64,000 nucleotides of DNA. It comes from Candidatus Poribacteria bacterium. Lineage in GTDB: Bacteria; Poribacteria; WGA-4E; PCPOR2b. Location: positions 4,992,001 to 5,056,000 of the forward strand of contig OZ244042.1 in NCBI GenBank assembly GCA_965215015.1, written 5' to 3'. Under the pieces are notes generated by a model. The model made no database searches, was not told the DNA's origin, and saw nothing but the letters and a program-made list of their open reading frames with translations. A program made the position numbers and the translations under genes. Below are positions 1 through 64,000 of this stretch, one piece after another (position 1 is the stretch's first letter; every line of letters starts with the position of its first letter).

Positions 1-818
1 ATCAGAGCGTAACCCAGATCGGGCGACCAAGCGACCCGCAGACCGGTAATGTCCCCTTCCAGCCCAGCTAAGTAGTCCGTCTCCGTGGGAAGTGAGAGGC
101 GGTCACGCGAATCAGCTCCCGCCATGACGTTCAACATGAGTGCCGCATCGGATACCGTCCGCGTCATCGGACCGAGGTGGGAGAACAGTTCGACAGCACT
201 GGCGGGATACTGCGGGATGAGTCCCCACGAAGGCTTGAGTCCGTAAATACCGCAGAAACTCGATGGAATACGAATTGAACCTGCGCCATCGCTGCCTTGG
301 GCAAGAGGTCCCAACCCCGCGGCAACCGCTGCTGTTCCACCGCCGCTAGAGCCTCCAGCGGTACGACCGGGCTTCCACGGATTCTGGGTGGAGCCGATGA
401 TACGGTTCGTTGAGTCCCCCTTCCACCCCAACTCGGGGAGATTGGTCTTGCCCAGTATCACGGCACCGGCTTCGTGAAGTCGCTCAATGATCGGCGCATC
501 ATAGTCCGGCACCCAATCTTTGTAAAGCAAGGAACCGCGGGTTGTACGAATCCCTGTTATTGACACAAGGTCTTTTATCGAGGTTGGGATGCCAGCCAAC
601 GGGGGTAGAGATTCGCCGGTTTGATAGGCTTGTTCGGCGATGCGCGCCCCCTTAAGCGCGAGTTCTGGCGTCATCGTAATGAAGGCGTTGAGGTTTGGAT
701 TCAGTTGATCTATACGGCGGAGTATCGCCTCCGTCACCTCAACCGGCGACACCTCGTGTTTCTGGTATAGGTCCCGCAATTGCAAGGCTGACAAATAGCA
801 GAGATCAGTTGCTGTCAT
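1..818 (-). CDS. Amidase signature family protein (GatA-like amidase), 3' end outside window
   Basis: Not in ORF track. My translation from ATG at 818 gives MTATDLCYLSALQLRDLY...IKDL...GKTNLPE...AGGSSGG...GSDGAGSIRIPSSFCGIYGLKPS, the amidase signature with Lys/Ser/Ser triad motifs. Confidence 0.9.
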   Translation of the reverse strand, partial: MTATDLCYLSALQLRDLYQKHEVSPVEVTEAILRRIDQLNPNLNAFITMTPELALKGARIAEQAYQTGESLPPLAGIPTSIKDLVSITGIRTTRGSLLYKDWVPDYDAPIIERLHEAGAVILGKTNLPELGWKGDSTNRIIGSTQNPWKPGRTAGGSSGGGTAAVAAGLGPLAQGSDGAGSIRIPSSFCGIYGLKPSWGLIPQYPASAVELFSHLGPMTRTVSDAALMLNVMAGADSRDRLSLPTETDYLAGLEGDITGLRVAWSPDLGYAL

Positions 819-1215
819 ATTCAAACTCTTTTCTGTCGAAATGGATACAAAAGGATGGAAAGCGATTTGACACTCATGTTTAAAATAAGATTCATGTCAA
901 AAGAAAGTGCAAAACGCTAAGAGAAACCGAGCCCCCTCTAATCGCGAGGACCCACACGGTTCCTCTCCTCGCTAAAGCCCCGGTCTGGTAATATGTCCGT
1001 TCCATGCTCATTGAGCCTATACTATAATTGACGGACACCCCACCGGATATTTGGGGTGTGGACGGGGATTTGGTTTTCCCTCACTTTCGCCTCCTCCCCC
1101 CTTGCGGGGGATTAGAGGGGGGCTTAGAAGGGGTTCTGTTTCAAGATTTCTTAACATGAGACGGAAAAAATGATACAAGCAATCAAAAAGCAAGTCAACA
1201 GAAAAACGCAAGGAG

Positions 1216-2103
1216 ATGAGGATGGCTCATTTGAAATACTCAGTAATCGTTGACACATTGGCGACCTTCGGACTAAATATTTGGGATCAACCGCGCGAGG
1301 TACTTGAGTTGGTCAAAGCTAGTGGCTATGATGGTATGGACCTCACCGCAGAACCTGACCGAATCGAGATAAAACGGTATCGGGAAATCACTGAAATAGC
1401 GAGGTCAATGGGATTGGAGATTGCGGCACTGCTTGGAGCGTGGGCGACCTGGCACGCCGGCGAGGCCCGGGATTTGGCATCCACCGACGAGGGGGCTCGG
1501 CGTTATGCAATTGGTTACGCCCAAAAATGCACCGACTTAGCGGTAGATCTGAAAGTATCCGTCTATGAAATCTGCTGTTGTCCAGCTGAACCAAAGTACC
1601 CAATCTCTGACGTGCCGCTCCCGACGGTGCGGCAAAACTTTGTTGAGTCCGCGCGAGAGATAAGTCGTTACGCTGCCGACCGTGGGGTGAGAGTAGCGAT
1701 GGAGCCGGTAAATCGGTTTGAAGGCTATGCGGGCTTCATGAATAGTGTGGTTGATGCTGTTAGTGTCGCTGACGAAGTCGGTGAAGAGAACTTGGGGGTG
1801 ATGGTTGATTTTTTCCACGCGAACATTGAGGATGTCTCGGTCCCTGAGGCCATCCGGCGGGCAAAGCACCGACTGATGCTGATCCATTTAGCCGATAGCA
1901 ACCGTCAAATGCCGGGGACAGGGCACATTGATTTCACCAGTGTAATCAGGGAACTTGACGAGATAGGATTTGAGGGCTATCTCTCCTTGGATTGCTTGCC
2001 CGCAAGGCCCGATGCTCAAACCTATTTAACCCATTCCATCAGTTACATGAAACAGCTGGAGGCAGCGGTTGCGCTGGAGAAACGGCTATCTGGGATGAAT
2101 TAA
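1216..2103 (+). CDS. Sugar phosphate isomerase/epimerase (xylose isomerase-like TIM barrel)
   Basis: EPVNRFE, DFFHANIE, HLADSNRQMPGTGHIDF motifs; AGGAG RBS. Confidence 0.88.
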   Translation: MRMAHLKYSVIVDTLATFGLNIWDQPREVLELVKASGYDGMDLTAEPDRIEIKRYREITEIARSMGLEIAALLGAWATWHAGEARDLASTDEGARRYAIGYAQKCTDLAVDLKVSVYEICCCPAEPKYPISDVPLPTVRQNFVESAREISRYAADRGVRVAMEPVNRFEGYAGFMNSVVDAVSVADEVGEENLGVMVDFFHANIEDVSVPEAIRRAKHRLMLIHLADSNRQMPGTGHIDFTSVIRELDEIGFEGYLSLDCLPARPDAQTYLTHSISYMKQLEAAVALEKRLSGMN

Positions 2104-2129
2104 ATCTGTTTGTTTAGTATGATGACACC

Positions 2130-3134
2130 CTAGTTGGGTACGGTTTGGGGCGTGCCTGTGTGGGCTGCTTCAGCCAAGGCATTGCATATAGACACGGCGC
2201 GTACACCGTCGCGGGCGTTGCACAGGGTGTCCCCGTCCGTACGAATCGCTTCCAATAGGTTTACCATCATTGACGCTTCAGCCACCTCCGCTTCCGGTAG
2301 TTCCCGCGTGTCCAGATAGTCGATTTCACATCCGCCAAAGTCAACGCGCGTCATGTGAGCGGAGAACACCGCGCTACGCTCTCCATCCCACATCTGATGG
2401 AACCACTTGGACACGAAGGGGTTCATTCCTTGGTCGGTGCTAATTACTGTAGAGAGCCCGCCGCTCCGCCAGAGAATTGTTCCTACCAGTCCATCAGGAT
2501 AGCCGGCGGTGCCTTTATTTTGACCGAAGATTCGTCCTTCCGCATAGACCCGATCCGGTTCGCTATCCATCAAATAGGTGAGCAGATCGATGGTATGAAC
2601 TGCGGTGCTTATCAGCAAGCCGCCGCCATCGTCCGCATGCCACACCCACGTACTACCGCTCGCACCGGAATCATTCATCGCTAACTGACCATGACTCAAG
2701 CGGGGTTGGGATAGTAGCTCTCGTGCCTTCTGTGCCGGGGGGGCAATCCGGAATTTACAATTAATCACGAGCTTGACCCCGGTTCGTTCCACCATCTCAG
2801 CGACTTCGACAGCTTGGGCGTGGGTCACACACATCGGTTTTTCCAAGAGGATATGCTTGCCGGCTTTAGCCCCAGCGAGGGCGAGTGGATGGTGTGCATC
2901 GTGGTGAGTGGCAATTACCAGCAGGTCAATGGAATCGTCGCGCATGATGCGGTCAGCGTCGGTCGTGGCATAGGAACCGCCAAATTCCCCTAACGCCTCT
3001 TCGGCTTTTTCCTCAATCTCGTCGCAAAAACCGACCAATTCAATCCCTAGACCTTTTGCTTTTGCCGCGTGGCCTCGTCCAGCACCGCCACAACCAATCA
3101 CAGCCGCCTTGAACCCAGATCCTATTGAGGTCAT
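2130..3134 (-). CDS. Gfo/Idh/MocA family oxidoreductase
   Basis: GCGGAG Rossmann motif, HILLEKPM, GGGLL...HTID. Confidence 0.9.
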   Translation of the reverse strand: MTSIGSGFKAAVIGCGGAGRGHAAKAKGLGIELVGFCDEIEEKAEEALGEFGGSYATTDADRIMRDDSIDLLVIATHHDAHHPLALAGAKAGKHILLEKPMCVTHAQAVEVAEMVERTGVKLVINCKFRIAPPAQKARELLSQPRLSHGQLAMNDSGASGSTWVWHADDGGGLLISTAVHTIDLLTYLMDSEPDRVYAEGRIFGQNKGTAGYPDGLVGTILWRSGGLSTVISTDQGMNPFVSKWFHQMWDGERSAVFSAHMTRVDFGGCEIDYLDTRELPEAEVAEASMMVNLLEAIRTDGDTLCNARDGVRAVSICNALAEAAHTGTPQTVPN

Positions 3135-3180
3135 TTTAGCCCTCCGTAAAGCGTCAAACGTACAGGATTTGTCATCAGAC

Positions 3181-4017
3181 TCATCTAATCATGACACCGA
3201 CTTCCGCTGCGACTGACCGAATATATTCAGCACCGAGCGCGTATTCTTCAGCGGACGGAAGGTGTTCAAGCATCAACGGTGTATCCGGATCCAGTCGATC
3301 CAGTTCCCGCAAATATGTCCCGTAGTCAAGCCCACCGAGACCGGGACGGGTCTCATCAAGGTGAACGGTTAAGTTATCAGCGAGGGAGATGTCCTTCGCA
3401 TGACAGCTTTTGATATGCGCGCCGAGTTTCGCGAAACAGTCGCGGATGAGATCTCCACTGCGGTAGTAGCGTTCAATACCGTTGATAATGTTCACCGGGT
3501 CAAGGTGGACAGCACACTGTACCCGATCAATCGCTTTGATCAAACGCAGGTAGCTATCGGCTCCCTCGGGATAAGCCCACGGCATCATTTCGAGCGTGTA
3601 AAATGTCCGCGTGGGCTTCACATCATCAATAATTGAACGAACGCTCGCAACAATCAGATCGAAGGTATCATCTGTCAAATTATTGGGGTGAGGTCCGTCC
3701 CACTTAGGGCCGCGTGAGCCGGAGATGTTGACACAGCAGTTTGCACCAACCCGATCTGCAAGCGCAAGCTGCACTCGACACTTTTTTAGGGCAGCCTCGC
3801 GTTCCACATCGTCAACACTGATTGGATTGCTCCATGCCCCGACTTCCGCAATCACGATGTCTGCTTTTTTCGCGGCTTTGATGTACGCATCAATGGTCGC
3901 CTCATCGCTTTCTGAGTTGACAGGGCAGTAGGCGGCACTGTATCCGTGATTCTTGACCGCTTCTGCCCAGCTGTCAGGACTGGCAATTTCACCGAATATC
4001 GGTCCGCCAAGTCGCAT
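3181..4017 (-). CDS. Sugar phosphate isomerase/epimerase (TIM barrel)
   Basis: LEMMPW, HLDPVN, CHAKD, PGLGGLDY, LMLEHL metal-ligand pattern; GAGGAGG RBS. Confidence 0.85.
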   Translation of the reverse strand: MRLGGPIFGEIASPDSWAEAVKNHGYSAAYCPVNSESDEATIDAYIKAAKKADIVIAEVGAWSNPISVDDVEREAALKKCRVQLALADRVGANCCVNISGSRGPKWDGPHPNNLTDDTFDLIVASVRSIIDDVKPTRTFYTLEMMPWAYPEGADSYLRLIKAIDRVQCAVHLDPVNIINGIERYYRSGDLIRDCFAKLGAHIKSCHAKDISLADNLTVHLDETRPGLGGLDYGTYLRELDRLDPDTPLMLEHLPSAEEYALGAEYIRSVAAEVGVMIR

Positions 4018-4104
4018 TTTTACCTCCTCGCAGCTTCAATTAAGCATCTCTAATCTATCTATTTTCCACTTGACATGCCTTGCAGCTTTCCATCACAATA
4101 TGCT

Positions 4105-4197
4105 ATACACATACCGTCCCGCTAGGGTTTTGTAGATCGGACAGGCCGCTTTGGCCCCGATTTATCGGGGCTGCCCGACCTACGGGTATGTGTGTAG
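4105..4197. repeat. REP-like nested palindrome (GTAG...CTAC type) upstream of rluB
   Basis: cacataccgt...gtagatcggacagg...ccccgatttatcgggg...ctgcccgacctac gggtatgtg is a nested inverted repeat; cores like cccgatttatcggg recur at ~6786 and ~15932. Confidence 0.55.
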
Positions 4198-4294
4198 GTT
4201 ACGGCAGACGGAGTATGCCTACTACTAGCGACTTGGGTTATTTTACTGTTTTTCACCGCCCGTGTCTACTCTTTTAGGAATCGTAAACGAAAAA

Positions 4295-5023
4295 ATGCGC
4301 CTCGAAAAATTCCTCTCTGAATCCGGCATCGCTTCTCGACGGGACGCGAAAAAATACATTTCTGCAGGGCGAGTCACCGTCAATCGCAAAAAGGTGTTCA
4401 TCCCCGGCACCCACATCGCTCCCCGGCAGGATGAGATTACATTTGATGGAGAATTGATACATGGGAAGCCGCGGCAGATCTACCTGATGCTAAATAAACC
4501 GGCGGGCTATGTTACAACGGTACGCGATGAGCGAGGGCGGCCGACGGTCATGGCGTTGGTGCGTAGCATAGCCGAGCGCATCTATCCGGTCGGACGGTTG
4601 GATGTTAATACTGAGGGGCTTCTGCTGATGACCAACGACGGGGATTTCGCACATAGAATCCTCCATCCGAGCCATGAGATTCAGAAAACATACACTGCGT
4701 GGGTGGAGGGGCAACCGAATCGGCGCGAGATTCAAAGGCTGCGAGAGGGAATAGAAATTGAGGCGGGGTTAATCACTGCGGCAAAAATCAACCAAACGGG
4801 AAGAAGAGAAGGACAGACACAATTCAAAGTTGTTATCCACGAAGGAAAGAAACGGCAGATTCGGCGTATGTTCCACGCCGTAGGGCACGAGGTCATGTAC
4901 CTCAAACGGGTAGGGATTGGATCGCTTTCGCTGGGACAGCTCTCAATTGGGAAATATCGCTTCTTAACGCCGACTGAAATCGAATCGCTTGATCATGAGG
5001 GCCCTGCCCAAGATAAAGGTTAA
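4295..5023 (+). CDS. rluB: rRNA pseudouridine synthase (RsuA/RluB family)
   Basis: S4 domain MRLEKFLSESGIASRR, LNKPAGYVTT, catalytic YPVGRLD, EGKKRQIRRM; start set at ATG 4295. Confidence 0.88.
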   Translation: MRLEKFLSESGIASRRDAKKYISAGRVTVNRKKVFIPGTHIAPRQDEITFDGELIHGKPRQIYLMLNKPAGYVTTVRDERGRPTVMALVRSIAERIYPVGRLDVNTEGLLLMTNDGDFAHRILHPSHEIQKTYTAWVEGQPNRREIQRLREGIEIEAGLITAAKINQTGRREGQTQFKVVIHEGKKRQIRRMFHAVGHEVMYLKRVGIGSLSLGQLSIGKYRFLTPTEIESLDHEGPAQDKG

Positions 5024-5060
5024 ACTAGTTAAGCACTTAGCGATAATAGACCATGGTATG

Positions 5061-6593
5061 CTACTGATCATCAAGTTCCTGCGTTTCCTTCATCGTCTCT
5101 TCCCCACCAAGGCATAAGAGGTAATCTTTCAATCCAATATACAGTTTGCCATTGGCGATAGCCGGTGAGGAGTAAATCGGTTCACCGCCGGTGATTTTGT
5201 CGGTATCAAACTGCCACACTATGCGCCCACTATCAATATTAATCTTGTAGATTACGCCGTTATCGGCACCGACATACACAGAGCTTTCTGTGACCGCCGG
5301 TGAGGATACGACTGAGTGTCCAATATTCAATTTCCAACCTAGCGCACCGTCAGCGGCGTTGAGCGCATAGACATGCCCATCCCGAGACCCAAAATACACA
5401 GAGCCATTACGATAGGCAACCGCTGTGAGGACGGAATCTTCGGCTTCATACGCCCAGTTCTGCTCCCCTGTTTGGACATTACGGGCGGTGACCCGTCCCT
5501 TCGGCACTTCAGCACTTTCGATAAAGTTACCGTTGCCAAGACCGAAAAAGACCATATTGCCATCGGCACCTGGACTCCCCCAAGCGGGGTAATCCACACG
5601 CTTTGACCAAACCTCTGCGCCACTATTTGCATCAACCGCGTAGATCCGATACTCACCATAGCCGGTGCCGAAGTAAACCTTTCCCTTCCATACCACCGGC
5701 GACATGTCCACATGGACAGATGGATAGTGCCAGATTTCCTTCCCTTCAAGCGCATCAAGGCAGTAAACACCATCGGCCCCTGCTCCGAAGTAGACCTTGC
5801 CTTGGCTAACAAAAGGGGTTGATTCCACATGACTCGCCGTTTTGAAAGTCCAAATCATGCTCCCATTATTGGCGTTGAGGCAATGGAGACGGCAATCGGC
5901 ATCCTGGTGAAACCCCTCGCCAACATAAACGCGCTCCCCAGCAACCGTCGGTGAGGAAAAAATCTGAACCGATGTATCATAACGCCAGCGGCTATCCCCG
6001 CTATCTGCATCAAGGCAGTAAACCGCGCCTCCACTGGAAAAGAACGAGCCCTGTGCGGCAGCGATATAGACCTGAGACCCGACAACCGCAGGTGAGGAAG
6101 GAAAGTCTACGACGACACCACCTTTCCCTTTGAATGCCCATGAGACTGTGGGGTGTGTTGGTCCGGGGAGATTATCGAGCTGTCCGGTACGCGTAATCCC
6201 TCCCCGAAAGGCGGACCAAGCCTGTTTTGCAAGCTGTTTCTCAAGCGGAACAGCTGTCGTTGTCGTAGCATGCGGTTGACCAGATTGAAAACTGCCATAA
6301 ATAACCCAAACCCCCGCACCGAGGAGGGCAAGGAGGAGTATCAAGGTTATAGCCTTGAGGAGAACAGATTCGCGGATACGATAAAACAATCCTTTAAGCC
6401 AATCACGAGCAAACACAAACACAGTTAAAAAAGCGAGACCGACAACTGCAAGAATCTGAGGGATAATACTAAGTAAGGCAGAAAGCGGACCTAAGAGTTG
6501 AGGGATAACCGCATGGGCCGTTCCCGCTGAGTTGAAAGTGACACATAAAAATACCAATGCCAAAATTGAGAGCTTTGTTTTTAGGTTGATCAT
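5061..6593 (-). CDS. Membrane-anchored PQQ-like (BamB-type) beta-propeller protein
   Basis: N-terminal signal plus two hydrophobic segments, then repeated SSP.V...VY.G...G..YCLDA..G...W blades. Confidence 0.85.
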   Translation of the reverse strand: MINLKTKLSILALVFLCVTFNSAGTAHAVIPQLLGPLSALLSIIPQILAVVGLAFLTVFVFARDWLKGLFYRIRESVLLKAITLILLLALLGAGVWVIYGSFQSGQPHATTTTAVPLEKQLAKQAWSAFRGGITRTGQLDNLPGPTHPTVSWAFKGKGGVVVDFPSSPAVVGSQVYIAAAQGSFFSSGGAVYCLDADSGDSRWRYDTSVQIFSSPTVAGERVYVGEGFHQDADCRLHCLNANNGSMIWTFKTASHVESTPFVSQGKVYFGAGADGVYCLDALEGKEIWHYPSVHVDMSPVVWKGKVYFGTGYGEYRIYAVDANSGAEVWSKRVDYPAWGSPGADGNMVFFGLGNGNFIESAEVPKGRVTARNVQTGEQNWAYEAEDSVLTAVAYRNGSVYFGSRDGHVYALNAADGALGWKLNIGHSVVSSPAVTESSVYVGADNGVIYKINIDSGRIVWQFDTDKITGGEPIYSSPAIANGKLYIGLKDYLLCLGGEETMKETQELDDQ

Positions 6594-6619
6594 GTGTTAG
6601 TTCATTGGTCCATTAGCAC

Positions 6620-6770
6620 TAGGACTTACGCGGTGAACCCTTCAAAGCTAACACCAGAAAAGGGCGCGCAATGTGCATCGTTGATTGAAAACACCCGGAC
6701 TATCGCCCTATAGTATCTGGTATTCTATGGTGCTAGAGTCATGGTATCCTCGGCGATTCATCGCCGGTGA
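6620..6770. repeat. Dispersed non-coding repeat, copy 1 (copy 2 at 35551-35672)
   Basis: Shared blocks gacttacgc / aacaccagaaaagggcgcgcaatgt / gttgattga / gctagagtca / cctcggc.attcatcgccgg; left end resembles the TAGGAGTTACGC MITE terminus. Confidence 0.7.
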
Positions 6771-6978
6771 AAGTGCCTCTTGACGCCTGATAAATCGGGG
6801 GGCGACAGCGAATCCCAAAGTAGTAGGGGCACTCCGCGCCCCATCCACCGGGTATTTAGCAAGGGGAAGAGATACCGTATGGGTATTTGGGGGTTGGGGG
6901 GCTTAGCGGGTAGCGGCGTTGATAGGGATTGGCTTCAAACCGTTCAACTTGAATTTCAACTCTGAAACGCAATCCACG

Positions 6979-8169
6979 CTACGATTTTTCAGCGAGCCAT
7001 TTAACAGCAAAATGAATCAAGTTCTCTATTATCTGGTAATTGATAAAGACATTGGCACTCGTTTCGTTTTGGAGACTTGTGATAAGGTATATCCCTTCGC
7101 CGTATGCCAAGGTCGCAAAGGCAATTTCTTTCTTATTGTTTGTAGTGGCGAGGATTGTGTATTTATCGCTCCATTTTGCCCATGCGTCGTCAAGGAAGAC
7201 ATCACCAAATTGGATTTTATTCGGTTCACTAAATAGTGTGCCTGCTGCCCGTGTTGGCTCAAAATCGCTACGCCCCATCCGTTCCACTCCCTTCATCGGT
7301 TCAGGGATCCAACCCGTCGGACATGGGCGATCATCATCGCTATCTTGTCCTGAAACGATAACGACACCGCCACCTTTCACAAAGGCTTTAATCTTGTTCT
7401 CCCGCCCCTTTGTCAAGCGATATTTATCTTCGCAGATTTCTCCTTGTCCCAACCAGAGAATGTCGGCGTGGTCGAGGGTTGGCAGGTTGCGATCTTTCGT
7501 TTTTTGATAAACTACCTGATGTCCTCCGACCGGATTGAAGGCAGAAATCGTGGGAAATTCGACATTGTAACGATTGCCAGAGAGGACAAGTAGACGCACA
7601 GCATCGGAAGATACCTCGGTGAGGGATTGCACTGAGGCTCTTGCATTTTCGGGCTTGATTCTCCCAGCAAGTGTATCCCGCACAAGCCGCTGAAAATCGG
7701 GTGTTGAACCTTTGTAGGTCCGATGCATGTAAATCTCAATATGGGTAAAGTTCCACCAAACGCGGCTTTTATCCGATCGGTCTTGAGCAAAGGTTTGGAA
7801 CCAAGTGCCATCAACATGTCCGAGGCTGGGGATTCGCCGCCCCTCCCTCTGATAGAAGATAATAATTGGCCTCCCGACTTTGAATTTTTTAATCATCTTT
7901 TGCGGGAAGTTGCCCTGCCCGGTGGATAGGTTAATTTTAATTTCTTGAAAATTGCTTTCTCCCTTGAGATTTTCCTCGACTTTCACCTTGGCGGTCATGC
8001 GTTTCTGATTGACTGAGGTGACAGTCCCAAAGACAATGTTGCTGCATTCAGCCAGAACCTCTTGAAGGGTATAATGCCTCGCAATAAAGGCTTGGGTTTG
8101 AGAAACAGTGAACGGGAATTGCAAACCCACCAGCAAAATAAAAGAGAGCAGTAACAATCTCATTCTCAT
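6979..8169 (-). CDS. Secreted hypothetical protein with C-terminal class I glutamine-amidotransferase-like domain
   Basis: Signal peptide; DILWLG...IKAFVKGGGVVIVSGQ...YGEGIYLIT...ENLIHF pattern. Confidence 0.6.
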   Translation of the reverse strand: MRMRLLLLSFILLVGLQFPFTVSQTQAFIARHYTLQEVLAECSNIVFGTVTSVNQKRMTAKVKVEENLKGESNFQEIKINLSTGQGNFPQKMIKKFKVGRPIIIFYQREGRRIPSLGHVDGTWFQTFAQDRSDKSRVWWNFTHIEIYMHRTYKGSTPDFQRLVRDTLAGRIKPENARASVQSLTEVSSDAVRLLVLSGNRYNVEFPTISAFNPVGGHQVVYQKTKDRNLPTLDHADILWLGQGEICEDKYRLTKGRENKIKAFVKGGGVVIVSGQDSDDDRPCPTGWIPEPMKGVERMGRSDFEPTRAAGTLFSEPNKIQFGDVFLDDAWAKWSDKYTILATTNNKKEIAFATLAYGEGIYLITSLQNETSANVFINYQIIENLIHFAVKWLAEKS

Positions 8170-8330
8170 GGATGATGAGCTCCTTCGCTCATTTAAAAAG
8201 AAAGGGTAAAACGCAAAAGGAAGCTGTAAGGGCGGGGTTTCCCCGCCCGTGCTTGCCTCGGTTGCTTTGCATGATTTGTATTAACATGAGTCAACTCTTA
8301 CAAATGTTTTACCTCGAATAGATTCGGTTA

Positions 8331-9095
8331 TCAGGGAGCGTTTAAAATCTCCAAAACATGGGGATGTAGACTCTGGGTTGCAGCCACACACGAATCCCCT
8401 TGAACGACATCGCTGCCATCCCACGCAGTAATAACCCCGCCTGCACCGCGAACGACCGGAATCACTGGAAGGACATCCCACGGATTCACGATGGGGTCGA
8501 TCATGATATCCGCTCCGCCCGATGCGAGCAACAGATACCCGTAGCAGTCGCCCCATGTGCGGAAAAGTTTCGCTTGCTGAAGTAAATTATCAAATCCCGC
8601 TTGATTTTGATATTTACCGATACTCAGAATATCAGTTGTCAGCAGGATCGCTTCGGAGAGATTGTCGGTCTCCCGGACATTCACCGGATGTCCGTTGATG
8701 GTTGTTTGTTCATTATCGCCGAGGCACAACCGCTCTAAGATGGGTTGATTAATGGCGCCCAAGACGGGTTGTCCTTCGTGCAGGAGACAAATCAGCGTTC
8801 CGAAAAGTGGGCAGCCGCTTGCAAATGATTTTGTGCCATCTATCGGATCCAGCACCCAGACAAATTCAACAGTTTCATTTTCGTTCCCAAACTCTTCTCC
8901 GATGATGCCGTGGTCTGGAAATTCTTTGCAGATTAGATGGCGCATGACCTCCTCTGCCCCTCGGTCCGCCGCGGTGACAGGCGTTTCGTCTTCTTTCAGC
9001 TCAACTTCAAGGTCGAAAGAGGCAAAATAAGGCTTTATAACTTCGGCACTTGCCGCCGCAAGTTTACAAACAAAGTTGATAAATTCTTCCCGCAC
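8331..9095 (-). CDS. hisN: Histidinol-phosphatase / inositol monophosphatase family
   Basis: TPVTAADRGAE, IIGEEFG, WVLDPIDGTKSF, WGDCYGY, PWD motifs. Confidence 0.82.
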   Translation of the reverse strand: MREEFINFVCKLAAASAEVIKPYFASFDLEVELKEDETPVTAADRGAEEVMRHLICKEFPDHGIIGEEFGNENETVEFVWVLDPIDGTKSFASGCPLFGTLICLLHEGQPVLGAINQPILERLCLGDNEQTTINGHPVNVRETDNLSEAILLTTDILSIGKYQNQAGFDNLLQQAKLFRTWGDCYGYLLLASGGADIMIDPIVNPWDVLPVIPVVRGAGGVITAWDGSDVVQGDSCVAATQSLHPHVLEILNAP

Positions 9096-9125
9096 TATGG
9101 CCCCTTTCCGTTACTGGGTTGTCTC

Positions 9126-10070
9126 TCAAAATTTAACAACAAAGGAGGTATACTCTCCGCTGTGAGGACGCGCTTCGGCTTTGACATCTTCGACTTTGGC
9201 GGCGGGCGGTCCCTTCCACAAGATGGCCACAAACGCATTCAGCGTCGCTTTATCCCCCTCGGCGATAACCTCCACCTTACCGTTGGGCAGGTTCTTCGCA
9301 TAACCGTGAACCCCAAGTTTCAGAGCGTTTTGTCGGGTGAAATGACGGAATCCAACACCCTGGACCTTGCCACTGATCAGAATATAGCGTTGCATTTTCT
9401 GGTTCACCTCAATTGTAACTTTCACCGATGTACCGAGTGGCGGCAGGGCCTTTGCATTCTTCTTGTAAGGACTCTCTTCGGAAGGAATCGGACTTTGAAA
9501 TAACGCACTACCATCGATATAGCTCAGGGCGATGATATCGTTGCCGACGAATGCTTGAGGGATCATCGCATCCTCGTCCTCGCTGTCAAGATCAGGAATC
9601 TCACGAGACCCGGAAAAGACCCACGCGACGTGCTGCATCGGTTTTTGGGTCCGGGTGTCGTGGAGGAGGTCTTCAGCGCGAACCTTTTTGGGCTTGTCGT
9701 TTGCCTCCCATTCGACGAATACTAGGACACCGGTCCCTGTGGCACCGATCGTCTCATCTTTCTCTTCGTCATACATAGGTGGGAGACCTCTTTTAACGCC
9801 GAGTTTGAGCATTGCGTCGTGGATTTCCTGCGCGGAGCTATTGACGACAATAATACTCTCGTATTCTTTGCCTCCCCGTCCACAGAGCAGGTATTCCACA
9901 GCTCCCTTTAGATGCTTGTCATAGGTGCCGAGGGCTTTGGAGATTTCACCGGTGAGCACAAGCTTCTGCTCGCCCTCCAAAATTTGGAGGTTTTCTCCCC
10001 CTTGGCTGAGGGCGACCCAAACGAAACTCAACGCGATAAGACAGGAAATGTGTCGAAACTTGTGCAGCAT
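9126..10070 (-). CDS. Exported YdjY-like domain fused to C-terminal acylphosphatase
   Basis: Signal peptide (start set at MLHKFRH); EYLLCGRGGKEYESII and WVFSGSRE YdjY-like motifs; C-terminal GKVQGVGFR...GYAKNLPNGKVE...GPPAAKV acylphosphatase signature. Confidence 0.75.
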   Translation of the reverse strand: MLHKFRHISCLIALSFVWVALSQGGENLQILEGEQKLVLTGEISKALGTYDKHLKGAVEYLLCGRGGKEYESIIVVNSSAQEIHDAMLKLGVKRGLPPMYDEEKDETIGATGTGVLVFVEWEANDKPKKVRAEDLLHDTRTQKPMQHVAWVFSGSREIPDLDSEDEDAMIPQAFVGNDIIALSYIDGSALFQSPIPSEESPYKKNAKALPPLGTSVKVTIEVNQKMQRYILISGKVQGVGFRHFTRQNALKLGVHGYAKNLPNGKVEVIAEGDKATLNAFVAILWKGPPAAKVEDVKAEARPHSGEYTSFVVKF

Positions 10071-10323
10071 TCGTTTTACCCCTTGTTGATAGGTGAAAAT
10101 TATAACACACAAATATTAAATATAAATTAAGATTCTGTAAAGTGTTTTGTCGAGATATGAATCTTGACCTCCTCAACCACGAGCAGGGAGCGTCTTGATT
10201 TATCATGCAACCTCCAATGTAACACACATGGTGCCCCACTGGGCCTTGGAGTCTCGAACACTCGCTACTATATATCTTGTGTAGATTGAAAACTAAATGC
10301 CCCTCCCTGGCCTGGACATTTAG

Positions 10324-10352
10324 TTGACATTTTTTTCAAATTGTGCTATCGT
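10324..10352 (+). promoter_or_regulatory. Sigma70-type promoter of the repeated gene (variants in units 2 and 3)
   Basis: TTGACA-17bp-TATCGT with extended -10 TG; units 2 and 3 have TTGACC-17-TATCAT. Confidence 0.7.
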
Positions 10353-10388
10353 AGAAACAGGTCGTATAACTGAAAAGGAAGGTTTATC

Positions 10389-10667
10389 ATGGAGTTTTCA
10401 ATTGCCGAGCTTGTGGCTATTGGTGCACTCATTCTAAATGTCATTGTGTATTTCTCTCGCGTTCCGACTCGAAAGGATTTGAATGATTTGCGTATCGAGT
10501 TACGCAATGAAATCGGGGATGTACGCAATGAAATACGCAGCGAAATAACAGAATTACGCAATGAAATGAACGTGAGGTTTAGCAAACTTGATGAAGGTTT
10601 TACTAATCATCTCATGTTTATGCACGGTGACTCTCGTCAACCTCCTACTCAGGGTGAAGATAAATAG
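10389..10667 (+). CDS. Small protein, N-terminal TM helix + coiled coil, copy 1
   Basis: AAGGAAGG RBS and promoter; hydrophobic N-terminus, then (L/V)RNE(I/M) repeats reminiscent of DUF1640/Bdr-like proteins. Confidence 0.8.
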   Translation: MEFSIAELVAIGALILNVIVYFSRVPTRKDLNDLRIELRNEIGDVRNEIRSEITELRNEMNVRFSKLDEGFTNHLMFMHGDSRQPPTQGEDK

Positions 10668-11004
10668 TTAGTTGTAGCACTTTTAACATGGAGACGCCGA
10701 TTTCGCTGATCCCCTTTTAACGCCAAGTCGCAATGAGTTTAAAATTCTTTTCTTTGCGGCCCTGCCTCCTACTTGACGATAACCATTCTACGGGTTTCAG
10801 TATAATGGTCGGCGTTCAATGTATAAAAGTAAACCCCACTGCTGACCCGCTCTCCGCTTTCGTTACGACCGTCCCAATAGACCGCTTGCTCGCGGGTAAG
10901 GTTGAAAACTAAACGCCCCTAATTGGTTTGGACATTTAGTTGACCTTCTTTTCAAATTGTGCTATCATAGAAGCGAATCCCATAACTGAAAAGGAAAGTT
11001 TATC

Positions 11005-11283
11005 ATGGAGTTTTCAATTGCCGAGATTGTGGCTATTGGCGCGCTCATTCTAAATGTCATTGTGTATTTCTCTCGTGTTCCGACTCGAAAGGATTTGAAT
11101 GATTTGCGTATCGAGTTACGCAATGAAATCGGGGATGTACGCAATGAAATACGCAGCGAAATAACAGAATTACGCAATGAAATGAACGTGAGGTTTAGCA
11201 AACTTGATGAAAGTTTTACTAATCATCTCATGTTTATGCACGGTGACTCTCGTCAACCTCCTACTCAGGGTGAAGATAAATAG
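11005..11283 (+). CDS. Small TM + coiled-coil protein, copy 2
   Basis: Two amino-acid differences from copy 1; frame intact. Confidence 0.8.
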   Translation: MEFSIAEIVAIGALILNVIVYFSRVPTRKDLNDLRIELRNEIGDVRNEIRSEITELRNEMNVRFSKLDESFTNHLMFMHGDSRQPPTQGEDK

Positions 11284-11620
11284 TTAGTTGTAGCATTTTT
11301 AACATGGAGACGCCGATTTCGCTGATCCCCTTTTAACGCCAAGTCGCAATGAGTTTAAAATTCTTTTCTTTGCGGCCCTGCCTCCTACTTGACGATAACC
11401 ATTCTACGGGTTTCGGTATAATGGTCGGCGTTCAATGTATAAAAGTAAACCCCACTGCTGACCCGCTCTCCGCTTTCGTTACGACCGTCCCAATAGACCG
11501 CTTGCTCGCGGGTAAGGTTGAAAACTAAACGCCCCTAATTGGTTTGGACATTTAGTTGACCTTCTTTTCAAATTGTGCTATCATAGAAGCGAATCTCATA
11601 ACTGAAAAGGAAAGTTTATC

Positions 11621-11920
11621 ATGGAGTTTTCAATTGCCGAGATTGTGGCTATTGGCGCGCTCATTCTAAATGTCATTGTGTATTTCTCTCGCGTTCCGAC
11701 TCGAAAGGATTTGAATGATTTGCGTATCGAGTTACGCAATGAAATCGGGGACGTACGCAATGAGATTGGGGACGTACGCAATGAAATACGCAACGAAATA
11801 ACAGAATTACGCAATGAAATGAACGTGAGGTTTAGCAAACTTGATGAAAGTTTTACTAATCATCTCATATTTATGCACGGTGACTCTCGTCAACCTCCTA
11901 CTCAGGGTGAAGATAAATAG
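11621..11920 (+). CDS. Small TM + coiled-coil protein, copy 3 (one extra heptad)
   Basis: In-frame 21-bp duplication (GDVRNEI). Confidence 0.8.
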   Translation: MEFSIAEIVAIGALILNVIVYFSRVPTRKDLNDLRIELRNEIGDVRNEIGDVRNEIRNEITELRNEMNVRFSKLDESFTNHLIFMHGDSRQPPTQGEDK

Positions 11921-12021
11921 TTAGTTGTAGCACTTTTAACATGGAGACGCCGATTTCGCTGATCCCCTTTTAACGCCAAGTCGCAATGAGTTTAAAATTC
12001 TTTTCTTTGCGGCCCTGCCTC

Positions 12022-15000
12022 CTACTTGACGATAACCATTCTACGGGTTTCGGTATAATGGTCGGCGTTCAATGTATAAAAGTAAACCCCACTGCTGACC
12101 CGCTCTCCGCTTTCGTTACGACCGTCCCAATAGACCGCTTGCTCGCGGGTAAGGTAGTATCCCATCGGTTTTAATCCTACATCAATGGTTCTTACCAAGT
12201 GGCCGCTCACATCGTAGATTTTTACAGTTACCGTTGCCCGTCCCGATAGTTGATAAGGTATCCATGTCTCCGGGTTGAAAGGGTTGGGGTGGTTGCGGAG
12301 GAGTTTGGTCTCCTGGACGCTTTGGTTCGCGATTAACAGGTAGTGGCGGAGAAGTTGGATGGCGCCCTCCAAATGTGACGTCTTGTTTGGCTCTGCTTCT
12401 AACTCGCCCAAGGCGCGTTGTATCGCAATGATTTCCTTGGGAGTGGACGGGATGGATTTGATGATATCTATCTGAGCAGGTGCGGCAGCGACATTTTCCC
12501 CGAGACGTTCTGCAACGAATACAAGGTCTAGGATATTCACTTGCCCATCTCCGTTGACATCCGTCCTTGAGTTAGATGGCAGCTTTTCTCCAAAGCTTTG
12601 TGCCACAAGAATCATATCAAGGATGTTGACAACTCCGTCCTGATTGACATCTCCATTGGGTTCAGGTTCTGCTACGGTAATCAGCAGATCCGCCCAGTGT
12701 GCCCAGTCACAACCTGCGCTTCCATTGGGATCGGTGACCAATTCCAACAGAACGGTTTGACTCGCAAACTCAGAGAGGGGCAGGACCATGTCTACCCAGT
12801 CAGCGACCTCAATGAGGTGTTCAAACCGTTTTTGTCCGTTGAGAAGAACTTGAAAAAGAACGCCATTGCTACAAGGATTATCCTTTAGTACCATTGAGAA
12901 GGAGAAAACTAGCCCTTGAGATTGAGGAAGGTGAAGTGGAAACTGAAGAATAGTCTGCCCATTTGTAGGGGGAGGTGCATAGATGCTCGGCTTGCGTTCT
13001 CCGTTGGGGTTTTCAACGGTTGTGCGTTTACCTGAGTCCCATACATTTCCCATTTGAAAGATACCATCAAACTGAAGTCCGGCGATGAATTGTGTTTCTC
13101 CGAGATCATAAGGGGGCACGACTTGTTGACCGGGTGCGAGGAAAAAGAGGGGTTGTGCGGGGAGCACGATATCGAGACGGTAGTGTCCGCCACCGATATG
13201 GCGGAGTGTATCGGGGAGGCTCGCTGTGGGTTCAATCGGAAAGAAAAAGCCGACCTTTGTGAGTGAGTTATCAGGTTTGGAGATGATTTTGGGTTCGCCC
13301 CACACCGCCCAATCCCAACTGGTATTACCATACAATCCTGGGGTGGTAGTAAAACGGAGTTTGACAAGTTTGCCCCGATAAGGGGACAGATTAAGGGTTA
13401 CAGGCTGCCATTTTTGTTGGTTGTAGTGTTGATGAAAAATTTCATCGCCTTGGACGGAAATAACGAAGGTAACACCATCGGATTTTTCGGAACCTTCCCA
13501 CAAACCGATATAGAATTGCAGACGAATATCAGGGCTATCTGGCAGCAGAAGTGTAAATTCTCCAAATGTGTCGCCGCCATCACCTTGAAAAGGGGGATGG
13601 GCGTTGATTTCCTTCTTGGTGATGCCTGCGAGAGTGCTCTCAGATTTTCTGAAGGTTGCGCCTTTTCCTAGAGGCAATTCCGTTCCATTGACAACGATTC
13701 CGGTTCTTGCCAAATGGAGTTGTGATAATAGATTAATTTCGAGTGAGACATTGGTCTTTTCCAGTCGAAAGAGGGCAGCGTTTTCGGTGATCCGGGTTTC
13801 GGTTACAGAGACACCCGGGGGCAGGGCGTTGATATGCAGTTGAGATAGATCGCGGGGTATGTTGTCAAGGAGATAGGATTTGCCCGGGTCTAAACCAAGG
13901 AGAAGTGTCTCGTTATAGGCACGCCAGTGGGGGAGGGTTCGATGTGTTTGCACCTCTGTAACGCCGTAGACCCGTTCATATCCATCGTCTTGGGGTAGGC
14001 TGAGGGTGGAGCCTGTAGGTGTGCGTTGGTAAGTTGCGATTTCGCCAGTTCGGGTTGTGTATTGGAAAAGGGTGTCGGCTCCCCAGTCGGATTCAAAGTC
14101 GGGCTTTAGACCGAGCTCCTGCCACGCGCGGGCTACGGAGAGTATCTGCTGGGTTAAATGTCCATTCAGTTCTTTTAACCCCCAGATGCGGACGGTGGGT
14201 AGAATGCCCCAACTCTCATAGGAGTTTAGGAAGCTTTGATAGAACAAGGGGTCGATTTCCAAAGAGGGGAGTCCGAGATAGCCATAGGGACGTGTGTAAG
14301 GGAGGAAGAGGAACGCGCTGATAGGATGGGGTGTTGTTTTTTCTAATGAGACTGGCCAACGTTGGGCGAAGCTCTCACGGAAGAAGGTGACTTCGTGGAG
14401 GTGTTCACCGCTGAACACAACACCGGGCATGGCTTCTGCCAGTTCTTTGTGGAGTAGGACGTTACCTTGGGCGGCGTTTAAGCCTTCAATTAACCCATTT
14501 GCGTCATTCACAATAAGGTGACTAATATCAAGATGAAAAGCATCAACTTTGTATTTCTCATAGTGCTCTTTAAGCCGTTCAACAAGGAGGTTTCTAAATT
14601 TAGAACTGGCGTTATTTATCCAAGCATGACGCTTGGGGTTGTCCATTTCATCCCATTTCCAGCCGATGAGATTTCCACTCCATGGATCTCGAAATTGCAA
14701 ATGTTGAAACTCAGGGTAGAGAGGATGATAGGTGGAGATGCCGACAAGGTTGACATGCGGCATGACTCGGAAACCGTGCTGATGGGCAGCTTTAACGAAC
14801 TCTCCGAAATTATCTCTTGGCGTATAATCAGGGTAATTGACATCATATCCATCTTTGCGCCAACCGACCAAATAAAGTAGGGTTTTGGGGGGATCTACCT
14901 GTTCTGCGAGTCGATCCAGTGTTTTTAGGTTAAAACTAGCTTGAATCGTTACTAAGCCGATGTCATCAACCCACGTAGGTGCCTCTGAGAGTCTCCATGG

Positions 15001-15813
15001 GTCGAAAGTCTTTTCCATCCAGTCGCGATAGATCTGGGCAGGGCCGCGATAGTCGCCGGCGTATGTGTTCAATCGCCATACTATCGACTTCGCGGTGGTA
15101 AGCGTGTCCCAAGGTGCTTGATTGTGGACTTCAAAATGGAGAGCGAGGCTCTCACTGTCTTTTTGGCAATTGAGCCTTTTGAACTGGAAGGTTTCATCTG
15201 TCCCGCGGATATAGAATCCCCCACGTTCTCCTTGGATAATGGCGAGTTGTGCTTCCCAGGGACCGGGGTATCGATAGTTCCTTGCGTCAAATGGGGATAA
15301 GGCATTGATGACTTGTCCACCGCGGGCAGGAAGAATGAGATCCAGATTTCGGATATCCAGACCACCACAACCCCACTGGATCCCGTAAACGCCAGCGGTA
15401 TCTGATATACCCTCTTGTTCAACGAGCAAATCCCCAGTGTTCGGGTCAACGGCGATGGAGAGGCGGATTTCGTTTCTGCCTTGACGGAATAGGATTTCGG
15501 CTTCGAGCGGAGTAATCTGTCGCGCCTCTGTCAGTATGGACTCACGTGTATAAACATTTCTGTTTTTCGTCCTGAGTATGCCGGTCTGTCCTCGCTTCCC
15601 TGTTGGTGTACCATCAATGCCGAGTGGTAGGGTATAGGTTTCGTTTGTCAGTTTGTTATAGAGTTGAGTGATGACGCCACGGTCGAATTGGACAGTGTAG
15701 GTATCGGTTTCGACCAAGACGGTCTCGCCATCAATAGTAATATCAGCAAAAGCCGTTTGAAAATAAAATATGTTCAAAATCCCATTTAACATTACTATGA
15801 TTAAAGTACGCAT
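12022..15813 (-). CDS. Large secreted putative glycoside hydrolase (DUF6259-like TIM barrel) with NPCBM-like modules, dockerin/EF-hand pair and FlgD/T9SS-like C-terminal domain
   Basis: Signal peptide; GWRKDGYDVNYPDY...HQHGFRVMPHVN...VDAFHLD; two SDGVTF/SNGVLF...DWA.W modules; DVNQDGVVNILD and DVNGDGQVNILD; NHPNPFNPETWIPYQL...YWDGRNESGERVSSGVYFYTL. Confidence 0.8.
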   Translation of the reverse strand: MRTLIIVMLNGILNIFYFQTAFADITIDGETVLVETDTYTVQFDRGVITQLYNKLTNETYTLPLGIDGTPTGKRGQTGILRTKNRNVYTRESILTEARQITPLEAEILFRQGRNEIRLSIAVDPNTGDLLVEQEGISDTAGVYGIQWGCGGLDIRNLDLILPARGGQVINALSPFDARNYRYPGPWEAQLAIIQGERGGFYIRGTDETFQFKRLNCQKDSESLALHFEVHNQAPWDTLTTAKSIVWRLNTYAGDYRGPAQIYRDWMEKTFDPWRLSEAPTWVDDIGLVTIQASFNLKTLDRLAEQVDPPKTLLYLVGWRKDGYDVNYPDYTPRDNFGEFVKAAHQHGFRVMPHVNLVGISTYHPLYPEFQHLQFRDPWSGNLIGWKWDEMDNPKRHAWINNASSKFRNLLVERLKEHYEKYKVDAFHLDISHLIVNDANGLIEGLNAAQGNVLLHKELAEAMPGVVFSGEHLHEVTFFRESFAQRWPVSLEKTTPHPISAFLFLPYTRPYGYLGLPSLEIDPLFYQSFLNSYESWGILPTVRIWGLKELNGHLTQQILSVARAWQELGLKPDFESDWGADTLFQYTTRTGEIATYQRTPTGSTLSLPQDDGYERVYGVTEVQTHRTLPHWRAYNETLLLGLDPGKSYLLDNIPRDLSQLHINALPPGVSVTETRITENAALFRLEKTNVSLEINLLSQLHLARTGIVVNGTELPLGKGATFRKSESTLAGITKKEINAHPPFQGDGGDTFGEFTLLLPDSPDIRLQFYIGLWEGSEKSDGVTFVISVQGDEIFHQHYNQQKWQPVTLNLSPYRGKLVKLRFTTTPGLYGNTSWDWAVWGEPKIISKPDNSLTKVGFFFPIEPTASLPDTLRHIGGGHYRLDIVLPAQPLFFLAPGQQVVPPYDLGETQFIAGLQFDGIFQMGNVWDSGKRTTVENPNGERKPSIYAPPPTNGQTILQFPLHLPQSQGLVFSFSMVLKDNPCSNGVLFQVLLNGQKRFEHLIEVADWVDMVLPLSEFASQTVLLELVTDPNGSAGCDWAHWADLLITVAEPEPNGDVNQDGVVNILDMILVAQSFGEKLPSNSRTDVNGDGQVNILDLVFVAERLGENVAAAPAQIDIIKSIPSTPKEIIAIQRALGELEAEPNKTSHLEGAIQLLRHYLLIANQSVQETKLLRNHPNPFNPETWIPYQLSGRATVTVKIYDVSGHLVRTIDVGLKPMGYYLTREQAVYWDGRNESGERVSSGVYFYTLNADHYTETRRMVIVK

Positions 15814-15830
15814 TGCGCTTACCTTATTAG

Positions 15831-16085
15831 TTAGGAGTTACGCAGTTGAACGCTCAAAGGGCCGATGTTGTTGCGTTGGAACAACGCTTACAACATCGGG
15901 GATTCATCACCACACAATATGACTCACGCCGCCCGACAAATCGGGCAACTACAATTAATCCTACAGTAGTAGGCACGCTCTGCGTGGCATCATTGGCACA
16001 ACGGTTACGGCATACGCCGTATGCCGGCTACCTTAAAGACGCGGGTTGAATTGCGCGCCTACCAACTCAAGTGCGTAACTCCTAA
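15831..16085. mobile_element. MITE with 19-bp terminal inverted repeats
   Basis: ttaggagttacgcagttga ... tcaagtgcgtaactcctaa (1 mismatch), ttag on both flanks, internal palindromes, no ORF; related termini at ~49080 and ~56249. Confidence 0.75.
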
Positions 16086-16321
16086 TTAGTCGCAGGTTGC
16101 TAGCTGGTAAGCCAAGGGTCAGAAATCGACACGAGAGTCGGGAATTGGAATGCCCCTCTGTTCTGAGAGCTTTCAACCTATACAAAACAGGTAGTAGAGC
16201 ACGTCCCCTCTGAATCGCGACCCTGACCATTTACACATATCGTAGAGAACACCGATTGTTGTTCTCTACTAAACGAGGGCACCTCGATTGACCAACCATT
16301 TAATAAAGCAGCTTACTTCCA

Positions 16322-17551
16322 TCACGTCGATCCAGCCAGTCCATGTGCCACCTTGTTGATTGCCGTGGCGATGTCCCGAATGTCGTCCAGGCTCATGTGC
16401 TCGTGGATGCCACGGACGACTACTGTTCTCAAGCCTTCAACTGCGCCGGGCACCAGTTCGGGACCGTAATGGTATTCACGGCTGACATACGGACTGTTAA
16501 ACGGGAACTGGCTATCGCCGTAGGTGCGTCCTTTCGTCAGAAAGTCGCCCCGCATATAGATTGGATCCTTGATGTAATGGGCACCCATCGAGACGCCTTC
16601 GGCAGAGATTGCCTTACAAAATTCGTCGGGATCGTGCCCAGTAACGTGAAAGATATAGTTCCACCAAGAGACCTCGCGGTCAGATGGCAGCGGGACAGCC
16701 ACGATGCCGGGGGCGTCGGCAATCAGTTCGGTGAGTAACCTTCCGAGCGCGATGCGTCGCTCGACGACATCCCCCAGTTTCTCAAGTTGCGCCAAACCAA
16801 CAGCACCCTGCATCTCTGTCATACGGTAGTTGGGGGCGAGGAAGGCGTGGTCACGGTCGCCCATGTATTGATAGTCCCAACCTTTGTCCGAAAAGAGTTT
16901 CAAACGGATATAGGTTTCCTGATTGTTGGTCAGAATCATCCCACCGTCGCCCGTAGTCATGTGCTTCGATTGCTGAAAGCTAAAACACCCCATGTGCCCA
17001 AATGTCCCGGCGTAACGTCCCTTGTACTTCGTTGCGTGGGTTTGGCAGCAGTCCTCAATTAGGATGACGTCATGCTTTTTAGCAATTTTCACGACTTCAT
17101 CAATATCGCACGGATGACCAAAAAGATGTACCAGAATAATGGCGCGGGTGCGGTCGGTAATGTTTGCCTCAATGGATTCAGGGGTCATGTTCAGGGTCTT
17201 GGGATCTACATCGGCAAAAACTGGCACGGCATTCTGCATTAAGATTGGCATAACACTGCCGGGGTCAGTGATCGGCGCGGTGATAATTTCATCGCCGGGG
17301 TTGGGATTGACGACACCCACCGCTGTATGGATGGCAGCGGTCCCGCTCGTTGATGCCTGTGCATGTTGTGTGCCGTAAAACGCGGCAAATTCCTTTTCTA
17401 ACTCTTTGACGAACGTCCCGCTTTTGACAAAAAGGGTCTGACTACGCACAGCCTGAAGCAGAAATTGCTCTTCACGTTCTCCGAACGGAGCGCGCTCCGG
17501 GAAGGGGGTGGTTCGTAACTTAGGCCCACCGCGGATGGCGAGTTTTTCCAT
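16322..17551 (-). CDS. DegT/DnrJ/EryC1/StrS family PLP aminotransferase
   Basis: SGTAAIH, IEDCCQ, FSFQQSKHMTTGDGG (PLP Lys), NYRMTEMQGAVG; start set at MEKLAIRGG after AAGGAGG. Confidence 0.9.
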   Translation of the reverse strand: MEKLAIRGGPKLRTTPFPERAPFGEREEQFLLQAVRSQTLFVKSGTFVKELEKEFAAFYGTQHAQASTSGTAAIHTAVGVVNPNPGDEIITAPITDPGSVMPILMQNAVPVFADVDPKTLNMTPESIEANITDRTRAIILVHLFGHPCDIDEVVKIAKKHDVILIEDCCQTHATKYKGRYAGTFGHMGCFSFQQSKHMTTGDGGMILTNNQETYIRLKLFSDKGWDYQYMGDRDHAFLAPNYRMTEMQGAVGLAQLEKLGDVVERRIALGRLLTELIADAPGIVAVPLPSDREVSWWNYIFHVTGHDPDEFCKAISAEGVSMGAHYIKDPIYMRGDFLTKGRTYGDSQFPFNSPYVSREYHYGPELVPGAVEGLRTVVVRGIHEHMSLDDIRDIATAINKVAHGLAGST

Positions 17552-17582
17552 TTGTGCCTCCTTACCGATATCGAGGTTTGAC

Positions 17583-19352
17583 CTATCTGTTGTTATGCCG
17601 ATGATTTCTTTCGCTTCTATGCTCCTCAAATCGCTCTAACATCTCCATCGCTTCATGCCCTTCTTCCGAATTGGGATATTCCTCTACGAGCCCCCGCAAA
17701 AGTTTCAATGCGATGCTCGGATTGCGCCCTTGCTCTAACTGATAGTACGCGACATGTAACTTTGCTGACAGGGCTTCCCGGCCGCCGGGGGCAATGATTA
17801 AAATCTGGTTCACCTGATTAAGCATCTTATCAAACTCGCCTTTGATACCGTAGCACTCCGCAAGGTGCTCACGCGCCTGGAGTTCAATCAGCAGATCGTC
17901 ATAATCTTCGATGAGCCGTGTATTAACTTTGATTGCCTCATCCCAATTATCCTGCCATTTGACGATGACAGCTAAACCGCGTAAAGGATCCAATGCGGCG
18001 GCGGGACTGGTCGCTCTATCCACGGCTTGACGGAGTATTCTCGCAAGTTCGGGGAGTTTACCTCTCTCTTCCAATTCGGGGAGGAGGGCTTCTTCGGGCA
18101 GGGCTTCGATCAAACGGTGGATGACTTGCAGACGCAGATGCGGATTGGGGTGAACGAGGAGGGACCTAAAGAGATCAACTGCTCTTTCGTGTTGGTTAGT
18201 TCTCCAATAAATTTCGAGGAGTTGCAGCACGGCTTTCTGAGCGTGCTCGGTTTGCGGATAGGATTCTACCAGCTCTTTGAGTATTGATTCTGCGCGCTCG
18301 TAGTTGGAACGCTCGATATGGGCTTCGGCGAGATTGATTAATACCTCTGCATCAAATCTATCCGGCAGTCCCTCGACAGAGAGTTTAGTCAATAGCGCAA
18401 CCGCTTGATCCGATTTTCCCAACTGCTGGTAAAGTTGGGCCACCCGACGGAGTGCCCACCGGGCTTGATCGGTTCCACGAAACTCACTGGCGATGAGAAA
18501 CGCTTTGACAGCAGCCTGCAAGTCGTCCTTTTCTTGGTGCATATCGCCTAGCATTGACCAAACATGGACCATGTTCCAGTGTGCAGGATAGGTTTCAATC
18601 GCTTCATTACACGCCTCGATTGCGTGATCGAATTTTCCCATTTCCCGATAGGTTGCAGCAAGTTGAACGGAGGCTTCAACACGGTATGGCTGGGTCTTCC
18701 GTATTTTCTGAAATAATTCGATTGCCTGTTGAGGCTCCCCACGCTCATCACGATACTGTTCGCCTAAACGGAGCGACACCCAGAACGTTTTCTCCTGAAA
18801 GGGATACCGCTGGAGCATCTGATCGATTCGGCGTCGGGCCTCTTCAAGCCGACGCCGCTCTAGGTACGACACCGTGATACTCTCCATCGCCTCAAGAACG
18901 AAGTCATCTCCGATGAATCTTGCTTCAATCTTATCTACTAGTTTGTCGGCGTTATCAAGATTGCCTGTCTCAATCGCGTTATGAAGTTCCCACATCAGGA
19001 CCTTTGCCTGCTCTTCGGGAGAGGACATTTCGGCTTCAGCCAAAATCGCCTGTGCTTTTTCAGGATGCCCGAGTGCGGTATAGCATTCACTCAGTTTTAA
19101 GCGTGCCCAAGTTGACTCCCAACGCCGTGGGTCATAGGCAATTAGGCGTTCACACTCTTCGATGACAATCTGGTACTGTTTCTGGTGGAAAAGTTTTTCT
19201 ATCTCTTCGATGGGTTTGGCAACGAAGTCCTCCTCTTCTTTAGCGGATGCGGGGCCGCCTGCTGCGTCAGGGGGTAAGGAAATCGTTTCGGCGAATCCCC
19301 ATTGACACATTGTCAACACAATTAGGAGAAAAATCGTGAGAATCTGCATCAT
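17583..19352 (-). CDS. Exported tetratricopeptide repeat protein
   Basis: Signal peptide; many A...LA..Y...G....A......YP repeats. Confidence 0.85.
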   Translation of the reverse strand: MMQILTIFLLIVLTMCQWGFAETISLPPDAAGGPASAKEEEDFVAKPIEEIEKLFHQKQYQIVIEECERLIAYDPRRWESTWARLKLSECYTALGHPEKAQAILAEAEMSSPEEQAKVLMWELHNAIETGNLDNADKLVDKIEARFIGDDFVLEAMESITVSYLERRRLEEARRRIDQMLQRYPFQEKTFWVSLRLGEQYRDERGEPQQAIELFQKIRKTQPYRVEASVQLAATYREMGKFDHAIEACNEAIETYPAHWNMVHVWSMLGDMHQEKDDLQAAVKAFLIASEFRGTDQARWALRRVAQLYQQLGKSDQAVALLTKLSVEGLPDRFDAEVLINLAEAHIERSNYERAESILKELVESYPQTEHAQKAVLQLLEIYWRTNQHERAVDLFRSLLVHPNPHLRLQVIHRLIEALPEEALLPELEERGKLPELARILRQAVDRATSPAAALDPLRGLAVIVKWQDNWDEAIKVNTRLIEDYDDLLIELQAREHLAECYGIKGEFDKMLNQVNQILIIAPGGREALSAKLHVAYYQLEQGRNPSIALKLLRGLVEEYPNSEEGHEAMEMLERFEEHRSERNHRHNNR

Positions 19353-19362
19353 CTAGACCTCC

Positions 19363-20793
19363 TCACAATGTGTGAGTGGACAACCCTCCTGCAACGGTCA
19401 GTCGCTGCTGACGGGTGAAAGTGCGTGGACAAGTAAACCCTTCGCCGGTGGGGCCCGCAATCGTCATCGCTAGGAATCCCTCACCATCAATTCCGGCGCA
19501 CGCGTAAGATGGCGCGTTCACAACAACAACGTTGCAATTCATCGTCTGCGTAAATTGCGTGATTCGCGCACTATTGTTGGTGTGGAGCATTGCCGTATGT
19601 CCACGTCCCCCATCTGCCGCTAGCGCACCATTCACCGCCTCATCAAAATCACGCACCCGCACCACCGGAAGTACTGGCATCAGGTATTCGTCAATAATGA
19701 AGGTATGGTCGGCGGGAACTTCAACAACGACGGAAACCGTCTCTGTTTTCGCCCGAATGCCTGCCGCTTCAAGGATAACGCTTGCATCTTTACCGATGTA
19801 GTCAATGTTGGGCTCGCCATTTTGGATGACAACATTTTCGACGGCTTGCCGCTCGCGTGGATTGGTCAAGTAACCGCCGTTGTTTTGCAGTTCACAAACC
19901 ACTTCATCAGCAACAGTATCAACGACAAAGAGGGCTTTTTCGCCGATGCAGAGCAGGTTGTTGTCAAAACTGTTTCCGGTTATAACATGCTTCGCTGCTT
20001 CCTTTAAATCTGCGGTCTCGTCGATGACGACTGGTGGGTTGCCGGGGCCTGCTGCAATCGCCTTCTTGCCGCTGGTAAGCGCGGCTCTCACAACGCTGCC
20101 GCCGCCTGTCGCAACGACGATTGCGATATCCGGGTGGTCCATAATCTCCTTCGCCCGCCGCAATGTCGCCTCTGAAACGGTTGTGAGCATATTGGGAGGG
20201 CCCCCTGCTTTGACAACCGCTGCGTTGATAACCTTCATCGTTTCCTGAGTACATTTCTGTGCATTTGGATGTGGGCTGAATACAACCGAATTTCCAGCTG
20301 CGAGCATAATGATTGCGTGATTGATGACGGTCGATGTCGGGTTCGTGGTCGGAGTGATTGAATTGATCACACCAAAGGGAAGGTACTCCACAAGCAGCAG
20401 CCCTGTATCCCCAGTTGTTGCCTCCGAGCTCAAATCTTCCACGCCGGGCGATAGGTTTGCCCCGCCATCATTCTTCATCACTTTATGTTCAACAACCCCC
20501 ATTTTTGTGTCTTCGACAGCGATTTCTGCAAGGCCCCTTGAATGCTCAAGCGATGTCTGCCTGATGGCTTCAATGATTTCCCTCCGTTTGGCAAAGCCGA
20601 GCTTTACAAATTCCGCCTGGGCGGTTTTGGCAGCAGCAACCGCTTGATCCACGGTGGGAAAAATCCCCATATCGGACGCACCCGCAACTGGGGGCTGAGG
20701 TGTTGTCGACGATAAACTCTGCCCCTCACTCTGAAGATTCCTGATGACTTGTGCAACAATCTCCTCAATCTGTGCTTCGTCGATTTCTGCCAT
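19363..20793 (-). CDS. BMC-associated CoA-acylating aldehyde dehydrogenase (EutE/PduP family)
   Basis: N-terminal encapsulation peptide (IDEAQIEEIVAQVIRNL); PTTNPT, ATGGGSVV, GPGNPP, FDNNLLCIGEK (catalytic Cys), TIAGPTGEG. Confidence 0.93.
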   Translation of the reverse strand: MAEIDEAQIEEIVAQVIRNLQSEGQSLSSTTPQPPVAGASDMGIFPTVDQAVAAAKTAQAEFVKLGFAKRREIIEAIRQTSLEHSRGLAEIAVEDTKMGVVEHKVMKNDGGANLSPGVEDLSSEATTGDTGLLLVEYLPFGVINSITPTTNPTSTVINHAIIMLAAGNSVVFSPHPNAQKCTQETMKVINAAVVKAGGPPNMLTTVSEATLRRAKEIMDHPDIAIVVATGGGSVVRAALTSGKKAIAAGPGNPPVVIDETADLKEAAKHVITGNSFDNNLLCIGEKALFVVDTVADEVVCELQNNGGYLTNPRERQAVENVVIQNGEPNIDYIGKDASVILEAAGIRAKTETVSVVVEVPADHTFIIDEYLMPVLPVVRVRDFDEAVNGALAADGGRGHTAMLHTNNSARITQFTQTMNCNVVVVNAPSYACAGIDGEGFLAMTIAGPTGEGFTCPRTFTRQQRLTVAGGLSTHTL

Positions 20794-20928
20794 ACGGACC
20801 TCCTTAATCTATGATGCGGCTAGGAAATTCAGGCTTCCAATGCGAATTCTCCATCCTTGTGCGGTAGATTATAGAGAAAGAGCCACTTAGCACCCGCCTT
20901 GAACTAGCCGAAGGGTTCGGGATGACAG

Positions 20929-21201
20929 TTATCCACGAGTCAACATATTTTCAACTTCTGCGTGTGGACGCGGAATGACGTGCACAGAGATCAATTCACC
21001 GACAACCTTTGCAGCTTCGGCCCCTGCTTCCACTGCGGCTTGGACCGCCCCGACATCCCCACGAACCATGACGGTGACCAATCCACCCCCAATTTCTTCT
21101 TTGCTGACAAGTGTTACGTTGGCAGCTTTGACCATCGCATCTGCTGCTTCAATGGCACCAACTAAACCTCTTGTTTCAATCAATCCTAATGCTTCACCCA
21201 T
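20929..21201 (-). CDS. BMC-H shell protein (EutM/PduA family)
   Basis: [26 protein letters not shown]...GDVGAV...HVIPRPH. Confidence 0.97.
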
Positions 21202-21244
21202 GTTATCTACCTCCTAATTTAATTGCCACTTTGAAATGTCTTTC

Positions 21245-21273
21245 ATTGTAACAGGATCCATATCGCTTATCAA
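21245..21273 (-). promoter_or_regulatory. Sigma70-type promoter of BMC operon 1
   Basis: Minus strand TTGATA-17bp-TACAAT with extended TG. Confidence 0.6.
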
Positions 21274-21333
21274 GGAAAAAATCTGCTATCTGTAGACAGA
21301 TTTCAAATCGCTCCACCTATCCATTAAAAACTC

Positions 21334-21362
21334 TTGACAAGGATTTGTTGAGATGCTATCCT
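21334..21362 (+). promoter_or_regulatory. Sigma70-type promoter of the Hfq-like gene
   Basis: TTGACA-17bp-TATCCT with extended TG; divergent from the BMC promoter. Confidence 0.65.
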
Positions 21363-21474
21363 TTGTCTCTGTTTCTGCCAGAAGTCATTGTGGTATGCCC
21401 CTGTCGGCTCTATACCCTGGCTTCGTCCAATAATTCATAAGCATCAATTAACCGCTGGAGGACCCTGACGAACA

Positions 21475-21831
21475 ATGCCTAAAGAACCAATCGGCCTTGC
21501 AGATGTTGAGGTTTTAGAGAAGCAGATTCGTCAAAATCGAGAAGATATTAATCTGCTCAAACAAGAGATTGAACGGCTATACGCTGAACTGGGGGTTTCA
21601 TCAGACACCGATGAATTTGAAGCCCAGTTAAGTAAGGAGGAAGTTCTCGAATTCGGGACACTCGGCGATGGCGTCGTCAAGGGAAAAATTAACTGGATGA
21701 ATCCTTATCTCATCAGCATTACAACCGCCGGAGAAGCACCTGCGTCAGAGGTCTTAATTTTCAAGCACGCCCTCTCCTATATTCGCAAACCAGAAGAAAA
21801 ATTGATTCCTCGTCAGGGGATGTACATTTGA
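21475..21831 (+). CDS. Hfq/Sm-like protein with N-terminal coiled coil
   Basis: GVVKGKINWMNPYLISI (Sm1-like) and VLIFKHALSYI (Sm2, cf. Hfq YKHAISTV); GGAGG RBS. Confidence 0.6.
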   Translation: MPKEPIGLADVEVLEKQIRQNREDINLLKQEIERLYAELGVSSDTDEFEAQLSKEEVLEFGTLGDGVVKGKINWMNPYLISITTAGEAPASEVLIFKHALSYIRKPEEKLIPRQGMYI

Positions 21832-21958
21832 ATATCCGACCGATGAGGCAATTCACGGAGAAAGGAGGGGCGTATCGTGAACGCCTCTCAAGCTATACAG
21901 TCGTTGTCCCCGGGATTGGTGATTCTGCTCAAAGAGTTATGGAGTTAAAACACAGCAA

Positions 21959-22819
21959 ATGCCTAATCGAATGCCCGAAATGTTAAACTTTCGCTCAATC
22001 GATCCGCTCATAGAATTAGCCTTCGCAGAAGATATCGGCATTGGCGATATTACGACCGAATCCACAGTTTCTCCGTTGCAGCAAGGGGTGGGCACAATCC
22101 TCACCGAGACTGAGGGCGTGATTGCTGGACTGCCGATTGCACAGCGCATTTTTGAAAAACTGGATCCGAATCTTAATTTTCAGATGCTTGTTGCTGACGG
22201 TGATCGGGGCAAAAGCATGACACCAATTGCGACGGTCGAGGGGAGCGCAAAATCCATCCTCACCGGTGAACGGATTGCTCTTAATTTTTTGCAACGTCTT
22301 TCGGGAACTGCCACATTGACCGCACAGTTCGTTGCTACTACAACCCAATACAATGTCAAAATCATCGATACCCGAAAGACCACCGCCGGATGGCGAGCCC
22401 TACAAAAGTATGCGGTGCGTGTCGGCGGCGGACATAACCACCGTTTCGGGCTTTACGATGGCGTACTGATCAAGGATAATCACATCGTCGCTGCCGGGGG
22501 TATTGCGAAGGCAATCGAACGGGTGCGGGCGGCTGTGCCTCACACGATGAAAATCGAAGTCGAGGTGGAGACACTCGACCAGGTTGAAGAAGCACAGGCG
22601 GCAGGGGCAGACATTATATTGCTCGACAACATGCCAATCAATCTCATGAAAACTGCTGTCGGAAAGATTGACGAGAACGTTCTCACTGAAGCATCAGGGG
22701 GGATTATATTAGATCAGGTGGAAGCTGTTGCTGCGACGGGTGTGGATTTAATCTCTGTTGGCGCATTGACGCATTCAGCGATGCCGTTGGATATTCGTTT
22801 GGACTTGGAGATTATGTAA
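21959..22819 (+). CDS. nadC: Nicotinate-nucleotide pyrophosphorylase (quinolinate phosphoribosyltransferase)
   Basis: EDIGIGDITT, ERIALNFLQRLSG, DTRKT, HRFGLYDGVLIKDNH, EVEVE, LLDNM, EASGG. Confidence 0.96.
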   Translation: MPNRMPEMLNFRSIDPLIELAFAEDIGIGDITTESTVSPLQQGVGTILTETEGVIAGLPIAQRIFEKLDPNLNFQMLVADGDRGKSMTPIATVEGSAKSILTGERIALNFLQRLSGTATLTAQFVATTTQYNVKIIDTRKTTAGWRALQKYAVRVGGGHNHRFGLYDGVLIKDNHIVAAGGIAKAIERVRAAVPHTMKIEVEVETLDQVEEAQAAGADIILLDNMPINLMKTAVGKIDENVLTEASGGIILDQVEAVAATGVDLISVGALTHSAMPLDIRLDLEIM

Positions 22820-22984
22820 GAAATTGATTGTAGGATAAAGTGGACCGCTTGCCCATTTCGTGGTGAGTCGGCAAGTTGTTTGGAATCTCGCTATCAAGCC
22901 TGCTTCCTATACTGCCCGGACCCATCAATTCACAGTTGACGCGGCAGGCCGTTTTGAAATATCTATGAACCAAGGAAACAGTGC

Positions 22985-24055
22985 ATGAAAGAATTCTTTA
23001 GCAAATCGCTAAATCCGAAAAATTTTGCTCGTGGAATACTGTTTTTCATTCTATGCACAGTTATTGGATTATATCTTAGCTTTCTACGAAGTGATACTGA
23101 AAATATTGGAACGGTCTTACGTGATAAAATGGACGTGAAATTCTTACTTCTCGCTGTGCTTTGCATGTTCTGCGATTGGTTATCGGGGGGGGCGCGTCTC
23201 TATATTTTTGTTCGGAGGATGTCGCCCCGCGTGACATTCATTCATGGTCTACGAGCCAATTTGGCAACCCTGTGTATCGGAGGAATCACACCATTTCAAA
23301 CTGGAGGTCTGGGGCATCTTTATATTTTTAATCGGGCGGGTGTGCCGTTCTCAGGAACTGTGACCACCGGTGTCATCAGTTTCATTGGTACACTGACGTT
23401 CCTCATCCTTTCGACAGGGTATGTTGTGCAGCGCGCCCCCGACTTTCTTCCCAAAGCAATCACGCTTGTCAGTCAATATAGTCTGTTGATGTTTGCGTTT
23501 ACTCTTTTTGGCTTCCTCCTTTTGCTTATCAAACCTGAAACAGTTTTGATGCCTCTGACCCGTATCCAACTGCCAAGACGACGCGGCTTTCGACTTGCTG
23601 CAAACATTCTAGACCGTCTAATCCTTACCCTCGAAAACGTGATTGTGGAGCACAAGGCGTTCACTCGTATGTTCGTCAATGAACATAAACTGGTCTGCCT
23701 GCTGAGCTTCGTTTTTACGATAGGTATTTATATGAGTCGGTTCGTCGGCGGCTATGTCGTTGTTCGCGCTTTAGGGGGAGACGCTCCTTTTTGGCATGTG
23801 ATCGCTGTTCAAGTTATAATCAGTTTTGTGACTTTATTTGCACCTAGCCCCGGCGCAAGTGGTATTTCAGAGTTTTTAATTGCAATACTGATGAAGCCTC
23901 TACTTGCCTCCGGAGCAATTGGACTGTATGCCCTAATCACACGATTTTTTACAACCTATTGCGGCGTCGCGGTCGGCGGAATTGTCTTGATGTCACAATT
24001 GACGAAAGACCTCCGGCATCGAGAAATGAAAGAAAATCAGGAAATCGAGGAATAA
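22985..24055 (+). CDS. Lysylphosphatidylglycerol synthase TM-region / UPF0104 flippase-like membrane protein
   Basis: Multiple TM helices; ITPFQTGG and PSPGASGISE motifs. Confidence 0.82.
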   Translation: MKEFFSKSLNPKNFARGILFFILCTVIGLYLSFLRSDTENIGTVLRDKMDVKFLLLAVLCMFCDWLSGGARLYIFVRRMSPRVTFIHGLRANLATLCIGGITPFQTGGLGHLYIFNRAGVPFSGTVTTGVISFIGTLTFLILSTGYVVQRAPDFLPKAITLVSQYSLLMFAFTLFGFLLLLIKPETVLMPLTRIQLPRRRGFRLAANILDRLILTLENVIVEHKAFTRMFVNEHKLVCLLSFVFTIGIYMSRFVGGYVVVRALGGDAPFWHVIAVQVIISFVTLFAPSPGASGISEFLIAILMKPLLASGAIGLYALITRFFTTYCGVAVGGIVLMSQLTKDLRHREMKENQEIEE

Positions 24056-24282
24056 GCTCGCGAGAGGGCAACGCATCCATCCACGTTTCGCTTATGAAAC
24101 CTTTGGTGTGAGTAGGAGGGCGTTTCCACAGTGTTCAAGCGTTCATTGGATCATTGCGCCATATCACATATGATATAGTAACACATGGGGATCTACAGAC
24201 CCAGTAGCACAGGACGAATACTCGGACAAACATCAACAAATCATCGAAGCCGCACTACCAGAGGACAGGATTCTTGGGGAAG

Positions 24283-24438
24283 ATGGCAGAGAGAATAAAA
24301 TCGCTCAAAGCTGAATTGGGGTTGAATTTCTCGGAGATTGTCCGGGAATGTGTCGAGAACGATTTACCCCGCCTAATTGACCGACACAGAAAAAAAAAGC
24401 AGGTGGCTCACAACAAGAGGGAGATTGAAGTATCGTGA
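24283..24438 (+). CDS. Small putative ribbon-helix-helix DNA-binding protein (possibly frameshifted)
   Basis: My translation MAERIKSLKAELGLNFSEIVRECVENDLPRLIDRHRKKK...; the N.SEIVRE.VE helix pattern fits RHH/CopG proteins. Confidence 0.45.
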   Translation: MAERIKSLKAELGLNFSEIVRECVENDLPRLIDRHRKKKQVAHNKREIEVS

Positions 24439-24504
24439 TTCAATCCACCAAGTCAAAGAAGTATATTCGGATTCACCTCTCTATCATCACGAACCGCCCA
24501 ATCA

Positions 24505-25649
24505 TTGGACGATTGTTGCGGTGGTTGGGATTGGATGTCAACATTCAACCCTAGCTTGTTAAAGACTGTGAACTCGAGACAAGAATTTGCGACTTGTGGG
24601 CCGCTTGGGGTGAGCAAACTAACACAGCCGTGCTTATCAGTGCACATCTACCGTAAAAACCTAGAAGCACGTCGATCTGGATTCTCAGACACAGCCGCTT
24701 GCCATGGTGCCGTCAGAAATCTTTTCACGCTTGACCGATTCGACCCCAACGAAAACGAAGACGGAGAGACAAAAAAGAGGGGAATACGGATGGATTGAGC
24801 ATACGGGAGAGACTTCGCTTGAAGAGGCCAGAAAGAAGGCACATAATAATTACGAGGGATCAATACCAGTACCACAGGAGGATACCGAAACAAGGGGAGG
24901 TTAGCCCGCAGTTACAACTACCATCATTTGAAGATACAGTAATGGATATAGTTGTCCATGCTTTACCCATTGAAATTTATCAAGGGAAAGAAGGAGGGGG
25001 CAGGGGAGCTCCTCCCGATGAGCGAATCTTCTTCAATGCGTTACTTGCCAGACCGTTCTGCATACCAGAGACATGGAACGGTGTAAGGCTTGAGCCAACA
25101 CTGCGCGATTATGTTGATTGGTTATATCCGAATGGATGGAATCGGACGAACCAACTCCCACTTCTACAAATACAAAAGGTATGATACGATGTGAACAACA
25201 AGCGAATTAGCTACGAGCGAAGGGATTGGAACGTCGTTCAAGTCTTCGCCATGCTGAATGAGAGCACCGCTCTCGACGATGTTTTGCCCTTGATTATTCG
25301 CTACCCCGACAGCATACAAGGCAATGGTCCCATGATAGATGTTCATAGGAAGAGGGGATATAGCTTGGTTTCTGCTTCAAAATGGAGAGCATGGAATCGA
25401 GGCTATCTGCTTGACACACAAGGGGAGATTATTACTGGAGACCCTTATAAAACCAAAAGGGGCAAGTGGGCGGTACGCAATGGGAAAAATCCACAAACAG
25501 CACGGTATCACCCTCACGCCATTCGCATCGGGGATGACCGAAATCCGCAATGGGACAAGATTCCTGTCTTAACATACAATCAACTCGTCGCGCTATTGTA
25601 TGATGATAGCATGGTGGGCAGAAACACATTCAAACAACGCCGCCGTTAG
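24505..25649 (+). pseudogene. Decayed hypothetical gene of a mobile-element relic
   Basis: ORFs 24795-25184 and 25191-25649 share a frame and are split by one TGA (...QKV*YDVNNKRISY...); further overlapping fragments upstream suggest frameshifts. Confidence 0.55.
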
Positions 25650-25775
25650 AAAACGAGCAGATGAGGGGGTGAGGGTTTTGACTCGCTCCCACTTTTGTCC
25701 GTCTTCCTGTTTTCCGGTCTTCACGTTTCACGCATCGCTCTCGGTCCCAACAGTTGCAAACAAGCACCATTGATT

Positions 25776-26774
25776 ATGAAAGCTTATGTCACCGGCGGAA
25801 CGGGTTTTATCGGAAGCCATCTGGTCGAGCGACTTGTCGATCACGGCTATCATGTCACCTGCTTAATCCGCCAAACGAGTAATCTGCGTTGGCTTAACCA
25901 TCTCCTTGCTGCACAATCGCAGCAAATCCAAATGGTCATGGGTGATTTGCATGATATCGATGCGCTGACAAGCCATGTCCGAGACGCCGATTTGGTTTTT
26001 CATCTCGCCGGTTTGACCAAAGCCCCGGACGCTGCAACGTATGACCGAGTCAACGCTGGGGGAACAGAGCATCTTATTGAAGCGTGCTTGGGGGCACAGC
26101 CAAACTTAAATCGGTTTGTCTATTGCAGCAGCCTCGCCGCAGTCGGTCCAAGTCGCAATGCAACACCAAACACCGAAGATGTTATCCCGCAGCCACTAAC
26201 GGACTACGGTAGTAGCAAGCTCAAAGGCGAGATGATTGTCCGTGAGTACGCAAACCGTCTACCCATAACGATTATTCGTCCACCGGCTGTCTATGGCCCC
26301 AGGGATGCAGACATCTTTTTGTTTTTTCAGATAATCAATCGTGGAGTGATGCCAATCCTCGGGGACGCGGATAAGTTGTTGAGTTTGGTGCACGTCAAAG
26401 ACCTGGTAGCAGGAATTTATACTGCCGCTGTGTCTGAGCGTGCAATCGGTGAAACCTATTTTCTGACGGACGGTGATATTCATACATGGCTGGGGATTGA
26501 GCGCGTAATTGCTGATGCGCTGGGAAAGCGTCCATTCAAAGTGAAAGTGCCGCTTTTTCTGCTGGATTTTATTTCAATCTTTACGGAAGCTGCAGCGAAG
26601 ATCATGTCTCAAGCCCCAACCTTGAACCGCCAAAGAGTGCGAGATCTGAAACAACGGTTTTGGATCTGTGACAGCACGAAGGCACAAAAGGAACTCGGCT
26701 ATCGCCCAATCTATTGCCTTAAAAAAGGGATTAAGGAAACAGCAGATTGGTATCGAGCGAATGGCTGGTTCTAA
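25776..26774 (+). CDS. NAD-dependent epimerase/dehydratase (extended SDR)
   Basis: VTGGTGFIGSHL, HLAG, SSLAA, YGSSK (YxxxK), RPPAVYGP. Confidence 0.9.
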   Translation: MKAYVTGGTGFIGSHLVERLVDHGYHVTCLIRQTSNLRWLNHLLAAQSQQIQMVMGDLHDIDALTSHVRDADLVFHLAGLTKAPDAATYDRVNAGGTEHLIEACLGAQPNLNRFVYCSSLAAVGPSRNATPNTEDVIPQPLTDYGSSKLKGEMIVREYANRLPITIIRPPAVYGPRDADIFLFFQIINRGVMPILGDADKLLSLVHVKDLVAGIYTAAVSERAIGETYFLTDGDIHTWLGIERVIADALGKRPFKVKVPLFLLDFISIFTEAAAKIMSQAPTLNRQRVRDLKQRFWICDSTKAQKELGYRPIYCLKKGIKETADWYRANGWF

Positions 26775-26831
26775 TACGCATTGCGTTACGCAATTGCTTA
26801 CAACCTACAACAAATCTAAGGAGATATAATA

Positions 26832-27740
<909 letters not shown>

Positions 27741-27886
27741 CCTAAAACATAATACAGTAAAGTGTAATTCGTAATTAGCGATCGGTCTAATGACCATTCA
27801 CAGGTTCCATGAACGGTCATTAGACATAAGCCCCCTTACGCATTATGTTATAGTTCCCAAATGCCACACATACACAGGAGAATTAG

Positions 27887-28480
27887 ATGGCAAGGCAATT
27901 GAGAATGGTTCGGCCCAATCTGGATGGATTACCACAACTGGAAATCCCAGAGGGGTATGAAATCCGTACCTATCAGGAGGGAGACGATGTACACTGGGCA
28001 AACGTGATCAGCGACTCGTTTGGCGGGGAGCGCACCGCTGAAGATGCCCGCCGTGATATTATGGACCGCGATGTGTTTGACCCGGAGGGACTCTACTTTG
28101 CCACCTATCAAGGCACGCCGGTCGGCACGACGTGCGCCTGGAAAGATACGCCCCATGAAACAGAGGTTGGCATTGTCCACATGGTTGGCGTTCACTCTGT
28201 CCACACAGGACATAAGCTCGGTAAATGTGTAACGCTCTGTGTGCTATTGTACCTTCAAGAACATGGTTTCAAATGCGCTAAACTCGGCACCGACGATTTT
28301 CGGTTGCCGGCGATTAAGACCTATTTGAACCTTGGCTTTTTGCCAGTCTATGTCGATGTCACTCAACCAGAGCGGTGGCGGCAGATTTTCAAGAAACTCG
28401 GACTGCCAGCTATGTCGGATCAATCAGAGAAAATTAGAGCTGCAATCTCTGAACAAATGTGGGCGAAGGTTTGCAAGTGA
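27887..28480 (+). CDS. GNAT family N-acetyltransferase
   Basis: HMVGV...TGHKLG motif A; TDDFRLPAIKTYLNLGF. Confidence 0.85.
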   Translation: MARQLRMVRPNLDGLPQLEIPEGYEIRTYQEGDDVHWANVISDSFGGERTAEDARRDIMDRDVFDPEGLYFATYQGTPVGTTCAWKDTPHETEVGIVHMVGVHSVHTGHKLGKCVTLCVLLYLQEHGFKCAKLGTDDFRLPAIKTYLNLGFLPVYVDVTQPERWRQIFKKLGLPAMSDQSEKIRAAISEQMWAKVCK

Positions 28481-28525
28481 GCTGCTGACAATTGGAAGCT
28501 GGGATACCTGTGTACTCCTTGAAGA

Positions 28526-30142
28526 ATGACACGCTTCTTTCGGATTGATCTGGTTCTCATTCCTATCCTTACAATCGGCTTCGTTCTCCGAATCGTTGGG
28601 CTTGGCGTCGGCTTGCCCGACCACCCTGATCCACGTGAGCCGCTGATTGCACACGACATCCTCAATCTCATCCATCTTGAATCCTCACCCGATATCTATA
28701 ATTGGCCCGGAACCGCTTGGTTCTACCTAATTGCGGCGATTGGGATGGTTTTAGAGACGTTTGGATTAGAACTCACAGTGGTTCACATTATCTGGCTGGG
28801 CCGCTTGATAAACGTTCTGCTGTCAACGACGACCATCTGGCTGACGTATCAGATTGGGCACCGGTTTTACAGCCGCTCTACTGGACTTATCAGCGGTGGA
28901 TTGCTCGCCGTAGCAATGTTGCATACAACGAACGAGTCTCGCTTTGCACTCGTTGACATCCCCGCGACCTTCTGTGTAACCCTACTGCTCTGGTTCTGTG
29001 CCAAAGCACAATCCGTTTCATTGCGTCAAGCCGTTTGGCTGGGCGTTATCGCGGGAATCGGCTTCGCTGTCAAGTTCACAACGATCTTCGCAGGCTTATC
29101 CGTTGCCATCCTTCTATTCCTGCGATCCGAGCGTTTTCGGCCTTCAGATTTTCTCTTGAAATTAGCGACCGTTATCGGGGTTGCAGGAGCGACGTTCACG
29201 ATCATCTGTCCGTACTGGCTGATCGATATCTTCTCTCCAGAGTGGAATCTATTCTTCAATGCCCTCCTCTACGAATCCTCGCATTACCAAAAAGGACACT
29301 TGGGACTGTTTGCGACCGGCGAAATCAACTGGCTCAATCGATTTACCTATTTGTGGAGGCTTCTGCAGTGGGGCATGGGGACACCGTTGGCGTTGCTTGC
29401 AATCGCCGGAACTCTGTCGGCAATAATCCTACGGAAAGATGGGGATAAAATCCTCCTCGCCTTTGTGATACCCTACCTACTATTCATCGGTTCACACAAA
29501 CTGAAATTTGTCCGTCATCTCTTGCTGATTTACCCGCTGTTGATACTATTCGCAGCAGGAGGTATCGGTAGAGTGAGCACCGTGCTCACCCAATCCGATC
29601 GGGGCTATCGAAATTCGATTCTGAAACAGTGGGCAAAGCCCGCCCTATCGGTCCTGATTTTGGGTGGGGTAAGTGCATATTCGCTGATTTATACTGCTGC
29701 CTTTGCCAGTGTTATGAAATCTACCCCAACGACAGTTGAGGCGGCTGAATGGATAGAATCGAATATCCCACCGGATGAAGCGGTCGAATACGAACCTGAA
29801 ATCTTGTTTGATTGGTTGCTGCCAAGACTGGATCGAGAGGACAAAGGGAAGGAAGCAGAGTGGGTACTTGTTTTGATGCCAAATGCGGAGGTCTTTCTAA
29901 ACTACGCTGCGAAGCCAACACATTACTCTGCAATTGATTGGTATCCGTTGGAGACGGTTGATACAGAGGCGGCGATGGAATTCTACGAGCGGATTCTCGG
30001 GAAGTCGAGCCGATACACACTCGCCCAACGTTTTCAGCGTCAGCCCCGCTTTCTCGGTATCTCGATTTCTGACCACGGCGCGCCATTTCCGATACGGGCA
30101 TTGACGCATCCAGAGATACGGATTTACCGGTTGCAGGAGTAA
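28526..30142 (+). CDS. GT-C family glycosyltransferase (PMT_2/ArnT-like)
   Basis: N-terminal HPD..E loop, ~11 TM helices, SRFALVD, AVKFT, FVRHLL. Confidence 0.8.
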   Translation: MTRFFRIDLVLIPILTIGFVLRIVGLGVGLPDHPDPREPLIAHDILNLIHLESSPDIYNWPGTAWFYLIAAIGMVLETFGLELTVVHIIWLGRLINVLLSTTTIWLTYQIGHRFYSRSTGLISGGLLAVAMLHTTNESRFALVDIPATFCVTLLLWFCAKAQSVSLRQAVWLGVIAGIGFAVKFTTIFAGLSVAILLFLRSERFRPSDFLLKLATVIGVAGATFTIICPYWLIDIFSPEWNLFFNALLYESSHYQKGHLGLFATGEINWLNRFTYLWRLLQWGMGTPLALLAIAGTLSAIILRKDGDKILLAFVIPYLLFIGSHKLKFVRHLLLIYPLLILFAAGGIGRVSTVLTQSDRGYRNSILKQWAKPALSVLILGGVSAYSLIYTAAFASVMKSTPTTVEAAEWIESNIPPDEAVEYEPEILFDWLLPRLDREDKGKEAEWVLVLMPNAEVFLNYAAKPTHYSAIDWYPLETVDTEAAMEFYERILGKSSRYTLAQRFQRQPRFLGISISDHGAPFPIRALTHPEIRIYRLQE

Positions 30143-30394
30143 CGCTAGAAGCATTTATCGATTTTGATGCAATTGCCGGGGAGAAGTTTCCAACCCGATT
30201 GCTTGCCCCCTAAGCACCCTAACCCTCCCTACCCCCCCTTGCGGGGGACCGAGGGGAGGCTTAGACGACCGCACTTTTTACCTTCACCACGGTCAGTGAA
30301 CATCTTACGGAGTTTTAGATCGGAAGATTTTGATAATTAAGGTTCGCCCTCCAGTATAGCCTTGGGTATCGAGTGCTGCCAGGAATTAAATCTT

Positions 30395-30423
30395 TTGCAC
30401 CTTCCTTCTCTGTGTGGTAAAAT
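30395..30423 (+). promoter_or_regulatory. Sigma70-type promoter of polX
   Basis: TTGCAC-17bp-TAAAAT with extended TG; supports start at 30473. Confidence 0.55.
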
Positions 30424-30472
30424 ATTCAAACGCATCATACAACACACCACAAAGAAAAGAAGAACTTACAAG

Positions 30473-32191
30473 ATGACAAACGACGAAATCAGTGAAGTGT
30501 TCAGAAACATCGGCAATCTGCTTCAAATCAAAGGCGATGACTCCTTCCGTGCTAGAATTTACGATCGAGCGGCGGAGACTGTTGATGAACTCTCGGCGGA
30601 CCTCTATAGACTGGCAGAGGAGGGAAAGCTGCGCTCAATTCCGGGAATCGGCAAAGCCATTGAACAGAAAATTAACGAAATGCTGGAAGCAGGACGGTGC
30701 CCTTTCCATGATAATCTGATTCAGGAAATGGGGGCCGATGTGCTAGACCTACTCGCAATTCGGGGGGTGGGGGTGAAAACAGCGGGACGGTTTTATCAGG
30801 AATTGGGTGTGAAAAGTCTCAGCGATCTCCGAACAGCAATTGATACCGATCGGCTCAAGCAGATGCAACGGATGGGTGCCAAGACAATCGGATTAATCGA
30901 TGAGGGTTTACGATTTCTCGAAGCACAAAAAAAGATGCGCCCGCTCCAGCAGATTTTACCGATTGCGGATGCTGTTTTTGATGCACTCAAAAACTGCTCA
31001 GATGTCAAACGGTTGGATTTCACCGGGGATCTTCGCAGGCGCGAGGAGGTATTACAAAGCATTGAGCTAGTTGCTGAATGTGGCCGTGCACAGGGGATTG
31101 TTGAAGTGTTGTCCGGAGTGAAAGGGGTGGCATCTCCGGTGATACAAGATGAGGGCCGAGTTGTCGCCTCTGTGGATAGAGGGTTTCCATTGCGGGTTCA
31201 TTGTATCAGTGAGACGGAATATGAGGCGACTTTATTTGTAACAACAGGGGCCGATATACACTTAACTAGACTCAATCAGGTTGCAGCATCTCAAGATATT
31301 GAGGCAATGGGTGAACGGTTGCCAGATTGGTCAAAAAATAGGACGGAATCTGACATTTACAGTCAACTTGGATTGCCATTCATCGTCCCTGAATCGCGAG
31401 GCGACGCCGATTCAATTGAGGCAGCATTAGAGAATAATCTGCCAACCCTTATCGAACAGAGCGATCTACGGTGTGATCTGCATATGCACACTAATTGGAG
31501 CGATGGGCGGGGTACAATTCGACAGATGGTCGAAGCTGCGGCATCGCTTGGACATGAGTACATCGCCATTACCGATCACTCCAAATCCTCACGAGTTGCC
31601 AACGGCTTAACACCTGAACAGTTGTTGGCCCAGATTCAACAAGTTCGCTCAATCAATGCAGAAATTGATGGCCTGGAAGTACTCACCGGTTCAGAGGTTG
31701 ATATCCTGAAGGACGGCAGTCTCGACTTTTCTGATGAGCTCTTGGCGCAGCTTGATATCGTTGTGGCAAGTGTTCATGAGGGTTTTTCAATGCGTGAAGC
31801 AGAGATGACCAATCGTGTTATCCGCGCAATCGAGAATCCGTATGTTACTATCATTGGACATCCAACAGGACGCCTGCTAGGGCGGCGCCCGGGGTACGCA
31901 ATCAACCTTGAAGCGGTGATTGATGCAGCGGCAGCGAACCGTGTGGCGTTAGAGGTTAACGCTGCCCCTAGCCGATTGGACCTTGAACCGAATGCGGTGC
32001 GGCAGGCGCGCTCTCGCGGTGCCCTACTCTCGATCAACACCGATGCACATGCAATCGCTGATATAGGACGTGGTCTATTCGGGATTAATGTTGCCCGGCG
32101 TGGTTGGCTGGAGAAAACTGATGTTCTCAATACCTATTCATTGGCAGCTGTTAAAAAGATAATGGCTGGACGAGTAAGAGGTAACAAATGA
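30473..32191 (+). CDS. polX: DNA polymerase X / PHP protein (non-canonical catalytic site)
   Basis: HhH motifs IPGIGKAI and IRGVGVKT; PHP motifs DLHMHT..SDG, TDHS, GSEVDI, GHPTGR, NTDAH; palm reads GDLRR...SIELV. Confidence 0.92.
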   Translation: MTNDEISEVFRNIGNLLQIKGDDSFRARIYDRAAETVDELSADLYRLAEEGKLRSIPGIGKAIEQKINEMLEAGRCPFHDNLIQEMGADVLDLLAIRGVGVKTAGRFYQELGVKSLSDLRTAIDTDRLKQMQRMGAKTIGLIDEGLRFLEAQKKMRPLQQILPIADAVFDALKNCSDVKRLDFTGDLRRREEVLQSIELVAECGRAQGIVEVLSGVKGVASPVIQDEGRVVASVDRGFPLRVHCISETEYEATLFVTTGADIHLTRLNQVAASQDIEAMGERLPDWSKNRTESDIYSQLGLPFIVPESRGDADSIEAALENNLPTLIEQSDLRCDLHMHTNWSDGRGTIRQMVEAAASLGHEYIAITDHSKSSRVANGLTPEQLLAQIQQVRSINAEIDGLEVLTGSEVDILKDGSLDFSDELLAQLDIVVASVHEGFSMREAEMTNRVIRAIENPYVTIIGHPTGRLLGRRPGYAINLEAVIDAAAANRVALEVNAAPSRLDLEPNAVRQARSRGALLSINTDAHAIADIGRGLFGINVARRGWLEKTDVLNTYSLAAVKKIMAGRVRGNK

Positions 32192-32222
32192 CCCTCATCT
32201 ATTACCATAGGTTTTTCAGAAG

Positions 32223-34079
32223 ATGAAGATTCAAATCACAGATCAAATCTCTGAAATCGATGAGAAGACCTTATACGACTGGATAAAGCTGGGGCGCATA
32301 CCGCGGGATGCCTCTGTATGGTCCGAAACGCTCACCGATGGTCAGTGGCAGCCTGTTAGCGAACTCCCGACAGTTCGGAAACTGTGGAGCCTTGACAGCG
32401 ATTCAGGAAACGCAAGCACTGATAAATCGAAAAGCCGCAAAAACGAGTTGGGAGTTGAACACGGGTTTCTCAAGTACCGCAAAAGATTGCCCGTTGTAAC
32501 ACTCATTTTAATTGCACTGAATGTTATTGTTTTTCACCCACTCGAACTTCGGTTGATTGCTTCCTCCCAAGACTTGGAGTCTCTGATCCAATTTGGGGCG
32601 TATTCTTATCATCTCATCGTCGAAGAAGGTGAATATTGGCGTCTGCTAACAAGTACCTTTTTGCACGCCCACGCCTTGCACCTCCTCCTGAATATGGGTA
32701 TACTCTTCCTCCTGGGCAGCTTACTGGAAGGGTTGTACGGCAGAAGTCGATTTCTGCTCTTCTACTTGATTTCAGCAAGCGTCAGCAGCATTGCGAGTTT
32801 GCTTTTTGTCCGAGACGCCTTGGGGGTTGGGGCATCGGGTGCCGTATTCGGGTTAATCGGTGTTGCTATCGCTCTGGGCATCCGCTACAAGGACCGCCTG
32901 CCTCGAAGACTGGGACGAATTCTCGGCTTACGGCTGCTCCCATTTGTTGGAATCGATCTTTTTCTTGGATTTTACGTCCTCCCACACTTTGGTTACAACG
33001 TCAACAACGCTGCCCACCTCAGCGGACTGTTCGCGGGGTTTGTTGGTGGGATGGTCCTTGCGCCAGCAATTTATAGCCATCATGAAGGTGAAAAAAAGAT
33101 CGTGACAGGCCTGGTAACAGTACTTGTGGGGTTGGCAGTTGTCAGTGGTGTCATGACCGTTTTACATGCCTCTACAAACTCGGTGGAAACGGTTGAACGG
33201 CAGGTTGATAGGGTATCCCCTGCAGATCTCCCCAATTATATCAAAAGTTATGAGAAGGAAATCTTAAGACGCCCTTATGATCCCAATGCTTACGCAGCTC
33301 TTGAGAACCTTTATGTCGAGGCATTAAAGGCACTTCCGGATGACGCTTCTTGGACACATAGACTCAAACAGTTCTATGAAAAGGCACTCCAAGCGGATCC
33401 GAGCAACCCCGTTTGGAATAATAATTTGTTTTGGGTTTACCAAGCAACCGCTTACGACCGCCCAAATGAAAAAGCAGAACTTACGGACTATATCGAATTA
33501 TGTGAGGCGGTCATAGATAAACAGGGCTATAATCAGGCCCTTTATCTCAATCTGGAATACTTTTATACGCGTGCCAAGGAGCTTGCTCCTCAGGAGAGAA
33601 GATTTTGGGATCGCAAGCTGGAAGATTTTTATCAGGGAGCTGTCGACAAAGATCCCGAAAATGGAACATGGAGCAACAACTTGGCGTGGCTCTATGTTGA
33701 ACAGCAGACCAATCCCCAAAAGACCGTAGAACTTGCACTAAACGCGGTGAGACAAGCCCCGACGGAAAAAAACTTCCTGGATACCCTTGGATGGGCATAT
33801 CTTCGGGATGGGCAGTATCGTAAAGCCTTTCGTGCATTCGAGCAAGTTGTCGCAAGCCCTGTAGCCACTAAGGAAGAATTGAAGGCTCAGGAAAGTGGCT
33901 GGAAGGGGATTACGGAGCTAGTTCAAATTGAGAAGTCCCCTCAGGCGTCACAAAACTTTAATCTGGCGTTTTTGAAATTTTATGGACGACTATCTCGTCT
34001 ATTCTCAGAGGATTCTACGAATCGGGCAAGACTGGATGCAGTCTTCAATCTCTTTCAGCAACGCACTCATAGAGAATAG
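32223..34079 (+). CDS. Rhomboid intramembrane serine protease with N-terminal GYF_2-like and C-terminal TPR domains
   Basis: YWRLLTSTFLH, HLLLNM, GASGAVFG (Ser), AHLSG (His); NNLAWLY...LDTLGWAY TPR. Confidence 0.88.
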   Translation: MKIQITDQISEIDEKTLYDWIKLGRIPRDASVWSETLTDGQWQPVSELPTVRKLWSLDSDSGNASTDKSKSRKNELGVEHGFLKYRKRLPVVTLILIALNVIVFHPLELRLIASSQDLESLIQFGAYSYHLIVEEGEYWRLLTSTFLHAHALHLLLNMGILFLLGSLLEGLYGRSRFLLFYLISASVSSIASLLFVRDALGVGASGAVFGLIGVAIALGIRYKDRLPRRLGRILGLRLLPFVGIDLFLGFYVLPHFGYNVNNAAHLSGLFAGFVGGMVLAPAIYSHHEGEKKIVTGLVTVLVGLAVVSGVMTVLHASTNSVETVERQVDRVSPADLPNYIKSYEKEILRRPYDPNAYAALENLYVEALKALPDDASWTHRLKQFYEKALQADPSNPVWNNNLFWVYQATAYDRPNEKAELTDYIELCEAVIDKQGYNQALYLNLEYFYTRAKELAPQERRFWDRKLEDFYQGAVDKDPENGTWSNNLAWLYVEQQTNPQKTVELALNAVRQAPTEKNFLDTLGWAYLRDGQYRKAFRAFEQVVASPVATKEELKAQESGWKGITELVQIEKSPQASQNFNLAFLKFYGRLSRLFSEDSTNRARLDAVFNLFQQRTHRE

Positions 34080-34161
34080 GGCTTCTCGGCAGAAGTATTT
34101 GGGTATGCTTCAAAGCAAAAGGTTGACAAACAGTTATCTAAAAAGAGAAGGAGAGGCCGTT

Positions 34162-35517
34162 TCACGCATCACACCCACCTGCTTCTGTGTAATGTTTCAG
34201 TTTATACTGTAAAGAACGCAGGCTAATTCCCAAAATCTCTGCCGTTCGGGTGCGATTGCCGTCCATTCTTTCAAGGGTTTTGAGGATTAGCTCTTTTTCC
34301 ATCTCCTTCATTGTCAATCCTACAGGTACGCTTTCGATCGGCTGCCGCCCGGTGGACTGAACTTCTTCGGGAAGATGTTTGGGGAGAATTACATCGCCTT
34401 CTGCGAAGAGGACCGCCCGTAGAATGGAGTATTCCAACTCTCGTACATTGCCAGGCCAGTCGTATTGCATGAAAAGTTCTCTCGCCTTTTGGCTGATCAA
34501 TCGGGCGGGTTGATTGTGAGCTCTACTGTGTTTTTGTAGAAAATATTCAGCCAATATCAAGATGTCCTTCTGGCGGGCTCGCAATAGGGGTAGGTGGATT
34601 GGAATTATATTCAAACGGTAGTAGAGGTCCGGACGAAATGTCCCCGCTTCAATGGCCTGTCGCAAGTCTTGATTGGTCGCTGCAATGATTCGTACATCAA
34701 CGCTGATAACCTTTGTGCCGCCCAAACGTTCGATTTCTCCCTCTTGCAAGGCGCGTAACAGCTTGGATTGCAGTTCAATCGACATATTTCCAATTTCATC
34801 TAAAAACAGTGTGCTGCCGTGCCCGCGTTCAAATTTTCCAATCTTTTGGTAAGTGGCTCCAGTAAACGCACCACGCTCATATCCAAAGAGCTCGCTCTCT
34901 AGAAGGTGATCCGGAATGGCGGCACAATTGACAACTACCATCGCCTTTCCTCTGCGCGAACTATTTTGGTGAAGGGCGCGAGCAACCAGCTCCTTCCCCG
35001 TACCGCTCTCTCCTTGGACTAACACTGTAGAATCTGTATCTGCAACCTTTTCGATAATCTTTAAGACTTCGAGGATAGGAGGGCTTTCGCCCACAATTTC
35101 TTCGTAGTTGTGGATGAGTTCATCCCTAGCACTGTGTTCCACTGTGCGCTGGTGCTCTAATGCCTGACCGACCTTTTGCGTAATATGTTCTGGTTGGAAG
35201 GGTTTTTCCAAGAAATCATACGCCCCCCGCTTCGTCGCCTCGACAGCACGCTGGATTGTGCCGTGTGCTGTTAACATAAGCACGAGTAGACCGGGATACT
35301 TTTCGTGGAGGTGTGCAAGGGTTTCGATGCCATCCAAGCGGGGCATTTGAATATCCAAAAGGACTAGGTCCGGTAGGTCCTGATCAATTAATTCCAGTGC
35401 CTCACCCCCATCAGTAGCCGTCGCCACTTCGTACCCTTCCATTTCAAGGCGATCTTGTAAGATTAGAATGGTGTCTGGTTCATCATCGACGATGAGGATT
35501 TTTTCTTGCTCGTTCAT
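34162..35517 (-). CDS. Sigma-54-dependent response regulator (NtrC family)
   Basis: Receiver domain (VDDE, LLDIQMP), GESGTGKE, GAFTGA, LFLDEIG, WPGNVREL, Fis HTH. Confidence 0.95.
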   Translation of the reverse strand: MNEQEKILIVDDEPDTILILQDRLEMEGYEVATATDGGEALELIDQDLPDLVLLDIQMPRLDGIETLAHLHEKYPGLLVLMLTAHGTIQRAVEATKRGAYDFLEKPFQPEHITQKVGQALEHQRTVEHSARDELIHNYEEIVGESPPILEVLKIIEKVADTDSTVLVQGESGTGKELVARALHQNSSRRGKAMVVVNCAAIPDHLLESELFGYERGAFTGATYQKIGKFERGHGSTLFLDEIGNMSIELQSKLLRALQEGEIERLGGTKVISVDVRIIAATNQDLRQAIEAGTFRPDLYYRLNIIPIHLPLLRARQKDILILAEYFLQKHSRAHNQPARLISQKARELFMQYDWPGNVRELEYSILRAVLFAEGDVILPKHLPEEVQSTGRQPIESVPVGLTMKEMEKELILKTLERMDGNRTRTAEILGISLRSLQYKLKHYTEAGGCDA

Positions 35518-35550
35518 CTGAAATGCCCTACCATACCGGGATAATAGTAT

Positions 35551-35745
35551 TAAGACTTACGCAGCTGACCCCTCGAAACCAACACCAGAAAAGGGCGCGC
35601 AATGTTCATTGTTGATTGAGCCCTGACTCTTGCGCTAGAGTCAGGGGCTCCTCGGCAATTCATCGCCGGCTGCCAGAATACTTAAACTTAAAATCGTCTC
35701 AAGTAGATAGATGGGTTCAGTTTGTCAAATGTCAACAGAACCTAG
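35551..35745. repeat. Composite repeat: copy 2 of the 6620 family plus solo right end of MITE family B
   Basis: 35551-35672 matches 6620-6770; atgggttcagtttgtcaaatgtcaacagaacctag matches 51733-51767. Confidence 0.65.
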
Positions 35746-35872
35746 CCCACAAATTCAACACTTTTTTGCTTAACAACATGCTTTGGCTGGCTACAAAGAT
35801 TGTTAGGCGTCCCCTAACAATCTTTCTCCTCCCTAAAGGCTTGGGCTGCGGGTGCTTGCTAGCAAGATTAGA

Positions 35873-35968
35873 TAAAAAAAGGCAGCACATTGGCTGCCTT
35901 TAAGAATTAAGAATGTATCGACACTTCTAAAATCAGTTGTGAAAAAGGCAGCGCATCAGCTGCCTTTA
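35873..35968 (-). terminator. Two tandem related Rho-independent terminators after exbD
   Basis: aaaaaaggcagcacattggctgccttt and aaaaaggcagcgcatcagctgccttt hairpins with U tracts on the minus strand. Confidence 0.7.
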
Positions 35969-35980
35969 GGTATAGCGCAG

Positions 35981-36415
35981 TTATTGCCCACCGTAACTTT
36001 CTTCTGCCACCATTAAAGCGATTTCCTGCCCCTCCGTTTTACTAAATCGACGTTTCGCACGTTCCATGACATCAATAACTCTGCCATGTTTGGCAAGTCT
36101 GTCCGCTTTGATAATGAGTGTAGTAATTTGAGACTCTTTTGACGACAGATACATTTCCATATCATCTAGCGTTAGCATCTCCAGATCATCGAATGAAATT
36201 CTGCCATCTGCACTGATAAAGAGATTGAATTTCTTACGCGGAAAATCGTGCTTTGTAGCTGACTCCGGCAGCGTCACCGTAAAAGGCGGAGGAACACGCA
36301 TAATCGCTGAAACCATAAAGAAGATTAACAATAGGAAAACGCAGTCAATCATTGGTTCCATCATCAAGGTTTGACCACGTTCCTTGGTTCTCCCCGTCCG
36401 CATTTGTATAGCCAT
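35981..36415 (-). CDS. exbD: ExbD/TolR family protein
   Basis: PMIDCVFLLLIFFMV TM with conserved Asp; IIKADR...VIDVM. Confidence 0.9.
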   Translation of the reverse strand: MAIQMRTGRTKERGQTLMMEPMIDCVFLLLIFFMVSAIMRVPPPFTVTLPESATKHDFPRKKFNLFISADGRISFDDLEMLTLDDMEMYLSSKESQITTLIIKADRLAKHGRVIDVMERAKRRFSKTEGQEIALMVAEESYGGQ

Positions 36416-36429
36416 AGTACCCTCCTTTG

Positions 36430-36876
36430 TTATTCCCTTGCCACCACTGCAAAGCCGATTTTGTCTATACCCGCTTGCTTGGCAATATCCATCACGCTAA
36501 TAATCTGCTCATGTATGACATCTCGCTCTGACTGGATGATTACCATATTCTTAATTTCTTCGGGAGCATGAATAAACTCGGTAAACATCTGATTCATATT
36601 AACAATCTCGTCATTTAAAATCATTGTGCCATACTTCTGAGCACCTTCAGGGTTTGCAATCCTCACGATGAGTCCTTTGGGTTTATTCGGATTCGGTTTA
36701 CCTGGAGGAGGTAATTGAACGCGAATGCCAGGCATCGGTGCAAAGCTAGTCGAAACCATGAAGAAAATGAGAAGCAGGAACACACAGTCGATCATTGGAG
36801 CCATATCGAGCTTAGGCGATCTCCGCTCCCTAGCTGCCATTCGGGTCATACCACTAGGTGCTTGCGTACTTGCCAT
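36430..36876 (-). CDS. exbD: ExbD/TolR family protein
   Basis: APMIDCVFLLLIFFMVS; ISVMDIAKQAGIDKIGF. Confidence 0.9.
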   Translation of the reverse strand: MASTQAPSGMTRMAARERRSPKLDMAPMIDCVFLLLIFFMVSTSFAPMPGIRVQLPPPGKPNPNKPKGLIVRIANPEGAQKYGTMILNDEIVNMNQMFTEFIHAPEEIKNMVIIQSERDVIHEQIISVMDIAKQAGIDKIGFAVVARE

Positions 36877-36959
36877 TTTCGACGCCCTCCTATTCTAAAA
36901 GGTAAGTCTTCCTGTCACCCAAAGGGGATGCCTATAGGGTGACAGGAGAAGGTTGAAAT

Positions 36960-37955
36960 TTACGCGTTGCTTGAGTGACCAAGGATTAGTTGGTTGACGA
37001 TTTCAGTCGAAACCTGTTCAATCTCAAGCACAAATTTGTTGACCCAACTCTCAAAGACCTGGGAGAAAATGAGACATGGAATAGCAATGGTTAAACCACC
37101 GGCGGTCGTCAACAACGCTTGGGAAATACCCCCGGCGAGTGCCTGGGGGTCACCAGTACCTTCCAATGCGATTGTGGTAAACGCGTTAATCATACCCATC
37201 ACTGTACCGAGAAGACCAAATAGCGGTGAGATAACCGCAACCGTACTAATAACAGGAATGTTTCGCTCAAGTTCTGGAATCTCAAGGAGTCCCGCTTCTT
37301 GGATGGATTCCTGTATCTCTTCTTTCGTAATATCTTCCTCTTCGATCTGGGCTTGACTGTATCTTAGCAGGCCCGCTTTCAGAACATTTGCAAGTGGGCC
37401 CCCTGCTTCTTCACAGGTTGAAACCGCTTCCATAATGTTATCGTTACGCAAAGAATCAGTAATACTTGCCATGAACTGTTCTGTACCCAGCTTGGAACGA
37501 CTTCTTAAGAAAGTGAAGAGCCGCTCGATAATGAACGTCAACGCAGCGACAGAACAGAGGAGGAGCGGCCAAAAGACAATGCCAAACTTAGCAAAGAAAG
37601 TGACAATTGTATCTTTTTTGGTCATTTTCAACGGCACATAGTGGTCCCCTCCGGCAACGATGGTGACCGGTTTACCGGTTCGGTCGCCATATCCCTCTTT
37701 GTAAATACTGAGGAGATAACGCCCCGGCGGCAAGCCCGATTTGCTATATTCACCGACCTCATCCGTTGTCGCTTCATGTTCCACACCATCGGTGTCGACC
37801 ACAAGAACTCTAACGTCACTAATCGGCGTTTGTGCTGTCGTGGTGTCCACAACGTTACCACGAACGGTGCCAGTTGACACCTCTTGGGCAAACGCAACAG
37901 CGCCATAAATAATCAACATACTAGCTAGAATTAAGGTTAAACTCAGGTGTTTCAT
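36960..37955 (-). CDS. exbB: MotA/TolQ/ExbB proton-channel protein with N-terminal carboxypeptidase-regulatory-like domain
   Basis: SPLFGLLGTVMGMINAF, GISQALLTTAGGL; signal peptide then GTVRGNVVD...TTDEVGEY...LPPGRYLLSIYKEGY. Confidence 0.88.
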   Translation of the reverse strand: MKHLSLTLILASMLIIYGAVAFAQEVSTGTVRGNVVDTTTAQTPISDVRVLVVDTDGVEHEATTDEVGEYSKSGLPPGRYLLSIYKEGYGDRTGKPVTIVAGGDHYVPLKMTKKDTIVTFFAKFGIVFWPLLLCSVAALTFIIERLFTFLRSRSKLGTEQFMASITDSLRNDNIMEAVSTCEEAGGPLANVLKAGLLRYSQAQIEEEDITKEEIQESIQEAGLLEIPELERNIPVISTVAVISPLFGLLGTVMGMINAFTTIALEGTGDPQALAGGISQALLTTAGGLTIAIPCLIFSQVFESWVNKFVLEIEQVSTEIVNQLILGHSSNA

Positions 37956-38140
37956 GTATTCCCCCTATTGGAGTTTGAAGTGGAGTTAAAACAGAGAGGG
38001 TGCGAAGCGATACCAAACCTATTACCCTCAATTCAAGTCGCCTCAACCACCTCGTATCGGACGACTAAATCCTTATATACTATATCCTAAAGTCTTGGCT
38101 TTATAAACACTTTCGTTTTTTGAAAGTTTCGGTGAAATCA

Positions 38141-38175
38141 AAAAAGTGCCAAGCATAAAAATGCCCGGCACTTTT
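38141..38175 (-). terminator. Hairpin/terminator between the large lipoprotein gene and exbB
   Basis: aaaaagtgccaagcat-aaaa-atgcccggcactttt imperfect inverted repeat. Confidence 0.55.
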
Positions 38176-38183
38176 AGAGGTTG

Positions 38184-41100
38184 TTAGAATCCCATCATTG
38201 CTCGCACGAAGGTGGTATTACTTGTCGTGTGGTCGAGCAAGATAGTGGTTCTCCTGAAACCTGCGAGAATGACGATATTAAAACCTTGCCATTCACCTCG
38301 ACTGATTGACTGGACTTCAAAGATACGCGTACGGATGTCTGGACGGAAGAGAATTGGAATATCAGCATCCGCAAACGCTGGCGTCGCTAAATAGTCTTTG
38401 ATATTTGAATCGCGGTTGGTGAACTTGCGATACTGAAAACCCCCGAGGACATTCATCCTCTGGGTGAACTGATAATCCAAACGAACACCGAGCACATCTT
38501 CACGGCTACGTTTGTTAAATCGCAGATATTCAACGACCTCCGGATCATCAGGAACAAATTTCGTCGGATCCAGCGGGTTGATATAGGTGCCGCTTAAAAT
38601 ATCATCAGTCGTATGATCAAACGCTCGGGTCCAAATATATTTCGTCATCGGTGTCAGCGTTAAATCTTCACCAATTCTGTCCACACCGGGCAAATCGCCC
38701 AATGGGATTTCATATTTGGCCCTGATAATCGTAATCTGATTTCGGACAGTTTTCTCTTGAAAACGACGTGGTATCCAGTTTTCCTGATCATAGATTAAGC
38801 CAAGATCCTCTGGATCCAGCGGGTTAAGCCCGTGGTCCGGATAGAACGGAAATGACTTCCGGTCACCATCAGCGCGGACCTGCTCATCCGGCACCATGAA
38901 ATCAACATGATCGTCCTTTTCTTGCGATGGGTCATCTTGGGCAAAATCCAGCGCAATGGCATCCTCTTCATCGAGTCCCAACTGTTTTCGCCAGTCAACG
39001 AGGAACTTGGTCTCGAGTGTTAAGTTGGGTATCGCACTGTAAAGAAACTGAAGGCTTGTCACGTTGACTCGTGTCTTGAAAAAATCAAGAAAATCAGATT
39101 CCTGTGTGGCATCCAACTCGCCAGGTCGCAAGGTGATCGAGTAATCTGGAATATCATCGTCAACACGGACAAAGCGGTTTTGGAACAGCACTGTTCCGAA
39201 ATCTGGAACATCACGCTGGAAGCTCAGATGGGCATATTTTGAATCGTTTTTCCGCTGGCTGGAAACTTCACTCTCATTTAACCAACCTAATTTGAGGGTT
39301 AGGTTATCGAGTAAGTCGTAGCTAGCTTCGACATGGTATCCTTCGCGATTGATACCGTATTCATACTGCGGCTCAAAATCATCTTCCAATGAATCAACAA
39401 CGCCATTATTATTAAGGTCAATGAGATCTTCAAAAACCGGAGGATCTGCCTCAAAGATGAGGAAGTCTTCTTGGTAATCGAGGATGCCATTCTGGTCACG
39501 GTCATCGGCTTGCGGCAGGACGCCATCAAAGTCGATGCTATCTGGCCAGTCATCGTCGTCATCATCGTCTTCAATGAGTGAGTAATTAATCTCATCGAAG
39601 GGAAGGATTTCTGCGCCGGATTCAGGTGTTCGTTCAAGAGAATAGGTCGCATCTCTTGCATCGTTCGCGCCAAAGTTATAGTAAGTAGTTGTATAACCCG
39701 GATCGATATGGTAAAAAGTTCCCTCAAGGAAGAGTTTGCCGTAACGCTGCCTGAGATTGACAAACCAGGCGGTTTCACGCCCCATCTCTCCGTCATCATT
39801 CGGATCACCATTCAACTTGGCTTCAAACCTTTCCCCTTCTGTTTCGGAGTATGTGGGGATGCCGTTGGCATCAAGAGGAACTCCAAAGGTTGGGTTAAGA
39901 TTCCCATCGTCCAACTGCTCTCTTTCATCTATGGTAACGCCAGCACCTTCAATTTCAGGATTCAGGCGGCTAAAACCAATCTGGTCCCTCGGAATCGTTG
40001 GATACTGCTTAAATTTGCCGTTAATTGAATAGTGCGCCCGGATAAAGGTGTTGAATAGGGTACCCTCCAGATCGATGCCATACAGCACACCCGCGCGTGC
40101 TGCGCCGTAGCGATATCGAATCGTACGCGATTGGCCTTCATCCTCCCACCGACTTGGGTTATGTTTCAGGCTTGCCCGGTTTTGCGTATAATGTTCGGAT
40201 CGACCATAGTTGCCAGGGGCCTGAAGCACATCACGATACGGTGTTTCAATACGACCATCTTCGGTCTTAATCCATTCCGCTGCGAGTGGATCGTCCGATC
40301 TGTTTGCCTCACTAAATCCGATGACGACGATATTATAGTCGCCAGCAACCGTCATCTCAAATTCAATGGACTTCACTGTGCGGGGATCGATGGGTCCATT
40401 GGGAAGTTCTTCAGAAGTGAGATCCAAGGTATACTGCATCTTATTGAACCCTTCGGCAATTTTCCATTGTCCATCAGCAGATTCAATCGGTTCCGCACTG
40501 CCTTCTACAGCAACGATATCATCAATAAATACTGAGATTGTCTGTGACCTCTCAGGACCCGCCGGCCGGTCTGGGCCTTCATCGGGGAAACCGGAAAGTG
40601 CTTGTGTGATAACGTGTACTTTCATGCCCTTAACGGCAACACCGACTCCACCCTGAATCTTTGCGACTTGGGTTTCCCTTTCGAGATCATGCGCTAATCC
40701 CCCATAATTGTTATCCTCAGGAGAATCATCACGAAAGACAACAACGATTCTGTCTGGTGGTGTATTGGCAACCGAACCACCGAACAGAGGATTCTCGACC
40801 CGTTCCGGGTGTTCCTTGTGGAGATTGACATAGGTGAGCCCTACGCGGAACACATCTCCTAGCAACCCTTGGGCGCGAAACCCGATTAAGCGAGCATTTT
40901 CAATATGGCGCAGTCCCACATCATCGCTGAAGCCATTACGGCGCCCTAGCGTTGGTGCGAGGTTTGCCGCTGCATCTGACAACTGCACCGGGTTAGAAAT
41001 GCGGGAGTTCAGCAAAGTGAAAAGGTGACGTTCTTGAGAGAACGAGATGTCCCATCTGAAGCCATCAAATTCAGTTTTGTAGATGATATACCGGTTAGGG

Positions 41101-41519
41101 AATAGTGTTTGGGGCTTAATACGCATATTATCCCCAATAACAAATTGTGTAAATCTGCCACGGAAGTTATCTTCAGTTAAAATCTGGCGGTCCAACTGGG
41201 CGGAAAATCTTTCGCTATCAAGCTGACCGGTCCAACCCAAAATCAGTTCTCCGTGTTGATCGAATTCTTTCACCTCGCGGTAATTATACACTTCGTTACC
41301 TTCGAGGAGTTCTCTACCAAACAGGTCATAGAAGAACTGAGGTTCTTCTTCTAATTGGAAACGGTCGGAAAAGTTTGCCTGTCCTTCGACCGTCGGTAAA
41401 AGCGGTTCTTGTGGACCAAGACTCGTTGCACCGCACCCATAAAGCACAAAACAACTGATTAGCCCCGCTAATAAAAAAAGAACATCAGGTGAGCGTTTTG
41501 AAAACTTCATTACTTTCAT
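38184..41519 (-). CDS. Large putative outer-membrane lipoprotein with acidic Ca-binding-like repeats
   Basis: AAGGAGG RBS at the MKVMK start; lipobox-like LYGC; amphipathic beta-strand segments; DDDDDDDWPD / DRDQNGILD / DLNNNGVVD; C-terminal Phe. Confidence 0.7.
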   Translation of the reverse strand: MKVMKFSKRSPDVLFLLAGLISCFVLYGCGATSLGPQEPLLPTVEGQANFSDRFQLEEEPQFFYDLFGRELLEGNEVYNYREVKEFDQHGELILGWTGQLDSERFSAQLDRQILTEDNFRGRFTQFVIGDNMRIKPQTLFPNRYIIYKTEFDGFRWDISFSQERHLFTLLNSRISNPVQLSDAAANLAPTLGRRNGFSDDVGLRHIENARLIGFRAQGLLGDVFRVGLTYVNLHKEHPERVENPLFGGSVANTPPDRIVVVFRDDSPEDNNYGGLAHDLERETQVAKIQGGVGVAVKGMKVHVITQALSGFPDEGPDRPAGPERSQTISVFIDDIVAVEGSAEPIESADGQWKIAEGFNKMQYTLDLTSEELPNGPIDPRTVKSIEFEMTVAGDYNIVVIGFSEANRSDDPLAAEWIKTEDGRIETPYRDVLQAPGNYGRSEHYTQNRASLKHNPSRWEDEGQSRTIRYRYGAARAGVLYGIDLEGTLFNTFIRAHYSINGKFKQYPTIPRDQIGFSRLNPEIEGAGVTIDEREQLDDGNLNPTFGVPLDANGIPTYSETEGERFEAKLNGDPNDDGEMGRETAWFVNLRQRYGKLFLEGTFYHIDPGYTTTYYNFGANDARDATYSLERTPESGAEILPFDEINYSLIEDDDDDDDWPDSIDFDGVLPQADDRDQNGILDYQEDFLIFEADPPVFEDLIDLNNNGVVDSLEDDFEPQYEYGINREGYHVEASYDLLDNLTLKLGWLNESEVSSQRKNDSKYAHLSFQRDVPDFGTVLFQNRFVRVDDDIPDYSITLRPGELDATQESDFLDFFKTRVNVTSLQFLYSAIPNLTLETKFLVDWRKQLGLDEEDAIALDFAQDDPSQEKDDHVDFMVPDEQVRADGDRKSFPFYPDHGLNPLDPEDLGLIYDQENWIPRRFQEKTVRNQITIIRAKYEIPLGDLPGVDRIGEDLTLTPMTKYIWTRAFDHTTDDILSGTYINPLDPTKFVPDDPEVVEYLRFNKRSREDVLGVRLDYQFTQRMNVLGGFQYRKFTNRDSNIKDYLATPAFADADIPILFRPDIRTRIFEVQSISRGEWQGFNIVILAGFRRTTILLDHTTSNTTFVRAMMGF

Positions 41520-42828
41520 TTGCCTCCTTGAGGAAATCATAAATTACATTTGACGTAAAAGTGAGGATATAAAACCTCCATAATCACGTTCATCCAAGCA
41601 CCAAGTTAAAATAAGGAGATGGAATTAATCACAGCTTTGGAGTTTTAGACTGTTTATCAATCCCTCTCCCATTTCAACCTGCGTCAGTAGTGAAACATAT
41701 CGTAACCTCCTTTAACAAGGATTTATTAGCAATACAAAACTATATTAGTTGCTTAGATTTCATACAAAAACAGTCATTACATTTTTTCTGCTAGAGTTGT
41801 ACCCCAGCGGTATCAGGTTGAGGCTTGCAGCCCAATCTATCGGGATACAAGCATCTGAAAACAGTTGGCATGCAAATAATTAACGTTCAAAGTTAGACAC
41901 TGATTAAGGTTTAGGCATCGCTCATTGAGTGAGCCGGATAATTTACATGCTTGACTTGGAAATCATTCACGTTTTTCATCCTTCTTGCCACCACTGTTGC
42001 GCGATGTTCCGAGTATCTTTGCGCTCTCTTTTGACATGAGCCAACACGAAAATTCCATGTCTAACCTGTATTCAATTTATGCTTTTTTTCTCGATGAAAC
42101 TCTGCTCTGAAAAAAAGTAACTTCTAAGATAACACTTCTGCAATTTTCTGTCAAGTGTTTTTTCTCAAATTAATTATGATGCACCGGAATAGGTCAAGAG
42201 GGGCCTGCACCCTTGACATTGCAACGAATCTTTGTGATTCTTGGGACGTTTGCACGAGGTATAAATCAAACGCAGTTAGAAGCGGAAGCATTCCCAGATA
42301 TTTGAGCAAAAATGTTGGCCAACTGTGCCTTTTGGTTGTCGCAAACATTAACCGGACAAAAGGCACCGGACAGAAGACATTGAAAGAGGTTGGTAAAAAA
42401 TACAGGCAGGCTAAATATCGGTTGGATAAGCATTGAGGTCAAAACTACATAAATTTTGGTAATCGCAGATTGCAGAAATCAAGATGAGTGATGCACTCCC
42501 ACGCCCTGAAAGGGGCTTCTCACCTTTCGGTTGAGAAAACCCACTTCCCACGTAGCACAGGACAACATTTTGCGAGCCGCTCCCTTGACATATGACATAA
42601 ACTTTAACGTGCAGCCTACCATTACTGCCAGCAACAGCGTCGAGGTTATAAGGCTTGTACTAAGCCTAGGTACACGCCAAGACATACGACTACAGGGACA
42701 GTTTAATGTAGACAGTCCCTGATACTTTTCAATGGATTTCGTCCATTTTGACAGCAGCCAACTACATTCGGGAACCATCACAAGCCATAGCAAAGACTTG
42801 CTGGAAATTTTAAGAGGCGCACCAAAAA

Positions 42829-43410
42829 TTACGGGAGGTTGTTGGCGGCTCGAATCTGTTCCTCGCTATACGCCTCATCATTCCATTCAGTGATACGCCA
42901 TTCTTGCTGATCGGAATCCTCATTCTTTCTCAACTCAAAGGTAAAAACATTATTCCCTTCTGCGAACCAGCCCGTATAGCCTCCTTCAAGGGAATCGCCA
43001 TCAGCGACAAACCCTTGGATTCGATAGTGATTTCTGACCTCTGCTCGTGTCCGATCTGTATTCAGTTGCACCTCGGGTGGCTCAGATAACTCAATCTCAA
43101 TATCTTGGAACCTTGCAAAAACACGCTTCGCAGAATCTCTTTCGTCCCGGATATCGTCAAATATAACATCATCTGTTTTATCAGCCTTTGTGCCCATATC
43201 CGAAACGTAAAGAAATCCGTCTTCCCAGAACGCACTCATATACCTATCAAGGTCTTCGCTCTGATAGCCTTCGCGCCAGTTTTTCAGAACTTGGTTAATC
43301 AACACAATCTCTTTTTCCTGGGGTTTAGCGACACTACTCACATCCCCGCAACTTGTAAGAAAACTAAAAGCGAGCAATAGCCCGGTGACTTTGGCAAATA
43401 CTTTTAACAT
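42829..43410 (-). CDS. Lipoprotein with NTF2/SnoaL-like domain
   Basis: GGAGG RBS, lipobox LTSC; WREGYQSEDLDRYMSAF...WRITEW pattern. Confidence 0.65.
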   Translation of the reverse strand: MLKVFAKVTGLLLAFSFLTSCGDVSSVAKPQEKEIVLINQVLKNWREGYQSEDLDRYMSAFWEDGFLYVSDMGTKADKTDDVIFDDIRDERDSAKRVFARFQDIEIELSEPPEVQLNTDRTRAEVRNHYRIQGFVADGDSLEGGYTGWFAEGNNVFTFELRKNEDSDQQEWRITEWNDEAYSEEQIRAANNLP

Positions 43411-43453
43411 GGCTGAACTACCTCCATAAGGCCAAGTTGCATTTATTAGCCTT

Positions 43454-43990
43454 TCAAAAGGATTTGACAATACCTAGTTGAAGTTGTGTTGGAGTTGCCT
43501 TGAGTTGCACGCCTAATCCTTCAAGCTGTTTCATATCATCAATGAGTTGATCGGCTTTCGTCTCTGCATTGTACAAATTTGCACCAACATAGGAATCAAT
43601 CAAGCTGTACGCCCATACGCCCGCTGCTGCGAGCAGAAAAAATTGCCGCAGCTTATAACGTTGATTCGCTCGATTGTATTGAAAAATAGCTTCTGGAGAC
43701 TTATCATCGTTTAAGGCAACCGGAACATACTCATTGTTGTAAACATCTTGAAAAGATTGGTGAGTAATCAATGCACCAATAAGGAGACCACTTGTTCCCA
43801 CAAAGGAGGTGGTACCCAGAAAACGGTTATGGGCATAAAACTGCCCCCAGCCGGGTAGAATTGCAGACCGAACAACAGCACCAATCGGTGAAATAAGACG
43901 TAAGCCTTTGTCCGGCTGCGCGGAACTGATTTCAACCCACCAACATAGAGATAAAACGGGAATCAAAAGTGTTATACGAAACAACTTCAC
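43454..43990 (-). CDS. DUF5683-like membrane protein
   Basis: AVVRSAILPGWGQFY and VWAYSLIDSYV motifs; start moved to GTG 43990 because a promoter overlaps the ORF-track start. Confidence 0.65.
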   Translation of the reverse strand: MKLFRITLLIPVLSLCWWVEISSAQPDKGLRLISPIGAVVRSAILPGWGQFYAHNRFLGTTSFVGTSGLLIGALITHQSFQDVYNNEYVPVALNDDKSPEAIFQYNRANQRYKLRQFFLLAAAGVWAYSLIDSYVGANLYNAETKADQLIDDMKQLEGLGVQLKATPTQLQLGIVKSF

Positions 43991-44031
43991 CAGAGATCGG
44001 GTCAAATTCTTATACCTCTCTCTAAAGGCAT

Positions 44032-44060
44032 ATAATAGCAAAACCTGAAAGTCTTGTCAA
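44032..44060 (-). promoter_or_regulatory. Sigma70-type promoter
   Basis: Minus strand TTGACA-17bp-TATTAT with extended TG. Confidence 0.65.
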
Positions 44061-44061
44061 T

Positions 44062-44100
44062 AAAAAAACAGCTAAGGTGACATTCCACCTTAACTGTTTA
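44062..44100 (-). terminator. Rho-independent terminator
   Basis: aaaaaaacagctaaggtg-acattc-caccttaactgttt hairpin just after the stop at 44121. Confidence 0.65.
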
Positions 44101-44120
44101 ATTTTCGTTGCAAGTTAATG

Positions 44121-45725
44121 CTATTTTCTTCGACTACGTGTTTGGGTTCTTGTGGTATTACGCCTACGTTCTTTTTTCTCATCATCGTCATCGTTACTGC
44201 TTGAGCTTGCCGACGTAGATCTTTGCAACCGCGAAGTCGCACTAGATGAACGAGTGCTTGATTGCTTAGATCTTCTTCGCGTTTCTGTACTTTGTTTTAC
44301 GCTTGAAGATTTGCTACGTGAGGGTGGTGAATTCAACCGACCTCTCGAAGACTGTGTTCGGTTGTAGAGGCGAACGCGACGTTCTGCATTTGATCGGGTA
44401 GATACTTCGTCATCAGATGAATAGCGTTTGTCCTTTGTAGAGAACCGGAAGTGATCATATTGGTGAGTCCGACGAACTGTGTTGGATCGGGTATCTCTCT
44501 CAGATGTACTTAAACGCTTCCGTTTTAAAATCTGCTGAGTTGCACGGTAAGATCGGGTGGAGAGGTCAGGAGTAGGACGCTGGATACGACGCTGCCTCTC
44601 TATTGCAGCGTTTGATCTATTTCTCGTAGCGGGGAGTTTCCGTTTTTGAGAAAGCGTCGAATGTTGGATGACTCGATCCGCGAGAACCGGTGTCTGACGG
44701 TGTTCCGTAATTAGCGAACGAACACGGGTTTGTACATTGGTTTTATTCGTTTTGGAGGTGGTGACTGATAATCGACTCCGAGAATACTCACGGCGGGTAT
44801 TTTCGTGTGTTGCAGTCCAGCGATTCAGCCGTCGCGTCTTAGGCGATTTATCAACGCGGACATCCACGTGGTAGTGGGAACCACGGTGGTAGTGACGGGG
44901 GTAGCGACGATAGTAATTGTGGAGATAAACGCCGTAAGCGCGACGAACAGCAAGATAGTGATAATCATAGACCGGGTAACTCCATCGAATGTAGTACCCC
45001 AGATCTGTAGAGTAATAAAATGGACCATCGTAAAAATAGAGATAGGTATATCTGTACCAAGGTTGCCAATGGTAATCTCGCGCATAACGGTGTATAACAC
45101 GCACATCAGGCTGTCGTTGATAGGTCACAACATCAACATACTCGACGTCAAGTTGCTCACCATTTTCGGCAACAATGTGCATCTCAAGCATACCGTTATC
45201 AACATGCCCTGCCGTTGCAATTTTTATTGTCTCTGAGCGACGCTTTGCACGCAAAAAGAAGGTATCGCCATAGAGGGTTTCCTCCTCACCGTTATCATTA
45301 TAGCGTCTGCGGGAGTATTCACGTTTGGTATTCCGAATCCAAACACGACCTGCAATCTCCTCGTAATCAAAGGCCGCTCGATGTGGTTCCCCTCGGTAGC
45401 GTACCAGAATCTCAACATACTGAGCTTGTCGAGGAATTTCAAAAAGATAGATTGCACTGGCTATCGCAAATTCGTAGTTTTCCTCTTCATCGGATTCACT
45501 TGCCCAAGCTGTTAGACGGAGCCCGTTTCCAAAACGAGGGCTTGCGGTGACAGTTGCATTACCGCGCTCGATCCAGTCCTCAACATCGCCTGCGTCTCGG
45601 TGTTCACGACTTACTCGATCAGAAAAGTAATCGTATTCATAGTCTGCTAGAACAGCAGGGGGCATAAGCATCAATAAGAGGATTATTAGTATCGGACATA
45701 CGGGAAATGAGATATCGAATTTCAT
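44121..45725 (-). CDS. Secreted hypothetical protein with Tyr/His-rich middle and long Arg/Ser/Thr-rich tail
   Basis: GGAGG RBS before MKFDISF, signal peptide, long uninterrupted ORF, terminator downstream. Confidence 0.7.
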   Translation of the reverse strand: MKFDISFPVCPILIILLLMLMPPAVLADYEYDYFSDRVSREHRDAGDVEDWIERGNATVTASPRFGNGLRLTAWASESDEEENYEFAIASAIYLFEIPRQAQYVEILVRYRGEPHRAAFDYEEIAGRVWIRNTKREYSRRRYNDNGEEETLYGDTFFLRAKRRSETIKIATAGHVDNGMLEMHIVAENGEQLDVEYVDVVTYQRQPDVRVIHRYARDYHWQPWYRYTYLYFYDGPFYYSTDLGYYIRWSYPVYDYHYLAVRRAYGVYLHNYYRRYPRHYHRGSHYHVDVRVDKSPKTRRLNRWTATHENTRREYSRSRLSVTTSKTNKTNVQTRVRSLITEHRQTPVLADRVIQHSTLSQKRKLPATRNRSNAAIERQRRIQRPTPDLSTRSYRATQQILKRKRLSTSERDTRSNTVRRTHQYDHFRFSTKDKRYSSDDEVSTRSNAERRVRLYNRTQSSRGRLNSPPSRSKSSSVKQSTETRRRSKQSSTRSSSATSRLQRSTSASSSSNDDDDEKKERRRNTTRTQTRSRRK

Positions 45726-46098
45726 TGCAACTCCTCCCTTTGGGTGCATTCAACAACGCAGATTTTCATAACTCGCTCACATAATGCAAGGAGTTCGCTC
45801 ATGCCTGTTACAACGCATGAGCGAACCTGACGTTATCCACCAATAGAATTCGTAATGTAATGTATAAAGCAATTTAGATGCCATCATTGATTTTACCGCT
45901 GTCTCGTCTACAGCAGCAAAGGGACCTAGTGTCCGTTGAGCCCAAATCGTAGCAATAGAGATACGTAGCTGTGGCAAAAGCGATACCCAATATTGATTGA
46001 CAGATTGATTCATATTAAACGAGCAAGCCGACGTCAACAGAACCTAGTGAGCCAAATGGGTTTCAGTTGGACGATTTCTTAGCATGAACCTACAGATG

Positions 46099-46857
46099 TT
46101 AATCCCTTGCCACGAGTCGAATGCCCCTTCGGGCTGCTAAATCCCGTGCAAGTGGTGTAATAATAGTTGGATTCGTGTAACCAAATTCGCGTACAGCTGG
46201 TGGAAGCTCAGCAATCACCGAAGCAGTGATAATGTTCTGTCTCCCTACTGAGTTCGAGTTAAAATGGTGTGTACTGTCGCTTAGAATTGTCTCAGCAATC
46301 TGATCAGTTGTAACAAATTGAACCCCGAAGCCCGACAGGGTTTTAATGTAATCTTGCCCTAACTTTGAGATTTCAGGTGGGATTTTAGCCCCATCCGGAA
46401 TTTCAAAACCATCAGACGTTGCTATAACCTGGTTTCTGCGAAGCAACGCTTGGAATATAAGATAAGCACACGGCGTGTCTGCCATTCCCAAACTCATCTT
46501 CGCTGCCATCGCACAAGATAGCGTCGGAATAATGATTAAGGAGAAATCTTCGGTGAACGGTCGTAGAGTTGTAATTTCACCGTCTACGAAAACCTGTTCG
46601 TTCCCGCATGTGGATCGAATACGGGAGATGTCCAGAATCCGTGCCGCCATATCTGACAAAATCGCTGTGACAATATAACCTTGCTGGATACACCTGTCAA
46701 GCTGTGCTAGAGGTGGTGCAAGATCGGTTTGAGCTGCATCGAATATCGCCAGAATCCGTTTGTCGGATTGGGAAGATACCAAGGCGATTCCTTGTTGTGT
46801 GAGAACTTTCGCCACTTCTGCTTCAATCCGCCGAATTATTGCTGGACTGAATTCCAC
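46099..46857 (-). CDS. BMC-associated flavoprotein-like protein (PF02441-like)
   Basis: N-terminal amphipathic EP-like helix; IIPTLSCAMAAKMSLGMADT; C-terminal IITPLARDLAARRGIRL. Confidence 0.7.
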   Translation of the reverse strand: MEFSPAIIRRIEAEVAKVLTQQGIALVSSQSDKRILAIFDAAQTDLAPPLAQLDRCIQQGYIVTAILSDMAARILDISRIRSTCGNEQVFVDGEITTLRPFTEDFSLIIIPTLSCAMAAKMSLGMADTPCAYLIFQALLRRNQVIATSDGFEIPDGAKIPPEISKLGQDYIKTLSGFGVQFVTTDQIAETILSDSTHHFNSNSVGRQNIITASVIAELPPAVREFGYTNPTIITPLARDLAARRGIRLVARD

Positions 46858-46867
46858 TTAGCTACCC

Positions 46868-47599
46868 CTAATCTCTCAGCAACTCGATGCCTTCTCCTCC
46901 CCGTAAGCCGGCAGCATTCGCGTCATCTGTATCTAGATGCATCTGCGGCACATAGCTCGGTGATATTTTCGGATGAATGTTTTCAAAAGTCAAGGCGCGT
47001 TCGCCGGGGATGCGAACTTTTAATAAATCCCTTCCGTGTATCCCCCAATGTGCTGCGTCTTGGGGAGTCATGTGAATATGCCGCGTCGCACAAATTGCGC
47101 CCTCTTCTAAGTGAATAGATCCCTTGGGACCAATCAATACAATCGACTCTGAACCGGCGAGATCGCCCGAATCGCGAATCGGGGGATTTAATCCCAGTCG
47201 AATCGCATCAGTCTGGGCGAGCTCAACCTGAGAATAATCTCTCACGGGACCGAGAATCCGAAGCCCCTCAATTGCTTGCATACGTCGGCCTACAACGGTC
47301 AATGTTTCTTTTGCTGCAAATGCACCGGGCTGATACAAAGGGGCGTGAACGGTCAATTGATGCCCCTCACCGTACAAAATCTCCAAGTGTTCCTGAGTTA
47401 CGTGTGCATGTCGCGCTGAAACACCAATTGGAATTTTCTGCCGTTGAACGACGGCGTCACAGGCACGCTGCCCCGCCTCGCAGGTTCGCAAGGCACAGCC
47501 GCCACACGGTTCGCCTCCGGTTTCAGGATTCAAAGCAACCTGTTTTAATTGTTCAAGCACTTTATGAGTGACCAGTTCAATGAGTGCTGTGTCATCCAT
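46868..47599 (-). CDS. pduL: Phosphate propanoyltransferase/acetyltransferase PduL
   Basis: GVSARHAHV, LYQPGAFAAKE, QVELAQTD, RDSGDL, RHIHM, MHLDTDDANAA; N-terminal encapsulation peptide. Confidence 0.93.
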   Translation of the reverse strand: MDDTALIELVTHKVLEQLKQVALNPETGGEPCGGCALRTCEAGQRACDAVVQRQKIPIGVSARHAHVTQEHLEILYGEGHQLTVHAPLYQPGAFAAKETLTVVGRRMQAIEGLRILGPVRDYSQVELAQTDAIRLGLNPPIRDSGDLAGSESIVLIGPKGSIHLEEGAICATRHIHMTPQDAAHWGIHGRDLLKVRIPGERALTFENIHPKISPSYVPQMHLDTDDANAAGLRGGEGIELLRD

Positions 47600-47627
47600 C
47601 CGCTATCTTCTCCAACTTGATGTTCCA

Positions 47628-47960
47628 TCAATTTGCCGCTGCATCGCTGGCGAGATCAATCGTCAATGTGTTATCATCGGTCTGCTCTTGGCTAGGTAAA
47701 ACCGATTCAACCTCTGCATGTGGGCGTGGGATGACGTGGACCGATACAACTTCTCCGACTCGTGCGGCTGCTTCCGCACCGGCATCTGTGGCTGCTTTGA
47801 CAGCACCGACATCGCCACAAACCATGACCGTGACATATCCACCGCCGATCTTTTCATAGCCGATAAGTTGGACATTCGCCGCTTTGACCATCGTATCAGC
47901 CGCTTCGACGCTTCCAACAAACCCTCTCGTTTCAACCAACCCTAAAGCCTCTCCAGCCAT
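47628..47960 (-). CDS. BMC-H shell protein with acidic C-terminal extension
   Basis: ALGLVETRG...KAANV...[13 protein letters not shown]...HVIPRPH plus ~20 aa tail. Confidence 0.95.
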
Positions 47961-48041
47961 AATCGATATTGTAACCTCCTGATTGACAGTTATCGATTGT
48001 GCCTCACCTTAAAAAACAGATAATCTCAAAGCCACTATAGC

Positions 48042-48070
48042 AGTATATCACAATCTGCCGATGGATTCAA
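48042..48070 (-). promoter_or_regulatory. Sigma70-type promoter of BMC operon 2
   Basis: Minus strand TTGAAT-17bp-TATACT with extended TG. Confidence 0.6.
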
Positions 48071-48212
48071 GCATTTTCAGGACGCATCACTAAGGTCCTA
48101 TTGACATTTCATCGCAACCAGAAAATCAAGGGAGGGAACACAGATACATATTCCTTCGTAGGGGGTGGGGCTCTTAACCCTTTGTTCACATATAGTTGGG
48201 GTTCCCAAGCCG

Positions 48213-48946
48213 GGCGAGTCAATGGGCGAAGTTCTCTCGCCTACGCCCCCTATCTGTATCTATGTTTTCTAGGTCATCCGTTTCAGCCACGATTCAGACA
48301 ATAAGGAGCCCCTTCCTCAGACCTATCTCGGTGTTTAGATATGAACGTGAGGCCTCTAATCCTGTGGATCCTTCAATCCTGAAAATCTTGATTCAGACAA
48401 TATTTATGAACACTGATACCCTTGCGGGTCAACAGGGCAAACAGGACAATCAGACAGGCGAGTCAATGGGCGAAGTTCTCTCGCGTGCGCCCCCTATCTG
48501 TATCTATGTTTTCTAGGTCATCCGTTTCAGCCACGATTCAGACAATAAGGAGCCCCTTCCTCAGACCTATCTCGGCGTTTAGATATGAACGTGAGGCCTC
48601 TAATCCTGTGGATCCTTCAATCCTGAAAATCTTGATTCAGACAATATTTATGAACACTGATACCCTTGCGGGTCAACAGGGCAAACAGGACAATCAGACA
48701 GGCGAGTCAATGGGCGAAGTTCTCTCGCGTGCGCCCCCTATCTGTATCTATGTTTTCTAGGTCATCCGTTTCAGCCACGATTCAGACGATAAGAAGCCCC
48801 CTTCCTCAGACCTATCTCGGCGTTTAGGTTATGAACGTGAGGCCTCTAATCCTGTGGATCCTTCAATCCTGAAAATCTTGATTCAGACAATGTTTATGAA
48901 CACTGATGACCTTGCGGGTCAACAGGGCAAACAGGACAATCAAACA
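48213..48946. repeat. Tandem triplication of a 244-bp unit
   Basis: ggcgagtcaatgggcgaagttctctcgc at 48213, 48457 and 48701; a few SNPs/indels between copies. Confidence 0.96.
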
Positions 48947-49069
48947 GGTGTCTGCATAGAATTTGGGGTGTCGGTGAGTCTCAGTTTGTTTTGACCCAAC
49001 AGAGGTGTTGAAATCTTGAAGTTGTTCAAACAAAAATGTGATATAATGCTCCCGGTCAGGGGAATTCAT
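48890..49069 (-). pseudogene. Probable truncated transposase 5' fragment
   Basis: MNSPDREHYITFLFEQLQDF...RHPKFYADTCLIVLFALLTRKVI resembles a DDE transposase N-terminus (recalled, not searched); interrupted by a repeat; MITE-type terminus taggagttacgc at ~49081. Confidence 0.4.
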
Positions 49070-49257
49070 GTTATAATCCTTAGGAGTTACGCCCTTGAGT
49101 TTGCAGTCGCGCAATTCAACTGATAATTCCAATGGTGTTCCTATATTGAGAATGGGGGATTTTGGAGCCCCAATCCCTACCCGTTGAGGGCTACACACAT
49201 CAGCTCCTATTTATGAGCATCCCTCATTTAACTTACGCAATATAATAGAAAAACCTC

Positions 49258-51465
49258 ATGGCACAACCCGAGTTAAAACGTATCTTGTGGTTCATTATCC
49301 TCCTGGTTTGGGCAGCAGGGTGTATCCCTAATCACCCATATCCGACTTCAGAGCATACGCAGGAAATTTATTATAGCACTTTTTCGGAGGAACCCAAACA
49401 TCTGGATCCAGCAATTTCATATAGTTCAGGTGAGTATCGCTTCATCCAACAAATTTACGAACCTCCGCTCCAGTACCACTACCTTAAGCGTCCATATCAG
49501 CTTATCCCATTGACAGTTGAATCCGTGCCGAAGCCTCGTTATTTTGACCCTGAAGGAAATGCGCTGCCGACTGATATCCATCCTGATCAGGTGGCAAAAG
49601 CGGTGTATGAAATTCGTATTCGTCCCGGAATCCAATATCAACCTCATCCGTGTTTTGCGAGGAACGCAGAGGGAAATTTTCGTTACCATACATTGACAAC
49701 CGACGATGCAAAGGGGATCTACGAGGTGAGCGATTTTCCTAAAACAGGGACGCGAGAACTCATCGCCGAAGACTACGTCTACCAGATTAAGCGGATGGCA
49801 GATCCGAGGGTCGCCTGCCCTCTCCTGAGTCTGTTAGATAATTATATCTTGGGTATGGAAGAGTATGCAAAGGCATTACGAGACGCACTAGCGGCAGAGC
49901 GTAAGAAACGCCGGGCCGCGGCGGGCACTACCTATAACCAAGCTGTTGATGAACGAGAAAATCCTATCTCCCTAGATATAGATGCCTTTCCATTTCCGGG
50001 AGTTAAGATTGTCGATCGCTACATCTATCAAATCACTCTCAAAACCAAATATCCGCAATTCGTGTATTGGCTGGCGATGCCTTTCTTTGCACCGATGCCC
50101 AAGGAGGTCATTGACTTTTATGAGCAGAGTGTGCTGAAAGATCAGAATATTACAATCGATCGATTTCCAATCGGGACAGGTCCCTATCGTATTCAAACTT
50201 TCAAGCCGCATAAGGAGATTATTCTCGTCCGTAACGAGAATTTTCACACTGAGCTGTATCCGGCAGAAGGAGAAATCGGCGATAGAGAAGTGGGATTGCT
50301 CGACGATGCAGGTGTGAAATTGCCGCTGATTCCTAAAGCGGTCTACAAATTGGAAAAGGAATATATTCCCCGCTGGGCTAAATTCCTCCAAGGGTATTAC
50401 GATGCCTCTGGAATCTCCTCAGATACCTTTGATCAGGCCATTACGTTCTCCGATACTGGTGACCCCCGGACGAGCGAACTTTTGCAATCCCGAAATATTG
50501 TACTACAAACAAATGTAGATGTGACCACAATATATCTCGCGTTTAATATGCTCGACGATGTCGTCGGCGGCTACACCGAAGATCGGCGGAAACTTCGTCA
50601 AGCAATTTCAATTGCGCTGGACTATGAGGAATACATCGAAATTTTTCTCAACGGACGCGGTATCCCTTCACACAATCCAATCCCGCCCGGTATCTTTGGA
50701 TATGAGGAGGGCGAAATCGGTATCAATCCGTATGTCTATAAATGGGAGGCCAAACACGGCGCAACCCGCAAATCATTGGAGGACGCGCGTCAACTCCTCG
50801 CCGAGGGGGGATACCCCGGCGGGCAGGATAAAAATGGCAATCCACTTATCCTTTATTTTGATAACTACCGAACTGGACCGCAGGCGACCTCTTTTCTAAA
50901 TTGGGTGCGTAAGCGGTTTGAACTCATTGGTATTACCTTGGAGATTCGAACGACGGACTATAATCGTTTTCGAGACAAAGTGAGAAATGGAAGCTCACAA
51001 ATCCTTATGTGGGGTTGGCATGCGGACTATCCAGATCCAGAAAACTTCCTCTTTCTGCTCTATGGGCCGAATAGCAAGGTCAAATTTGATGGTGAGAACG
51101 TTGCCAATTACAACAATTTAGCATACAATCAGCTGTTCGATCAGATGCAAAACATGGATAATTCCCCTGAACGACTCCAGATTATCCGCCAAATGAAGGC
51201 TATCCTGCAACAGGACGCGCCTTGGGTATTTGCCTATCACCGTGTCAATTTCGACCTTTATCACCAATGGTTGAAAAATGGGAAACCAAATACTACTGGC
51301 TACAATACCCTCAAATACAAACGCATTGACAATACATTACGCGCTCAGCGGCAGAAGGAATGGAATCAGCCGGTCCTTTGGCCCATCTGGGGTATCATCG
51401 GATTTCTGATTGTTGGAACGATTCCAGCGGCGGTGACAATCTGGCGGCGGGAGCGCGGTAGGTAG
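49258..51465 (+). CDS. Peptide/nickel ABC transporter substrate-binding protein (family 5) with C-terminal TM anchor
   Basis: Lipobox AAGC, PKHLDPAISY, PIGTGPY, GWHADYPDPENFLFLLYG, WNQPVLWP + TM. Confidence 0.9.
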   Translation: MAQPELKRILWFIILLVWAAGCIPNHPYPTSEHTQEIYYSTFSEEPKHLDPAISYSSGEYRFIQQIYEPPLQYHYLKRPYQLIPLTVESVPKPRYFDPEGNALPTDIHPDQVAKAVYEIRIRPGIQYQPHPCFARNAEGNFRYHTLTTDDAKGIYEVSDFPKTGTRELIAEDYVYQIKRMADPRVACPLLSLLDNYILGMEEYAKALRDALAAERKKRRAAAGTTYNQAVDERENPISLDIDAFPFPGVKIVDRYIYQITLKTKYPQFVYWLAMPFFAPMPKEVIDFYEQSVLKDQNITIDRFPIGTGPYRIQTFKPHKEIILVRNENFHTELYPAEGEIGDREVGLLDDAGVKLPLIPKAVYKLEKEYIPRWAKFLQGYYDASGISSDTFDQAITFSDTGDPRTSELLQSRNIVLQTNVDVTTIYLAFNMLDDVVGGYTEDRRKLRQAISIALDYEEYIEIFLNGRGIPSHNPIPPGIFGYEEGEIGINPYVYKWEAKHGATRKSLEDARQLLAEGGYPGGQDKNGNPLILYFDNYRTGPQATSFLNWVRKRFELIGITLEIRTTDYNRFRDKVRNGSSQILMWGWHADYPDPENFLFLLYGPNSKVKFDGENVANYNNLAYNQLFDQMQNMDNSPERLQIIRQMKAILQQDAPWVFAYHRVNFDLYHQWLKNGKPNTTGYNTLKYKRIDNTLRAQRQKEWNQPVLWPIWGIIGFLIVGTIPAAVTIWRRERGR

Positions 51466-51509
51466 GCCTATGAAGAGTTATCGCTTCTCGGCTAATCCGG
51501 TAAAGGGTG

Positions 51510-51766
51510 TAGGGCGTGTTGACGTTTTGCTCCCGTCAATTAGAAATCTATTAAATGTTAACAATTCGTAGGTTGAGGTTGCTAGCCCAATTGATGCGGA
51601 GGCAAAAAGTAGCTCAAGATTCACATCTCGACAGCCACTGTTGATTTTGGAAAATTGACCGACAACAGACTCAAGTTGCTTTGAATCTCGATCTTATCGG
51701 GGCGCATCAGGTCCAAGATTCTCAGAACGGATATGGGTTCAATCCGTCAAATGGCAACAGAACCTA
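51510..51766. mobile_element. MITE family B, copy 1
   Basis: tagggcgtgttgac ... gcaacagaaccta imperfect TIRs; internal blocks (caattagaaatct, agattcacatc, ttttggaaaattgaccgaca) shared with 54648-54847. Confidence 0.72.
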
Positions 51767-51819
51767 GGGTTTAGCTGCAATGTTTGTTCGATAAAGAAGT
51801 GTATGCCCAGAGGGTGCCA

Positions 51820-53577
51820 TTACTTGTGGCGGATACCACTTCCCTCCCTCAATACTACCCGCTGATTTACACCGATCCCGGTAAAACGTTCGGTATCTCC
51901 ACCTAACCAGACTACCTCAATCCAATCTACAGTAGTTTCCTGCGCCAGCCCGAACTCAGCAGTCAAGCTGTTGAAGGACAGATAGCTTGCACCAGCGTTG
52001 ATTTCACGCAATTGTATCCGATCTCCCGCCTTGAGTCGGATCCTTGCACCAACGGCATCACGGTTGCCTTTCGTCCCAATTAGCTTGACATGCAGCCAGT
52101 TGTTACCATTACCCCCTTCGTTTCGGAGTAGCACTCCACGGTCGTGGTTGTTTACGATAAAAATATCGACATCGCCATCGCTATCGTAGTCCCCAAAAGC
52201 GACGCCGCGTCCCACGCGGTACGGCAGCGCGGCAACCCCAGTCGCTGCGGACACATCGGTGAAAATACCATCGCCTTCGTAACGAAAAAATTGGTCTTTC
52301 TGCGGGATAAGCAGGTCGTAATTATCAAGATATTGGAAAGTGTGTCCGTTGGCGACAAAAATATCGAGGTCGCTATCGTTATCGTAGTCAAACAAATCCG
52401 TCCCCCACCCTACATATTTCAGACTTTCCTCACCGAGCGATGCACCGTAGGAATCATCAACGAGGTGGATGGGTTGAATCCCTTTCGCTTTCGAGGAGTC
52501 CCCAATCGCTCCCTCCTCTTTCCACATGTTGCTGTATAGCGCATTTTCCTGCTCAATCCAATGGCTCATAAAGAGATCGAGATCCCCGTCGCCATCGTAG
52601 TCGCCTGTTGCAAGCCCCATTGAGCCACGAAAATCCGCCGCCCATGACGCATCGCTCACGTCCGTGAATGTGCCATCACCATTGTTGCGGTACAGAAAAT
52701 TGGGTGAGAGGTCATTGGCAACATAGAGCTCAAGGTCGCCATCCAGGTCGAAGTCCGTAAAGATAGTCTGCAAGCTGCGCCCACCGCGAGATTCGACGCC
52801 CAGTTCTGCGGTGACATCGGTGAAGGTGCCATCCCCATTGTTGCGATATAGCACATTGTCCTGCGGATCGAAGGAGTGGGGATTCAATATACGCGGTACG
52901 GACTGTCCGTACTGCATTGAAGTCTTTTGGGCTTCTGCTAATTTAGCGAGATCGTGTTCGATATAGTTGGGAATATAGAGGTCCAAATCCCCGTCATTAT
53001 CGTAATCGCCGAATGCTGCACCCGTTCCCCATCGTGTATCGCCGACACCTGCTTCCTCGGTGACATCGGCAAACGTGCCATCTCCATTGTTGCGATACAG
53101 CACATTCGGCCCATAGTTTGTAACATAAAGGTCCAAATCCCCGTCGTTGTCATAATCGCCGAAAATACAGCCCATGCCGTAGCCTCGATCACCGACACCT
53201 GCTTCCTCGGTGACATCGGCAAACGTGCCATCTCCATTGTTGCGATACAACACATTTCCCGGCGATACCTCCGTCACTTTGGCGTGGAGTGGGCCGGGGT
53301 TGTTGACCACGTAAAGATCTAAATGGCCATCCTTGTCGTAATCAGCGAAGGCTGCACCGGAGCCGACATCTTCGGGCAGTAGGGAGGAGCGCTTTCCCTC
53401 CGAGTGGACAAAGTTAATGCCTGCCGCTTCCGTAACATCTTTGAAGATAACGGGAGAACTTGAAGATTGTGCGAAACTCGAAACAGAAATACACAGCGAT
53501 TGAATTGACAGGGTTGCGAAAATCCAACCGATAAGTATTCGTTGTAAACTGCCCCGTTGACCAATACTCGCTTTCAA
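51820..53577 (-). CDS. CRTAC1-family FG-GAP repeat / ASPIC-UnbV protein
   Basis: Repeated DYDNDGDLDLYV and LYRNNGDGTF.DVT; C-terminal NWLHVKLIG...NRDAVGARI...SYLS...FGL. Confidence 0.92.
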   Translation of the reverse strand: MKASIGQRGSLQRILIGWIFATLSIQSLCISVSSFAQSSSSPVIFKDVTEAAGINFVHSEGKRSSLLPEDVGSGAAFADYDKDGHLDLYVVNNPGPLHAKVTEVSPGNVLYRNNGDGTFADVTEEAGVGDRGYGMGCIFGDYDNDGDLDLYVTNYGPNVLYRNNGDGTFADVTEEAGVGDTRWGTGAAFGDYDNDGDLDLYIPNYIEHDLAKLAEAQKTSMQYGQSVPRILNPHSFDPQDNVLYRNNGDGTFTDVTAELGVESRGGRSLQTIFTDFDLDGDLELYVANDLSPNFLYRNNGDGTFTDVSDASWAADFRGSMGLATGDYDGDGDLDLFMSHWIEQENALYSNMWKEEGAIGDSSKAKGIQPIHLVDDSYGASLGEESLKYVGWGTDLFDYDNDSDLDIFVANGHTFQYLDNYDLLIPQKDQFFRYEGDGIFTDVSAATGVAALPYRVGRGVAFGDYDSDGDVDIFIVNNHDRGVLLRNEGGNGNNWLHVKLIGTKGNRDAVGARIRLKAGDRIQLREINAGASYLSFNSLTAEFGLAQETTVDWIEVVWLGGDTERFTGIGVNQRVVLREGSGIRHK

Positions 53578-53604
53578 CTTTTCTGACCTTTCCAGTCTTT
53601 TCGG

Positions 53605-54585
53605 TTATTGCAATCGGATCCGGGGATCGACGAGCGTATAACTGAGGTCTGTCAACAGCAAGCCCACGATATACAGCACGGAACCCAGATAAACCATGCT
53701 ACGGACAATCGCAAAATCTTGGGCGTTGATAGCGTCAATTGTAAAACTGCCCAGTCCGGGAATTGAGAAAAAATTTTCCATGACGAGGCTGCCCATAAAC
53801 AGAAATGGAATTGCCAACACCACGTTTGTCAAGATGGGGATCATTGCATTCTTCAAGGCGTGTTTGAACAGCACAACGCCCTCGCCGAGCCCCTTCGCAC
53901 GGGCAGTTCGCACATAATCCCGATTCACCTCTTCGAGGAAAATCGTGCGGTAGAAACGGACGCCGGTCCCAATACCGCTAATGACACCGATAACTGCGGG
54001 CAGAAAAACAAACTTCAGCATATTCACGCCGGTGTCATAGCCGGAAATCGGGAAAAGACGGAGTATCTTGCCAAATAACCACTGTCCGGCGATAATATAA
54101 AAGAGCGTGGAGATCGACATCAGAATCACAGTAACAATGGTCCCCCAAAAGTCAACGTAGGTCGCACGATAGTAAGCGATAATCATCGAAAAGGTGATGT
54201 TGACGAGCAAGCCTATGATAAATGTCGGTATAGCAATAGCAAGGCTTGCCCACATCCGGTGGGAGATTTGATAACCAATGTCAATGTTATTCCGATCTGA
54301 CCTACCGAAATCGAAGAGGAATAGCCGCATGGCTTTTTGGGAGAAGATTGTCTGCGTGAAAACCGAGAATCCAGATTCCTCGCTATTGAAAAACAGTGGG
54401 AGATGATAACCACGGTCTCGCTTCCAGCCGTCTACAGCTTCTTGGGTAATATTTTTCTCCCCAAGAATTTTTCGTGCCATGTCATCAGGCGAATTGACGA
54501 TAAAAAAGAGTACGAAAGTGATAAGGTTGACACCGATTAGGATCGGAATGGCGTAAAGGGTGCGACGTATAATGTAATTGAGCAT
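53605..54585 (-). CDS. Peptide ABC transporter permease (OppB/DppB family)
   Basis: MLNYIIRR, DFGRS, DYVRTARAKGL...KHALKNAMIPILT, ENFFSIPGLG, DPRIR. Confidence 0.93.
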   Translation of the reverse strand: MLNYIIRRTLYAIPILIGVNLITFVLFFIVNSPDDMARKILGEKNITQEAVDGWKRDRGYHLPLFFNSEESGFSVFTQTIFSQKAMRLFLFDFGRSDRNNIDIGYQISHRMWASLAIAIPTFIIGLLVNITFSMIIAYYRATYVDFWGTIVTVILMSISTLFYIIAGQWLFGKILRLFPISGYDTGVNMLKFVFLPAVIGVISGIGTGVRFYRTIFLEEVNRDYVRTARAKGLGEGVVLFKHALKNAMIPILTNVVLAIPFLFMGSLVMENFFSIPGLGSFTIDAINAQDFAIVRSMVYLGSVLYIVGLLLTDLSYTLVDPRIRLQ

Positions 54586-54647
54586 TCGTGATTCTTTCGT
54601 GAAACGTGAAGCGTAAAAACAATTTGTTTATGGGCTCATTAATGGAC

Positions 54648-54847
54648 TAGGGCGTGTTGACATTTTACTATCGCCAATTAGAAATCTTTAACTGCCAATA
54701 ATTTGTAGATTGAGCGTGCTCGCCTCACCTGTAAGCCGAGATTCACATCCCGACACAAGCCTGTCAATTTTGGAAAATTGACCGACACATTGAAAACGCT
54801 CCGAATAGAGATTGGTTCGATTTATCACAACATATCAACAGAACCTA
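54648..54847. mobile_element. MITE family B, copy 2
   Basis: ctagggcgtgttgaca ... atcaacagaacctag; CTAG at both ends; solo right ends also at 35731 and 46033. Confidence 0.72.
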
Positions 54848-54937
54848 GTGAGCTAATAAACTAACTCGGTTTCTGGTGCACGACTCTTAGCATGAGTCAA
54901 CAACGAAATTTGTCAGGGCAAACGCGTGGGGCAATCT

Positions 54938-55903
54938 CTACTGCCAAATCATCTGAACGGCAAGTGCCTCGTCCGGATGCTCCCACAGAAAGTCGAAAGC
55001 CTCTTTTGCACGCTTATAGGGGAAACGACGGCTGATCATTCGGGCTGCTTGGATTTCTCCTGAACGAATCTTCTCCATCGCACGTTGGGCAATTTGCCCG
55101 CGCGGCTCATCGGTGAGAATGCCTGCCACAAGTCGTTTGCTCATAATCTTTGATGAATGCAATGGCAACGGGGCTCCTTGGTATAACGCAATCAACTGGA
55201 GGGTCCCTTTCCTGCGGACCATGTCTTGTGCCTGCTCAAAGGATTTAACCCCAGCGTGCCCACCAACGCAGTCAATCACAAGATCCGCCCCATTCCCATC
55301 GGTTAACCTCTGCACCGCTTCGACGGGAGCCTCTTCCGAAGCGTTGATGACAACATCCGCTCCCAATTCATTGGAGAGTTGACAACGCAGCGACACTGCG
55401 TCAACCGTGATGATGCAGTCAGGTCCATATCCGCGAAGGACTTGCATCATCAGACTCCCTACGATGCCTTGCCCAAGAATGACAACCGTGTCTCCCTCTT
55501 GAACCCCTGATGAATCCGCCCAAGCGACCGAACTTATTGAAAGCGGCAGGAATGTCCCCTCTTCAAAGGAAATATCATCCGGGAGCGGGACGACTCGTCC
55601 ATCTACACTGGCATCGACCTCTCCGACGGCATATTCGGCGTGTGGGGCGACGACCATCACCCGTTGGCCGACTTGATACTCTGTAACCGCCGATCCAATT
55701 TGCTCAACAACCCCTGTGAGGGAATATCCCATCATCGATGGAGGGATTGCTTCCTCCCTGATATAACGACGAAACAACTCAGAACCACGGCTAATCAGCG
55801 TAGTATGTGTCCGCACCAAAACTTGGCGACTGTTAATCTCAGGAATCGGTACATCTTCCAACTGAATGTTACCGAAACCTTCTGGTTTAATCACGCGAAT
55901 CAT
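54938..55903 (-). CDS. Zinc-binding-type (MDR family) dehydrogenase
   Basis: LISRGSE, GYSLTGVVEQIGSAV, ILGQGIVG, GADLVIDCVG. Confidence 0.85.
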   Translation of the reverse strand: MIRVIKPEGFGNIQLEDVPIPEINSRQVLVRTHTTLISRGSELFRRYIREEAIPPSMMGYSLTGVVEQIGSAVTEYQVGQRVMVVAPHAEYAVGEVDASVDGRVVPLPDDISFEEGTFLPLSISSVAWADSSGVQEGDTVVILGQGIVGSLMMQVLRGYGPDCIITVDAVSLRCQLSNELGADVVINASEEAPVEAVQRLTDGNGADLVIDCVGGHAGVKSFEQAQDMVRRKGTLQLIALYQGAPLPLHSSKIMSKRLVAGILTDEPRGQIAQRAMEKIRSGEIQAARMISRRFPYKRAKEAFDFLWEHPDEALAVQMIWQ

Positions 55904-56562
55904 GACATACCCCCCGTGAAATATAAAACATGCGTAGCAACGCAATTCATTGTGCGTTCATGAGCATTGAGGACTACGAATCTAAAAACGCTATAAGCAT
56001 ATCTTCGTATCTTTATCATATTTTACAACATAATTCCGATTATGTCTCTACTATTTTAACCTAAATTGCGAGCCGATGCTTAATTGAGGGCTGCTCATAA
56101 TAGACTCGGCACGCTCCTTATGCCATCCCCCTGCTAAATACCCGGTGGGTTGTCTGTCAGGTCCTGGCTCATTGAGCCTACCCCCCTCAATTCCCCCGCT
56201 TGCTCCCCACTTGCGGGGGCTTAGCAAGTTGAATTCCTTGACCACACACTCAAGGGCGTAACTCCTATAGAATTCAAGGCAAATTTCCATTACTTCTTAA
56301 AACCGTGTAAAATTCATTCGCTTAGATGTTCCGGCTTCTCCTGAAAATCCTTGAAGCCGTATCGGTTTTTCAGGAACGTGATGCGAGTACGTTTTTGATT
56401 GACTTTGCAGACCATCTTAACATAAAATGTTTTTACCCAGCCAAGGGTGTACTATTAGTTAATTTAATTTTAGGCCTCATATAATCATTCTAGACGGTAA
56501 ATAAGTCTAATGCTATAATTGATTCACCAACATATTACAACAGCACAGGATAGGAGATTTGG

Positions 56563-58734
56563 ATGCGAACTCGGGTTACGCTTAAAGCAGTGCTTTATTT
56601 ATTCGGTATCTTAATAGGGGTAGGCCTTTGTACCCCCTTAATTGGTTTTAATAACGCGTTGGCTTCGGATTGGCCCAGTTGGCGAGGTCCCAATCAAGAT
56701 GGCTCATCTTCACAAACCGGTTTAATTTCAAGCTGGTCCCTACTAGATGGCGAAAACTTAATTTGGAAGGCAGATTTTATGGGGCGTTCCACACCAATCG
56801 TTTTGAACGGTCGAGTTTTCGTCATCGGGCGCGTTGGGAGCGACATCACCGAGCAGGAACGAGTCGCCTGCTTTGAGGCCGAAACGGGGAGGCTACTCTG
56901 GGAACACCGATTCAATGTTTTTCACAGTACCATCCCTTTTAACCGACTGGGCTGGACCAGTTTGGCGGGGGATAGGGAAACGGGTTACATCTACGCCCAC
57001 ACTATTAGCGGCGTGTTTGCCTGTTTTGACAAGGAGGGAAAGGTTATTTGGTCACGCTCTTTGACGGAAGAATTTGGTCGATTCACCGGCTACGGGGGAC
57101 GCGTTGTTACACCTGTCGTTGATGGAGACTCTGTGATCCTCAGTTTTCTTAACACCAGCTGGGGAAGCCATGCCGCAATGCGCCATCGTTATTTCGCCTT
57201 TGACAAACGGACCGGTGAGGTGCTGTGGACAGCGACGCCCGGTGGCCCCCCGAAAGATACGACTTACCCTGTCGCCGTTGTAGCGGAGATAAATGGCCGT
57301 CGGTTGTTGATTGACAGTAATTCGGACGGTCATGTGTACGCAATGGATGTGCAAACGGGTGAGAAAGTTTGGGGATTCCAAGTCAGTCAGGGACCGCTCA
57401 ATGCGTCAGTGGTCGTAGATGGCACACGGGTTTACGCAAGCCACAATCGGGAGAATACGGACACAACAGTGATGGGGCGCGTTGTCTGCATTGATGGAAC
57501 GGGTACAGGGGATATTACCAAGTCACACGAACTCTGGCGAGTTGATGGCATAGAGGCGGGTTATAGCTCTCCAGCAATAGCCGATGGTCGCCTTTACGTT
57601 GTGGACAGCTCGGCGAATTTACACTGTCTCAACGGCGAAACCGGGGAGGTGCATTGGACGCATAGCCTCGGCACCGTGGGTAAAGGATCCCCTGTTGTCG
57701 CCGACGGTAAAATCTATGTCACGGAAGTCAACGGGCACTTTCACATCCTGCAACCGGGTGAAAACGAGTGCAAAACGCTCAGCACAACACAGATTGAAAG
57801 GGAATCGGGCCGTTATGCGGAGATCTACGGCTCACCTGCCATCGCCTACAGTCGAGTTTATTTTACTACTGAGGAAGGGCTGTACTGTTTGGGGGGGCAA
57901 CGGGCTTCCACGCCCGCCTCAATCCAGATTGTCCCCGCCGAAGTTTTAGCCCCGTCGGGGGAAAGCGTCCAATTTAGTGCTCGTGCTTTTGACGATAAAG
58001 GTACACTAATCAGCGAAGGGGAGGCCGAGTGGTCGCTCAATGGATTGTCGGGAATGATCGACAAGAACGGAAAACTCACCCTTGAACTGAGCCGCCCCGG
58101 TCAAGCAGGAACAGTATCGGCGAAAATCGGCGAACTAAGCAACTCCGCACGAGTCCGCGTCATTCCACAGTTGCCGTGGCACGAGGACTTTGAGTCGATA
58201 GAGGTGGGGAAGAGTCCGCCGCATTGGGTCCGCGCAACCAACCGATTCGTCGTCCGTGAGATGGATGGAAACAAAATTCTCGTCAAACCGCCTGCCCGCC
58301 GTGGATTGCACCGCTCCAACGTCTATATCGGGCCCCCGAACATGAAGGACTACACCCTCCAAGTCGATTTGCTGGGGACTAAACCGAAGCGAAACCTCCC
58401 GGACATGGGACTCATCGCCCATCGTTACACCCTTGAGATGCAGGGCAATCACCAACGACTTCAGGTGCTTTCGTGGCGATCAGACCTCCGAATGGCCAAG
58501 TGGGTGGATTTCAAGTGGGAGCCGAACGTCTGGTACACCATGAAAATGACGGTAGATATCGCCGATGATACAGCGCGCGTCAAGGGTAAAGTTTGGGTTA
58601 GAGGTGAACCGGAACCTGAGGAATGGACAATTATCGTGGAAGATCCGCTGCCGAATCGGGAAGGGAGTCCGGGTATCTACGGCTATTCGCCTGCTGAAAT
58701 CTACTACGATAATCTGAAGGTTTGGGGAGATTGA
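56563..58734 (+). CDS. Secreted PQQ-like beta-propeller protein with Ig-like and C-terminal lectin-like domains
   Basis: Signal peptide, DWPSWRGP, repeated TG...W blades, SPVVADGKIYV. Confidence 0.85.
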   Translation: MRTRVTLKAVLYLFGILIGVGLCTPLIGFNNALASDWPSWRGPNQDGSSSQTGLISSWSLLDGENLIWKADFMGRSTPIVLNGRVFVIGRVGSDITEQERVACFEAETGRLLWEHRFNVFHSTIPFNRLGWTSLAGDRETGYIYAHTISGVFACFDKEGKVIWSRSLTEEFGRFTGYGGRVVTPVVDGDSVILSFLNTSWGSHAAMRHRYFAFDKRTGEVLWTATPGGPPKDTTYPVAVVAEINGRRLLIDSNSDGHVYAMDVQTGEKVWGFQVSQGPLNASVVVDGTRVYASHNRENTDTTVMGRVVCIDGTGTGDITKSHELWRVDGIEAGYSSPAIADGRLYVVDSSANLHCLNGETGEVHWTHSLGTVGKGSPVVADGKIYVTEVNGHFHILQPGENECKTLSTTQIERESGRYAEIYGSPAIAYSRVYFTTEEGLYCLGGQRASTPASIQIVPAEVLAPSGESVQFSARAFDDKGTLISEGEAEWSLNGLSGMIDKNGKLTLELSRPGQAGTVSAKIGELSNSARVRVIPQLPWHEDFESIEVGKSPPHWVRATNRFVVREMDGNKILVKPPARRGLHRSNVYIGPPNMKDYTLQVDLLGTKPKRNLPDMGLIAHRYTLEMQGNHQRLQVLSWRSDLRMAKWVDFKWEPNVWYTMKMTVDIADDTARVKGKVWVRGEPEPEEWTIIVEDPLPNREGSPGIYGYSPAEIYYDNLKVWGD

Positions 58735-58742
58735 GGCGAGTC

Positions 58743-59948
58743 ATGGTAAATCAATTAACCCGTTTACATATCAAAAATTTCCGCTCATTGGCAGATGTCT
58801 CCGTTGAGACGCGCCCAATCAACGTCCTGTTTGGACCGAATGGTTCAGGAAAATCGACATTGTTGGAAGCAGTTCGGTTGGTCGGGGATTGTGTTTCCCG
58901 AGATGTTGAAGAGGCCGCTAGGACCCGGCATAACGGTTTTAGTATGTTGCGGCAGGGGGTAGATGAGGGGCAAGGCATAGTAATTAGGATGGAAACAGCT
59001 CTTACCGAGTACGCGCTTCGATTAGGATTTTCACGGGGACAAATTGAGCCGTATGCTGGAGAAGTTTTGTGTTTGAAGGGAAAAAAAATTCCCTTGATAA
59101 CTCGAACGACAGGAAGCGACGAGGCTAATTTTTGTTATTGTGAAGAAAGCCCCCCCGTGCTAACTCGTTTGACCTTTCCAGAAAAACTGGCTTTGATTCA
59201 GTATATGTCAGGAACGGAACTTACTCTGCCAGTCATTTTCAATTTATTCGAATTACAAAGTTTACTCGACTCTGTTCATTTTTACCATTCTCACTATATT
59301 GATCTATATCGACTCAAACACCGCGGCTCGGAATCAGGTATGAGTATCTCGTTGCGCGCGGACTGTAGTAATCTGTTCTCAGTTCTGCAGAATATTCATG
59401 GTAAAAGTGCAATCGATTCAAGTTATGCAACCATCATCAGTTTTATGCGAAAGAGTTTCCCCAATTTCAAAGATTTGGTATTTGAACCATCGGGTCCAAA
59501 CGCGGTCCACGCTAGCTTCGTAGAAAACGGTCTTCGAGACCCAATTCCAGTATTAAGCATATCGGAGGGTCAACTGCAAATGCTTATTCACCTAACGGCT
59601 CTATTCTCCGAGAAAACGGATTGGGCCTCACTGATTGTATTCGATGAGCCGGAGACCTCGCTTCACCCTTATGCTATCTCTGTCTTTGCCGAAGCAGTTA
59701 AATATGCCGCGGAAGAATGGAACAAGCAGGTTTTCATCGCAACACACTCACCGGTTTTGATTGGTCAGTTTGAGCCGGAAGATATTTTGGCAGCAGAACT
59801 GGATGATTCGGCTCAGACGGCCCTGACGCGCGTCAGCGAGATGGGCGATATTCAAGATTTGCTCGAAAGCTATGATACCGGCTCGCTCTACATGGCTGAA
59901 GCCATTGCCCCCCAAAGTAAACCTCCGCGGAGAAGGGGGAATGACTGA
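58743..59948 (+). CDS. AAA_21/AbiEii-type ABC ATPase
   Basis: IKNFRSL, Walker A GPNGSGKST, ISEGQ signature, DEPETSLHP, ATHSP. Confidence 0.9.
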   Translation: MVNQLTRLHIKNFRSLADVSVETRPINVLFGPNGSGKSTLLEAVRLVGDCVSRDVEEAARTRHNGFSMLRQGVDEGQGIVIRMETALTEYALRLGFSRGQIEPYAGEVLCLKGKKIPLITRTTGSDEANFCYCEESPPVLTRLTFPEKLALIQYMSGTELTLPVIFNLFELQSLLDSVHFYHSHYIDLYRLKHRGSESGMSISLRADCSNLFSVLQNIHGKSAIDSSYATIISFMRKSFPNFKDLVFEPSGPNAVHASFVENGLRDPIPVLSISEGQLQMLIHLTALFSEKTDWASLIVFDEPETSLHPYAISVFAEAVKYAAEEWNKQVFIATHSPVLIGQFEPEDILAAELDDSAQTALTRVSEMGDIQDLLESYDTGSLYMAEAIAPQSKPPRRRGND

Positions 59949-60714
59949 ACAAGATACACAGCCTGTTCAAAACCCACAATGCGATTATTTTCACTTCGGT
60001 TTAATCGTCACCGGCGAAACCGAACAGGGCCACCTCCCAAAGTTATTTAAGTCGGTAATGGAAACAGGGATTTGCACCTTTGAAGTGATTCGGCGCGTCG
60101 ATCAGCTGGGAGTAATTACCTCAACGAAAAGACTTAAAGCACTTCATAACGGCAAGGACATTCCTGATAAAGACGAGAAAATTGGATTGGAGGCAAGAAA
60201 GTATCTAATAACGCACCCTTGCCATTTTGTCCTCGTAATCGATGATTTGGAGTATGACCGCGGACATCAAGCACAACAAATCTTTAATCGTTATCGATTG
60301 GCCCTGGATACGATATTAAACGACTTGAAGCATCGCGCGTCTGTGCATTTTCTGGTGAATATGCTTGAGGCGTACTACTTTGCTGACGCACAAGCAATTA
60401 ACGCTGTCTTGGGAACCTCTCTGTCAGATGATGAAGGTGATGTAGAGGAAATTCGCCATCCTAAAAATAAGCTCAAAGGACTGTATTCCGGTTTTGATGA
60501 GATTAAACATGGCGAAGCAATTTTGAATAAAATCAACATCCCGCACATTTTATCTTGCCCCGACGCCTGCGCTTCGCTAAGAACCCTGTTTGCTTGGTGC
60601 GTAAAGGTGTTGGAAAAATATTCTAGTCACGATTCCACGGCTTTCAATGAAAAATACAAACTTCGCAAGGGAAAATTGAGCGAAATCACACGAACGCAGT
60701 TAGACAATTTTTAA
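59941..60714 (+). CDS. DUF4276-like (TOPRIM/RloB-like) protein
   Basis: Overlaps the ATPase stop; LIVTGETE, IDDLE, MLEAYYFAD, RHPKNKL, CASLR motifs. Confidence 0.7.
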   Translation: MTEQDTQPVQNPQCDYFHFGLIVTGETEQGHLPKLFKSVMETGICTFEVIRRVDQLGVITSTKRLKALHNGKDIPDKDEKIGLEARKYLITHPCHFVLVIDDLEYDRGHQAQQIFNRYRLALDTILNDLKHRASVHFLVNMLEAYYFADAQAINAVLGTSLSDDEGDVEEIRHPKNKLKGLYSGFDEIKHGEAILNKINIPHILSCPDACASLRTLFAWCVKVLEKYSSHDSTAFNEKYKLRKGKLSEITRTQLDNF

Positions 60715-60753
60715 TTTACCGTTAGCAATCACTCACAATCTTAGAGGAGCAAA

Positions 60754-62202
60754 ATGAGACATCAACAGATTCTAGGAACAGGTATCTTTTATATTATTCT
60801 CTTAACGGTTTTGATGGGTTCGGTAATACCTGCCGCCGCTGAAACGGCGATGTGGGGTTTCACGCCATCACGAAATCTCGTCTCCGATGAGAAAAATCTG
60901 CCAGAAAAATGGGACGTGGAGACCGGATTAAACATCAAATGGACGGCAACTTTGGGTTCACAGACCTATGCGGGCCCCGTTCTCATCGGTGGGAAGGTGT
61001 TTGTCGGAACGAACAATCAAGGAAGGCGAAATCCGAAACTTACCGGAGATCGGGGGGTCATCATGGCGTTCCGCGAGTCGGACGGGGAATTTCTCTGGCA
61101 ATCCACACATACCAAACTCCCCGCCGGACGCGTCAACGATTGGCCTCAACAGGGGATTTGCTCGACACCTTTCATTGAGAACAATCGGCTTTACTATATT
61201 TCCAACCGCGCTGAAATCGTCTGTGTCGATACCGAAGGCTTTATGGACGGGGAAAATGACGGACCCTTCACGGAGGAGACTGACATCAGCGAAATCGATG
61301 GGGACATCATCTGGAAATATGATATGATCGAAGAATTGGAGGTTTTTCCGCACAATCTCGCGACCTGTTCCCCGATTGGTGCCGGCGATCTGATCTTCGT
61401 CATTACGAGCAACGGTGTTGATGAAGGGCATGTCCATATCCCTTCACCGTTCGCACCGAGCTTTATTGCAGTAAATAAAAATACAGGTGAACTCGTGTGG
61501 GAGGACGATTCACCCGGTGAGAATATCCTTCACGGCCAGTGGTCAAATCCGGCTTACGACGTCATTCAGGGGAAGCCGCAGGTGATTCTGCCCGGGGGCG
61601 ACGGTTGGATCTATTCCCTCGAACCTGAAACCGGAGAACTAATCTGGAAATTTGACTGCAATCCCCAAGATTCCGTTTGGGAACTGGGCGGCCGAGGGAC
61701 ACGCAATAACATTATTTCGACACCTGTCATCTGGGAGGATAAGGTTTACATCAGCGTAGGACAAGACCCAGAACACGGGGAGGGGGTCGGCCATCTCTGG
61801 GCGATTGACGCAACAGGTGAAGGGGACATCACCGAGACTGGAGCCGTCTGGCATCGAGGCTACGAGGATTTCCATCGCACGATGTCCACCGTAGCAATTG
61901 ACGATGATCTGCTCTACGTGGCAGACTTGAGCGGTTTCGTCTACTGCCTTGATGCCAACACGGGTGAGCATCATTGGACGTACGATACGTTTGCTGCAAT
62001 TTGGGGTTCAACATTCGTAGCGGATGGCAAGATATACATCGGAGACGAGGATGGAGATGTCGCCATCTTAAAAGCAGGGAAAGAAAAAGAACTTATTTTC
62101 GAGACCAACATGGGGAGTGCCGTTTATACCACCCCAATAGCAAAAGACGGTGTGCTGTATATCGCAAGCAGGAATACGCTCTTTGCGATTGCTATGGAGT
62201 AA
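60754..62202 (+). CDS. Secreted PQQ-like beta-propeller protein
   Basis: Signal peptide, WGFTPSRN, LGSQTY, STPVIWEDKVY, STFVADGKIYIGDEDG. Confidence 0.87.
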   Translation: MRHQQILGTGIFYIILLTVLMGSVIPAAAETAMWGFTPSRNLVSDEKNLPEKWDVETGLNIKWTATLGSQTYAGPVLIGGKVFVGTNNQGRRNPKLTGDRGVIMAFRESDGEFLWQSTHTKLPAGRVNDWPQQGICSTPFIENNRLYYISNRAEIVCVDTEGFMDGENDGPFTEETDISEIDGDIIWKYDMIEELEVFPHNLATCSPIGAGDLIFVITSNGVDEGHVHIPSPFAPSFIAVNKNTGELVWEDDSPGENILHGQWSNPAYDVIQGKPQVILPGGDGWIYSLEPETGELIWKFDCNPQDSVWELGGRGTRNNIISTPVIWEDKVYISVGQDPEHGEGVGHLWAIDATGEGDITETGAVWHRGYEDFHRTMSTVAIDDDLLYVADLSGFVYCLDANTGEHHWTYDTFAAIWGSTFVADGKIYIGDEDGDVAILKAGKEKELIFETNMGSAVYTTPIAKDGVLYIASRNTLFAIAME

Positions 62203-62253
62203 TGAAAACATGCAAAAGAGAGTCCCAACAGCAGTCGAGAGGAGAAGCAATCA

Positions 62254-63129
62254 ATGACTAACGATAACTTCCAACCTGTCAATTTACCATATCGATATGA
62301 ATTTGCAGCGGACGAACTCTCGGCAATTAAGGCGTGTCATGACGCACACGGTTTTGCCGTTGTGAAAAATGTGTCGTCGCTAGACTATGTGGAGGAATTG
62401 AAGGAATCTGTCAGGCAGGTCCTCGATCCGGAGGGCAACTTGGAACGTGGGGAGACGCGTGTTAAGCACGCTTTCATCGAATACTCAAACTCCCTTTGGA
62501 AATTGCTTGATAACGAATCCTACCTGAATATCAACCGATGTATTTTGGAGACCGACGCGCTCACCGTCCATCGGTCTGCTGTAATCCTGAAGAACGTTGC
62601 ATCCGGGCCGGTGACATGGCATACCGACTGGTGTGGCTTTTCCGCACCGCCGCCAAAACACTCCGGCGACGTGTTGAATCGCGGTGATTGGCCTAACGGT
62701 ATGTGGTTCTATCTCAACGGCACACATCCAAGCCGAGCGGGGCTTGCAGTTATCGCAGACTCCCATCAAGCTGACTGGCAACCGCCCGATGGGTTTGAGT
62801 TCACCGCAGATCAGCGTTCATTTCACCGAACGGGCGAAGAACCGAAACCCTATGACCGGATGGATGTACCGGGCGTCGTTCCACTTTTCACAGAACCGGG
62901 AGATCTCATCATTTTTGCGGCACGGACGTATCACGGTGCCTTTCCGCACGGTGGTGATGAACCCCGTCTTTCATGCGGCTTTATTTTTCGCCCAAGCCAA
63001 GAAAAACTCTCAATTCCGTGGGAATTACCTGAATCGGCACACCGATTCATAGAAGGACTTTCTCCACAGTTGCAGCATTTCGTTGCGGATTACCCAAGTA
63101 TTGATATCGACTGGAAGCTAGCGGATTGA
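62254..63129 (+). CDS. Phytanoyl-CoA dioxygenase (PhyH) family Fe/2OG oxygenase
   Basis: WHTD (HxD), PGDLIIF...YHGA, R.S motif. Confidence 0.82.
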   Translation: MTNDNFQPVNLPYRYEFAADELSAIKACHDAHGFAVVKNVSSLDYVEELKESVRQVLDPEGNLERGETRVKHAFIEYSNSLWKLLDNESYLNINRCILETDALTVHRSAVILKNVASGPVTWHTDWCGFSAPPPKHSGDVLNRGDWPNGMWFYLNGTHPSRAGLAVIADSHQADWQPPDGFEFTADQRSFHRTGEEPKPYDRMDVPGVVPLFTEPGDLIIFAARTYHGAFPHGGDEPRLSCGFIFRPSQEKLSIPWELPESAHRFIEGLSPQLQHFVADYPSIDIDWKLAD

Positions 63130-63160
63130 ACTTCCCATCCCACAGGATACATCTACAATT

Positions 63161-64000
63161 ATGGCCATCTTGAATCAATCACTATCTAAAAAAATGGGAC
63201 AAGCCCGTGATCAGCTTGATGCCCATGTTCGTGAAATTGTCCAGTGGCATTTTAGCCCAGAGACCGGCACCCCATTTTGGTTGGAATTTGCAGAGACGCT
63301 CGATTTTGATCCCCGCGAGAAAATCGGAAGCTACAACGACTTAAAACACCTTGGGCATTTTCAGGATGAATGGTTGCGCGGCGGACCAGTGCGGCGGTGG
63401 GTCCCCAAAGGTTACGCAGACCAACCTGTGTATGTATTTGAGACCGGAGGCTCTACCGGTGTTCCAAAGAGTCGTATTAGTATCCGTGATTTTCAGATTG
63501 ATTACGAGATGTTTAGCGAAACCTTACCTGATGTGAGCTTCCCACATGGCAGCGACTGGCTGATGCTCGGACCCACGGGCCCCCGACGACTCCGCCTCGC
63601 CGTTGAGTACCTCGCCCAACACCGTGGCGGCATCTGCTTCCTCGTTGACCTCGATCCGCGGTGGGTGAACAAATTGATTCAGTACGGAAAACATCAGGAG
63701 TTGGATCTTTATAAAAATCACGTTATTGATCAAGCCTTGAATATCCTACGCGCCCACGATAATATCCAGTGTCTGTTCACAACACCGAAGTTGCTTGAAG
63801 CGTTGTGCGAAAAAATTTCCCTACAAAAAGTTGGGATAAAAGGTATTTTTTGTGGCGGAACGGAGATGGACGCCCAATTTCACCGCTTTGCCCGCGAGGA
63901 GTTGGTGCCGGGCGTTGAATTTATGCCGACGTATGGAAACACCCTTATGGGCTTGGCGTGTTGCAAGCCGTTTGATCTCGCTGATAACTACGCGATTATC
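63161..64000 (+). CDS. EhpF-like acyl-AMP ligase (ANL superfamily), 3' end outside window
   Basis: Not in ORF track. My translation: ...VQWHFSPETGTPFW...VFETGGSTGVPKSR...LGPTGPRRL...DLDPRWV...FTTPKLLE...GGTEMD...TYGNTLMG. Confidence 0.75.
   Translation, partial: MAILNQSLSKKMGQARDQLDAHVREIVQWHFSPETGTPFWLEFAETLDFDPREKIGSYNDLKHLGHFQDEWLRGGPVRRWVPKGYADQPVYVFETGGSTGVPKSRISIRDFQIDYEMFSETLPDVSFPHGSDWLMLGPTGPRRLRLAVEYLAQHRGGICFLVDLDPRWVNKLIQYGKHQELDLYKNHVIDQALNILRAHDNIQCLFTTPKLLEALCEKISLQKVGIKGIFCGGTEMDAQFHRFAREELVPGVEFMPTYGNTLMGLACCKPFDLADNYAII

Follow-up and report, generated by a model that had tools for sequence, protein, structure and literature searches.

A poribacterial ExbB-ExbD-ExbD motor operon beside the gene for a giant, predicted outer-membrane protein

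The window analysed here, a 64,000-nt stretch of a Candidatus Poribacteria contig, holds a locus that we tentatively read as two neighbours: a general Ton/Tol-type motor operon and a gene for a giant protein that may serve as the outer-membrane partner of surface proteins bearing a C-terminal sorting domain (CTD). The giant protein is one member of a large family of predicted outer-membrane proteins that has no name (here GIANT), and a CTD-protein gene lies within 7 kb of 68 of the 80 full-length family members sampled outside Poribacteria. The locus is the poribacterial 'BMC-A region', already published (PMC5087111). ORF calls and Pfam recovered the six minus-strand genes of the first-pass annotation with the same content and order (Table 1), and the same-strand run continues upstream through the gene for the 542-aa protein, a eut-like gene, pduL and a BMC shell gene. 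The last three are kept 5' of the 542-aa gene in loci L008, L013, L030 and L071, and partly in L011.

Table 1. Features of the locus and of the window
Feature	Position	Strand	Evidence or remark
CTD protein elsewhere in the window	12022-15813		FlgD_ig 37.2 bits; TIGR04183 26.8 bits, cut-off 23
Terminator-like hairpin after second exbD	35901-35878	-	Hairpin scan
Second exbD (ExbD/TolR family, 144 aa)	35981-36415	-	PF02472, E 1.4e-19
First exbD (ExbD/TolR family, 148 aa)	36430-36876	-	PF02472, E 2e-22
exbB	36960-37955	-	331 aa; MotA_ExbB, E 3.5e-31
Terminator-like hairpin	38142-38175	-	15 pairs then T run, directly 3' of giant stop codon
Giant protein gene	38184-41519	-	1,111-aa ORF (1,108-1,111 aa by start chosen)
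Giant-gene sigma-70-type promoter	42126-42154	-	TTGACA, 17 nt, TATCTT, with TG
Wzz/GNVR (polysaccharide co-polymerase-like) pseudogene remnant	42208-42462, approximate	-	tblastn with relatives' intact gene
NTF2/SnoaL-like small lipoprotein	42829-43470	-	Sub-threshold SnoaL_4 and SnoaL_3, E ~6e-3; lipobox LTSC in translation
DUF5683 membrane protein	43454-44041	-	PF18935, E 4e-11, 43.6 bits, cut-off 26.7
542-aa secreted protein	44121-45749	-	Tyr-rich domain and very basic Ser/Arg/Thr-rich tail; conserved-block member
eut-like hypothetical gene, pduL (PTAC) and BMC shell gene	46099-47960	-	Microcompartment end of BMC-A region

The DUF5683 protein has two hydrophobic segments, and DUF5683 is also present in the GIANT loci L012 and L068. 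The small lipoprotein likely starts at an internal ATG, giving about 193 aa; it is syntenic in L008, L011, L013, L030, L057 and L071, and a search of the PDB found no relative. A homologue of the 542-aa protein is listed in the supplement of PMC5087111 as an 'outer membrane-predicted RhoGEF (COG5422)' of 1,596 nt.

ExbB consists of a signal peptide, a periplasmic Ig-like domain of the CarboxypepD_reg family (PF13620, E 4.8e-14, residues 30-107) and three TM segments; the N-terminal domain was missing from the first-pass annotation. Of the 120 best homologues, 117 share the fusion, one domain being missing in three shorter or truncated entries. The best NCBIfam match of ExbB was TolQ (101 bits, cut-off 221), followed by ExbB (70.7 bits), and that of the first ExbD was TolR (53.3 bits, below cut-off). 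The window ExbB is the 'BTP' of PMC5087111, whose available text describes exbB-exbD-exbD as highly transcribed, with coverage of zero at both flanks, and hence as a separate transcript, and reports immunolocalization of ExbD* to the cell membrane. Terminator-like hairpins bracket the operon in the window. The gene table of the poribacterial genome SAG 3G in the same study has one pfam01618 and two pfam02472 rows, all within a BMC-A-type locus, although this is one genome of unstated completeness and the single ExbB may be an undercount. Elsewhere it lists six pfam03544 (TonB_C) genes, 14 pfam07715 (Plug) rows and five pfam00593 rows. TonB_C, Plug and TonB_dep_Rec were absent from the 52 window ORFs, in agreement with the earlier statement that the locus has no recognisable plug-domain receptor; given the TonB_C and Plug genes elsewhere in SAG 3G, 'TonB-less' is true of the locus only. 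Those genes, present beside a sole ExbB/ExbD set, also count against the proposal that the system is distinct from Ton; the motor probably serves the cell as its ordinary Ton energiser.

The giant gene is preceded by AGGAGG and, from alignment with relatives, starts at the ATG at 41519 or 41510. Its product comprises a signal peptide with lipobox (residues 1-29), a conserved N-terminal region (~55-330), a variable region (331-560), a strand-like stretch (~466-625), acidic D/N-rich Ca-binding-like loops (645-727) and a C-terminal region ending in Phe. The lipobox, the terminal Phe and the loops had all been noticed from the single sequence, and the family bears them out: V[LF]YGC is conserved throughout the poribacterial clade, ..FVRAMMGF ends 12 of 12 poribacterial alignment rows (an aromatic residue ends 31 of 85 aligned family members), and the loops are the best conserved part, with a mean identity to distant members of 41% vs 12-19% elsewhere in the protein. 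No family in Pfam, NCBIfam or the PDB matched the giant protein, and there was no SprA-family HMM match. With hhalign, the family showed no likeness to a 29-sequence profile of TonB-dependent transporters (TBDTs; 0.5%) and no detectable homology to PorV/PorQ-like proteins (0.2%). Weak SlpA_C matches, all sub-threshold, were retrieved in relatives (5/37 and 4/22), where they map to the strand-like region, and none in the window's protein. Among named Atlas clusters, DUF6029 comes closest (score 0.88), a lead only. Together, the signal peptide and lipobox, the C-terminal aromatic residue, the relatives' SlpA_C matches and the Atlas score are indirect signs of an outer-membrane beta-barrel, and the first-pass description of a protein with outer-membrane features and no known family remains apt. 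Homology searches gave 349 homologues and, in a second count, 278 representative clusters. The family occurs in Poribacteria, Latescibacterota, Gemmatimonadota, Ignavibacteria and Bacteroidota MAGs, with at least seven copies on one Latescibacterota chromosome and tandem arrays of two to three genes in 18 of 76 units.

Upstream of the giant gene, what had been described as a 1.3-kb gap (41520-42828, about 1.29 kb) does lack a long ORF (the longest is at most 104 aa), but it is a decayed Wzz/GNVR gene rather than a plain gap. An intact gene of 479-490 aa occupies this position in all six related loci (in L013:6003-7406, GNVR 31.9 bits and Wzz 25.9 bits), and tblastn against the window's gap retrieved pieces of 30-81 aa only (22-45% identity, E 3e-4 to 1e-2). 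The promoter block CTTGACAGAAAATTG..AGTG.TAT.TTA is kept 5' of the orthologue in L008, L011, L013, L021, L030 and L071. The leader of ~600 nt (41520-42125) folds better than shuffled sequences (z -4.4, 20 shuffles) and has no match in Rfam. The window and the six related loci (7/7) all have a strong hairpin, at -20 to -28 kcal/mol per 45 nt, located 0-13 nt past the giant stop codon. In SAG 3G, the giant orthologue ('hypothetical protein', 3,402 nt) is expressed at 3.03 times the housekeeping level, the motor genes at 2.6-4.9 times and the upstream Wzz-like gene at 0.15 times (PMC5087111). The giant gene is monocistronic and highly expressed; promoter and terminator are its own, and both are conserved.

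The first-pass annotation named conservation of the exbBDD linkage as a check on its proposal, and outside Poribacteria this linkage is not conserved. Among the 80 non-poribacterial members, phmmer retrieved an ExbB near three, of which two are genuine; L053 was rejected, as its neighbour is a TBDT sharing just the Ig domain. L010, with a truncated gene, is an extra ExbB-linked case. Within Poribacteria, giant gene and motor adjoin in six of eight informative loci, at 70-77% protein identity, and the two loci lacking an adjacent motor nest within the linked clade. Three distinct lineages show the linkage: Poribacteria, L068 together with L010, and L015. In L068 ExbB/ExbD are operonic with the GIANT gene. 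This recurrence hints at real energy coupling, which our reading of the motor as a general one underplays; the giant protein may draw on ExbBD energy.

The association with CTD proteins is much broader. Half of the non-poribacterial members (40/80) have a CTD gene within 300 bp, and the 41 CTD genes that adjoin a GIANT gene all share its orientation. CTD-gene density falls about 8-fold, from 3.83 per 10 kb at 0-1 kb to 0.42-0.50 per 10 kb at 5-9 kb; as CTD proteins are numerous in these phyla, some chance adjacency is expected, and this distance decay is the sole control for it. After CTD removal, 82 of 89 CTD neighbours form one family, and a profile of 28 of these partners matches folds of the discoidin/CBM32 type, at E 1e-8 to 1e-5, as well as FlgD/PorU-CTD Ig folds. 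The partner CTDs matched TIGR04131 (type B) in 17 of 28 cases and TIGR04183 (type A) in seven, counted at E <= 0.01 rather than against the curated cut-offs (one member scored 20.6 bits with TIGR04131, vs 35). In L068, partner and GIANT gene are separated by a PorV/PorQ-family gene (97.3 bits, cut-off 90), as they are in L012 and L014. Within 7 kb of the GIANT gene we also found PPIase (33/80), DUF6785 (15/80; 9-13 hydrophobic segments) and large TPR proteins (18/80). The proposed CTD link therefore stands at family level and not in the window, where no partner-family member was found. The FlgD/T9SS-like CTD reported on a distant window protein was confirmed by FlgD_ig and TIGR04183. In seven of nine poribacterial loci the orthologue has no adjacent CTD gene; in L043 and L054 it adjoins a different, WD40-CTD protein.

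We propose that the Ig-fused ExbB and the two ExbD proteins, highly expressed from their own operon, would most likely act as a general proton-motive energiser with TonB proteins encoded elsewhere. GIANT proteins may be outer-membrane carriers, anchors or channels for a dedicated family of surface proteins that combine a discoidin/CBM32-like lectin domain with a CTD of T9SS type, in most cases type-B-like. After export of such a protein by the T9SS, the giant protein would keep it on the cell surface and would bind Ca2+ through its own acidic loops. The pair would form a glycan-capturing module, and the captured material may pass onward, as suggested by the SurA-like PPIase and the polytopic DUF6785 protein often encoded alongside.

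Rather unlikely is that the neighbours are incidental, with a housekeeping Ton/Tol motor next to a structural protein that is abundant in the outer membrane, for example an SlpA-like base on which a Ca2+-stabilised surface layer rests. Separate transcripts (from the hairpins and the available text of PMC5087111), the sole SAG 3G ExbB/ExbD set alongside six TonB_C genes, the rarity of genuine ExbB neighbours outside Poribacteria, the two poribacterial orthologues without a motor, the relatives' weak SlpA_C similarity and the very high expression of the giant orthologue agree with it. Nevertheless, adjacency persists in most informative poribacterial loci at 70-77% identity, linkage recurs in L068 (as a tight operon), L010 and L015, giant gene and motor have similar expression levels, and the SlpA_C matches are sub-threshold and absent from the window protein. 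We consider very improbable a role in polysaccharide export, with the giant protein as porin for the polymer of the upstream Wzz/GNVR co-polymerase. That gene lies directly 5' of the orthologue in 6/6 related loci, and DUF6029 is named a possible porin near OPX genes in the accessible part of PMC9603273; however, the Atlas score is a lead only, the Wzz-like gene has decayed in the window beside an intact giant gene, its SAG 3G orthologue is expressed 20-fold below the giant gene, the linkage is missing outside Poribacteria, and 75 scanned neighbour proteins and the window contain no Poly_export/OPX, Wzx or Wzy domain.

It is also doubtful that the giant protein is an atypical TonB-dependent importer, a Sus-like channel without recognisable plug, fed by the lectin, energised by ExbBD via a distant TonB and delivering substrate to inner-membrane DUF6785. 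Among 22 members, none matched Plug or TonB_dep_Rec at E <= 1, and the hhalign comparison was negative although genuine TBDTs from the same phyla are easily detected; a TonB box is not definable, and ExbBD is seldom adjacent outside Poribacteria. Such an importer would nonetheless suit the lectin-like partners, the polytopic DUF6785 neighbours, the glycoside-hydrolase-like genes adjoining members in L003, L005, L043 and L054, the Reg_prop sensor-like protein beside a short paralogue in L005, the tandem copies resembling susC/susD, the three lineages with ExbBD and the TonB_C genes of SAG 3G. The first-pass reading, a dedicated PMF-driven machine for export or import of CTD proteins in which giant barrel and ExbBDD motor work apart from T9SS and Ton, appears improbable. 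Its motor is a separate transcript in the available text of PMC5087111, linkage is not conserved across the family, SAG 3G has TonB_C and Plug genes, the SprA-family HMM found no match, the window locus lacks a CTD partner, and SprA is reported from Poribacteria (see below). On its side are the sole MotA/ExbB-type motor of the SAG 3G table, adjoining the giant gene at similar expression, and 40 pfam13860 (FlgD_ig) rows against none each for pfam14349 (SprA_N), pfam11751 (PorP_SprF) and pfam12080/12081 (GldM) (PMC5087111). The family neighbourhoods also repeat parts of the SprA Extended Translocon, as set out in the accessible text of PMC10994853: barrel, PorV-like protein, PPIase, TPR protein, CTD substrates and, in L068, an ExbBD-type motor.

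Our preferred reading, a GIANT protein as outer-membrane partner of CTD proteins, can be compared with known systems in two respects. The PorV/PorQ-family, PPIase and large TPR proteins echo the SprA translocon parts list, as far as it is given there. In the accessible portion of a 2026 preprint (10.64898/2026.10.20.760564), 'cell-surface protein SprA' is one of the leading protein identifications from Poribacteria, so a canonical translocon is probably present in the phylum; the claim of a system distinct from canonical T9SS is weakened by this and retains the SAG 3G table, with its missing SprA_N, PorP_SprF and GldM rows. In the available parts of PMC9143113 and PMC12618676, genes for type-B CTD proteins are linked to those of PorP/SprF shuttles, their anchors, and we liken the GIANT protein and its partner to such a shuttle and its type-B CTD cargo.

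The giant protein, a predicted outer-membrane lipoprotein, is best taken as a putative outer-membrane partner of lectin-like surface proteins that carry a CTD (T9SS-type C-terminal sorting domain). The first-pass annotation had seen here a TonB-less ExbB-ExbD-ExbD motor that, with the giant lipoprotein, would form an undescribed energised translocon tied to CTD proteins. Its gene content, order and strand were borne out by ORF and Pfam analysis: transcription on the minus strand runs through DUF5683, the small lipoprotein, a gap, the giant gene, exbB, exbD and exbD. Upstream of the DUF5683 gene, the same-strand block goes on with a gene for a 542-aa protein, an eut-like gene, pduL and a BMC shell gene.

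Features of the giant-gene locus, in window positions
Feature	Position	Strand	Remarks
DUF5683 protein	43454-44041	-	PF18935, E 4e-11
Small lipoprotein	42829-43470	-	SnoaL/NTF2 matches weak, sub-threshold
Gap	41520-42828	-	~1.29 kb, no ORF >104 aa
Sigma-70-type promoter of giant gene	42154-42126	-	TTGACA, 17 nt, TATCTT
Giant gene	38184-41519	-	1,111-aa ORF
Hairpin	38175-38142	-	15 pairs then T run, directly 3' of giant-gene stop codon
ExbB/TolQ-family gene	36960-37955	-	PF01618, 108 bits
ExbD/TolR-family gene 1	36430-36876	-	PF02472; the two ExbD genes, 80.1 + 70.8 bits
ExbD/TolR-family gene 2	35981-36415	-	PF02472; the two ExbD genes, 80.1 + 70.8 bits

Of the intergenic DNA, only the block that contains the giant-gene promoter is conserved across the poribacterial loci. 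A strong hairpin comes right behind the giant-gene stop in the window and in 6/6 related loci, and the second exbD is followed by another terminator-like hairpin. These signals suggest that the giant gene is transcribed alone and that exbB-exbD-exbD forms a unit of its own. The leader of ~600 nt (41520-42125, minus strand) has a predicted fold of -170.6 kcal/mol against -142.6 +/- 6.4 kcal/mol for shuffled sequences (z -4.4, 20 shuffles), and no sequence conservation was found in it beyond the promoter and the ribosome-binding site. No Rfam family reached its gathering score in the window, and neither the gap nor the leader gave a credible match. For the giant gene, a sigma-54 promoter was rejected, as matches in the window occurred at chance frequency (29 against 30.4 expected). 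The one good sigma-54-like site, TGGCATCTAAATTGCT (one mismatch; 45868-45883, minus strand), lies upstream of the 542-aa gene and recurs in only two of six loci. An NtrC-type sigma-54 activator gene (34162-35517, minus strand) is found just past the second exbD and is not syntenic elsewhere. The window also contains three tandem 616-bp repeats (10283-12050, plus strand; 84-99% identity) of low G+C (0.42), each with a 92-99-aa ORF that has an N-terminal hydrophobic segment and an 'LRNEI' coiled-coil-like repeat, and an AAA_21/AAA_15 (AbiEii-like) ATPase gene (58722-59948, plus strand) after a PQQ-propeller gene.

The 1.3-kb gap of the first-pass annotation holds remnants of a decayed gene. Among sampled genome loci with giant-family genes (designated by L numbers), an intact ORF of 479-490 aa stands between the NTF2-like and giant genes in 6/6 related loci (L008, L011, L013, L030, L057 and L071), and that of L013 (6003-7406) matched GNVR (31.9 bits) and Wzz (25.9 bits) in Pfam. 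When the window gap was compared with the intact Wzz-like proteins by tblastn, only pieces of 30-81 aa were recovered (22-45% identity, E 3e-4 to 1e-2), and the gap contains no intact Wzz or GNVR domain. Judged from these remnants, it is a dead gene for a Wzz/GNVR polysaccharide co-polymerase.

The locus is already in print as the conserved poribacterial 'BMC-A genomic region'. In the accessible text of PMC5087111, it encodes BTP, which joins MotA/TolQ/ExbB to a carboxypeptidase-regulatory-like domain, as well as ExbD*, ExbD, PduL, a BMC shell protein, a protein of exopolysaccharide type and hypothetical proteins. The window and that region have in common a block of BMC shell, PduL, hypotheticals, Wzz-like gene, giant gene, BTP and two ExbD, and differ in the decay of the Wzz-like gene here (PMC5087111). 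The BMC-to-exbD block was also found in L008, L013, L030 and L071. According to the same accessible text, transcription of the three motor genes is high and coverage drops to zero on both flanks, and ExbD* is localised to the cell membrane (PMC5087111). In the supplementary table for the single-cell genome SAG 3G, the giant-gene orthologue (3,402 nt, 'hypothetical protein') stands at 3.03x housekeeping, among the most highly transcribed genes of this dominant sponge symbiont; ExbB is given as 4.87x, the ExbD genes as 2.64x and 3.33x and the Wzz-like gene as 0.15x (PMC5087111). In the accessible text, the giant gene is no more than a hypothetical protein, neither its protein family nor its CTD partners are described, and TonB-dependent B12 import for propanediol use is proposed; the gene named there 'outer membrane-predicted RhoGEF (COG5422)', 1,596 nt long, is homologous to that of the 542-aa protein and distinct from the giant gene (PMC5087111). 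The 542-aa secreted protein (44121-45749, minus strand) combines a Tyr-rich domain with an extremely basic, Ser-, Arg- and Thr-rich tail of ~250 aa. Its gene is a conserved part of the block, and its COG5422 homologue is listed at 1.13x housekeeping (PMC5087111). No Pfam family match or PDB relative was found for it, and no PDB relative for the NTF2-like protein. Two microcompartment gene groups lie ~25 kb apart in the window (19363-21201 and 46868-47960, both minus strand); each has a BMC shell gene, accompanied in one group by an aldehyde dehydrogenase and in the other by PduL.

The giant protein matched no model in Pfam or NCBIfam, and PDB searches with the single sequence (phmmer) or a profile gave nothing real; the single match, to a restriction-enzyme subunit (E 0.014), was rejected. 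Relatives numbered 349 in a 90%-clustered set, the best 120 all poribacterial (67-92% identity), and 278 representative clusters at E <= 1e-3 in a 50%-clustered set, mostly of 850-1,150 aa and 22-26% identity. The hallmark of the family is an acidic block of D/N-rich loops, which is mainly what shorter poribacterial paralogues (650-786 aa) have in common with it. The giant protein has the signal peptide ending in a lipobox Cys that defines bacterial lipoproteins. Both the lipobox and the C-terminal Phe of the first-pass annotation proved to be conserved: V[LF]YGC is present in 12/12 poribacterial rows of the 85-sequence family alignment and the terminal Phe in all of them, with an aromatic last residue in 31/85 rows overall. 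Nine of ten poribacterial-type genes carry [VLIF][LFVI][YF]GC, and the tenth, in L057, reads LGGC. Outside Poribacteria, the signal peptide of most members is of the ordinary kind and ends in AQ, not in a lipobox. A crude amphipathic-strand scan of the giant protein gave only 11 segments, which speaks neither for nor against the putative outer-membrane beta-barrel fold. None of 37 distant members reached a Pfam cut-off. In the Atlas, the giant protein falls among unnamed Latescibacterota/Gemmatimonadota clusters, the nearest named one being DUF6029 (0.88), a lead only.

Relatives and their surroundings were collected by scanning species-representative genomes with a degenerate DNA pattern, which gave at least 128 stretches. 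Flanks were obtained for 80 loci, in which 99 distinct ORFs of the giant family were counted, 89 being at least 800 aa long; as the loci listed are a part of the whole, all neighbourhood counts describe this sample. Among the loci listed, a CTD-protein gene occurred within 7 kb of 68 of the 80 full-length non-poribacterial ORFs and within 300 bp of 40/80, and another family member within 300 bp of 40/80. All 41 adjacent CTD genes in these loci were co-oriented with the giant-family gene, and CTD genes numbered 3.83 per 10 kb in the first kilobase, against 0.42-0.50 per 10 kb at 5-9 kb. Compared without their CTD, 82 of the 89 CTD neighbours in the loci listed formed a single family. A 28-member profile of this partner family matched discoidin/CBM32 folds and FlgD/PorU-CTD Ig folds in the PDB. 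TIGR04131 (type B) was detected in 17/28 partners and TIGR04183 (type A) in 7/28 at E <= 0.01, the TIGR04131 count resting on this E-value and not on the 35-bit curated cut-off. The CTD connection of the first-pass annotation is supported at the family level and not in the window, where the giant gene has no adjacent CTD partner and the lectin-CTD partner family is not represented. Elsewhere in the window, a 1,263-aa protein (12022-15813, minus strand) has a FlgD-Ig/T9SS type-A-like C-terminal domain together with DUF6259 and a type I dockerin domain.

DUF4159 and DUF6785 genes were found within 7 kb of 18/80 and 15/80 of the same ORFs, respectively, among the loci listed. The lectin domain, the polytopic DUF6785 proteins (9-13 hydrophobic segments) and occasional glycoside-hydrolase neighbours together suggest glycan capture, and perhaps glycan uptake. 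At L005 (8990-15575, minus strand), a 650-aa poribacterial paralogue of the giant protein lies between an alpha-L-fucosidase-like gene and a gene for a 1,518-aa Reg_prop/PorZ-propeller protein, an arrangement akin to a polysaccharide-utilisation locus. The near-obligate pairing with one lectin-like CTD family points to an undescribed cell-surface module, which would sit where type IX secretion meets nutrient capture. No description of the giant family or the partner module was found in the full-text literature covered, which excludes most subscription journals, and both appear to be undescribed. The giant family occurs in several poorly known phyla, can reach many copies per genome and stands outside Pfam, NCBIfam and the PDB. 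If the pairing is physical, CTD proteins would have a second class of partner in the outer membrane, unrelated to PorV and PorP/SprF, and the pairing would offer a handle on surface building and host contact in uncultured bacteria.

Within Poribacteria, ExbB-ExbD-ExbD follows the giant gene in six of the nine full-length poribacterial-type ORFs among the loci listed. L057 is cut by a contig end, and L043 and L054 have no downstream motor and adjoin a WD40 protein with a CTD; in a FastTree phylogeny, which has long branches elsewhere, these two nest within the motor-linked clade. In ExbB, the three membrane segments are preceded by a signal peptide and an Ig-like domain of the CarboxypepD_reg type (PF13620, E 4.8e-14, residues 30-107), a fusion kept in 117 of the 120 best homologues, with one domain missing from three shorter or truncated entries. 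The adjacent genes with MotA_ExbB and ExbD domains belong to the ExbB/TolQ-ExbD/TolR family; NCBIfam places them slightly nearer TolQ/TolR than ExbB/ExbD, always below curated cut-offs, and, since the TolQ, ExbB, TolR and ExbD equivalog models all stay below cut-off, membership is shown at the family level only.

As the first-pass annotation stated, the locus has no tonB/tolA or plug receptor: no TonB_C, Plug, TonB_dep_Rec or TonB/TolA partner was detected among the 52 window ORFs. The headline of a TonB-less energised translocon is nevertheless not supported as stated, as the accessible SAG 3G table has six TonB_C genes (pfam03544) on other contigs, with 14 rows for Plug (pfam07715) and five for pfam00593 (PMC5087111). 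The same table has one row for pfam01618 and two for pfam02472, all of them from the motor locus, counts limited by a single-cell genome of unstated completeness (PMC5087111). The motor is most likely the general Ton/Tol-type energiser of the cell, ordinary rather than special, because it appears as a separate transcript and no other such set is listed for a related genome that has several TonB/Plug genes; the 'TonB-less motor' was a tempting over-reading. Neither is the linkage of giant gene and exbBDD conserved across the family. Among the loci listed, ExbB was scored near 3/80 full-length non-poribacterial members, and the phmmer match at L053 is a TBDT that has only the Ig domain in common, leaving 2/80. 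An 'ExbD' match in L062 was likewise rejected; it is a 984-aa poribacterial fusion (1293-4247, minus strand) of a BlaR1-type M56 peptidase and a C-terminal ExbD-like domain. At L010, where the family gene is cut by a contig end, the order is giant gene, TPR gene and ExbB. Energy coupling between the giant protein and ExbBD is possible, if unproven, because the linkage recurs in three lineages.

Alternatively, a T9SS-like pathway without SprA or GldLM would use the giant family as its conduit or carrier in the outer membrane; FlgD-Ig/CTD lectin-like proteins would be delivered through or onto it in Poribacteria and some FCB relatives, and the ExbB/ExbD motor, with its extra periplasmic Ig in ExbB, would give the energy. 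We consider this improbable. It is kept open because the accessible SAG 3G table, from a single-cell genome of unstated completeness, has 40 FlgD_ig (pfam13860) rows and none for pfam14349 (SprA_N), pfam11751 (PorP_SprF), pfam12080/12081 (GldM) or pfam13585, and because the only ExbB/ExbD set in that table adjoins the giant gene at like expression (PMC5087111). Against it, a 2026 preprint names 'cell-surface protein SprA', together with MotA/TolQ/ExbB channels, as being among the foremost poribacterial proteins identified in a sponge proteome (10.64898/2026.10.20.760564). The conduit reading is also kept open by L068, where a CTD protein, a PorV/PorQ-family protein (97.3 bits, cut-off 90), a giant-family protein, TPR, ExbB, ExbD, two DUF4159 and DUF5683 are encoded, in this order, in one tight operon. 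FGE-sulfatase is, we assume, the fold family of GldK and PorK. As a side observation, SAG 3G gene 2265143967 (2,685 nt) is annotated with both TonB_C (pfam03544) and FGE-sulfatase (pfam03781) in the accessible table (PMC5087111). For the preferred reading of an outer-membrane partner of CTD proteins, as for the conduit, the steps of a mechanism beyond synteny and expression are what we infer.

Among known systems, TonB-ExbB-ExbD with TBDTs, including SusC/SusD, resembles the locus in having an ExbB/ExbD motor beside an outer-membrane protein, and SusC/SusD-type systems are also alike in their multi-copy, tandem organisation and surface glycan-binding partners. However, the giant locus lacks Plug, TonB_dep_Rec and tonB, and the partners are CTD-tagged proteins, not SusD-like lipoproteins. 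Plug (PF07715) was absent from the giant protein and from 22 family members at E <= 1, whereas a genuine TBDT beside L053 scores 62.1 bits; TonB_dep_Rec (PF00593) gave no Pfam match in the giant protein or the 22 members, and an hhalign comparison of the family profile (85 sequences) with a profile of 29 TBDT sequences gave a probability of 0.5%. The Deinococcus SlpA barrel (PF21620) is likewise a large, abundant outer-membrane protein, and weak local SlpA_C matches in 5/37 distant members and 4/22 relatives map to residues ~466-625; all are below the 35-bit cut-off (19.5-30.2 bits), and none is in the window protein.

No SprA-family signature was matched in the giant protein by the Pfam and NCBIfam libraries, which presumably include SprA models, or in the 22 members at E <= 1. 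SprA is about 2,400 aa long. Parts of the neighbourhoods recall the SprA (Sov) Extended Translocon, which in the accessible text of PMC10994853 is a very large outer-membrane protein with PPIase, PorV-type and TPR partners and CTD substrates that depends on a PMF motor, as the giant protein may. Within 7 kb of the family, PPIase was found for 33/80, large TPR for 18/80 and PorP/PorV-like proteins for 4/80 among the loci listed, and none of these in the window locus. The giant protein has 1,111 aa; SprA is described as a 36-strand barrel (PMC10994853). The motor at the giant locus is of the ExbB/ExbD type and not GldLM, and the parts found with the giant family are scattered over different loci and never all together. 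PCP/OPX/beta-barrel polysaccharide export resembles the poribacterial arrangement in that a Wzz/GNVR gene lies directly upstream of an outer-membrane-protein gene; however, OPX and polymerase genes are absent at the giant locus, and the co-polymerase is decayed in the window and weakly expressed in SAG 3G (accessible parts of PMC9603273 and PMC5087111).

The known parallel to the giant protein as a CTD partner is type-B CTD cargo, whose genes are linked to those of the PorP/SprF shuttles that anchor it, as described in the accessible text of PMC9143113 and PMC12618676. Neither the giant protein nor the 22 members carry the PF11751/NF033709 signature, hhalign of the family against four PorV/PorQ-like neighbours gave 0.2%, the giant protein is 3-4 times the length of PorP/SprF, PorV/PorQ-like genes occur besides the giant-family gene in some loci, and the window locus, unlike the cargo-shuttle pairs, has no adjacent CTD partner. 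Nevertheless, in both systems an outer-membrane-protein gene is tightly linked to, and co-oriented with, type-B-like CTD genes, and a genome holds several paralogous pairs of cargo and shuttle or anchor (PMC9143113, PMC12618676). This linkage to type-B CTD cargo genes was found at the level of the family and not in the window, and the giant family with its partner appears to be a variant on the theme of CTD cargo and outer-membrane partner.
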